DNA of 45,219 nt from a bacterium. Lineage in GTDB: Bacteria > Electryoneota > AABM5-125-24 > Hatepunaeales > Hatepunaeaceae. Made by a program: the position numbers and the translations under genes. This document shows, in pieces, positions 1-45,219 of the stretch; the stretch's first letter is position 1; each line of letters begins with the position of its first letter. The notes beneath the pieces were generated by a model, which was not told the origin of the DNA, did no database searches, and saw nothing but the letters and a program-made list of their open reading frames with translations. The stretch is from positions 1 to 45,219 of the forward strand of contig JABMRV010000113.1 of the NCBI GenBank assembly GCA_013202285.1. The letters are read 5' to 3'.

Positions 1-13
1 AGGGAATGACCTT

Positions 14-213
14 TGAATAGCCGTGGGCGTAAGCCCACGGAGATGATTATAAGATAAGTTCACGATCCCGACTTATTCGGGAGTCGAACAGTACATAGCT
101 TTTAATTCCCGTTTATTTAATCCGTCAGCTGACGGATTGTGATAGGATTGCATTCTCCACCACCGGCTGACGCCGGTGGCTATTCACTGATTAATCCCGA
201 ATAAGTCGGGATT
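14..213. repeat. Composite palindromic (REP/MITE-like) element with five hairpins
   Basis: TGAATAGCCGTGGGCGTAAGCCCACGG (14-40) is mirrored by CCACCGGCTGACGCCGGTGGCTATTCA (160-186). ATCCCGACTTATTCGGGA (65-82) is mirrored within AATCCCGAATAAGTCGGGATT (193-213). A perfect palindrome AATCCGTCAGCTGACGGATT lies at 119-138. Confidence 0.75.
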
Positions 214-270
214 TTATATGGATACAATAACCCACACGAAGCAACGAAGTACTAAATAATTACAGGAATT

Positions 271-1398
271 ATGCAGGAAAAGCATCAGAATAAACCTCGA
301 CCTACAGAAAGAGAGCGTTTCGGCGCCGATCCGGCGGTTCGTGCCGTAAAGGTAGGATCGCTGACGATTGGCGGAGGAGCGCCGGTAATTGTCCAGTCGA
401 TGTGCTCGACCGATACACGCGACCTGCACGCAACGCTGGCTCAAACGCTGCGACTCGTTCAGGCTGGTTGTGAGATGGTGAGGGTAGCGGTTCCGGATGA
501 GAAAGCATCGGCGGTGCTGCCGGATATCGTCAGGGAAGCCGGCGTGCCGATTGTGGCTGACATACATTTTCATTACCAGCGTGCGCTTGAGGCGATTGCT
601 GCCGGTGTTGACAAGGTGCGCATTAATCCTGGTAATATCGGTTCACGCGACAGGGTGAAGGCTGTAGTCGATGCTGCCGGAGCTGCAGGTGTGCCAATTC
701 GCATCGGCGTCAACTCGGGTTCTCTGCCGGAGGATATCCTCGAACGCGATAATTACAGGGTTACTCCAGAGGGAATGGTCGATGCCGCCTCTCGCGAGGT
801 TGAGGCGCTGGAAAGAGAGGGTTTCAGGGATATCGTGGTGTCGATGAAAGCCTCCGATGTCATGACCATGGTCGAATGCAACAGGCTCTTTCGCAGCAAG
901 TGCGATATTCCGCTCCACCTCGGTGTAACCGAAGCCGGGTTGACTGGTTATGGTTCAATAAAATCGGCGATTGGAATAGGAACACTTTTGCTGGATCGTA
1001 TCGGCGAGACGATCCGGGTCTCATTGACAGCAGAGCCCGAAGAAGAAATACAGGCTGCCTGGTGGATACTTGAAGCGACCGGCGTCCGGAGACGCAGTCC
1101 TGAACTGGTTTCATGTCCCACCTGCGGAAGGGTTGAGATCGACATGATAAAACTGTCGATGGATGTGATGAAGATGCTTGAGGGTATCGAGATACCGTTT
1201 AAGATTGCTGTTATGGGGTGTGTAGTCAACGGACCGGGAGAAGCTCGCGACGCCGATATCGGGCTTGTCGGTGGCAAGGGCAAGGGTCTGATCATGCGGC
1301 GTGGTGAGATTATTAAGAGCGTCCCGGAAACTGAATTACTATCGGCATTCAAAGCCGAGCTTGAAACACTCTGCAAAGATTACAAACAGGAAGACTGA
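271..1398 (+). CDS. ispG: (E)-4-hydroxy-3-methylbut-2-enyl-diphosphate synthase (GcpE/IspG)
   Basis: Motifs IGGGAPVIVQSM, PIVADIHFHY, RINPGNIG, IRIGVNSGSL, PLHLGVTEAG, and the Fe-S ligands SCPTCGR and VMGCVVNGPGEA. Confidence 0.97.
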   Translation: MQEKHQNKPRPTERERFGADPAVRAVKVGSLTIGGGAPVIVQSMCSTDTRDLHATLAQTLRLVQAGCEMVRVAVPDEKASAVLPDIVREAGVPIVADIHFHYQRALEAIAAGVDKVRINPGNIGSRDRVKAVVDAAGAAGVPIRIGVNSGSLPEDILERDNYRVTPEGMVDAASREVEALEREGFRDIVVSMKASDVMTMVECNRLFRSKCDIPLHLGVTEAGLTGYGSIKSAIGIGTLLLDRIGETIRVSLTAEPEEEIQAAWWILEATGVRRRSPELVSCPTCGRVEIDMIKLSMDVMKMLEGIEIPFKIAVMGCVVNGPGEARDADIGLVGGKGKGLIMRRGEIIKSVPETELLSAFKAELETLCKDYKQED

Positions 1399-2300
1399 AA
1401 GTTATCCTTGATCCTCAGGGTGGAGTCTGCGGTGGTGTTCGTCGTGTCATTGAGGCGGCAGAAGAGGAACTGGCGAGAAGCAAAAACCAGGTATATATAC
1501 TGGGGGACATCATACATAATGAACGTGAAGTCGAACGGTTGAACAAAGCAGGTCTCAAAACGATCTATATCGAAGACCTCGACGATTTCGAGCCTTCATG
1601 CGAGGATGCGAGGATTCTAATCCGTGCGCATGGCGAACCTCCCGAAACGTTTAAAAAATTGGATCGGATGCCTGTTAAGGTGATTGACAGCGCCTGTCCG
1701 GTTGTGGTTAAATCACAGAATCTCGCTGATAAGTACCACCGCGAAGGCTACCAGGTCGCTATAATCGGTAAACACGGTCACCCTGAGATGATAGGAATCG
1801 TGGGGCACACCAATAAGGAAGCGGTGATCGTGCAGTATGATGAGGATGTGAAGAAATTGGAGCGCGGTAAACCCACGCTGGTCATGTCTCAGACAACGAT
1901 TTCATTGGATAAGTTCAATGAGATGACACGCAAGATTGAAGACTGGGTGGGTGAGATAATTGTCCGGAATACGATATGCAAATCGGTTATTAATAGAGGG
2001 GAAAATCTCAACAAGTTTGCCCGCCAGGTGGATGTGCTGCTGGTTGTGGGAGGACACAAATCCTCCAACACCCAGATGCTGCATGACGCCTGTAAAACTA
2101 TAAATCCACGCAGTTATCATGTCGCGACTCCCGAGGAGATCGAACTGTCATGGTTCAACAGCAGCGACCGGGTCGGCATCACCGGATCGGCTTCGACACC
2201 GCTCTGGCTGCTTGAGGAATTCGTCGAAACGCTTGAAAGATGGATTGAAACCCGACTTGCAAGCAAGTCGGGCCACCCGACAAACCACCCATTGATCTGA
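1395..2300 (+). CDS. ispH: 4-hydroxy-3-methylbut-2-enyl diphosphate reductase (LytB/IspH), probable CTG start
   Basis: Motifs LIRAHG, VIDSACPVV, IGKHGHPE, SQTT, RNTIC, VVGGHKSSNT and GITGSASTP. The frame extends 48 codons upstream of the ORF-track start (1539) to give (L/M)KVILDPQGGVCGGVRRVIE...LGDIIHNERE, the conserved IspH N-terminus with the first Fe-S Cys. It begins at CTG 1395-1397. Confidence 0.93.
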   Translation: MKVILDPQGGVCGGVRRVIEAAEEELARSKNQVYILGDIIHNEREVERLNKAGLKTIYIEDLDDFEPSCEDARILIRAHGEPPETFKKLDRMPVKVIDSACPVVVKSQNLADKYHREGYQVAIIGKHGHPEMIGIVGHTNKEAVIVQYDEDVKKLERGKPTLVMSQTTISLDKFNEMTRKIEDWVGEIIVRNTICKSVINRGENLNKFARQVDVLLVVGGHKSSNTQMLHDACKTINPRSYHVATPEEIELSWFNSSDRVGITGSASTPLWLLEEFVETLERWIETRLASKSGHPTNHPLI

Positions 2301-2308
2301 AAGAAGTA

Positions 2309-4072
2309 TCAACTGCTGTTAAACCAGATCGGTAAATCGGCAAACCGGTGTTTCATCTCATCGATGCAGTAATGTTCAAGTTCCTCGGCAGTATCAAACT
2401 CGAAAGCCTTCTCAGCGAAATCCACCGCCTCTTCATAGCTCATCGAACGGATAATCTTCTTAATCTCACCCAACGCCAGCGGACTTACGGACAGTTCATT
2501 CAGTTTCAATCCGACCAGCAGCATGGTTGCTGCCGGATTTGCCGCCATCTCACCGCACATTGCAACGTCAATACCTGCTGAATGCGCTGCCTCAACGGTT
2601 GTTTTTATCATACGGATCATGGCTGGATGAAGAGGTCTGAACAACATCCTGACCCGCTCGTTTCCACGGTCGACCGCCAGAACGAACTGAGTGAGGTCGT
2701 TGGTGCCGATGCTGAAAAAATCAACCTCCTCCGCTATGCTGTCAGCCATAACCACCGCGGAGGGCAGTTCGATCATGGCGCCGATCTCAATATCCGGATT
2801 CATTTCGACCTGTTCGGTTTCAAGTTCGCTCTTGACCTCTTCGAGCATCTCCTTTAATCGCCTGATCTCATGGACATCGGAGATCAGTGGGAACATTATT
2901 TTAGTCGGACCGGCAACGGCGGCTCTCAGCACTGCCCGCAACTGTGTTCTCAGCAGATTGGGATGGTCGAAGAAAACCCTGATCGCACGCCAGCCCATGA
3001 AGGGATTGGGTTCGGCTGGTAACGGCAGGTCGGTGAAGACCTTGTCACCGCCGAGATCGAATGTCCTGATGGTTACCGGGTGCGGAGCGACTGATTCGAT
3101 GACCTTCCGGTAATCCCGGTACTGATCCTCCTCATCGGGGATCACGTTGCGTGTGAGAAAAAGGTACTCCGACCGGAACAGACCGATCCCTTCGCCGCCG
3201 TGTTTGAGAACAGCGCCCGCTTCGCCCGGCAGCTCAATGTTTGCTTTCAGAAAAATCCGATGTCCATCGGTCGTCTCTGCCGGAAGATGCTCGATATCCG
3301 ACAGGCTCTCTAAGTATTCCTCATATCTTTTTCGTTTAACTATATAGCTTTTGGTTGTAAGCTTCTGTGGATTGAGAATTATCTTGCCGGAATTGCCATT
3401 GACAATAATTCTGTCGCCGTTTTGAACGAGAGTTGTCAATTCTCTGAGTCCAACCACCGACGGAACTTCCAGCGAACGAGTCAGGATAGCCGTGTGCGAT
3501 GTGGATCCTCCCAAATCGGCGGCGACTGCTTGAATGTTCTGGCGCAGCAGGTGGATCACATCTGACGGGAGGAGATCATCGGTAACGATTACTGCAGGAT
3601 GTTCTAACGGTCCGATTGTTACGTCTCCCTTGCCCAGGAGGTTCTTGACAATTCGATGTCCCACATCGCGGACGTCCTGTGCTTTACAGCGAAAAACTTC
3701 ATCATCCATGGCAGCGAAGGCGTCATGGAAACTGTGTGCTGTCCGATGAACAATTGCCTCTGCGTTCAGTCCATCTTTGCGTATGCCGCGTCTGATCATT
3801 CCGGTAAACTCAATATCGTCCAGCATCGCCGATTGCGCCTCAAATATCCGTGCCACAGCCTCGCCAACCAGTTTAGCCATTCTGTTGCGTAGAGCTGTTA
3901 GTTGCCGCCTGGTCTGCTTCAGACTCTCCTCAAAGCGTTCAATCTCGGACTCCAGCATTGTTTTGGTAACCGGGTATTCACGGAACTCCGGTTCATCATG
4001 CTTGAAGAGGAAGACTTCACCGATGGCGATTCCCGGCGCCGCGGGTATGCCTGTTAATGTTTTTTCTGCCAA
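2309..4072 (-). CDS. ptsI: Phosphoenolpyruvate-protein phosphotransferase (PTS enzyme I)
   Basis: GIPAAPGIAIG N-terminus, phospho-His motif GGSTSHTAILTRSL, and GIGLFRSEYLF, TIRTFDLGGDK, NPFMGWRAIR, DFFSIGTNDLTQF, MCGEMA. TTG start preceded by AGGAAGAGAG. Confidence 0.96.
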   Translation of the reverse strand: MAEKTLTGIPAAPGIAIGEVFLFKHDEPEFREYPVTKTMLESEIERFEESLKQTRRQLTALRNRMAKLVGEAVARIFEAQSAMLDDIEFTGMIRRGIRKDGLNAEAIVHRTAHSFHDAFAAMDDEVFRCKAQDVRDVGHRIVKNLLGKGDVTIGPLEHPAVIVTDDLLPSDVIHLLRQNIQAVAADLGGSTSHTAILTRSLEVPSVVGLRELTTLVQNGDRIIVNGNSGKIILNPQKLTTKSYIVKRKRYEEYLESLSDIEHLPAETTDGHRIFLKANIELPGEAGAVLKHGGEGIGLFRSEYLFLTRNVIPDEEDQYRDYRKVIESVAPHPVTIRTFDLGGDKVFTDLPLPAEPNPFMGWRAIRVFFDHPNLLRTQLRAVLRAAVAGPTKIMFPLISDVHEIRRLKEMLEEVKSELETEQVEMNPDIEIGAMIELPSAVVMADSIAEEVDFFSIGTNDLTQFVLAVDRGNERVRMLFRPLHPAMIRMIKTTVEAAHSAGIDVAMCGEMAANPAATMLLVGLKLNELSVSPLALGEIKKIIRSMSYEEAVDFAEKAFEFDTAEELEHYCIDEMKHRFADLPIWFNSS

Positions 4073-4123
4073 ACTCTCTTCCTAACGAATAGGATTAGAT
4101 TTATTAGGTTCTCCTTCCCATAA

Positions 4124-4165
4124 TCCCCCCGGTTACCGGGCGGGGGGGAATTGAAGGGGGGGTCT
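4124..4165. repeat. C/G-run hairpin (REP-like) upstream of ptsI
   Basis: TCCCCCC-GGTTACCGGGC-GGGGGGGA followed by ATTGAAGGGGGGGTCT. Confidence 0.45.
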
Positions 4166-4190
4166 TATTATAGTTGTTTAATCATTATAT

Positions 4191-4406
4191 CGTCATTCCG
4201 GTGAAACAGACTATCCGAGAATGGAAATAAACTGCGTTCTGTCAGGTCTTGCGCCGCCAGGCGTGTGACCTGACAGATCCACCCACTCGTGTTGTTAGTT
4301 GTTAATTCAATACTTACCGTCGGGTCACATCCCGCGGTGCGGGACAAGACCCGACGGAACGCACTCGATATTCTATTCTCAGACAGACTGCTGCGCGGGA
4401 ATGACA
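4191..4406. mobile_element. ~215-bp nested palindromic element (MITE/BIME-like)
   Basis: Imperfect ~34-bp terminal inverted repeats (GTCATTCCGGTG...GAGAATGG at 4191-4224 and CTATTCTC...GCGGGAATGACA at 4373-4406). They enclose two inversely oriented related hairpins, CTGTCAGGTC...GACCTGACAG (4239-4276) and CCGTCGGGTC...GACCCGACGG (4317-4357). Confidence 0.65.
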
Positions 4407-4429
4407 CAGAGGAACTTTATCAATAAACA

Positions 4430-7400
4430 CTATTTCACCAGTACCACCTTTTTTATCCGGTTTCCATCAACACTATTCAACCCGATCAGGTACAAACCGC
4501 TCGGCAACTTTTCGGCATTCCACTGAACGCGATATGTTCCTGCATCGTATTTGCCGAAAGCCAGAATTCCCACTTCCCTGCCAGAAAGGTCGTATGTTTT
4601 TAGCGTTACCTCTCCTGGGCTTTCGATTGAGAATATAACCGTCAGACTGCTGTTGAATGGATTTGGATAGAGCGAGTTAATGCCGAATTCGACCGGAAGG
4701 GATTCCGCCTCAACCGCAGCAACTCCCCAGCCGTCGTTAATCCAGCCCTCGCCGAAACCATCAAGCCAGTGGAGGGTGAGTTCTTTGCCATTGGAGAGAC
4801 ATATAACCGGAGATTCTCCTTCGACGAGACCTTCAACTGCACCAGTGGTTGAATCGTCACCTCTGAGGGTGATTCCGCATCTGCCATCACGGTCAACCAC
4901 ACCTCGCCCGACAATAATGCCCTTGCCGTTGAAGGCTTCGAGACGAGTGCCGGGATTGAGACTCTCAGTCAGGAGGAGCAGGCTGTATGAAGAGCCGGTG
5001 CCGGGAATCTCCGACAACCAGGTAATCTCGTCATCACTGTAATAATTCAGGTAAGCCGCTCTCTCATCTCCGAGTTGATAGACAAACCTCACATCGGTGT
5101 CAACATTCACATAGTAACCGGTGCCCTCATGCATGGGGGGCATATTCGAGAAATCCCAAGCCGGGATATAAAAACCGTTTCCTCCGCTCTTGGCGATGAC
5201 GAGAGCGTCACCCAGTCCGGCGAGAGCAGTCCTCACATCTACAGCCTGTCGGGGGAGATATGATATCAAGTTCCAGCCTTCGGACAGATCGATCGGAGTA
5301 TCCCAGGGGATAACTTCGCCTTCCACCTGCAGAACACAATCCCCCGCCATCTTCATCTTGTAACCCTGCAATCCCTGCCAGGGCTGGAGGTTGTTATATC
5401 CCGTTTCGGGATGATAGAAACTGCCGAAACCGTCTTTGATTAGAATCAACAAATTTTCAGATACGAGAGGTTCCATCAACTCAGGGATGTCTTCCTCGGT
5501 AGGCTGCACGTTCAGAGAAACACTGTTCCAGCCGATTTTGAGTCTTATATTTCGCTGGGATAAACCTCCCTCACCGGTAATTGAAAGATCCACCTGTACG
5601 ACGTTCTCCCCGCCGATGCCGTCATGCGTAAAGAGCAGCTCGGCTGAGTAGTCGGTTTCCGGAAGCATTCCTTCACTGCTGAGAGTTACCGTGAACTGCT
5701 CGTGGTCGTTGGCTTCGAGGACACCCTCGACCGGATCGACTGTAATCCAATCCGTCCGTGAGGCGAGATGAAAGATCGTCAGGTGATCGGGAGACTGTAT
5801 AATGCTGACCATAACCCAGCTATACGGATCATAGCGGTTGGTGACGGATATGCCGCCGGGACGGCATTCCGCGATGAAGTCGATCTGTGCCGCAGACAGC
5901 ATCTCGCCGTTGTCGGGATTAATCTTGAATATTTCCAAATCTGTCTCATCGCCGCGTGAGAATGAATAGAGGTTGTATCCATCCGGGGCTTCGGTCCAGT
6001 ATGCCAGTCCGTATGTGCGCAGATCGCCCGGACGTGCAATCTCTGCCTGCTGGTTGCCGTTGACGTCGATGCCGATGAAATTTGAGGTGATATTCGCCGT
6101 CCAGAACAGGTTTCGATCCGGATCCCAGGTCAGATTGCGATAGGATTGTGCGTCGGTTTGCATTGACGTAATCAATTCTCCTCCGGTGGTGAAGCCATAG
6201 AGGATGCCGCTGACGTCGTCTCCGCCCCATAGCAATGTGCCGTCCCAGGTCAGGTCGCGGATGCCATAACGTGACTCGCTGAACTGCTCGAACCGGCGTT
6301 GGAGTTCGCCGTCGCTGTTAAGAACGTATATATAATTAATATTCTCACCGTTGTTACCGCCCGAAACATAGAAACAGCCATCCGCGAAAACTATGCCGTT
6401 GATAAAGGTGTCCTCAAGGAGTTCCTCAAGGTTTGTCGAATCTCTTAGCTCCCACGGCTCGGCATCGACTCCTTCAGGGAATACTCTCTCTATCGACCAT
6501 CTGAGAGGTCCATTGCCAATGTTTGAGATCTCTCGCCCGATTTCCAACCGATCATCCGGTTCAAGCGAAACTTCGATTATTCCAGGTTCGATTCTGAATT
6601 CTGAATACAGCAGGGCAAAGTCGATTGTTACGTCGGCTTCGTTCTCGATGACTACTTCGCGCTCCCACATAGGCAGGTAATCTTCGGCGGTCACCACCAG
6701 ATCGTAAGTCCAGGCGGGAATTTCGGGGAATTCATATTCACCATTTTCATCTGTTTCAGTGAAGTAACGATAATAATCGACGGTTACGACCGCGTTGGCA
6801 ACCGGCTGTTCAAACTCCGCTTCTATCACCCTTCCATGCAGTCTGCCGAAGCCCTCAACCACGAACAGCGACCACGGCAGCTCAACATACAACATATTAC
6901 GGGCATTGGATTCCAGGATGACTACACCCTCATACTCACCAAGTTCCAGCCCCTCCGTTTCCGCTGAGAATGTCAATACGCCCAATTCGCGGGGATTGAC
7001 CGTCAGCTCAGCCGGTTCAACCGACAGCCAGTTTTCCAGATCTTCTGGGATAGTCACAAAGCAGGTTACCGCATAAACGTCGTCATCCTCTTCGGTTGTG
7101 TTTGTGACCTCCAACTCGAACTCACCAGTCTGACCGGAGGCGACCGGACCGAAGTCGATGACTTCCGCAGATAGCTCAGCCTCACCACCGTAGAGCGGCG
7201 CGTCCGATTCTACCCAGCCCGGATCGGCTGCATCCTCACCGTTGTTGGCGCCAAGCCTGGCGTCGTTGCCTGTTTCGGACAGGTCTTCGACAGTCTGACC
7301 CTCGCCCTCGTCGAATCGCCAGTAGCCGATCAGACCATCTTCCTGCCCTGACAGCAGCGCGCTCATCGTGCGTCGTATATCGTCTTCGTCACGGGCATAG

Positions 7401-7948
7401 TTCCAGATGCGAACCTCTTCGATAATCCCTTCGAACCAGTCTGTGTTCACGTTGCCCAGTCTGCCGAAGAATACGTCGGTGTCATATCCCGTGATTGAGC
7501 CTTCGATCTCCGTTTCGCCTGCCAACTCGCCGTTCATATAAAGCTTTATAATCTCACCGTCATAAGTAGCGGCAAGGTGGTGCCATTCACCTAGTTCAAT
7601 CATTCCCTGGTCGGACCTCGCTGAGTTTGCATTGTTGTTGATGGTAAAGCAGATTCCCACATAACCATCCTGATGACGGTTCAGCAACCATTGATAATGA
7701 GGCGCCTGGTGAACAACATACGGTTTATTGATGATGGAGTCCCACCTGTCGCGAGCCGTTACCTGATCCGGTTTGATCCAGACTTCCAGTGTGATATGCT
7801 CGCAGTTGTAAACGTCATCTCTCGCTACAAATGTGTGATCTCCCTGATTGCCGTCCGAAACATAGTCCAAAGCATGACCGGCTTGAGCGTAGATCGCACT
7901 CGGAAGGCTGCAGAAAATAATGACAAGTAATAAAATAATTGGTTTCAT
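4430..7948 (-). CDS. Secreted multidomain protein: LamG/concanavalin-like domain, Ig-like, carboxypeptidase regulatory-like domain, beta-propeller-like insert, T9SS type-A C-terminal sorting domain
   Basis: Signal peptide MKPIILLLVIIFCSLPSAIYAQ at ATG 7948, preceded by GAGAG. LamG motifs ITLEVWIK, WHHLAATYDG..IKLYMNG, FEGIIEEVRIWN and GYWRFDEG. GRLHGRV...TDENGEY is CarboxypepD_reg-like. CTD: LYPNPFNS...YDLSGREV...LPSGLYLI...KKVVLVK. Confidence 0.85.
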   Translation of the reverse strand: MKPIILLLVIIFCSLPSAIYAQAGHALDYVSDGNQGDHTFVARDDVYNCEHITLEVWIKPDQVTARDRWDSIINKPYVVHQAPHYQWLLNRHQDGYVGICFTINNNANSARSDQGMIELGEWHHLAATYDGEIIKLYMNGELAGETEIEGSITGYDTDVFFGRLGNVNTDWFEGIIEEVRIWNYARDEDDIRRTMSALLSGQEDGLIGYWRFDEGEGQTVEDLSETGNDARLGANNGEDAADPGWVESDAPLYGGEAELSAEVIDFGPVASGQTGEFELEVTNTTEEDDDVYAVTCFVTIPEDLENWLSVEPAELTVNPRELGVLTFSAETEGLELGEYEGVVILESNARNMLYVELPWSLFVVEGFGRLHGRVIEAEFEQPVANAVVTVDYYRYFTETDENGEYEFPEIPAWTYDLVVTAEDYLPMWEREVVIENEADVTIDFALLYSEFRIEPGIIEVSLEPDDRLEIGREISNIGNGPLRWSIERVFPEGVDAEPWELRDSTNLEELLEDTFINGIVFADGCFYVSGGNNGENINYIYVLNSDGELQRRFEQFSESRYGIRDLTWDGTLLWGGDDVSGILYGFTTGGELITSMQTDAQSYRNLTWDPDRNLFWTANITSNFIGIDVNGNQQAEIARPGDLRTYGLAYWTEAPDGYNLYSFSRGDETDLEIFKINPDNGEMLSAAQIDFIAECRPGGISVTNRYDPYSWVMVSIIQSPDHLTIFHLASRTDWITVDPVEGVLEANDHEQFTVTLSSEGMLPETDYSAELLFTHDGIGGENVVQVDLSITGEGGLSQRNIRLKIGWNSVSLNVQPTEEDIPELMEPLVSENLLILIKDGFGSFYHPETGYNNLQPWQGLQGYKMKMAGDCVLQVEGEVIPWDTPIDLSEGWNLISYLPRQAVDVRTALAGLGDALVIAKSGGNGFYIPAWDFSNMPPMHEGTGYYVNVDTDVRFVYQLGDERAAYLNYYSDDEITWLSEIPGTGSSYSLLLLTESLNPGTRLEAFNGKGIIVGRGVVDRDGRCGITLRGDDSTTGAVEGLVEGESPVICLSNGKELTLHWLDGFGEGWINDGWGVAAVEAESLPVEFGINSLYPNPFNSSLTVIFSIESPGEVTLKTYDLSGREVGILAFGKYDAGTYRVQWNAEKLPSGLYLIGLNSVDGNRIKKVVLVK

Positions 7949-7996
7949 TGCTGATCTCTCTTTTTGAACAGTAGTCTGTACCCTTGTGGTGCAGGT

Positions 7997-8028
7997 TGAA
8001 AAGAATCCCGGACTACAAGAGATCCGGG
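7997..8028 (-). terminator. Putative intrinsic terminator at the end of the small-gene array
   Basis: Minus strand reads GCCCGGA-TCTCTTGTAG-TCCGGG-ATTCTTTTC. The stem overlaps the stop codon of the 80-aa ORF. Confidence 0.4.
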
Positions 8029-8255
8029 CTACGAGCTTCCATTTTTTGCCTTGCCTTAAGCTCTTGAGATGTTGTCCCATAGTATCCCTTGATGCCGCAA
8101 GATATTACAAAACCAAAGAATATAAGACCGATACCGAGGACTCCGTCCCATCCAATCTTAGGATACAGAAGGAAAAGACCTGGTGTAAAAAGAGCAGCGC
8201 CGATCATTCTTCTGATACTCTCTGGAGACTTAAACTCTGTCCAGCCGAGTTCCAT
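8013..8255 (-). CDS. Small membrane protein, 80 aa, two hydrophobic segments
   Basis: RBS CAGGAG plus the shared GAGTAA-NNA-ATG start context. Hydrophobic stretches MIGAALFTPGLFLLY and GVLGIGLIFFGFVISCGI. Confidence 0.65.
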   Translation of the reverse strand: MELGWTEFKSPESIRRMIGAALFTPGLFLLYPKIGWDGVLGIGLIFFGFVISCGIKGYYGTTSQELKARQKMEARSPDLL

Positions 8256-8281
8256 TAGTTACTCCTGTTTTTTCATGACTT

Positions 8282-8341
8282 AAGTTGATTTGAAAGCGTC
8301 CTGCACCGACTCTGAAACAGGATCAGCTCTTAGCGTTTATC
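8282..8341. repeat. Intergenic direct repeat, copy 1
   Basis: AAGTTGATTTGAAAGCGTCCT...CTGAAACAGGATCAGCT...CGTTTATC. Confidence 0.9.
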
Positions 8342-8518
8342 TCTTTTCCACATAGCATTCATTTTATAATATACTGTCAGTGCTCCAACACCACAGAGCA
8401 CACCAAGACCATAGAGAACTACTGATCCTGTTTCCCTTCCTACGGCTACAAAGACTATGCATCCGGCGGCTAGCTGGAGAATTATATAGGTTACTACAAT
8501 CATTTTAAGTAATTTCAT
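8330..8518 (-). CDS. Small membrane protein, 62 aa, two hydrophobic segments, ends DKR
   Basis: RBS GGAG in GATGGAGTAATGAATG. Segments IVVTYIILQLAAGCIVFVAV and VVLYGLGVLCGVGALTVYY. Confidence 0.7.
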   Translation of the reverse strand: MKLLKMIVVTYIILQLAAGCIVFVAVGRETGSVVLYGLGVLCGVGALTVYYKMNAMWKRDKR

Positions 8519-8533
8519 TCATTACTCCATCTC

Positions 8534-8589
8534 AAGTTGATTTGAAAGCGTCCTACACAAGCCTGAAACAGGATCAGCTATCGTTTATC
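8534..8589. repeat. Intergenic direct repeat, copy 2
   Basis: AAGTTGATTTGAAAGCGTCCT...CTGAAACAGGATCAGCT-AT-CGTTTATC, 252 bp from copy 1. Confidence 0.9.
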
Positions 8590-8793
8590 AACCGGTCTTG
8601 AATCCCATGGATTGCCATCCGAAATACACCACAGAATAAACAATCCCAATACTAATAATACAGCGAACACAACCCAACACCAAAAGAGCACATCAACAAA
8701 AGCGTCGGATACTTGTATCCCTACTATTACCATAAATAATGCGAATATAGCGAAGATTAATGCGGGCACTTTAAGCTTTTCAGGGAACTTCAT
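8578..8793 (-). CDS. Small membrane protein, 71 aa, two hydrophobic segments, ends DKR
   Basis: Start context CAGAGTAATCAATG. Segments ALIFAIFALFMVIVGI and VLFWCWVVFAVLLVLGLFILWCI. Confidence 0.7.
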   Translation of the reverse strand: MKFPEKLKVPALIFAIFALFMVIVGIQVSDAFVDVLFWCWVVFAVLLVLGLFILWCISDGNPWDSRPVDKR

Positions 8794-8809
8794 TGATTAC
8801 TCTGAATTT

Positions 8810-8860
8810 AAGTTGATTTGAAAGCGTTCTATACACGTTCTAAAGCCTCTCTGAAAAGTT
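8810..8860. repeat. Intergenic direct repeat, copy 3 (distal half diverged)
   Basis: AAGTTGATTTGAAAGCGTTCT (20/21 identical to the core), then TACAC...AAGCCT...CTGAAA, 276 bp from copy 2. Confidence 0.8.
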
Positions 8861-8907
8861 CACAATCGGGGGGGATTGGTCAAGCTTACATACTTAACAG
8901 CATTCAC

Positions 8908-11900
8908 TTACGGCTGAGCCGGTTGAGGTACATTGACAGTGAAACTGCGCGGTACATTATCGCTGTTCGATCCCCACATCACCGCACCCTGCTTGTCGGC
9001 GGCGGACAGTTTCCAGAACAGCTTACCGCCGGTGCCTATGACATCCTCGGGAACTGTGAATTCGGTTCCCTTTATATCGCGGAAAGTGCCCAGTCCGGTT
9101 GTAAAACTGGCATCGGAGGCAATAACCACAGTGTACGTAACCTCGTCGCCGGGATCGACGTCTTTCGCCTCAGTCCAGCTCAGCTTGACACTCTTGCCGT
9201 CGATCTGTGCTCCATCGGCAGGAGATGAAATTTCAAAGGCTTGCGGAGCATCATTTTGGATGTTGTGAATGAAGCTTGCCGGTGATGAAAAGACCGATTC
9301 AGCGCCTTCGTCATCGACCGCACTGACGCGCCAGTACCATACCTGGTTGTCACCTAAACCGTCGGGTGCGGTGGTTGTTACTCCGGCTCCGGTACTCAGA
9401 CCTATCACTTCATTCGCAGGAGAGAACGACCTGCTTCGTGAAATCTGTATCCTGTATGTCAGTTCATCCGACGGGTCAAACGGGTCGGGGTCGTTTGCAG
9501 CCTCCCATTTGAGGGTAACCGAAGTTACCTGTTCGTTATCGGACGGTTCAAGCAGATTTTCTATCTTATCTGGCGGGTCGTTCCGCGAGTTAAATGTAAA
9601 GCTGCGTACTTCTGCCGATGGGAGTCCTGTCGAACCATCATCATCAACCGCTTTCACCCGCCAGAACCAGGTCGTGTTGTCTTCGATATTGGTCGGCGAG
9701 GCTGTTGTTACGCTGGGTTGTGTTCTTAGCTCGACTATTTTTCCGCTGAAAGCCCTGTCTCTTGAGAATTCAACCAAGTAGGAAAGTTTATCAGGTGTGT
9801 CGGTTAAATCCAGATCCTCAGCGGGACTCCAGGCGAGCTTGACGGATGTTATTTCCGGACCATCCTCAGGTTCGAGAAGCGCGGCAACCACGCCCGGAGG
9901 ATTATTCCCGGCGTTGTAGATAAAGCCTTTGATTCCCGACACAGGACCTTCAGCGCCGTCATCATCTACTGCCCGGATGCGCCAGAACCAGTAGCTGTCA
10001 TCCTTCAAGCCATCGACATTTATACTTATGACTCCCTGACCGGTTTTGACGGTTCTTATTTCACCGGAGAAGTCCTTCTCCATGCAGAGTTCAATGGTGT
10101 AAGACAACTTTTCAGGCGGGTCGGTAAGGTCTCTATCCGGTGCGGCTGTCCACTTAAGCTCAACTGTTGCAACCTCTTCGCCTTCAACTGGTGAGGTCAT
10201 TGCAGGAACTGTGCCGGGAGCATCGTTCTGAGTGTTGAGGATGAAGCTCGTTACCGGGGAGTATTCACCTTGGACGTTTTCGTCATCTATAGCCTGTACT
10301 CGCCAGAACCAGCGGTTGTCATCTGTCAAATCGGCAGGTTCAGCAGTAACAATTCCGGCTTCAGTTGAAACCTTGATTATTTTTCCCGTGAAGCCCTTGT
10401 CAAGGGACAACTCAACTGAATACCTGAGCGATTCAGATGTGTCGAAGACATCCCGGTCAACGGCTTTTTCCCATTTCAGTGTCACCAACCTGACTTCCTG
10501 GTCAGGCGTGGGTGAAGTCAGCGCTGGAACCGCATCAGGCGGATTGTTCGCCGCGTTGTATATGAAACCGCGAATCTCGGAGACCGTCCCCGCAGCGTCG
10601 TCATCATCGACCGCTCTGACTCGCCAGAACCACCAACTGTCGTCCTTGAGACCGGTGGGGGAGACGCCGGTGACCATCGGTTCGGTTATTATCTCGGTTA
10701 TCTCACCACTGAAATCGCGGTTGAGACAGAACTCCACTCGGTAGGCAACCGCGGCGGAGTCGGTAATATCCTTATCGGAAGCCGCTTCCCAGCTCAGTAT
10801 TACGCTTGAGATCTCCTCGCCTTCGTCCGGTTTGGTGAGCCCCGGTATCTCACCCGGCGGATCGTTCCTGGAGTTAAACATGAATCCCTTGACAGGCGAC
10901 ACGGGACCTTCAGCACCTTCATCATCGGCAGCCCTGACTCTCCAGTACCAGCGGGCGTCGTCCTTCAGACCTACCGGTGAATGAGTTGTAATCCCCTGCT
11001 CGATGTTGACAGTGGCAATATCGCTCCTGAAGACGGGATCCATTGTTATCTCCAAGGTATATGCGATCCGCTGCGGAGGATCGGATATATCAACGTCGGA
11101 AGCTTCATCCCAATCCAGTGTTATGCTCGAAACCTCGATGTCATCTGCTGGTGATAGTATTCCACTGACTGCACCGGGGTTGTCATTGACCGGATTGTAG
11201 AAGAATGTCAGTTGCTCGCTCCAGTCCGATTCAATGCCATGCTCATCTATGGACTTAACGCGCCATTTGTAAATCTGGTCGTCCTGCAGATCATCTTTCC
11301 AGGTTGTTATGGGGATCGAGGTTTCCTCTATACCCTCAGCGGATACTACATCCATCGCTTCAGGTTCGAGTTTGATGCCCACCTGGATTGTGTAAGTGAT
11401 TTTATCCGTCGGATCGGGGTCAGTGGCTTGGTTCCAGATTATCACTCCGTCACTGAGCAATTCAGCTATTTCGATAGGCGGAGCAGGTTGTGGTGTCAGT
11501 GGATCAGGTATCGACGGTCTGGTGTCGAGGGTGAAACTTTCTATGACTGAAGCGGTTTCAAGCCCGGTGTTGTCAACCGCGGTTACCCTCCAGTAGTAAG
11601 TGGTATTCTCAAGAGGATATGCTGCCGTATATGTCGGATCGGTGAGATTCTCAACGACAACTGCACCGCCAAGATCGGGCGATGTTCCGTATTCAATGCG
11701 ATAGGTGATTGATGACATGAAGTCTATATCTTCCGATGCAATCCACTTGAATTCGATAGGTCCGAGGTAGTTCAACAACTCGTTCGAGGCTGGAGTTGTC
11801 AGTTGTGCAACGGTAGGAGAATCTTCGACCACGTTCACGAGGAACGGCTGCATCGGATTCCAGTCGGATACTGCCCCGTCATCATCGCGAGTTCTAACCT

Positions 11901-14900
11901 GCCAGAACCAGAGCGTGTTATCCTTCAGAGGATCGGGGACATCGAATTCGGTAATTCCCGCTCCGGTGGCGTATTCGAGCTTTGAATCCTTCTCAAACTC
12001 TTCATCGTAGTCAAGCCTGATGTCATAGACCAGTTTTTCGGGAGGATCAGTCAGGTCGATGTCCGAAGCAGCGTTCCAGTCGAGGCTTGGATTCCGGTTT
12101 CGTATTACACTGCTATCGATCGGTGCGAAAGGTCCTGCAGGTGAACCCGGTGCATCGTTTTCCCTGTTGAAACGGAAGATCACTGGTTCGCTGTAAGCGC
12201 CGTCGTAGCCATGATTATCCGTAGCGTGCACGCGGAAATAGTAATCATGATCGTCGTCAAGTTCCTCCTGTCCCGTTAGCGAACCGACGGCTGCGGTCAT
12301 GATACCTTCGGAATGCGGAAGCTCTTCCACATGAACCAGCGGGGAAGCGAATGATCTGTCCGGAGCGAGTTCAACTGTGTAAGTAAGTATATCGACCGGG
12401 TTGGGATCTGTTGCTCCGGTGAATTGCAGTGGATCGTCCGGCATCAGTTCTTCGGGCATCGGTGCGGCTGCAGGTACGGTCGGAGTGGTGTTGGTGCGGA
12501 AGCTGAATCCGGACTGAACGACAGTCTCAAGACCGGTGTTGTCAACTGCAGTGACACTCCACCGGTAGCCCAGTTCGTTCGTCAGACCTTCTTTGAAGTT
12601 GAAAAAGGTTTTCGCTGTTTTGGCGGTGAATTTCTCACCCTCATCAGGAGACAACTCAACCCTGTAGATAATGGACGATTCCCAGTCGGGATCGCTGCTG
12701 GAAGCCCAGTTGAACTTTAGAGAATCAAGTTCAACTATAAGGGAATCCTGCCGTGGGAACTGGAGCGAGAATGGTGTCGGATTATCTTCAGCGTAGTTGA
12801 CGAGTACGCTGTCAACTGTATTCCAATCGGACACTGCCTCTTCGTTGTCTCGGGTGCGGATGCGATAGTACCAGAGCAGATTGTCGTCAAGTGGAGCGAC
12901 CAGTTCGGTTCGCCCGGCTTGTGAGGTGAAAGTTCTCACTTCCCCGGTTTCAAATTCACCGAGTGTACACTGGAGATCGTAAACCAGTGTAGAGGCGGGG
13001 TCCGAGAGATCGGGATCGGAACTCTCCGTCCATCTGAACATAATGTCGGTCGTACCCATCACTGTGTCCGGAGGTGCCGTTATCGCATCGACTGCTGCGG
13101 GAGGATCATTATAGCGATTGTAGAAGAAGGAACCCTGAAGGCTGAATTCACTTGCTGCCGTGTGATTGTCCCGTGATCGGACTCGCCAGTAATAAACATG
13201 ATTATCGACAAGCGCTTCCCATCGATTCAAGCTTTCAACCGGTATAGCTATTTCCGTCCATTTTGTTATTTCAGCAGTTACTTCTACGAGTTGATCCGTT
13301 TGGTAGATCTCCACCTCGTAAAAGATCAGGTCGTCCGGATTGGGATCGCTGCTGCTTTCCCATGTTAAAAGATCGGGCGGCATCCTCTCCTCACCCGCCA
13401 TCGGAGCATCTGGAACCGGTATCGAGGGAGTGGTATCGACATAGAAATTTCCAACTGAAGACGAAACAGTTGTTCGTTCTGTGTTATCGGTTGCAATTAT
13501 TCGCCAGAAGTACTCAGTAGCATTGTCGAGGGAATCGGGGAGTGTGAAGCTCGTCGGTTCAAGGTCTGTATAAACTCTGGCATCACTGAAGGTGATTGTT
13601 TTGTCAATCTCCACTGTATAGCGTACATAAGACAGCGGATCGGGATCGATGGCGGTTTCCCATTCGATGGTGGGATGCAGGAGATAAATATCGGCTCTCT
13701 CAAGGGGATATTTCAGGTTAAACGGATCGGCGGGTTCTTCGATTGAGTTTGTCCAGAACCGGCGAAAATCGCTCCAGGGACCTTCTTCGAGCGGATCTGA
13801 AGCCTTGACGCGGAAATTATAACCGGCGTTTTCAACGAGGCTGTTCGCTATTAACAAGCTCACCTGAACGGGTGGCGCAGGTGTTCCTGCCTGCGGATCC
13901 GCTGCTGAACAGGAGGGGAGTACACCACCCTGACTGCCGACCATTTTCTCATCTTCGAGGGTGTAAACCTCAAAGCGATAGGTTAGCGAATCATCTTCTC
14001 CGTCCTGTGAAACCAGCGCGAATAACTCCGGCGTGAGCGTGGGAACGAGTTCATCGGCAGCCGGTCTATCGGGTTGTGGCACTGTCGGAAGACTGTTCAA
14101 TCGAATGAGCAGGTCGACGGTATCGCTCCAGAAACGATCATTGTTGACGTTCAACTGGGTAATGTAGCTCCTGCCGTCTTCAAGCTGAGTACCTGTGTAT
14201 ATGACCGTCTTTACTTCCGTTTGCACCTCACCCGTGTCCCATATAGGGCTGCCGGTAATCTGTCCGTCGATTGCAGAGAAAACCTTGAGTTTATAACTCA
14301 TTTGCGGTTCTTCGATAACGTCGAAGTATCTCCAGGTGAAAACAGGCACGTGGTCTATAAGGTGAAGGAGATCCGCTGGACCGGTATTATCGACGGTCAG
14401 ATCCTCCGCAAGCGGTTTTGGCGACATGGTGCGATAACGAGCTACAACATCGGGTGCAGACGGTGCAAATATCTCGACGTGACCTCCCTCGTAATCGCTG
14501 ATGGCATATTTTTCCTGATCGGTTACCTCTGCAACTCGCCCCCTGCCAATCCAGACGCCGCTGTTTTCAGCGGTCTCGCGCAGCGACATCACGATGCCGT
14601 CAGGATCGTATTCCGATGTGATCCTAACCCGGACGACATCACGAAAATAAGGATTTGAATCCAAGCCGTTGAGGCGAATCCTGAGAGGCGCTCCTTCGGC
14701 AACACCGCGCGGTATCTCGTCATAATAATAGTCGTTACGACAGAGAATTATTGAATCAACGCTGGCGGGATTAGTAGGATGCTGGGTAGGAGGCGCCCAG
14801 TAGTAAGGATCATGGTAGATGTGATGTTCTGCAGCATCGACCCGACTGTCGCGGATGATGTCTGAGAAGGAGAAACTGTTGGGATCTCCCCAGAAGTTGT

Positions 14901-16026
14901 CGGTTGCGTCGATATCCTTGTTGACATTCTGAACCCAGATCTCAACACCCGTAGATTCAAACGTATCAAAGATATTATCCTTGATTTCAGCGTCAATTCG
15001 ATTGGATAGAAAGAGTGTGTTCGATCTCTCCGGCGATCTGTTTCCAATGAAACAATTCCCGCGAATGATCAGCTTCGGAACAAGAGATGCATAAATGGCT
15101 CCGCCATGCGCCTCAGATGAGTTTCCCAGGAAACGATTTGATAGAATATCCGCGGATGCCATCGATATGTAGATGCATCCGCCGTGATCGTCTGAACTGT
15201 TGTAAATGAATGAGTTGTTCCGGAGGACGACATGTGCATTCAGGCTGACTCCGATAGCTCCACCACGGATGGCGTGGTTTTCGGTTATCAGGCAGCCGCC
15301 GATCAACGGTTTTGCCTTGGTTGAGCAACGGATAGTGCCGGTTTCTCCCGAACAATTCCGGATGGTGGAATTAATAATGATCGGATTCGAATCGGATATT
15401 TCAATTGCTGAACCGCTTTCAACCGGACCGCCCGCGTATTCAATGATACAGAATTCAAGCAGCGATACGGTCAGGGTATCCAATTGTACCGGTTCCGCCT
15501 TCTCCTCTTTGATGATGCCTTTATACTCTTTGAAATCTCCGTCCTTAGTCTCATAGAAATATACTCCATCCTGTCTCTTATAATAATCACCGATTTTGGT
15601 ATATGTGTTACCCTGTCCATCCTCGAATATCTCAGGTTCTTTGCGAATGATCTCGTCTGCCTCTTTCACAGGTTTAGACGACCAGGAACCGCGGAAATAC
15701 AGCCCGCCCCAGGCGCCTTTAGACTGTTCACCTGCCGAAGTAAAACGGATGCTGTCTTCAGGTGTGCCGCGTGCGACGAGTTTCCCCATAATAATAATCC
15801 CTGCATCTTCAGCAAAAAGGAGTTCTACCCCCGGTTCGATGGTAACAGTGGCATATCTCCCAATGGTGATGACAGATTCCAGCGCAATCGGGCTGTCGCT
15901 TAATGTCCATGTTTCATCGGCGTCTATTCTCCCGCTCATAGTAACGGCAAATGAAACAAAGGGCATCAGTATCAGTAACATTAATGAACTGATGAGGTGT
16001 GGCTTTTGTATCATTAACATCCTCAT
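8908..16026 (-). CDS. Large exported protein: right-handed parallel beta-helix (pectin lyase-like fold) followed by ~17 fibronectin type III-like repeats
   Basis: N-terminal hydrophobic signal ending PFVSFA. Beta-helix motifs TIEPGVELLF, ARGTPEDSIRFTS...WGGLYF, repeated GGAI/GGCI..N and IDATDNFWG. About 100-aa repeats of the form LxW..A.D.D....L.Y.(V/I)E...F.......L.D...W(F/Y)WRV.A.D. No T9SS type-A CTD is visible. Confidence 0.85.
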   Translation of the reverse strand: MRMLMIQKPHLISSLMLLILMPFVSFAVTMSGRIDADETWTLSDSPIALESVITIGRYATVTIEPGVELLFAEDAGIIIMGKLVARGTPEDSIRFTSAGEQSKGAWGGLYFRGSWSSKPVKEADEIIRKEPEIFEDGQGNTYTKIGDYYKRQDGVYFYETKDGDFKEYKGIIKEEKAEPVQLDTLTVSLLEFCIIEYAGGPVESGSAIEISDSNPIIINSTIRNCSGETGTIRCSTKAKPLIGGCLITENHAIRGGAIGVSLNAHVVLRNNSFIYNSSDDHGGCIYISMASADILSNRFLGNSSEAHGGAIYASLVPKLIIRGNCFIGNRSPERSNTLFLSNRIDAEIKDNIFDTFESTGVEIWVQNVNKDIDATDNFWGDPNSFSFSDIIRDSRVDAAEHHIYHDPYYWAPPTQHPTNPASVDSIILCRNDYYYDEIPRGVAEGAPLRIRLNGLDSNPYFRDVVRVRITSEYDPDGIVMSLRETAENSGVWIGRGRVAEVTDQEKYAISDYEGGHVEIFAPSAPDVVARYRTMSPKPLAEDLTVDNTGPADLLHLIDHVPVFTWRYFDVIEEPQMSYKLKVFSAIDGQITGSPIWDTGEVQTEVKTVIYTGTQLEDGRSYITQLNVNNDRFWSDTVDLLIRLNSLPTVPQPDRPAADELVPTLTPELFALVSQDGEDDSLTYRFEVYTLEDEKMVGSQGGVLPSCSAADPQAGTPAPPVQVSLLIANSLVENAGYNFRVKASDPLEEGPWSDFRRFWTNSIEEPADPFNLKYPLERADIYLLHPTIEWETAIDPDPLSYVRYTVEIDKTITFSDARVYTDLEPTSFTLPDSLDNATEYFWRIIATDNTERTTVSSSVGNFYVDTTPSIPVPDAPMAGEERMPPDLLTWESSSDPNPDDLIFYEVEIYQTDQLVEVTAEITKWTEIAIPVESLNRWEALVDNHVYYWRVRSRDNHTAASEFSLQGSFFYNRYNDPPAAVDAITAPPDTVMGTTDIMFRWTESSDPDLSDPASTLVYDLQCTLGEFETGEVRTFTSQAGRTELVAPLDDNLLWYYRIRTRDNEEAVSDWNTVDSVLVNYAEDNPTPFSLQFPRQDSLIVELDSLKFNWASSSDPDWESSIIYRVELSPDEGEKFTAKTAKTFFNFKEGLTNELGYRWSVTAVDNTGLETVVQSGFSFRTNTTPTVPAAAPMPEELMPDDPLQFTGATDPNPVDILTYTVELAPDRSFASPLVHVEELPHSEGIMTAAVGSLTGQEELDDDHDYYFRVHATDNHGYDGAYSEPVIFRFNRENDAPGSPAGPFAPIDSSVIRNRNPSLDWNAASDIDLTDPPEKLVYDIRLDYDEEFEKDSKLEYATGAGITEFDVPDPLKDNTLWFWQVRTRDDDGAVSDWNPMQPFLVNVVEDSPTVAQLTTPASNELLNYLGPIEFKWIASEDIDFMSSITYRIEYGTSPDLGGAVVVENLTDPTYTAAYPLENTTYYWRVTAVDNTGLETASVIESFTLDTRPSIPDPLTPQPAPPIEIAELLSDGVIIWNQATDPDPTDKITYTIQVGIKLEPEAMDVVSAEGIEETSIPITTWKDDLQDDQIYKWRVKSIDEHGIESDWSEQLTFFYNPVNDNPGAVSGILSPADDIEVSSITLDWDEASDVDISDPPQRIAYTLEITMDPVFRSDIATVNIEQGITTHSPVGLKDDARWYWRVRAADDEGAEGPVSPVKGFMFNSRNDPPGEIPGLTKPDEGEEISSVILSWEAASDKDITDSAAVAYRVEFCLNRDFSGEITEIITEPMVTGVSPTGLKDDSWWFWRVRAVDDDDAAGTVSEIRGFIYNAANNPPDAVPALTSPTPDQEVRLVTLKWEKAVDRDVFDTSESLRYSVELSLDKGFTGKIIKVSTEAGIVTAEPADLTDDNRWFWRVQAIDDENVQGEYSPVTSFILNTQNDAPGTVPAMTSPVEGEEVATVELKWTAAPDRDLTDPPEKLSYTIELCMEKDFSGEIRTVKTGQGVISINVDGLKDDSYWFWRIRAVDDDGAEGPVSGIKGFIYNAGNNPPGVVAALLEPEDGPEITSVKLAWSPAEDLDLTDTPDKLSYLVEFSRDRAFSGKIVELRTQPSVTTASPTNIEDNTTWFWRVKAVDDDGSTGLPSAEVRSFTFNSRNDPPDKIENLLEPSDNEQVTSVTLKWEAANDPDPFDPSDELTYRIQISRSRSFSPANEVIGLSTGAGVTTTAPDGLGDNQVWYWRVSAVDDEGAESVFSSPASFIHNIQNDAPQAFEISSPADGAQIDGKSVKLSWTEAKDVDPGDEVTYTVVIASDASFTTGLGTFRDIKGTEFTVPEDVIGTGGKLFWKLSAADKQGAVMWGSNSDNVPRSFTVNVPQPAQP
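13871..13895. repeat. REP-like hairpin inside the coding sequence
   Basis: GGTGGCGCAGGTGTTCCTGCCTGCG, translated in the host frame as PQAGTPAPP within an extra-long loop of one Fn3-like repeat. Confidence 0.5.
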
Positions 16027-16100
16027 AGGTTTACTTGTTTGGTTGGATGAAGATCATTCTTCGGGAAGAGATGTATTGTTGCTACTCAAAATGTAAGTTA

Positions 16101-16129
16101 ATGGTAATAAGATTTAGCGGTTAACGCAA
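16101..16129 (-). promoter_or_regulatory. Putative sigma70 promoter for the 2372-aa gene
   Basis: Minus strand TTGCGT-N17-TACCAT, about 75 bp upstream of the ATG. Confidence 0.45.
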
Positions 16130-16255
16130 GTCTTTTATAATCTCACACACCGGAAGCTCTGTCTTCAGCCATGGCGGATTAAATTTTCTGCTCTTCTCCG
16201 CATTGAATGTCGGCGCTCCTCTTTAGTTCAGCAGTTCTGGTGGATTAATGACTTG

Positions 16256-16284
16256 TTGCATATACAGTGATAATTCATTAAATT
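16256..16284 (+). promoter_or_regulatory. Putative sigma70 promoter for sprA
   Basis: TTGCAT-N17-TAAATT. Confidence 0.4.
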
Positions 16285-16388
16285 ACCTTGTCTTGATATT
16301 TCTGATCCAAACTTGGGAGGCATCTTACCGGAACTTTCGTTATTGATTTCATTATAAAGCTATAGGTTAGAGGAACGAAGAAATGTTA

Positions 16389-16462
16389 ACCACAGAGACA
16401 CAAAGAACACAAAGTTCTATTCAAGCACTCTTTTAATCTTTGTGTCTTAGTGACTTTGTGGT
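16389..16462. repeat. Inverted repeat made of short CACA(G/A)AG subunits
   Basis: ACCACAGAGACACAAAGAACACAAAG (16389-16414) pairs imperfectly with CTTTGTGTCTTAGTGACTTTGTGGT (16438-16462). Confidence 0.7.
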
Positions 16463-16500
16463 CAGCCTCTCATAGCTTAATGTTTAATTAAATCGAAGGG

Positions 16501-19500
16501 ATGCCTTCTCCGGTGAGGAAGATATCGGGGCAAGAGTTTATTCTCTTGATCGGACTTCTGACATCGACTCTGTTGATGCTGCATGTCGGTCAAGCAGACG
16601 GTTCCATCCGTTTCAGCAGAAGCTATGCGACTGAACGGATGATCGATCCAACCCGTTTTGCCCCCAAATATGGAATGTCAAGCGTCCTCTGGGACAGTTC
16701 ACAAGCCGATACGACCATGCCTGAGGGGCTCGATACCCTTGCTGTTCCTCAGGACTCCACCCTGATCGGTGAAATCTCCCCACCAGATTCAGGTATTCAA
16801 CCTGCTGATTCCTCTCTCCCTGCCGTAAAAGAAATCCCCCTCGTAGGGGTTGAAGATCTTCAACCCCTACAAATTGGAGAAGAAGGAAAAACTCCCGAAA
16901 CGGGGAGCGCCGATATTCCTGTCGATGAATCTACAGATCAATCGACCGCTGACGGATTTCCGGGCGATGAACTTGAACCGTTTGAACGAGAAGAAAGCAA
17001 AGATGAGGAAGACCTTCCTTACCATCCAACCCTGATCTACCTGATTGACATTCCCCTTGAAGTTGAGGCAGAACTTGACACAACCACCGATTACGTTATC
17101 CTGAGCAAGCGGTTGAACGGTGTGGAGATGCCGACTACCGGCGCTCTCAGCAAAGACGTTTACCTCGAGCGATCCCTCAGAATGGCAGACCATGAGTCCT
17201 GGCGACAGTCGGTACTGCGAAAACTGCCGAGCAAAACGGAATCGAAAGGTGGTGGTTTGGTCATCGAGTTACCTATCATAAGATCGGAGCGTGCACAGAG
17301 GATATTTGGCGGTCAGAACATTGGATTGTCGGTTTCGGGTCATATAGAAGTGTCGGGTGACCTTGGAGTGGTGCAGACAGAGGAACTGCAGCAGGACAAT
17401 CCCAACCCAACTAACTACCAGTTTAATGTTAATCAGACCCAGTCATTCGTCATCAAGGGGAAGGTGGGTGAGAAGGTTGATGTGGACATCTCGCAGGATT
17501 CGGAAAGGATGTTCGACTTCGAGAACAACCTCTCAATCCGATATACCGGCGATGAAGATGAGATTCTGAAATCGTTGGAGGCGGGGAACATATCGCTCTC
17601 TCTCGGCGGCGCCAGCCTGGTTTCAAGTTCATCCAAACATAAGGGATTGTTCGGTTTCAAGACGGAGTCTCAATTCGGCGCGCTGAGGTTGACGACTGTT
17701 GCCAGCCTTGAGAAAGGGAAAAAGAACCAGTTGACCAAGGAGGGAGGCGCACAGTCCAGCGGCAGGAAGACCATCCCGCCTTATGATTACATACAAAATC
17801 GATACTTTTTCCTCCCTGGATCCGCTGTTATTGACACCCTTATTGCTGAGAACGATACCACCATTTATCATTGGAGAGATTACTATCGTAATCATTACAA
17901 AGAACGCGACAACTACCTCAATCCCTTTGCAGTTCCCCTGGATTCACAGATTGTTAAAATCGAGGTTTACCGTTCACCACCACTCACAAAGGATGTCGCC
18001 AGTTTCTATGGCTGGGCGCTTTATGATCTCAGGGACAGCACCATTGTTTCGGATCCGGACAGCATCAGACCACAAGAGCATCAGGATGGCACTTTCGAAC
18101 CGCTTCGCCAAGGATCAGATTATGAATACAATTCGCTCACAGGATATATCAGACTAAATACAACAGTTGACAATGCGATCCTCGCCGTGGCTTATAGCAT
18201 CCAGGCACTTAATTCCGATAGCATTCCTTGTACGTTCGGTCAACTGGAACCGTCGAACAGGGATACAAACTACTTCAAACTGCTGAAGCCCAAGAGTCCC
18301 CAGCCAACCGATTCTACCTGGAACCTGATGTGGCGTAACGTTTACTCGCTCAAAGGTACGAATCTATCGCGCGAAGGTTTTGAAGGACGGATAACATACC
18401 AGTCGGATGAGGATGAACAGCGTCAGGATACAGGACCGTACAAAGGTGAAGTTAAGACATTCATCGAGATATTCGGGCTCGATCATTTCGGCGCACAAGC
18501 AGGGCAGAACAGTCCCGATGGCAATATCGATGAAGCTTTCATTAATTGGGAACGAGGTGAATTGACTTTTCCCGATCTGAAACCGTTTGCACCCGAGGGG
18601 TGGTCGAAGGGTGGTCAACCGCAGAAGACGGAACTCGATTCCACGCAACTAATAAAGCATGCAGACATGTACACTAAAACCGGACGTGAACGGAGCCGGA
18701 CGGTCAGCGACTATCAGATTGAGGTTGAGTTCACCAGCATCAGCACTACTACATCGCTGGGGATTGGAGTTCTCGAGGGGTCGGTGGAGGTCTATCTTAA
18801 TGGGCAGCAATTGGCTGAAGGGATTGATTTCACTGTCGATTACATATCAGGTGAACTGACCATCCTCCGCAGTGCGGCGTTCACCGAGAATGCCGATATT
18901 GAGATCAAGTACGAAACTGCCCAACTATTCCAGCTCGATACAAAAACGCTGCTTGGTCTGCGTGCGGAGTACGAATTATGGGATGGTTCAAGTATCGGCG
19001 CAACAATGCTGCATTTGAACCAGAAGACACTCGACCGCCGAGTACGTGTCGGAGGGGAACCCATTCGAAATTCGATCTGGGGGCTTGACGCAAATATGAA
19101 TTTCAAGCCATTTTTCCTCACCAGCGCGATGGACTGGCTGCCGTTGATAGAAACAGATGAACCATCCACATTTTCAATCAAAGCAGAGGTTGCACAGGTG
19201 TTCCCTGACCCCAACAATCTTAATTCACCATCCACAGGAGATTACAACGGTGTGGCGTACATAGACGATTTCGAGTCCATCAAAAGGATTACGCCGCTTG
19301 GTATCAACCGCAAGCAGTGGTCGGCGGCGAGCTTCCCGGAGTATGACGGCAGGGGAGATGCTTTGTGGAAAAAGCGCCGCGGTAGAATGATCTGGTTCAA
19401 TCCCTGGCAACAGATAGATATTACCGAAATCTGGCCCGACAAGGAGGTTCAGGCGCAGGCGTCGAAAATACCGGTGATGGAAATCCAGTTCAAGCCCTGG

Positions 19501-22500
19501 TGGAATGATTGGGACCTTGATAATCAGCTTGCCGCTGCAGCCGCGGACAGCGCCGATGCTGAGGAACCCGAACAGTACTGGGGTGGAGTTATCCGTTATC
19601 TCGGTTCAGGTTATGCAGATCAAACAGAAGCGAAGTTCCTCGAAATATGGCTCAATCTTAAAAGCAATGTCGGTAATGAAAACGTGATGTACATCGACCT
19701 GGGAAGAATTTCCGAGGATGCCATCCCAAACAACCTGCTGAACACGGAAGATCGTCCTCAACCGGGAAGAACGGTTGGAAACGGCATCCTTACCAGGGAT
19801 GAAGATACCGGTATAGATCTAATAGATGCTGATGACCCTGCCGACATGATCGACGTCAACGGTGACGGTAGAAACCCGCCACAGTTGCTTCCATCCTACG
19901 ATGAATGGCAGTATGATGCGAGTCGAAGTAAAAGGAGTGATTACTCCCATATAAACGGCACAGAGGGTAACATCGAGGATGAAGGAGGACGCTATCCCGA
20001 TACGGAAGACTTGAACAACGATACAAACATAGATCGCGCCAACGATTTCTACCGCTACAAGATCGATCTGTCTGAAGGCAACGGTAATCGTTACATCGTC
20101 ATGGATAATCCCAATGGCTGGCGACTCTACCGGATTCCGCTCAAGGACATGCTGGAAGTAGGGAGTCCTTCGATGGCTTCTCTTGAATATGCGCGTATTT
20201 GGCTGACCGGTTTTGAGCGACCCGTTCGACTGCAGATCGCCCAGATTGACATAGTCGGTAACGAATGGCGCGAAGTGGAAGTGTCCGATGACCGCGGAGG
20301 CATGATGGATCCGGTGAGTGTATCGGTTGTCAATACAGATGATAATCCGGAATACTCTCCGCCGCCGGGAGTTTCGGGTGAACTCGATCCGATCACCAAC
20401 TTGAGATCGAGAGAGCAGTCATTGATGTTAAAGATAAATCGTTTGCGCGGGAGTGAAACATGCGAGGTGATAAAACAGTTGTCCCATCACCAGAAGATGG
20501 ATTTGTCTGAGTATCGCCGGATGAAGATGTTTGTGTATCTGGATGATCAAGGTCGTGACTGCGACCTCGAGATGTCGCTGCGATTCGGTTATGATTCAGA
20601 TAAAAGGTATTATGAATACTCGCGGCGACTCAACCCTGGTTGGGAAGGCAACGAGGTGATTATCGATTTTGATCGTCTCACTTCGCTGAATTTCCTCCGT
20701 CAGCAGGATTCACTGCGTAATTACGATATTCTTCCCGATGGTGCTATAATAAGAGTGGTCGGTAATCCGTCACTGCGCGACATTCGTTTCTTCTCACTGG
20801 GGATCAAGAATCATGGACATGATATATACGAGCAGGACGAGGTGGGAGTATGGTTCGATGAGTTGAGACTTTCCGACATTCATGACGACCCCGGGTGGGC
20901 AGCCAAGGGGTCTGTTGATTTGAAGGTCGCCCGGGATCTGATGACCTTTCATGCCGATCTCAGCCAAACTCAGGCGGATTTTCGCGGTGTAGATATGAGA
21001 GTCGGTAAAAACAAGGATTACCTCACCGGGAGGGTAAGCGCCTCGTTCAAATTAGATGCACTGTTCAACCCGCAGTGGAATCTTAATCTGCCTTTAACGA
21101 TGAACTTCAGCCAGGGGATCGATGTTCCCAAGTACCAGACCGACAGCGATGTTCTGCTGTCGGCTATGACCGATGAGAGAATCGATATCTGGTCGATTTT
21201 CATGGATAATCTGAAATCAAACGACCGTTACAGTTATAATCCCAAGTACCAGAAACCTATCGATGCACAGATTAACACAGAGAAGAAATACTCTTACGGC
21301 TTCAGCGCATCAAAGAGGAAATTCTCCGATAATCCCTGGACAAAATACACTGTCGAACGCATCCGGTTGAGCAGGCTCAGCCTGAACAAACGTTATGTTA
21401 CCAGCTCGAGTTACATGTACAGCAAGGATAGGGATCTCAAGGGCGACCTGAGCTATGATCTCTCTTTCGAGAAACCTCTTGAACTGAACTGGCTTGCATG
21501 GACGGAAAACCTGCCGCTGCTTGGAAGGGTGTCGGAGAGTACCTTCAAACCGCTTCCCACCAGTTTCGGAACCAGTGTCGGTGCAACAGAGTCGATGGAA
21601 CGCTATGTGAAATGGAATAAGCCCGATACCGAGGAGGAGAATTACGGTCTTGCCACAGACCGTTCCTTCAACATCTCCTTCAAACCAATAGCAATATTGT
21701 CGATAGATTTCGATCAGACGGTCAGGGCTGATCGAGTGCGTCTGCAGGCTCAGCGTGATACCATCGCCTTGGAAATAGCCAGATTTGAAGTTGACAGGAC
21801 TCCTTACTGGGATGGGGGAATACTGGTTGACACTACAGGATGGGAGGAGGCATTAGAAGCCGAGAAGAGAGGTGTTCAGGATAAGATGTTCTGGAAACTG
21901 TTCGGTACGCATTTTATCGATCACAGCTTCAATCAGAATTTCTCATTCAATCTGACACCGTCTTTTGTAAGCTGGTTATCGACGAGCGCCAGTTACACCC
22001 CGCGCTACAACTGGAGCTGGAGCCGGAATTACGATCCAGGCGGAAGAAGGGTTGAAGTCGGTAGCGGATTTGGTACAAACGTCATATTAAAATTACCCCA
22101 GATAGTTCGTTTATGGGTTGACAAGAAATCGGGCAAACCAGGCGATGCCAGTGGCGGGGATATGACACCATGGGAAGATGAATTTCCGGGTCTGGAAGAA
22201 CTGGATAAGGATAAGAGCGATATTGGGGGGAAATTCCCTCCCGGCAGCAATAAGAAGCCACCGCCCTGGATCGATGAGTTCGATTACAAGGGGAGGGCAG
22301 ACATCCCTGTTGGCGATGATGCTTCCGGCGAGAGTAAAGACAAATTTCCGGAGGGGGAGGACATTCCTGCCCGACAGGAAGAAACATCCGATGAAGAAGA
22401 GAGTAAGACGGATTTCGCTGAGACTGCCGAACCCGACAGCCTTGAAATGGAGGAGGAGAAACCGTCGCGTAAACAAGATCCCCTGCTGCTCCTGCGAGGT

Positions 22501-23490
22501 CTGTTAACTCGTCTGAGTGACATTAGCTGGCGCTATGACCAGAACAACAGATATTTGAATCCCGCGATTGAATTAGGGCAGGCGAATTGGAAATACCGAC
22601 TGGGTTTAACGCGTGACCCGGGTCTGAAAAATGTTGAGGGTTTTGCCTATACCAACAACTTCTCGCGTAACGACCAGCACACTTTTAGCACCAGGTTGGA
22701 TTTTAGCAAGAATATAACGATTAACCAGCTCCGTTATGAGTATGGCTGGATTCATTCAATAAATGAATCCGCGGGTCTTCTGAGCGAATCGGGAAGTTAT
22801 TCCAGAACCGTTTGGCAGTATTTCGATTCGGACGGCAGGTCTATAAAGACCTTTCCGGCATTGAACTGGTCGGTACGATGGTCGGGATGGGAAACATTAC
22901 CTTTGCTGGAGAAGATTACCACATCGGTCTCGCTGGATAACTCTTTCAGTGGCAGCGCTCGTGAAAGCTGGAACAAAACTGCGAACGATGCTGAAAGGGT
23001 AACCCAGAGTATCGAATACGAGAAGAGCTTCCAACCATTGATAGGAGTTAACTTCATCTGGTTGTGGAACGTGAATACTGATGTTAATTACAACCTTAAC
23101 CAGAGTGTAAGCGATCAGACCCTTGGAAATAGGAAGACAAGGAGTCTAACGAAAGAGTTCAGACTAAGCGCCAGATACAATTCACGCAAGGGCTTCCGTA
23201 TTCCAATACCTGTCTGGCCCTTCAAAAACCGCCGCTTCAAAAACAATACGACCTTCTCTGTAGTATATAATAATCGAACCAGTAAATCTGAGAGTTCTGT
23301 GGACAACTCCAAGTTTGACCTTGATCGTGAAGATTCGTCCTGGTCGTTCAGACCTTCGATCGATTACCAGTTCTCAAATACGGTTTCAGGCAGTTTCTTC
23401 TATGAATACGCCGTTCAGAGGTCGGTACTAACGGGTAAGACCTTTTCACAGGACTTCGGGTTCAGGGTCAATATATCGATACGTGGGTGA
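16501..23490 (+). CDS. sprA: T9SS outer-membrane translocon SprA/Sov homologue
   Basis: 2329 aa. SprA-like motifs: GKVGEKVDV...FDFENNLSIRYTGDEDEILKSLEAGNISLSL, GLFGFKTESQFGALRLTTVAS, WNLMWRNVYSL, GIDFTVDYISGELTIL, KTLLGLRAEY, VAYIDDFES, IDLGRISED, PDTEDLNND, VWFDELRLS. Amphipathic beta-strand C-terminus. Confidence 0.9.
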   Translation: MPSPVRKISGQEFILLIGLLTSTLLMLHVGQADGSIRFSRSYATERMIDPTRFAPKYGMSSVLWDSSQADTTMPEGLDTLAVPQDSTLIGEISPPDSGIQPADSSLPAVKEIPLVGVEDLQPLQIGEEGKTPETGSADIPVDESTDQSTADGFPGDELEPFEREESKDEEDLPYHPTLIYLIDIPLEVEAELDTTTDYVILSKRLNGVEMPTTGALSKDVYLERSLRMADHESWRQSVLRKLPSKTESKGGGLVIELPIIRSERAQRIFGGQNIGLSVSGHIEVSGDLGVVQTEELQQDNPNPTNYQFNVNQTQSFVIKGKVGEKVDVDISQDSERMFDFENNLSIRYTGDEDEILKSLEAGNISLSLGGASLVSSSSKHKGLFGFKTESQFGALRLTTVASLEKGKKNQLTKEGGAQSSGRKTIPPYDYIQNRYFFLPGSAVIDTLIAENDTTIYHWRDYYRNHYKERDNYLNPFAVPLDSQIVKIEVYRSPPLTKDVASFYGWALYDLRDSTIVSDPDSIRPQEHQDGTFEPLRQGSDYEYNSLTGYIRLNTTVDNAILAVAYSIQALNSDSIPCTFGQLEPSNRDTNYFKLLKPKSPQPTDSTWNLMWRNVYSLKGTNLSREGFEGRITYQSDEDEQRQDTGPYKGEVKTFIEIFGLDHFGAQAGQNSPDGNIDEAFINWERGELTFPDLKPFAPEGWSKGGQPQKTELDSTQLIKHADMYTKTGRERSRTVSDYQIEVEFTSISTTTSLGIGVLEGSVEVYLNGQQLAEGIDFTVDYISGELTILRSAAFTENADIEIKYETAQLFQLDTKTLLGLRAEYELWDGSSIGATMLHLNQKTLDRRVRVGGEPIRNSIWGLDANMNFKPFFLTSAMDWLPLIETDEPSTFSIKAEVAQVFPDPNNLNSPSTGDYNGVAYIDDFESIKRITPLGINRKQWSAASFPEYDGRGDALWKKRRGRMIWFNPWQQIDITEIWPDKEVQAQASKIPVMEIQFKPWWNDWDLDNQLAAAAADSADAEEPEQYWGGVIRYLGSGYADQTEAKFLEIWLNLKSNVGNENVMYIDLGRISEDAIPNNLLNTEDRPQPGRTVGNGILTRDEDTGIDLIDADDPADMIDVNGDGRNPPQLLPSYDEWQYDASRSKRSDYSHINGTEGNIEDEGGRYPDTEDLNNDTNIDRANDFYRYKIDLSEGNGNRYIVMDNPNGWRLYRIPLKDMLEVGSPSMASLEYARIWLTGFERPVRLQIAQIDIVGNEWREVEVSDDRGGMMDPVSVSVVNTDDNPEYSPPPGVSGELDPITNLRSREQSLMLKINRLRGSETCEVIKQLSHHQKMDLSEYRRMKMFVYLDDQGRDCDLEMSLRFGYDSDKRYYEYSRRLNPGWEGNEVIIDFDRLTSLNFLRQQDSLRNYDILPDGAIIRVVGNPSLRDIRFFSLGIKNHGHDIYEQDEVGVWFDELRLSDIHDDPGWAAKGSVDLKVARDLMTFHADLSQTQADFRGVDMRVGKNKDYLTGRVSASFKLDALFNPQWNLNLPLTMNFSQGIDVPKYQTDSDVLLSAMTDERIDIWSIFMDNLKSNDRYSYNPKYQKPIDAQINTEKKYSYGFSASKRKFSDNPWTKYTVERIRLSRLSLNKRYVTSSSYMYSKDRDLKGDLSYDLSFEKPLELNWLAWTENLPLLGRVSESTFKPLPTSFGTSVGATESMERYVKWNKPDTEEENYGLATDRSFNISFKPIAILSIDFDQTVRADRVRLQAQRDTIALEIARFEVDRTPYWDGGILVDTTGWEEALEAEKRGVQDKMFWKLFGTHFIDHSFNQNFSFNLTPSFVSWLSTSASYTPRYNWSWSRNYDPGGRRVEVGSGFGTNVILKLPQIVRLWVDKKSGKPGDASGGDMTPWEDEFPGLEELDKDKSDIGGKFPPGSNKKPPPWIDEFDYKGRADIPVGDDASGESKDKFPEGEDIPARQEETSDEEESKTDFAETAEPDSLEMEEEKPSRKQDPLLLLRGLLTRLSDISWRYDQNNRYLNPAIELGQANWKYRLGLTRDPGLKNVEGFAYTNNFSRNDQHTFSTRLDFSKNITINQLRYEYGWIHSINESAGLLSESGSYSRTVWQYFDSDGRSIKTFPALNWSVRWSGWETLPLLEKITTSVSLDNSFSGSARESWNKTANDAERVTQSIEYEKSFQPLIGVNFIWLWNVNTDVNYNLNQSVSDQTLGNRKTRSLTKEFRLSARYNSRKGFRIPIPVWPFKNRRFKNNTTFSVVYNNRTSKSESSVDNSKFDLDREDSSWSFRPSIDYQFSNTVSGSFFYEYAVQRSVLTGKTFSQDFGFRVNISIRG

Positions 23491-23579
23491 TAGCGGCAGT
23501 CTATTCCTGTTTTTAGACTTATTAACGATGTATATTACTACCGTTCGGTTTTATTTAGCTAATCAGGGTTTTCTAATCT

Positions 23580-23712
23580 TGGAGGGCGGGCTTTAGCCCG
23601 CCCCAATGGACTTACCATGAAAGCTGGCGGACTGAAGCCACCCCCCATGCGTTAGTTAATCCTTAAAAGCGGACGGACTGAAGTCCGCCCTCCATGTGTC
23701 AGCTAATCCTTT
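23580..23712. repeat. REP-like cluster: one forward and two reverse copies, the latter forming a ~46-bp tandem duplication
   Basis: TGGAGGGCGGGCTTTAGCCCGCC (23580-23602), GGCGGACTGAAGCCACCCCCCA-TGCGTTAGTTAATCCTT and GACGGACTGAAGTCCGCCCTCCA-TGTGTCAGCTAATCCTT. Confidence 0.7.
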
Positions 23713-23766
23713 GATTTAGCAGTAATTTATTGAAATAAATTTTCAAACCCGGAGAAACAACGGTTA

Positions 23767-24804
23767 ATGCCGGAGAGAATTAAAATAGGTTATGTCGGAA
23801 TCGGACGTTTTCTTCCGGAGAAGGTACTGACTAACGAGCGGCTGGCACAGTTGGTCGATACCACAGATGAATGGATTAAGCAACGTACCGGCATCAACAC
23901 GAGACGGATCATGAGTTCTGACGAATCAGTCGCATCGATGGCTATCGCGGCTGCTGAAAATGCAATTGAGAACGCTGGAATAGATATAAAGGACATCAGT
24001 TGTATTCGTGTTGGCGTCAATACTCATTTGCGCTTCCCCAGTCTGGCGGCTATTGTCCAGAACGCTCTCAGAATTCCGAATGCGAGTGCATCGGATATTT
24101 CGGCAGGATGCTCAGGTTTTATCTTCGGTGTCGAGGAGGTATTCAACCGTTTGCACTTTGAATGGATGATGTTCGGGAGGAAGTCATATAGTTTGGTTAT
24201 CGGTGTAGATGGCATGTCGCTTATAACCGACTGGTCCGACCGTAAAACATGTGTTCTATTCGGAGATGCCGCAGGTGCGGTTATTATCGGTCCCGTTCAA
24301 TCGGGTGAGATTCTCGCAACCCATACGAGAACTCAAGGCGAGTATGCCGATCTGTTAAAGCTTGATGCGTTTCTCGAAGTACCTGCGGAGAATCATAAAG
24401 AGCTGACTTTTAAGAAGTTCTCCTTAATCGATTATCCCTTCCTGTCCATGGAAGGTCCCAAGGTGTTTGTGGTTGCCGTCAGATCGATGGTTTCAGAGAT
24501 TAAAACGGTATTGCTGAATTATAACAAGATCAACGGCACGGATCTAACGGAAAAAGACATCGAATACGTTTACCCTCATCAGGCTAACATGCGTATAATT
24601 TTAGCGATAGCTGATTCGCTGAAGATACCTCATGAACGTGTTTATTCGGACGGAGTAAAGAATTATGGGAACACATCTACCGCTTCCATACCTGTCGCTT
24701 ATGTTGACAAGTGGGGCATGAATCCTGATGCGCTGGTAATTGATGTTTCTTTCGGTTCGGGATTTGCATCGGGGGCGATTCTGCGAAAGACAGCATCAAA
24801 ATAA
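23767..24804 (+). CDS. fabH: 3-oxoacyl-ACP synthase III (FabH family)
   Basis: VDTTDEWIKQRTGI; catalytic triad contexts ISAGCSGF (Cys), YPHQANMRII (His) and YGNTSTASIP (Asn); TCVLFGDAAGAV. RBS GGAG. Confidence 0.9.
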   Translation: MPERIKIGYVGIGRFLPEKVLTNERLAQLVDTTDEWIKQRTGINTRRIMSSDESVASMAIAAAENAIENAGIDIKDISCIRVGVNTHLRFPSLAAIVQNALRIPNASASDISAGCSGFIFGVEEVFNRLHFEWMMFGRKSYSLVIGVDGMSLITDWSDRKTCVLFGDAAGAVIIGPVQSGEILATHTRTQGEYADLLKLDAFLEVPAENHKELTFKKFSLIDYPFLSMEGPKVFVVAVRSMVSEIKTVLLNYNKINGTDLTEKDIEYVYPHQANMRIILAIADSLKIPHERVYSDGVKNYGNTSTASIPVAYVDKWGMNPDALVIDVSFGSGFASGAILRKTASK

Positions 24805-24809
24805 AAGAG

Positions 24810-24898
24810 TTCAAAATCCAAAATCCTCATAAAACCTGTCATTATTAATTCAAAATCCAAAATTTCCATAAAGCCTGTCATTACTAATCCAAAATCCA
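24810..24898. repeat. 39-bp tandem repeat, ~2.3 copies, containing TCCAAAA heptamers
   Basis: TTCAAAATCCAAAATCCTCATAAAACCTGTCATTATTAA / TTCAAAATCCAAAATTTCCATAAAGCCTGTCATTACTAA / TCCAAAATCCA. Confidence 0.85.
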
Positions 24899-24916
24899 CT
24901 CTTTCAACGTGATTCG

Positions 24917-24940
24917 CTGGCAGACACCATTGTCTGCCAG
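24917..24940. other. Perfect 10-bp stem-loop between fabH and the MATE gene (REP-like or processing/terminator hairpin)
   Basis: CTGGCAGACA-CCAT-TGTCTGCCAG. No U-tract on the + strand. Confidence 0.5.
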
Positions 24941-25014
24941 AAATGGATGTGTCCGACGGGGCGTCTGACACCGGGAATATGTACACCAGAAACAACTGCG
25001 AGACCTCATAACTG

Positions 25015-26358
25015 ATGCGTTTATTGTTACGAAGAGACCTCTCCGGGGATGTATGGAAACTCGCTGGACCAATCGTTCTTGGCATGATTTCCCAGACGCT
25101 GATGAACGTGATCGACACGGCGATGGTGGGTCGTCTCGGAGCTGTTGCTCTGGCAGCGACTGGCTTGGGCGGGCTGTTGTCGTGGATGATTCTCGGTTCG
25201 CTGGGCGGTCTGAACATCGGTGTCCAGACGGTAACTGCGAGGCGATTCGGTGAAGGGAACAACCGGGAAGCAGGAAAAGTACTCGATAACGGGCTCCTGA
25301 TAGCTCTGATAATCGGCACTGTCTGCACTCTCTTTATCTCTCACGGAATGAGCGGTCTGTTTAGGATTTTCTCTGATGACCGCGCAGTGGTAGCCGCTGG
25401 AAGCGGATATATTTACTATCGACTTCTCAGCGGGCTGCCGTTCATGATTATCACCGCTCAGCGAGGCTTTTTCAACGGCATAAGCAGGACAAGGCTGCAT
25501 ATGCTGGTCGTACTGGTCAGCAATGTTCTCAATGTGATCCTGAATTACCTGCTGATTTTCGGTAAATTCGGTCTGCCCAGGATGGAAGCTCCCGGCGCAG
25601 GACTGGCAACTACACTTGCGAACGTCGTTGGCTGCCTCCTGTTTATTTATATATCAACGAGACAACACAGGCGCAAACTGTTCGGATATTATAATCCCTC
25701 CAATCTCGACTTGAATGTTTGCCGCGGAATAATCCGTCTGGCAGTACCGTCAGGGCTTCAGGTACTCCTTGCCATGACCGGTTATGCCGCTTTCAACGCC
25801 TTTATTGCCAGGATCGGCACGATTGAGCTTGCCACGACAAACGTCTGCATTACCGTCTGGTCGCTCGCTTTCCTTCCAGGAGCGGGATTGGGGATATCCG
25901 CAGCGAGTCTGATCGGTCAGAAGCTCGGTGAAGGATTACCGGACAGGGCTGAAGAATTCGGCTGGGAATCGGCTCGCCTGGGTATCCTGACAATGGGGGC
26001 AATCGGACTGATGTTCATTATCATACCCGAACAGATATTCCGTATATTCACCGATGATTCTGCAGTGATTGCAGCAGGCAGGATTCCGCTGAGGATACTG
26101 GGCTGCATACAGATATTCGATGCGACCGGCATGGTTCTCAGCCAGGCGCTGCAGGGCGCTGGCATGAACCGTTGGGTGCTGATGGCTGAGGTGGTCGTGA
26201 ACTGGGGCTTCTTCATCCCCGGTACATTTCTGGTGGTTTTCGTCTTTAAACTCGGTCTCAACGCCGCTTGGGCAGTACTCGCGGTGTACCTGATAATTTT
26301 CGGATTGGTGGTGACGATGAAGTTTGCAGGTGGGAAATGGAAAGAAGTGAAGGTGTGA
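25015..26358 (+). CDS. MATE family efflux transporter
   Basis: 447 aa with about 12 TM segments. Motifs LAGPIVLGMISQTLMNVIDTAMVGRLGAVALAA, NVILNYLLIFGKFGLPRMEAPGAGLAT, LIGQKLGEG, and a C-terminal KFAGGKWK. Confidence 0.93.
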   Translation: MRLLLRRDLSGDVWKLAGPIVLGMISQTLMNVIDTAMVGRLGAVALAATGLGGLLSWMILGSLGGLNIGVQTVTARRFGEGNNREAGKVLDNGLLIALIIGTVCTLFISHGMSGLFRIFSDDRAVVAAGSGYIYYRLLSGLPFMIITAQRGFFNGISRTRLHMLVVLVSNVLNVILNYLLIFGKFGLPRMEAPGAGLATTLANVVGCLLFIYISTRQHRRKLFGYYNPSNLDLNVCRGIIRLAVPSGLQVLLAMTGYAAFNAFIARIGTIELATTNVCITVWSLAFLPGAGLGISAASLIGQKLGEGLPDRAEEFGWESARLGILTMGAIGLMFIIIPEQIFRIFTDDSAVIAAGRIPLRILGCIQIFDATGMVLSQALQGAGMNRWVLMAEVVVNWGFFIPGTFLVVFVFKLGLNAAWAVLAVYLIIFGLVVTMKFAGGKWKEVKV

Positions 26359-26399
26359 AAAATATAGAGAATTAATATTTCTCGTGTGATACAGATCAT

Positions 26400-26428
26400 T
26401 TGATACTTAATACATAATTCACTATATT
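26400..26428 (+). promoter_or_regulatory. Putative sigma70 promoter for the giant gene
   Basis: TTGATA-N17-TATATT in an AT-rich gap. RBS AGGGAGG at 26488-26494. Confidence 0.5.
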
Positions 26429-26499
26429 TAAGTTTAGGTAATATGTAGACTTTGTCTACTCGTCTGAAAACGGAACAGGATAGTCTCAGGGAGGCTTTG

Positions 26500-29400
26500 A
26501 TGCGCTCTACCACCTTCTCCGGAATCGCAGTACTGCTACTTCTTTTCATAATGAGCATCTCGTCTGATGCACGTATTAGAAACGTGCCGAATGAATACGA
26601 GACCATCCAGGCTGGCATCGACGCAGCCTGGGAGGGCGATACCGTACTTGTCCAGCCCGATACATACCTTGAGAACCTCGATTTCATTGGAAAGAACATC
26701 GTTGTTGGAAGTCTCTACCTGACAACCGGAGAGGAAAGTTTCATCCGGGCGACTATAATCGACGGAGACAACAGCGGCAGAGTTGTTATCTTTCGCACCG
26801 GTGAGAGTTCTGAAGCAGTCCTGTGCGGTTTCACGCTACGCAACGGTACGGCTCCCTGGGGAGGTGGAATCTATGTGAATGCGAGTAACGGTGCTTGCAC
26901 TCCTACACTGGATCACCTGATTATCACTCAGAATAACGCCAGTCGGTATGGCGGCGGGATCTACAGCACTCAGGGTGCCAGTCCAATATTAGTCAACGTT
27001 ACTGTTTACGGTAACAGTGCAACTGACGGCTACGGTGGATTAGGAACCTTTGCTATTGCATCGACGGCGATTATCACCAACAGCATCTTCTGGGATAACG
27101 AACCGTTTGATATAGCGGGCAGTTTAACGATAACCTATTCCGATATCGAGGGTGGATACGGGGGTGAAGGAAATATCGACCAGGATCCGTTATTTGTCGA
27201 TCAGGATAACTCTGATTTCCGCTTAACAGAGAACAGTCCCTGCATCGACACAGGCGACCCGGATTCTCCGAATGATCCTGATGCTTCAAGATCGGATATG
27301 GGTGCGTTATTCTACAACCAGGGCAACGTGCGCGTATTTGTGGTTCCTGATGAATACGGGACGATTCAGGAGGCTATCGATGCCGCCGATGTCGGTGATA
27401 CTGTGCTGGTTAACTCGGGAACCTATACTGAGAACATCGATTTCATTGGCAAGGATATCGTCGTCGCCAGCCTCTATATATACACCAGTGACGAGGATTA
27501 TATACACGAGACGATAATCGACGGAGATCAGGCAGGCAGTGTAGTCACATTCAATAATGGCGAGACTGAAGATGCTGTGTTGATGGGCTTTACATTACAG
27601 AATGGTCAATCGGATGATCAGGGCGGCGGTATCTTCTGTGAATCGGCATCTCCTACACTGGTTGCGCTTGAAATAGAGAACAATCGGGCGCGTATGGGCG
27701 GCGGCATCCACTTATACGATTCAAACGCCAGACTTGAGTATATCGCGATAATCCAGAACAGCGCCGTCGATAATGGAGGTGGAATATTCTGCGAGGAATC
27801 CAGTCCGGCAATCTCAAACTGTACTATCGCCGGAAACAGCGCCGGTGACTTGGGGGGAGGTTTTTACTTTGCACATTCGTATCCGGTTCTGACGAATTGC
27901 ATTTTGTGGTCTAACGACCCTGAAGAGATTGAAGAAGACGGCTTTGATGACGATTATATAACAGTTACTTACAGCGATGTCCGGAATGGCTGGAATGGTG
28001 AAGGCAACATCGACGCCGACCCTCTGTTCGCCGACCCTGACAACGGCGATATTCACCTCACATGGGCGAACTGGCGCGATGAGGATGAGACTAGATCTCC
28101 CTGCATCGACGCCGGAGATCCGGGAAGAGTTGAAGATCCGGACGAAACGCCTGCGGATATGGGTGCCTATTACTGGCATCAGGAGCCTTACCGAGCGATA
28201 ATTCAGATCAACCCGATGAGCATCGATGCTCAAATCAGCACCGGTGAGACGGAGATTCATACTGTCAATATCGCCAATCAGGGCGATACTCTGCTCATTT
28301 TCCAAACCGGTATCGACATCACCCTTGAGCCGGAACTGCTGCCGAGGCGTGACAGACGCGGAGGTCCCGACGAGATAGAGTACGAGTGGCGCGATGACGA
28401 TGAAGAGGATGGACCCGATTACAACTGGATAGACGTCAGTAACGAGCAGGACGTTGTTGAGATAGGAATGGGTAACGACACCTGGCATGGACCGTTTGAT
28501 CTTGGCTTTGACTTTGAATTCTACGGTATCACCTACAGTTCGATAAAGATGTGTTCAAACGGCTGGGCGTCGTTCACACGCTCGGGGATTAACCATTCGT
28601 ATAACGGCTGGGACGAGCTGCCTTGCGAGTCCGCTCCCGAGGATTTTCTCGCTGTGGCAATGAGCGACTGGAATCCTGCCTCGGGAGGTGAATACTTCTT
28701 CTGGACTAACGATGAGATAGCGGTTCTGACTTGGGAGAATGTACCGCATTATACCGGCATGGGAAGTTGGACGTTTCAGATCGTTCTGACAGTCGGGGGG
28801 ATGATTAAATACCAGTACGCCGAAACCGGATCTCCTGATGGAGCGCAATTAGTCGGCGTACAGAATAACGATAAAACCCTCGGCTTTGAAATACTGCGCG
28901 ATGAGGAGGATTACCTAATTCCCGGTCGTGTCATCGGCATCTCGCGCGTTTGGGATGAGTGGATTCGCATCGTTCCGGCGGAAGGTGATATAGATATAGC
29001 CTCGAATAGCGATCTGGATGTCATAATTAATGCTGAAGCGCTCGTCGAGGGTAATTATGGCGCTGATATTCACTTCCTGTCCAACGATTCCGAGAATCCT
29101 GAAGTAGTCGTGTCAGTGTCGCTTGAAGTTGTCGGAATACCGGTGATCGATGTTGTCTGGGACAATGAGATAGGCTATCCTGACAGCGTTGACTGGAATT
29201 CAGCCTACGATCCGCTACTTGCCGGATACGGTTATGACATCACCATCAGCGTACTGAACGACGGTTCAGCCGAACTCAGCGTTGACAGTGTCAGGATTGA
29301 TAATGACGTCTTTCAGGTGGCAGATGATGTATTCACGGTATCACCGGGAAATCCTTATGAATTGGAGGTTACGTTACGATCCGATGAAGAGGGCAGGCAG

Positions 29401-32400
29401 GATGCGACACTTACAATTTATTCAAACGATCCTGACCGACCGAATTACGATCTGTTTCTCACCGGTACAACGATCATTCTCGCTCCCGATATCGACATTA
29501 CATGGGATGAAGCTGCCGGTTATCCCGACGTCGTGGACTGGAACCTTGTCTTTTCAGAGCTGTATTCGACCGCACCTTATGATATCCCCGTTGTAATACG
29601 CAACATCGGCAACCGCGCCCTCGAGATCACTGATATAACTTCCGATAACATAGCTTTCAGCGCCGATGCCGACTATTTACTCCTTGAACCGGATGAGACG
29701 AGAGAAGTGGTTCTCACCTTCCAGGCTGACGAGAGCGGTGAATACAACGCTGAGATCACCGTTCATAACAACACCCAAACCAATCCCGAATATCCGATAT
29801 CGGTTCACGCCTCGGCATTGAATCCGCCTGTAATCGATCTCGATCCCGAATCGGTAACCGACAGTCTCTATGTCGGATTGTTCGTTAGTCATACTATCAC
29901 TGTGACCAATGAAGGCGAAGCCGAACTGAGATTCTCTATCGACCATGAGATAGTCAATGAACCCGGTCAGGATGAAGTTGAACGGAGCCTGAGAAGAATA
30001 AACCAGCATGTACCCGAACGTGACGATGCCGGCGATGAACTGTATCAGGTTGACCATCCTTTCGGTGCAAGTCAGTACCTTAATCTCGCTCACGATCCTG
30101 AGAACAACTGGATGTGGGTGCAGCAGTATTTAAGTTCTCATCGCATGATTGCCTGGGATCTGGAAGGTTTCGATCCTGATGCGGGAGATCCGCCAGAGAT
30201 CCGCGCTGACTGGGACAATCCCGGTAATAACACCATGGATATCGCCTACCACAACGGGGTGATTTATGTGGTTGAACTGTGGGGTCAGTTCCTGGGTCGT
30301 TATGACGTCGATGGCAACGACCTCAATCAGCTTAATATCGATCTTGATGGTACAAGCGCCAACGGTGTGGCGGTCGATCACGATAATGAATTATTGCTTG
30401 TGGGAAGTCAAACTAATGGGGGATTATACGTCTTTGATCTGGATGGTAATCACATTGCAACTACCGGCGATATCCGGCAGATGATAGACGGTAATCCGTT
30501 TCATTCAATCGAATGGGTGAGCGATCACCGGGACGGTCAGTTATGGGTGAACAGTCAGGGACTTGCCTGGCAGGTTGCCGTTGATACCGACAATTGGGAG
30601 TTCATCGGCAATGACGCGGTACAAACCTTTAATACTCACTCCGCCACTCAGTATGACGGTATTGCCCATGATGGATATAACCTCTGGATTGCAGCGTTTA
30701 ATCAGTCGAATATCAAGGTTTACGATGACGGCATATATGAGTCATGGATTTACTATACCCCCAATTCAGGCACACTCGCCGATCTGGAGGACCTTGAGGT
30801 CATCTTGACTCTTGATGCACGGGGTAAAGCCGAGGGTTCTTATGAAGCCAATCTGGTTTTCAGTTCCAATGATCCACTTAGTCCGGAAACCCTTCTAAAC
30901 GTGCGACTTTTTATCACCGAAACCCCAAGCCTGACTGTCGAATGGGATATCGATTTCGGCTTTCCCGACGAAGTGAACTGGAACGATGCCTACCCCGACC
31001 TGTACAATGATACTCCCTATGATATTGAACTCACACTGATAAATAACTCCGGAGATGCGATAAACGTCGATGCCATAGATTTCGCGGGCGCAGGCGGACA
31101 ATTCTACAGTGCTGACAGGGATCAATTCAGCATCGCTACCGGTGAACAGACCACGATAACCGTGACCCTCGAAGCAGGTGAATCGGGCAACCATCCATCG
31201 ACGATGACGATTCACTCGGACGCTCCCGGAATTGGGGAATACCCGGTTGAGCTTACCGGGCAGACTTTAAGTGCACCGGCGATCTCAATCGATCCGGAGA
31301 ATCTCCATGACGACCTGATAACCGGTGAGGTTGCTTATCACAACCTGAATATTGCCAACGGCGGTGAGAGTCAACTTCGGTTCACTATTACTTCGGTCTC
31401 AATTTCAGAACCTGAGCGAGATAACCTTGAACGAGTACTACGTCCCGCGGGTGGAAAATCCGCTCCCTATCGTGACGATCTGGGTGAAATAGTCGATCAA
31501 GTTGCCTTTAACCGGATAGGTTCCGGAGCTTACAAGAACGGTATTGCCTGGGATTGGGATAACCGCTGGATGTGGCTGTCGAGCTATAATCCCCAGGGTA
31601 TCGGAGCGGTCGATCCTTCGGATAATTACCAGGAGGTGCGTTGGGTTGACACCAATGAGAGACCGATGGGCACCGGTTGGCATAATGGTCTGCTCTATGT
31701 GGAATTCTGGCCCAATAATTATCTCACCTTATTTGATTCCGATCTGAATGAGAAGAGGACAATCGACCTTGTTTCCCGCGCTACTGCAATGGATTGTGCT
31801 GATGATTTTATCATCTACATAACCGATACGAACTGGAATATTGAGATAATGGATTATACCGGCAACAGCATTGCAACAATTCAGGCTAATGATTATCGCG
31901 GATTGATAAACAACGGCACTCCGCGCAGCCTCTGCTGGGTGGATGAACACTCGGAAGGTCAACTATGGTTGAACACGACTCGACATATCTGGCAGCTTGA
32001 TATAGATACCGATAATTGGGAGGTCAACGGTCTGATCTCGGATTTCGTATGGGATAACGGCAGTGAAGACTGGGACGGTATCGGTCACGATGGCAGTAAT
32101 CTCTGGCTGGGTGCTCGAGCGCAGTCCGATTATTTTATCGTGGACGATGGAGTCACGGAACTGTTCTGGCTGAGTACCGACATCACTGAGGGGGAGATCG
32201 CCGGTGAGAGCAATCTCGATGTTACCGTTATCCTCAGCGCAAGGTGGCTGATAGGTGGTGACTATGTAGGTCAACTCGTAATTGACAGCAATGACCCTAT
32301 CAACTCCGAAGTGATCTTCCCCGTCACCATGACGGTAGAGGATGCTCCCGATATCGAAGTAACCTGGGACGAAGATTACGGCTATCCCATCGAGATCGAC

Positions 32401-35400
32401 TGGAACCTCGTAGAACCCGGCGGTATTTATACTAACCAGACCTACAGTTTTACTGTAAGGGCTTACAGTTCCGGCGTAACCACACTCGAAGTTGATGAAA
32501 CAAGCGTCGATGATGAAGCCTTCTCGGCTGATGCGGATGCGTTTACGCTTGAACCGGAAGAATATCTCGATATCGAACTGACTTTCGATCCCGGTCGTGA
32601 CGGCGAATACAATGCTGTCCTAACCTTCTTAAGCAACTCGGAAGTACATCCCGAATTAAGGATCGATATGCACGCCACGGTTGAGAATGCACCTGAGATA
32701 CGTGTTTCTCCCGTCGAGATTACAGAAACTCTGAGAATAGAGGAGACAGCACAGCATAACATAACTGTTGAAAACCTTGGTGATGCTCTTCTCCGTTTCG
32801 ATACTGAAATAGAGATTCTTTCTGAACCGGAACGTGACTATAATCACCGCGCACTTCGCAGGATCGATGGTTCGACCGGTCTGCGCAGAGATGATCTCGG
32901 TGAGGTATTAGCCACCGTAAACTGGAGCAATGCGGGAGCGAATGACTATAAGGGTGGTGTCGCCTGGGATTGGGACAACCAGTGGATGTGGCTGACAACT
33001 TATACGAATAACATGATCGGTGCAGTCTCATTCTCGGATGACTATGAAGAGGTCGTCGAGGAGATATCGTGGAACTCCACCCAGCCGATGGGTGCAGCGG
33101 TAATGAACGGTGTACTTTATAATATTCACTGGACTCAACAGACGCTCGATAGATGGGACTTTGACGGAAACTCTTTAGATCCACTCGCTATCGGTGGAAT
33201 TCAGACCCCTACAGCCCTCGCAAGCAGTCCTGACCAGAATATATTATTTGTTATGGAAGGTTTAAATAATTTCGTTATTCACGTGCTTGAGGTGGACGGT
33301 GATAATGTCAATGAAATCGGTGTTATCGACTGGCGCCAGGGAGCGCTCAGTGGTCAGGGAAGCCGCAGCATCAATTGGGTGGACAAGCACCCCGACGGTC
33401 AATTATGGATAAACACCTCCGGTCATATCTGGCAGCTTCTCGTGAACGCTGAGGATTGGGAGGTCGTAGAGATAGCACAGGACTTCGATTTTGACAATGG
33501 CGGCGATCAATGGTGCGGAATCGGACATGACGGGCATAACCTCTGGCTTGGCGCCAGGACTCGCGCTGATTACGCTATTGTTGACGACAACATCACGGAG
33601 TTATACTGGCTGATGCTCGAACCGCGTGACGGCGAAGTTCCGAGCGGAGAAAACAACAGTATGGATCTGACATTGACGCTTAACGCGACGGGATTGATAG
33701 AAGGACGCTACGAAGCGGACATACATTTCCTCTCCAATGATCCATTCAATCAGGTCGTCGATGTCAATGTAGTTCTTAATGTGGTTCCGGCTCCCGATAT
33801 TGAAATCAGTTGGGGATTTGTCGATCCGGAAGAATCCGATCTCGTTGACTGGAACCGGTTCCACGCCGAGATGTTTGCTGGCGTCGAGTACCGCGTGCCT
33901 GTATCGGTTCGCAATGTCGGCGGCGCTACGCTTGATGTTTCGGAGATAATCTCCGATGTGGGTGAATTCAGCGCCGACCCGAACCAACTTTCTCTTAACC
34001 CGGATGAGGAGGTTGAGATCGAGTTTGTATTATTCGATCAGCAGGCAGGTGAATTCAACGGTGTGATGAGCTTCATCAGCAACGATCCCGATGAGGGTGA
34101 ATTCACACTCCGGCTCCATGCATTAACAACGCCACCTCCGCAGATAGAACTGGATACCTATGAGATCCTGACTGAGTTAGAGATCGGTGATGAGGAGTAT
34201 CACCCGGTAAATATTGCCAATACGGGACTGGTGGAACTGCGCTGGTGGAGTTCCATAGAAGTGATGAATGAGCCTGACCGCGACCGGTTTGACCGGTCAT
34301 TACGACGCATTGATACAGGAGCGCACGGACGGCGAGATGCCACCGGTGACGTGGTAACGACCTTCTCCTGGGGGAGGAGTGGGAGTGGAATACATAAAGC
34401 CGGTATCACCTGGGACAGCGACAACGAATGGATGTGGCTCACCAGTTTTAACCGGGACTACCTCGGAGCTGTCGATCCGGCGGACGATTTCAATGAGGTC
34501 ATCGCCTGGCAGCCTGACGGTCAGCATCCGATGGGAGCGGCGTGGATCGAAGGCAATATCTATATCGTCAACTGGGCGCAGAACTGGTTAGGCATCTGGG
34601 ACAGTGACGGCAACAACCTGGGCAGCTTCGACTCGCCTGTTCACCCATTGTCAGTGTCAGCCACAGGTGAATATCTGCTGATTATGACCGATACTGGAAA
34701 CCGCGATATCAGCGTGTTGACTTTGGAAGGTGAAATAATCGGTACGATAGACGATTACCAGCAGTTTATCAACGGTGAATCGGCAAGCTTTGAGTGGGTC
34801 GATCTGCATCCGGGCGGTGAACTATGGGTGAACACACCCGGACATATCTACCAGATCGACGTCGATGAAAACTGGCAAGCAACCGGACTAATGCAGGATT
34901 TCGAATGGGCTGGCAACCAGGTGTGGGACGGGATCGGTCATGACGGCGATAACCTCTGGCTCGGCGGATGGAATCAGGCGGAGTACATCATCGTCGAAGA
35001 CGGGATTGAAGAACTGCACTGGCTGACAATCCTCCCTTCGCGAGGAATCGTCGATGCCGAGAGCAATATGGATTTTGTTCTAACACTAAGTGCCGTTGAC
35101 CTTGTGATCGGGATTTACGAAGCCGATCTGCATATCCTGTCGAATGATCCGGATGACTCCGACCTGATTGTGTATGTATATATGGAGGTCAACGAGACTG
35201 AAGTTTCGGTTGAACCGGATCATCTCGATTTCGAGGACGTGATCTTATGGCAAAGTTCCATCATGGATATAACTGTACGCAATCTCGGTAATACTCCCGT
35301 GACGGTGACGGACGTTTCGGTAATCGGAGAGTATTTCAGCACTGATTTCGCCGGTGAGTTCACGATTCAGCCGGACAATGTCGAGCTGATTGCGGTGGAA

Positions 35401-38400
35401 TTCGCACCTGAAGAAGAGGACGATTTCATCGGGCGGGTGACGATATCGACGGATGTTCAGGATCAGGCGGAATTTATCGTTGATTTGAGCGGCTCGGGCA
35501 TCTATGAGAACCACGCGCCGGTGGTGGACGAGCCTATTGATGACGTGGTTGTAGATGAAGATTTCAACCCGTTTATCGTCGTCGATCTCGACGATGTTTT
35601 CTCGGATCCAGATCTGGATGAATTGACTTACACTGCCGTAAGCGATAACGTAAATTTGACCACGTCAATAATCGATCTTTCACTGCTACAGATTGACAGC
35701 GCACCGGACTGGAATGGTCAGGCTGAGGTTACCGTAACTGCTGAGGATGGATCTGAGGAGCGTGATGCCGGTCCTGTGCGCCGGTTGCGTGCAGTTGTTC
35801 GCCGTCACCCCCCCCGACGAGACCTTACTGCGCAAACCGCTTTCACGGTAACGGTTCGCCCGATAAACGATTCTCCAGAATGGGTACAGGTTCCAGAGAG
35901 CGTCGAGGCTGACGAGAACGAGGCAATTCAGTTCATCGTTGTAGGCAGAGACGTTGACAGCGATATAACCATCTCCTACCAATCCGCTGACCTTCCCAAT
36001 GATGTAGGTTATAATTTTGATGGCGACGACACCGGAACCTTCACCTGGCAGACCGACAACAACGATGCCGGAAGCTACACCGCCACCTTTACGCTCTCCG
36101 ACGGCGAAGATAATGTAGTCGCGGATGTTCTCATCGATGTTAATGATGTGAATCGTCCACCTGTGTTGACAGGCATCGGTAATCTCGAATTGATGGAGTG
36201 GATTGAATTTACACTGCAACTCGATGCAAACGATCCCGACGGCGACAACCTCACTTTCGAGGCTGAGAACCTGCCGGCAGGAGCAACCCTTGTGGATGAC
36301 CTGTTCAGTTGGACGCCCGACAACGATCAGGTTGGTGTATATAACAACATAATCTTCAGAGTTTGGGACGACGGCGATCCGCGCATGTCGGACGAGGATA
36401 CGATAACCATCACTGTCAATCAGGTGGGAACTCCGATTATCTCGATAACGCCTGCTGAGTTATATTTCAGTCTGCTGCGGGTCGATGAGAGTAAGGATTT
36501 AACCCTCAAGATATTCAACTTCGGAAACGCTGAACTGACAGTATCGGAAATAACGATACAGGGCGACTATTTCAGCAGTGATTTCGGTGGCGAGTTTGTC
36601 ATTCAAGCAGGCGACAGCTCGGAAGTCGTGGTCACGTTTGCCCCGCAGGAAGTCGGTGTTCTTGAAGCGACAATGACCATCATATCTGATGATCCTTCCA
36701 TTGGTAATCTGACCGTGTCTCTCACCGGAATTGGCAGGCAAAGTGAATTACGGGTGAATGAAACCGGTTCTTTACTCGAATTTTTCGCCGGAAATGAAGA
36801 GAATTGCGCTTATGACAACTGGATCAGCCACGTTTCGGAAGCTTATTACAGTGAGGACGATTACGATGATAACATGGAACCAGCGCCTCCTGAACTTGAC
36901 ATGGAAAATAACGATTTCGGTTCCTACCAGATTGTAGATGATCTCCTGGATGCTGACCAGATTCTATCGGACTGGTCTTTCATCTTCAGGTCATTGATTA
37001 ATGATAATCCTGGTGCTGCGGAAACCAGGTTAGCCAATTCATGGTTCTCAAACCATTATGATCTTGTGGAACTCGATGACGACGGGAAGGCATATTATAT
37101 CCTGCGTGAAGGACTTAATAACGATTTCGATGGAAACTTCTCGGATGAGGCTGGTGACGATGTGTATGGAAGTTTCGACCTCGGTTGGGGACTTTACATT
37201 TTTAATCCTTCTGCAGCCAATCCGAGTGTGGTTATCGAGATGGTTCACCCCTGCTATGATTTCACAGCTCCCCATATTGCTGTCGATGCCTTTATAAACA
37301 TCGATGCCGGTCTGTTCTTCGCCGCCGGCGCAAGCCGTATGAAAGTTTTCGATGGTGATGAATATGATGTTAATAATTCCTTATCGGATCCATCGCGAAT
37401 CGCCAGAAGCCCACTCCACGAAGCTCATAAAGCCGCAGTCGATCTGATCGATGATGAGTTTGTGATCCAGGTCCACAGTTATGATGTCGATAAGCACCCG
37501 AATTCAAAACCCATCGAGTTATCCGCCGGTCACGATAATAGCAATGGGTATCCCTACGATGATTATGATGAAAAACCCAACCAGCCGTTGATGGATGTCG
37601 ATTATTACTACGATATTCTCAGCATAACCCCCCTCTATCCGGTTCCACAGGATTTCTACGGTCAGCATCAGGCAGTTCGCGTCGAGGACTTCTTCGCGGC
37701 AAATTATCAATACTATGACCTTGCTGATTATTACTATAACGGCGGAAACATTCGGATCTATGACCATGTAGATCTTCCCGGTTCGGCTATTAACGTTCAG
37801 TCGATTTATTCGCATGACAGAAACAGATACGATCCCGCCAATGGACTTGAGAATTGGCTTCACATTGAAATGGACGAATTCCCCGATGTTATCAAAGACC
37901 AGAACCTTGGAGGGACCGTACACGGCAGCCTGCTGGAATTCTACGATGTCAATGTAAATTCTCCGGCTGTACCGACTCATGTGAATTTTGCTCCTGTTGT
38001 CCAATTCTACCGTCCGCTGTTCGAAGCGGTGAGAACTTATTACGACCATCCTCGACTGCACCATGTCCCCGGAGATTACGATACTATCCAGGAAGCCATT
38101 AATGCTTCATTCGGCGGTGACACGGTACTCGTCCATCCCGGCACTTATGTTGAAAATATTGATTTCATTGGTAAGAATATTATTGTCGGGAGTCTCTACC
38201 TGACCACTGGAGAGGTTGAATACATCGATTCTACCGTAATCGACGGCGATGCAAACGGCGGGAGTGTTACCAGATTTATTAATGGTGAAACCGAAAGCGC
38301 TATCTTGACGGGCTTTACAATCCGCAATGCCGATACCGACTACGGCGGTGGCGTATATATCAGAGGTTCCAGTCCGACATTAGATCACCTCGTTATTACG

Positions 38401-41400
38401 GAAAACAGAACAAGTGCCAGAGGAGCGGGAATCTATGCCACCAGCGGATCAAATCCGGTAATAGCCCATGTGACTGCCTATGGAAACATAGCACAACAAG
38501 GTAATGGCGGGATAAACGTTTTTAACAATTCAGGCGCTGATATAGTCAACAGCATTTTCTGGGGCAACGAACCTGTCGGATTGTCAGCCGATTTGAGTGT
38601 CACTTATTGCGATGTCGAGGGTGGATATGCCGGAACGGGTAATATAGACAATAATCCACTATTCGTCGATGCCGATAACGATAATTTACACCTTGGCGGA
38701 GGCAGTCCATGCATTGATACCGGCGACCCGGATTCTCCAACTGATCCGGACAACTCACGAGCCGATATGGGTGCATTCTATTTCCTTGATGAAGAGCTGC
38801 CCGATATCTCCCTATCGTCCGACACACTTGATTTCGGTGTGGTGGAAATCGGTCAGAATAGAGTATTAATCCTGACCATTTCAAATATTGGCGGCGCCGA
38901 CCTGAGGATCTCCGACATTTCTGTAGATAACAACCGGTTCAATACTGATTTTGAAAACACGGAGGTTATCGAACCCGATGGCAGTTATCAACTGTCCGTA
39001 ACTTTCCATCCCGAAACTTCGGGAGATTACACCGCGACCCTGACCATCACATCGAACGATCCGGACGAAAGCGTGCTGGATGTAGGATTAATCGGAACGG
39101 GAGCAAATCGCGCACCTGTCCTCACTGTCATCGGGGATCTCGAATTAACTGAGGGTGAAGAGTTCACTCTACAGCTCGATGCAATCGACCCCGACGGCGA
39201 CAACCTCACCTTTGAGGCGGAAAACCTACCTCTGGGTGCAGAACTAAATGGTGATATGTTCAGCTGGACACCTGGAGACAATCAGGCTGGAACCTATAAT
39301 GGAGTGATTTTCCGCGTCTGGGACGACGGCGATCCCCGCATGTTTGACGAGGAGACGATTACTATCACGGTGAACGAGACTAACCAACAGCCTGTTCTGA
39401 CTCATATCGGCAGCCTCTCGTTGGATGAGAGTGAGGAATTCACTCTGCAACTCGAAGCGAGCGATCCCGACGGCGACAACCTCACCTTTGAGGCTGAGAA
39501 CCTGCCTGAAGGCGCAACCCTCGAAAATGATCTGTTTATTTGGACGCCAAGGGACGACCAGATCGGTATTTATATGGGTGTTGTCTTTCGCGTATGGGAC
39601 GATGGTGATCCCCGCATGTCGGACGAGGAGACGATTATTATTACAGTGGGCGATGTCAACCACCCACCCGATTTCCCGGAAATTGGAGTCTGGAGCATGA
39701 ACGAGACCGAGTACTTCAGCAGGACACTTCGGGCGACCGATCCCGATGGCGATAATCTGACCTTTGAAGCCGAAAACCTGCCGGAAGGATCCGCTCTTGA
39801 AGACGACCTATTTACCTGGCAATCGACATTCGACCAATCGGGAACTTATGAGGATGTAATATTCCGCGTCTGGGATGATGGCGATCCGCGGCTGTCGGCA
39901 GAGCAGAGCGTGACTATAATAGTCTTTAATGTCAACAGACCTCCTGTCATGGAACCGCTCGGTAACTATGAGGTTGATGAGTGCGTGGAATTGGTCATCC
40001 AGTTCGAATGGAGTGATCCGGACGGTGATAATGTGAGCTTCGTAGCCGATACTCTTCCTGAAGGCGCAGTAATCGAGGGTGACGTTTTCAGGTGGACGCC
40101 GGATTCCGATCAGATTGGTACGCATGATATAGCCTTCTTGGCGCTGGATGACGGCGACCTGCCGATGTGGTCCTTTCCTCCGAGACCCTGCACGATCACC
40201 GTTAACCTCGCTAATAATCCTCCTGTCCTGATGGAGATTGGTGAATCCGGCTGGATCTATGGGCAAGAGGGTTACGAGATTGAGTTCCAGTTGTTCGCTT
40301 TTGATTCGGACGGAGACAACCTGACCTTCGAAGCCGAGAACCTGCCTGAAGGAGCAACCCTTGAAGGTGACATGTTTAACTGGACGCCAGGTCTCGTTCA
40401 GGCGGGCATTCACGAAGGAGTAATCTTCCGCGTCTGGGACGACGGTACACCTTCGAAATCTGATGAGCAGGTTGTATCGATCTGGGTTCTTGAATTCAAC
40501 CGACCGCCGGTGATGACGGATATCGAGGATCAGGTCCTCACGGGAGGATTGGAGTTTGTTCTTGAAATTGAAGCTTCCGACCCGGATGGTGATGATTTAT
40601 TCTATGAAGCTTATCAGGGAGATTTCGCACCACTGCCTCCTGGAGCGAATATGGCAGGCAGTGTCTTTACCTGGACTCCCAGTAACGATCAGGCTGGTGA
40701 TCACGAGGGGATCGTTTTTCGAGTCTGGGACAACGGTCCCGGTTATTTATCGGACGCGGATACGATCACTATAACCGTTCTCGAAGGCAATCGTCCGCCG
40801 GTTCTAAGTGAGGTTGGTGAAGCCGGCTGGATCTGGGGACGGGAGGGTGTCGAGATTGAGTTCCAGTTGATCGCTGACGATCCCGATGGAAACAACCTGA
40901 CCTTCGAAGCCGAGAATCTGCCTGAAGGAGCAACTCTTGAGGATGACCTGTTTAACTGGACACCCGGTCTTGACCAGGCGGACACCTACGAAGGAGTAAT
41001 CTTCCGTGTCTGGGATGACGGCGATCCTTCGATGTTTGATGAGCAGGTCGTATCATTCTACATCGGTGAATTCAACCGACCACCGGTGATGACGGATATC
41101 GAGGATCAGGTCATATCGGCAGGCGAGGAATTAGTCATTGAGATTGAAGCCTTCGATCCTGATGGGGACGATCTTTTCTACCATGTTTACGCACAGCCAT
41201 TACAAGAGTTGCCTGTCGGAATGGAAATGGAAGGTAATATTTTCACCTGGACGCCTGATTACGATCAGGTCGGGGATCACGGGGGGATTAATTTCGGGGT
41301 CTGGGATAACGGTCCCGGCTATCTACATGTAAACAAAACGATCACTATAACCGTGCTCGACGCCAATCAGCCACCGATAATGTCCGTCGCCAACGTTATA

Positions 41401-44400
41401 ACCCAAGTGGAGTCGCATCTCATTTTCACAATAGCGGCAGTGGACCCCGACGGCGACAACATAACCTTCGAAACCGAGAACCTGCCTGAGGGTGTATTAC
41501 TGGGAGACCTTTTCGTAAACATGGGTGCTACGTGCGTCGAAATCGAATGGACGCCGACTTTCGAGCAGGTTGGTGTTCATGAAAACATTATCTTCTTCGC
41601 CTGGGATGACGGTGACCCTCCAAAGTTTGCTTCAGACACTATGACCATAACGGTGATAGGATATAATCGTCCGCCGGTTCTGGATGAGATCGGGCAATTA
41701 GGCTGGATCTACGGACATGAAAGTGTCGAGATTGAGTTCCAGTTAACGGCTGACGATCCCGATGGTGACAACCTTACCTTCGAAGTCGAGAACCTTCCGG
41801 AGGAAGCAACCATTGAGGGTGACATGTTTAGCTGGACGCCGGATCCCGGTCAGGCAGGCACTTACGATGGAGTGATTTTCCGAGTTTGGGATGACGGCGA
41901 TCCTTCGTTGTTCGATGAGCAGGTTGTAACCTTCCGAATCAGTGAATTCAACCGACCACCGGTGATGACGGATATAGAAGATCAGGTCATACGGGCGGGA
42001 GAGGAATTTGTCCTTGAGATTGAAGCTTCCGACCCGGATGGAGACGACATTTACTACCTTGTTTACCGGAAAGATATGCTTAATCCCCCACCGTGGCCAG
42101 AAGGGATAGAACTTGAAGGCAATATTTTCACTTGGACGCCTGCCTATGATCAGGTTGGGGATCACGAAGGTATTGTATTCTTAGTCTATGATAACGGTCC
42201 CGGCTTTTTGTCAGCCAGCGATACGATCACCATAACCGTTACCCCTTCCAATAATCCGCCGGTGTTTACTAACGTAGGGGATCTCGAAATTACTGAAGGA
42301 GATGAATTTATTCTCCAGCTTGAAGCGGAAGACCCCGATGGTGACGACCTGATCTACATAGGCTATCGCCCTGATCCCAACAATCCCATGTTTTTTGGAC
42401 TTCTTCCTGACGGTGCAATGATGACAGGCGATAATTTCAGCATATTTACCTGGACGCCAACCTTTGATCAAATCGGAGTCTGGGAAGACATAATATTCCA
42501 AGTCTGGGACAACGGTATGCCGTCGCTGTTCGATGGGGATACGATTACCATAACCGTCAAACCAATCAATAGCCCACCAGTGTTTACCGACATAGGGGAT
42601 CTCGAAATACCTACCGAAGCGGAATTTACTCTCCAGCTTGAAGCGGAAGACCCTGATGGTGACGATCTGATCTACATTGGCTATCGCCCTGGTCCCTTGG
42701 GTTCGGCACCGCTTCCTGACGGTGCGATGATGACAGGCGATGATTTCAGCATATTTACCTGGACGCCAACCTTTGATCAAATCGGAGTCTGGGAAGATAT
42801 AATATTTGAAGTCTGGGATGATGGTATGCCATCACTGTTCGATGGTGAAACAATCACCATTACAGTTTTCGAGGGTAATTATCCTCCGGTTCTCTCAGCG
42901 ATCGGAGATCGGGTGGTCGATCGAGGTGAGGAATTAACCATCCGGCTTGAAGCTGAAGATCCTGACGGTGATGAATTGAAATTTTCTGCTGAGAATATGC
43001 CGCCGGGAGCGACTCTTGTTGATGACCTGTTCAGTTGGACGCCTGGTTTCTATCAGCACGGCGAATGGGAGGATATTGTCTTCAGAGTGAGCGATGATGA
43101 TCCCGATTACCCCGCAGTTGACAGTGAGGCAATCATCATCACTGTCAATGTACCTGTTATAAGAACTTCACAGGATGCTCTTGAATTCGGCTGGGTATGG
43201 GTAAATCGATATGCAGGCGCAGGTTTGCTAATCAGAAACACCGGCAGCGATGACCTGACTATCTCGGATATTATTGCAGAAGGTGAGTATTTCTACTACG
43301 ATTTCCGCGGTGAGATTGTGATTGAACCGGGCTGGGATCGCTATATAACGGTTTCCTTCGTTCCTGAGGATGTCGGTGAATTCAACGGAACGCTGACAAT
43401 TGTATCCGATGATCCTGAAAATGAACAGATTGAAATAACACTAACGGGTTCCGCTGCATCGAGAATGGGGGAATCTGCTCGCGATGTTGTAGTACGCGGA
43501 GACTATGCCTATGTAGCCGATACCAGGAACGGGTTTGATGTAATAGATATTTCCGACCCGGAAGATCCGGTCAGGATTGCCACCTTAAATACATACAGAG
43601 GAGGCATGGGACTCATGCTGGCGGGTGAGTACGCCTATGTGGCATGCGGTTATGGCGGTCTTTACGTGATAGACATTTCCGACCCTGCGAATCCGGATTC
43701 TGTCGGTGGTCATAGAATTCCGGGAGTTGCACGCTCTGTCTTTGTAGTCGATGACTATGCATATGTTGCGGCTGACTCAGCCGGACTACTCATATTTGAT
43801 ATCTCCGACCCGCAGCATCCCGACTCCGTTGGAAGATTCAATACTCCCGATATGTCTCTCGGTGTAACTGTAGTCGGTAATTATGCTTATGTTGCCGATA
43901 TGGAGAGCGGTTTTCGTGTGATAGACGTATCTGATCCTCGCAACCCGCGCGAGACCGGCAGTTATAATACACCCGGTTTTGCCATGCATTCCGCTATTGA
44001 TGGAGATTTCGCCTATGTGTCGGATATGAACGGTTTTGTGGTGATGAACATCTCCGATCCGCAGGATCCCAGGGAGATCGGGTTTATCAGCCTGCTCGGA
44101 GCTGAGAGCCATACTGTTCTGGTTGGTGAGTATGCGTATATCGCATGTAATCAAAGTGGTTTGCGTGTTGTGGATATTTCTAATCCAATGTTTCTCAGTG
44201 AGATCAAAGTTTATGAAACCCCCGGCAGAGCATATCGTACATATATCGAGGGAAATTATGCCTATGTAGCCGACGGTGAAAGTGGCTTGCGGATTATCGA
44301 CATCTCCCCGACGATAGATGTTTCACCTGTGGAGTTGAATTTCGGTGAGGTTCTCGGTGGTGAAACAGCAGAGGATGTTGTCAACATCGGAAATAGTGGT

Positions 44401-45219
44401 GGATTGGTTTTGACGATCTCCGACGTGCGCTTTACCGGTGAAGGTTTCTGGGCTGATTTTGATGAGAGAATCGATGTTGATATTGATGACGATGAAATAC
44501 TCGGAGTGCATTTCGAACCGTTGTATTCCGGTGGTTATGATATCGAAATGATCATCACAACGAATGATCCGGACAGGGAAGAGGTGATCGTTCGATTAAC
44601 GGGATCCTGTGCAAATGGACAACCGGTGCTCGAGGAGATCGGTGATCTTTATATTCCACCGGAGGAAGGGTTTACGCTTCAACTTGTAGCGCATGATCCG
44701 GATGGCGACAACCTTACATTCGAGGCTGAACGGCTGCCGGACGGTTCGACTCTGGAGGGAGACGTGTTCACGTGGACGCCGCGAGAGGATCAGACAGGCA
44801 CACACTGGGGAATAGTATTCCGCGTCTGGGACGATGGAGATCCGCGTCTATCTGCCGAGGAGACGATTGATATTACGGTAGGTTCGGATAACCGCCCGCC
44901 GGTGCTGACGGACATCGGCGACCTTGAGCTTAATGAGAGCGAGGAATTCATCCTGCAGTTGGAAGCTGTCGATCCGGACGGTGATAATCTAACATTTGAG
45001 GCTGAGAACCTGCCTGAGGGATCGACCCTCGAAGGTGATATTTTCAGTTGGACGCCCGGTGATGATCAGTCCGGCATATATCCCGACGTAATTTTCCGTG
45101 TCTGGGACGACGGTGATCCCCGGTTGTCGGATGCGGATACCATCAGTATAACGGTGTACGATGTAAATCGCCCGCCGGTATTGACTGACATCGGCAACCT
45201 TGAGCTAAATGAGAGCGAG
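26500..45219 (+). CDS. Giant (>6240 aa, runs off the window) acidic multidomain surface/adhesin-like protein
   Basis: ATG 26500 follows AGGGAGG and gives the signal peptide MRSTTFSGIAVLLLLFIMSISSDA. The segments I translated by hand stay in one frame to the last codons (LTDIGNLELNESE), and the ORF track lists nothing terminating in this frame. Modules: 3 beta-helix units, a NIDO-like domain, ~10 ASH/choice-of-anchor-D Ig domains, 4 propeller-like units, a unique ~435-aa domain, 7 LVIVD repeats and ~19 cadherin-like/putative-Ig repeats. Confidence 0.92.
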   Translation, partial: MRSTTFSGIAVLLLLFIMSISSDARIRNVPNEYETIQAGIDAAWEGDTVLVQPDTYLENLDFIGKNIVVGSLYLTTGEESFIRATIIDGDNSGRVVIFRTGESSEAVLCGFTLRNGTAPWGGGIYVNASNGACTPTLDHLIITQNNASRYGGGIYSTQGASPILVNVTVYGNSATDGYGGLGTFAIASTAIITNSIFWDNEPFDIAGSLTITYSDIEGGYGGEGNIDQDPLFVDQDNSDFRLTENSPCIDTGDPDSPNDPDASRSDMGALFYNQGNVRVFVVPDEYGTIQEAIDAADVGDTVLVNSGTYTENIDFIGKDIVVASLYIYTSDEDYIHETIIDGDQAGSVVTFNNGETEDAVLMGFTLQNGQSDDQGGGIFCESASPTLVALEIENNRARMGGGIHLYDSNARLEYIAIIQNSAVDNGGGIFCEESSPAISNCTIAGNSAGDLGGGFYFAHSYPVLTNCILWSNDPEEIEEDGFDDDYITVTYSDVRNGWNGEGNIDADPLFADPDNGDIHLTWANWRDEDETRSPCIDAGDPGRVEDPDETPADMGAYYWHQEPYRAIIQINPMSIDAQISTGETEIHTVNIANQGDTLLIFQTGIDITLEPELLPRRDRRGGPDEIEYEWRDDDEEDGPDYNWIDVSNEQDVVEIGMGNDTWHGPFDLGFDFEFYGITYSSIKMCSNGWASFTRSGINHSYNGWDELPCESAPEDFLAVAMSDWNPASGGEYFFWTNDEIAVLTWENVPHYTGMGSWTFQIVLTVGGMIKYQYAETGSPDGAQLVGVQNNDKTLGFEILRDEEDYLIPGRVIGISRVWDEWIRIVPAEGDIDIASNSDLDVIINAEALVEGNYGADIHFLSNDSENPEVVVSVSLEVVGIPVIDVVWDNEIGYPDSVDWNSAYDPLLAGYGYDITISVLNDGSAELSVDSVRIDNDVFQVADDVFTVSPGNPYELEVTLRSDEEGRQDATLTIYSNDPDRPNYDLFLTGTTIILAPDIDITWDEAAGYPDVVDWNLVFSELYSTAPYDIPVVIRNIGNRALEITDITSDNIAFSADADYLLLEPDETREVVLTFQADESGEYNAEITVHNNTQTNPEYPISVHASALNPPVIDLDPESVTDSLYVGLFVSHTITVTNEGEAELRFSIDHEIVNEPGQDEVERSLRRINQHVPERDDAGDELYQVDHPFGASQYLNLAHDPENNWMWVQQYLSSHRMIAWDLEGFDPDAGDPPEIRADWDNPGNNTMDIAYHNGVIYVVELWGQFLGRYDVDGNDLNQLNIDLDGTSANGVAVDHDNELLLVGSQTNGGLYVFDLDGNHIATTGDIRQMIDGNPFHSIEWVSDHRDGQLWVNSQGLAWQVAVDTDNWEFIGNDAVQTFNTHSATQYDGIAHDGYNLWIAAFNQSNIKVYDDGIYESWIYYTPNSGTLADLEDLEVILTLDARGKAEGSYEANLVFSSNDPLSPETLLNVRLFITETPSLTVEWDIDFGFPDEVNWNDAYPDLYNDTPYDIELTLINNSGDAINVDAIDFAGAGGQFYSADRDQFSIATGEQTTITVTLEAGESGNHPSTMTIHSDAPGIGEYPVELTGQTLSAPAISIDPENLHDDLITGEVAYHNLNIANGGESQLRFTITSVSISEPERDNLERVLRPAGGKSAPYRDDLGEIVDQVAFNRIGSGAYKNGIAWDWDNRWMWLSSYNPQGIGAVDPSDNYQEVRWVDTNERPMGTGWHNGLLYVEFWPNNYLTLFDSDLNEKRTIDLVSRATAMDCADDFIIYITDTNWNIEIMDYTGNSIATIQANDYRGLINNGTPRSLCWVDEHSEGQLWLNTTRHIWQLDIDTDNWEVNGLISDFVWDNGSEDWDGIGHDGSNLWLGARAQSDYFIVDDGVTELFWLSTDITEGEIAGESNLDVTVILSARWLIGGDYVGQLVIDSNDPINSEVIFPVTMTVEDAPDIEVTWDEDYGYPIEIDWNLVEPGGIYTNQTYSFTVRAYSSGVTTLEVDETSVDDEAFSADADAFTLEPEEYLDIELTFDPGRDGEYNAVLTFLSNSEVHPELRIDMHATVENAPEIRVSPVEITETLRIEETAQHNITVENLGDALLRFDTEIEILSEPERDYNHRALRRIDGSTGLRRDDLGEVLATVNWSNAGANDYKGGVAWDWDNQWMWLTTYTNNMIGAVSFSDDYEEVVEEISWNSTQPMGAAVMNGVLYNIHWTQQTLDRWDFDGNSLDPLAIGGIQTPTALASSPDQNILFVMEGLNNFVIHVLEVDGDNVNEIGVIDWRQGALSGQGSRSINWVDKHPDGQLWINTSGHIWQLLVNAEDWEVVEIAQDFDFDNGGDQWCGIGHDGHNLWLGARTRADYAIVDDNITELYWLMLEPRDGEVPSGENNSMDLTLTLNATGLIEGRYEADIHFLSNDPFNQVVDVNVVLNVVPAPDIEISWGFVDPEESDLVDWNRFHAEMFAGVEYRVPVSVRNVGGATLDVSEIISDVGEFSADPNQLSLNPDEEVEIEFVLFDQQAGEFNGVMSFISNDPDEGEFTLRLHALTTPPPQIELDTYEILTELEIGDEEYHPVNIANTGLVELRWWSSIEVMNEPDRDRFDRSLRRIDTGAHGRRDATGDVVTTFSWGRSGSGIHKAGITWDSDNEWMWLTSFNRDYLGAVDPADDFNEVIAWQPDGQHPMGAAWIEGNIYIVNWAQNWLGIWDSDGNNLGSFDSPVHPLSVSATGEYLLIMTDTGNRDISVLTLEGEIIGTIDDYQQFINGESASFEWVDLHPGGELWVNTPGHIYQIDVDENWQATGLMQDFEWAGNQVWDGIGHDGDNLWLGGWNQAEYIIVEDGIEELHWLTILPSRGIVDAESNMDFVLTLSAVDLVIGIYEADLHILSNDPDDSDLIVYVYMEVNETEVSVEPDHLDFEDVILWQSSIMDITVRNLGNTPVTVTDVSVIGEYFSTDFAGEFTIQPDNVELIAVEFAPEEEDDFIGRVTISTDVQDQAEFIVDLSGSGIYENHAPVVDEPIDDVVVDEDFNPFIVVDLDDVFSDPDLDELTYTAVSDNVNLTTSIIDLSLLQIDSAPDWNGQAEVTVTAEDGSEERDAGPVRRLRAVVRRHPPRRDLTAQTAFTVTVRPINDSPEWVQVPESVEADENEAIQFIVVGRDVDSDITISYQSADLPNDVGYNFDGDDTGTFTWQTDNNDAGSYTATFTLSDGEDNVVADVLIDVNDVNRPPVLTGIGNLELMEWIEFTLQLDANDPDGDNLTFEAENLPAGATLVDDLFSWTPDNDQVGVYNNIIFRVWDDGDPRMSDEDTITITVNQVGTPIISITPAELYFSLLRVDESKDLTLKIFNFGNAELTVSEITIQGDYFSSDFGGEFVIQAGDSSEVVVTFAPQEVGVLEATMTIISDDPSIGNLTVSLTGIGRQSELRVNETGSLLEFFAGNEENCAYDNWISHVSEAYYSEDDYDDNMEPAPPELDMENNDFGSYQIVDDLLDADQILSDWSFIFRSLINDNPGAAETRLANSWFSNHYDLVELDDDGKAYYILREGLNNDFDGNFSDEAGDDVYGSFDLGWGLYIFNPSAANPSVVIEMVHPCYDFTAPHIAVDAFINIDAGLFFAAGASRMKVFDGDEYDVNNSLSDPSRIARSPLHEAHKAAVDLIDDEFVIQVHSYDVDKHPNSKPIELSAGHDNSNGYPYDDYDEKPNQPLMDVDYYYDILSITPLYPVPQDFYGQHQAVRVEDFFAANYQYYDLADYYYNGGNIRIYDHVDLPGSAINVQSIYSHDRNRYDPANGLENWLHIEMDEFPDVIKDQNLGGTVHGSLLEFYDVNVNSPAVPTHVNFAPVVQFYRPLFEAVRTYYDHPRLHHVPGDYDTIQEAINASFGGDTVLVHPGTYVENIDFIGKNIIVGSLYLTTGEVEYIDSTVIDGDANGGSVTRFINGETESAILTGFTIRNADTDYGGGVYIRGSSPTLDHLVITENRTSARGAGIYATSGSNPVIAHVTAYGNIAQQGNGGINVFNNSGADIVNSIFWGNEPVGLSADLSVTYCDVEGGYAGTGNIDNNPLFVDADNDNLHLGGGSPCIDTGDPDSPTDPDNSRADMGAFYFLDEELPDISLSSDTLDFGVVEIGQNRVLILTISNIGGADLRISDISVDNNRFNTDFENTEVIEPDGSYQLSVTFHPETSGDYTATLTITSNDPDESVLDVGLIGTGANRAPVLTVIGDLELTEGEEFTLQLDAIDPDGDNLTFEAENLPLGAELNGDMFSWTPGDNQAGTYNGVIFRVWDDGDPRMFDEETITITVNETNQQPVLTHIGSLSLDESEEFTLQLEASDPDGDNLTFEAENLPEGATLENDLFIWTPRDDQIGIYMGVVFRVWDDGDPRMSDEETIIITVGDVNHPPDFPEIGVWSMNETEYFSRTLRATDPDGDNLTFEAENLPEGSALEDDLFTWQSTFDQSGTYEDVIFRVWDDGDPRLSAEQSVTIIVFNVNRPPVMEPLGNYEVDECVELVIQFEWSDPDGDNVSFVADTLPEGAVIEGDVFRWTPDSDQIGTHDIAFLALDDGDLPMWSFPPRPCTITVNLANNPPVLMEIGESGWIYGQEGYEIEFQLFAFDSDGDNLTFEAENLPEGATLEGDMFNWTPGLVQAGIHEGVIFRVWDDGTPSKSDEQVVSIWVLEFNRPPVMTDIEDQVLTGGLEFVLEIEASDPDGDDLFYEAYQGDFAPLPPGANMAGSVFTWTPSNDQAGDHEGIVFRVWDNGPGYLSDADTITITVLEGNRPPVLSEVGEAGWIWGREGVEIEFQLIADDPDGNNLTFEAENLPEGATLEDDLFNWTPGLDQADTYEGVIFRVWDDGDPSMFDEQVVSFYIGEFNRPPVMTDIEDQVISAGEELVIEIEAFDPDGDDLFYHVYAQPLQELPVGMEMEGNIFTWTPDYDQVGDHGGINFGVWDNGPGYLHVNKTITITVLDANQPPIMSVANVITQVESHLIFTIAAVDPDGDNITFETENLPEGVLLGDLFVNMGATCVEIEWTPTFEQVGVHENIIFFAWDDGDPPKFASDTMTITVIGYNRPPVLDEIGQLGWIYGHESVEIEFQLTADDPDGDNLTFEVENLPEEATIEGDMFSWTPDPGQAGTYDGVIFRVWDDGDPSLFDEQVVTFRISEFNRPPVMTDIEDQVIRAGEEFVLEIEASDPDGDDIYYLVYRKDMLNPPPWPEGIELEGNIFTWTPAYDQVGDHEGIVFLVYDNGPGFLSASDTITITVTPSNNPPVFTNVGDLEITEGDEFILQLEAEDPDGDDLIYIGYRPDPNNPMFFGLLPDGAMMTGDNFSIFTWTPTFDQIGVWEDIIFQVWDNGMPSLFDGDTITITVKPINSPPVFTDIGDLEIPTEAEFTLQLEAEDPDGDDLIYIGYRPGPLGSAPLPDGAMMTGDDFSIFTWTPTFDQIGVWEDIIFEVWDDGMPSLFDGETITITVFEGNYPPVLSAIGDRVVDRGEELTIRLEAEDPDGDELKFSAENMPPGATLVDDLFSWTPGFYQHGEWEDIVFRVSDDDPDYPAVDSEAIIITVNVPVIRTSQDALEFGWVWVNRYAGAGLLIRNTGSDDLTISDIIAEGEYFYYDFRGEIVIEPGWDRYITVSFVPEDVGEFNGTLTIVSDDPENEQIEITLTGSAASRMGESARDVVVRGDYAYVADTRNGFDVIDISDPEDPVRIATLNTYRGGMGLMLAGEYAYVACGYGGLYVIDISDPANPDSVGGHRIPGVARSVFVVDDYAYVAADSAGLLIFDISDPQHPDSVGRFNTPDMSLGVTVVGNYAYVADMESGFRVIDVSDPRNPRETGSYNTPGFAMHSAIDGDFAYVSDMNGFVVMNISDPQDPREIGFISLLGAESHTVLVGEYAYIACNQSGLRVVDISNPMFLSEIKVYETPGRAYRTYIEGNYAYVADGESGLRIIDISPTIDVSPVELNFGEVLGGETAEDVVNIGNSGGLVLTISDVRFTGEGFWADFDERIDVDIDDDEILGVHFEPLYSGGYDIEMIITTNDPDREEVIVRLTGSCANGQPVLEEIGDLYIPPEEGFTLQLVAHDPDGDNLTFEAERLPDGSTLEGDVFTWTPREDQTGTHWGIVFRVWDDGDPRLSAEETIDITVGSDNRPPVLTDIGDLELNESEEFILQLEAVDPDGDNLTFEAENLPEGSTLEGDIFSWTPGDDQSGIYPDVIFRVWDDGDPRLSDADTISITVYDVNRPPVLTDIGNLELNESE
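29480..35200 (+). repeat. Four ~480-aa super-repeats (Ig + split Ig carrying a propeller-like insert) within the giant ORF
   Basis: Period about 1430 bp. Recurring motifs WV..H..G(Q/E)LW.N and GI(A/G)HDG.NLW, each unit closed by G.Y...(L/I)...SNDP. Confidence 0.85.
39106..43150 (+). repeat. 14 tandem ~92-106-aa cadherin-like/putative Ig repeats (related copies at ~35865-36420 and 44613-45219)
   Basis: Consensus N.PPV...IG.......DPDGDNLTFEAENLPEGA......F.WTP..DQ.G....I.FRVWDDG.P. Units start at 39106, 39382, 39658, 39934, 40213, 40498, 40789, 41074, 41365, 41665, 41950, 42250, 42568 and 42877. Confidence 0.9.
43470..44310 (+). repeat. Seven LVIVD repeats (likely a 7-bladed beta-propeller) within the giant ORF
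   Basis: Repeated G(D/E/N)YAYVAD..GL.V(I/V)DISDP..P, seven times. Confidence 0.88.

Follow-up and report, generated by a model that had tools for sequence, protein, structure and literature searches.

Three small genes behind copies of a shared repeat

The window, a 45,219-nt contig of the bacterial genome G000 (3.0 Mb in 261 contigs, 92% complete), carries three co-oriented small genes on its minus strand: A (8578..8793, 71 aa), B (8330..8518, 62 aa) and C (8013..8255, 80 aa), with the lengths given in the preliminary description of this DNA. Upstream lies the gene for a 2372-aa fibronectin-III/Ig repeat protein (8908..16026, minus strand) and downstream that for a LamG/carboxypeptidase-regulatory/C-terminal sorting-domain protein (4430..7948, minus strand). 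All three small proteins are gene-called in public collections, A as a singleton. A and B contain two hydrophobic stretches each, predicted helices in A, and C contains one weak and one clear stretch. No homologues of A or B were found, and both are orphans. The AlphaFold model of C is a helical hairpin with a tail helix (mean pLDDT 60.5), and the ESM Atlas has no match at or above 0.9 for this protein. The three genes most likely encode small envelope accessory proteins that are exported or sit in the inner membrane. PADLOC, NCBIfam and PHROG contain no match that would give A–C the toxin, immunity or decoy role suggested earlier. An origin of the ORFs from the antisense strand of a transposase was rejected, as it gave no signal.

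Each gene is preceded by a copy of the same repeat. Copy r1 (8794..8840, minus strand) consists of a degenerate IS1182-type terminal repeat (8840-8824), an invariant 15-mer (8824-8810) and the leader and RBS of gene A. Copy r2 (8519..8579, minus strand) opens with a 17-nt tail block (8579-8563), followed by an IS-end-like core (8564-8548), the 15-mer (8548-8534) and the gene B leader. The order is the same in r3 (8256..8328, minus strand), with the tail block at 8328-8312, the core at 8312-8296, the 15-mer at 8296-8282 and a longer leader before gene C. The 21-nt core present three times in the window, the 17-nt block common to both inner junctions, the start context GAGTAA-NNA-ATG and the DKR protein ends were all found as described, and three or more exact copies of an 18-mer occurred in 0 of 1000 dinucleotide shuffles. 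The array is also AT-rich, as claimed (GC 0.409 versus 0.484 genome-wide; 142 of 3415 genome windows are equally low). Contigs from a second sample of the same study cover positions 8005-8691 and 8667-9100 with 0 differences; the array is therefore no assembly artefact.

The earlier statement that the repeat frames every gene does not hold for gene C. No copy lies behind C, and a GTAG-type REP doublet (7970..8034, minus strand) is instead inserted into the end of this gene, where it supplies the last residues and the stop codon. The doublet occurs at least seven more times in the genome, in full or in part, and it is missing at the end of C in relative P0004 and in a contig of run X3. Immediately outside r1, a 14-nt stretch on the plus strand (8844..8857) resembles by eye the terminal repeat of the IS1182-type MITEs that abound in this genome and is directed away from the array. 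There is no tRNA gene in the window, and the repeat has no link to any tRNA.

A second locus and the relationships of the cargo genes

Outside the window, a fourth copy, r4, precedes gene D on contig C162 (C162:9270-9749). Behind D lies r5, a half copy that lacks the right half and has the same orientation as r4. Genome scans give a total of five copies at two loci; profile scans of the genome found no sixth copy and genome scans no inverted one. Further arrays had been named in advance as support for the cassette idea: r4 and r5 on C162 are further copies, but the repeat is absent from 15 genomes of the family (scanned at 3 mismatches), and its left part is absent from 78 other genomes of the phylum (pattern search). 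Scanned for exact patterns, the metagenome, genome and viral collections returned 3, 4 and 0 stretches, and other patterns 5 and 2, with no further likeness in the flanks examined. Plasmids matched neither the repeat nor gene D.

Gene D encodes a 159-aa MoxZ-domain protein (PF27243) unrelated to A–C, so that the cargo of the repeat is heterogeneous. Its family is patchy, being present in 4 of 79 phylum genomes, with 94 relatives mostly on short contigs. The closest genome relative, in G013 (75%), lies at a different location without the repeat; viral contigs gave no match. None of A–D matches a family of immunity genes. The D protein has a lipoprotein-like N-terminus before a MoxZ domain, in a lineage far from methylotrophs.

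Both repeat loci look like lineage-specific insertions when compared with relatives, all of which belong to other genera. In G006 the LamG orthologue directly follows the fibronectin gene with only REP-like repeats in between and the small genes absent. Among eight relatives compared downstream of the fibronectin gene, G006 has the LamG gene and the others have other genes, and the small ORFs occur in none. The D locus could be followed in 10 of the 15 relatives: rny directly precedes the amidohydrolase gene in six, another gene stands between them in three and the neighbour differs in one, and gene D is at this site in none of the 10. A full IS1182-type MITE lies ~70 nt ahead of r4.

Gene C belongs to a small family with 10 matches, two of which are long repetitive proteins. 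Two paralogues lie on contig C122 and orthologues occur in 2 of 15 family genomes, all of them located between tRNA-Glu and ychF, and none with the repeat. The listed differences between C and its counterparts in other runs amount to 6 silent and 3 changed codons in X3 and 2 silent and 2 changed codons in X4. A 151-nt contig of X3 carries r1 and the start of A with 10 differences; of the seven listed, assessed by hand, five bring r1 closer to r2/r3 and one makes a silent change in A. Matches of 35 nt to gene B, in X4 and X5, were left out of the evidence. The tRNA-Glu locus on C122 (L020, C122:7269-8833) is a second site of small-gene variation: an AT-rich 266-aa gene and two C-family copies follow the tRNA gene, as against a single copy in G006 and G010.

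The three genes had been called unrelated, which does not hold for A and B at the DNA level. Their DNA alignment beats 114-118 of 118 hydrophobic AT-rich decoys under four scoring schemes, and with the ends trimmed the similarity remains at p 0.03 (codon shuffle) in an alignment that includes frame-breaking gaps, though the proteins are dissimilar (p 0.6-0.99). C resembles neither A nor B (p 0.06-0.26). The sequences thus make A and B look like old duplicates, C like a member of a small chromosomal family and the repeat like an IS1182-type end, three points that go beyond the preliminary description. Its idea of a constant frame around a varying insert gains from the same signal standing before the unrelated gene D. 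Clear paralogy of all three peptides, which had been named as evidence against that idea, was not seen: A and B are similar in DNA only, and C is separate. The array as a whole could have arisen by tandem triplication, long ago, of a single small membrane gene whose copies diverged fast in their coding sequence, a proposal that would account for the A/B similarity and their shared tail. We consider it very improbable: homology does not extend across all the genes, since C forms its own family and the unrelated D carries the same leader. Triplication is largely refuted for C and D and is at most valid for A and B.

Conservation of the repeat and its likeness to IS1182 ends

Every copy is directed into a gene or has the same direct orientation, and the full copies r1-r4 lie 15-40 nt ahead of a start codon. 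Conservation peaks at the 15-mer rather than at the terminal repeat: none of 20,000 column permutations reaches an invariant run of 15 nt in r1-r4. The 15-mer looks constrained in the way a selected regulatory leader, as previously proposed, would be. One could therefore read the repeat as an operator or promoter element with an RBS, the leader of a small envelope regulon that spread by duplication or gene conversion, with the IS likeness due to chance or ancient. Conservation centred on the 15-mer, and the position of the four full copies before start codons, are what such a leader predicts. Yet the repeats hold no sigma-70-like site (3 in the region versus 2.1 expected) and are missing from the 15 family genomes, r5 lacks the 15-mer and is still the best IS-end match, and both loci are insertions. 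We judge a regulon origin to be quite unlikely.

The copies differ in a polar manner. The tail is absent from the first copies, r1 and r4, and the right half from r5, and the inner copies carry both; r2, r3 and r5, all three behind a cargo gene, have 8 identical letters directly 5' of the core. The left flank matches the core no better than shuffles in any of the five copies. There is thus no inverted partner end, and therefore no unit is a complete transposon. A head-to-head IRR/IRL junction was not significant, and an inverted 13-mer within gene B is taken as chance, being reached by 48 of 1000 shuffles. Folding of the repeat (10 folds, z -0.04 to 1.35 versus shuffles) gave no significant hairpin, and no Rfam family matches it apart from a single chance match at E 10. 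Comparison by eye with the dif and IHF consensus sequences showed a poor fit, and both identities were rejected.

The first 17 bases of the repeat resemble the terminal inverted repeat of the IS1182 family. A profile of 15 ends from 8 IS1182 elements outside the genome ranks r5 3rd, r1 125th, r3 405th, r4 508th and r2 704th among 618,368 non-coding positions, ranks that are optimistic because the end type was picked after its likeness to the repeat had been seen and other ends (L108, L110) were excluded, as were those of G024/G000. Many of the profile's top 25 positions are ends of the genome's own IS1182-type MITEs. In a less selected test with 8 outside ends, taken from annotated plasmid copies (NCBIfam NF033551), r5 matches 10 of 12 positions, as do 0.017% of positions, and r1-r4 match 7-8 of 12 (1-5%). 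The terminal repeat is thus present, strong in r5 and weak to moderate in r1-r4; r2-r4 are weak singly as IS ends, and no copy is independent of the others.

The 15 bases that follow agree with the inner right end of the IS1182 that the genome itself carries on contig C241. After the four copies, a right-half profile finds its best non-coding match in the inner right end of this element, a few bases inside a terminal repeat that opens with the same 7 letters as r5, letters that lie outside the profile. Among 5000 non-coding windows, the match of r1 to this end is equalled by one, namely the IS end itself, and by none of 2000 shuffles; for r3, r2 and r4, 19, 84 and 167 of 5000 windows are as good. 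The inner-end feature is therefore present and best in r1, and r5 is without it (no alignment, 2275 of 5000 windows as good).

The genome contains ~100 IS1182-type end motifs, 88 of them non-coding, and one partial IS1182 transposase gene, that on C241, whose end type differs from the repeat. No cognate transposase with the same end was found: no IS in G000 or at seven IS1182-like loci of the family ends in exactly this way, and a pattern search of 78 other phylum genomes gave none; assemblies of this kind often lack IS elements. Of the genome's 102 other IS1182-type ends, only one has an ORF behind it, which appears to be spurious. Hundreds of non-coding repeat segments occur in G000, many being REP doublets with IS1182-type ends at their borders (e.g. 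C123:10801-11211 and C162:9850-9990), and 635 segments of nested REP/MITE-like repeats, some coding repeats among them, form one linked cluster. A 120-bp family of the genome has 9-10-letter words in common with the repeat, with r2, r3 and r5 at 1-8% of background. Repeats of a 120-150-bp family with an internal short tandem repeat (C44:7003-7141, C71:5490-5622, C250:16584-16707 and five more) often lie at contig ends, twice stand beside AT-rich foreign-looking genes and have one copy in G010.

Proposed origin of the repeat-gene units

The reading that we favor, at a probability of roughly 55%, is that the repeat is a decayed IS1182-family end attached to small genes, that these "IS end + gene" units were partly duplicated in tandem and that the 15-mer was kept as a leader. 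The repeat would consist of the 17-nt terminal repeat and ~20 nt of the IS1182 inner right end, reading inward and fused to an RBS. An IS1182-type element or its non-autonomous derivatives may have carried single small genes (C, D and an ancestor of A and B) as one-ended units to hot spots between genes, much as TnSha1 or mobile insertion cassettes do. One unit would then have been duplicated in tandem to give A and B, which would explain why both carry the tail and end in DKR. The terminal repeat would have eroded and the 15-mer stayed unchanged, which suggests that the units are probably immobile now and that the 15-mer, with the RBS, probably serves as part of the genes' expression leader.

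The likeness to IS1182-family elements and MITEs lies in a GAGGCTGTGT-type terminal repeat and in an inner right-end block as in the genome's own IS1182, and the repeats occupy gaps crowded with IS1182-type MITEs and REPs. Unlike these elements, the units have no transposase and no second inverted end, enclose a small gene with its own RBS and stand in direct orientation. The accessible part of PMC4923244 describes a gene moved by one IS1272, a member of the IS1182 family, together with an IR-like end upstream, and insertion into hairpins. This element, TnSha1 (sh-fabI), resembles the units in its IR-like end directed into the passenger, but it keeps the IS downstream, whereas the units are without an IS and are stacked. 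In mobile insertion cassettes (MIC231 and mic-qnrD), as far as the accessible text of PMC3913671 describes them, the passenger also takes the place of the transposase and the end is IS-derived, but the passenger lies between two inverted repeats, a trait that the units here lack. The literature searched, which comprised neither subscription papers nor ISfinder, yielded no description of this arrangement. Two observations fit the favored reading poorly. The direct orientation of r5 behind D is not neatly explained by one-ended capture, and the coding DNA of A and B is far more diverged than the junctions of these genes, a difference not expected from plain duplication.

The polarity of r1/r4 versus r5 and the 8 letters behind the cargo genes would be better explained by direct-repeat integration. 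In such a small cassette system, circle-forming cassettes (core, leader, gene and tail) would integrate at a copy of the core, a site that may derive from an IS1182 end and be acted on in trans by a transposase or recombinase. A miniature system without an integrase would then have taken over IS1182 terminal repeats as its direct-repeat joints, capturing single small envelope genes, giving each a common leader and stacking them, which we think doubtful. Read through such joints, the window would hold a three-cassette array and C162 a single cassette with both joints, an equally doubtful assignment. The heterogeneous cargo with its patchy D family is in keeping with cassettes, as is another X3 contig on which C keeps the final part of the leader and the upstream sequence is different (a raw count of 10 of 16 letters agrees with the genome's MITE ends). 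Against this, the five copies are confined to two loci and no closing copy lies behind C, contigs of four runs contain neither joints nor excised forms, the repeat has no significant fold, and relatives of D and C in other genomes lack the repeat. The accessible part of PMC5678879 describes a tandemly duplicated IS1272 end and no circular form, which counts against circles in the IS1182 family. Circle-based integration therefore appears unlikely to us, and the cassette turnover by recombination that had been proposed is not borne out.

The array shares with integrons and CALINs, and with rAID-1 as outlined in the accessible part of 10.1101/471110, its co-oriented small AT-rich genes with a direct repeat between them, but unlike rAID-1 as described there it has no linked XerD-like recombinase and no immunity homology. 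Integron attC sites form a folded single-strand hairpin with RYYYAAC/GTTRRRY boxes. The earlier view that this is not an integron stands: the array comprises only 3+1 genes, the repeat folds into no attC-like hairpin and shows no such boxes by eye, and no IntI exceeds the cut-off in the 92% complete genome (TIGR02249 stays below it). Linkage to a recombinase, looked for as support of a cassette array, was not found. The only two tyrosine recombinases of the genome lie on C101 and C191, and two large serine recombinase genes (C145:1658-2092 and C87:2922-3377, frames of 612 and 522 aa) are likewise away from the array contig; G000 has no IS110 and no reverse transcriptase. At C256:10273-10599 and C7:10991-11209 there are two genes for Y1 (RAYT-like) transposases, with palindromic repeats on their flanks.

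The array is thus real and non-random and is partly explained by a known transposon family. We regard it as a small set of locally acquired genes, not as an established integron-like system. If the favored reading is true, it offers a compact case of an insertion-sequence end kept as the common leader of newly acquired small membrane genes, and a way for orphan microproteins to acquire signals for their expression. Were the cassette system real, a common DDE transposase family would be tied to integron-like gene stacking. The reach of either is narrow because the evidence so far comes from a single genome, with its five copies, and from partial contigs of other runs.

Elsewhere in the window, an open frame of at least 6256 aa (26452-45219, plus strand) runs off the window end and, together with the 2372-aa gene and a 2329-aa gene, forms a cluster of giant secreted-looking proteins. 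The segments 271-4072 and 23767-26358 contain housekeeping neighbours, with ispG, ispH and PTS enzyme I, and a FabH-like gene and a MATE transporter between giant genes.
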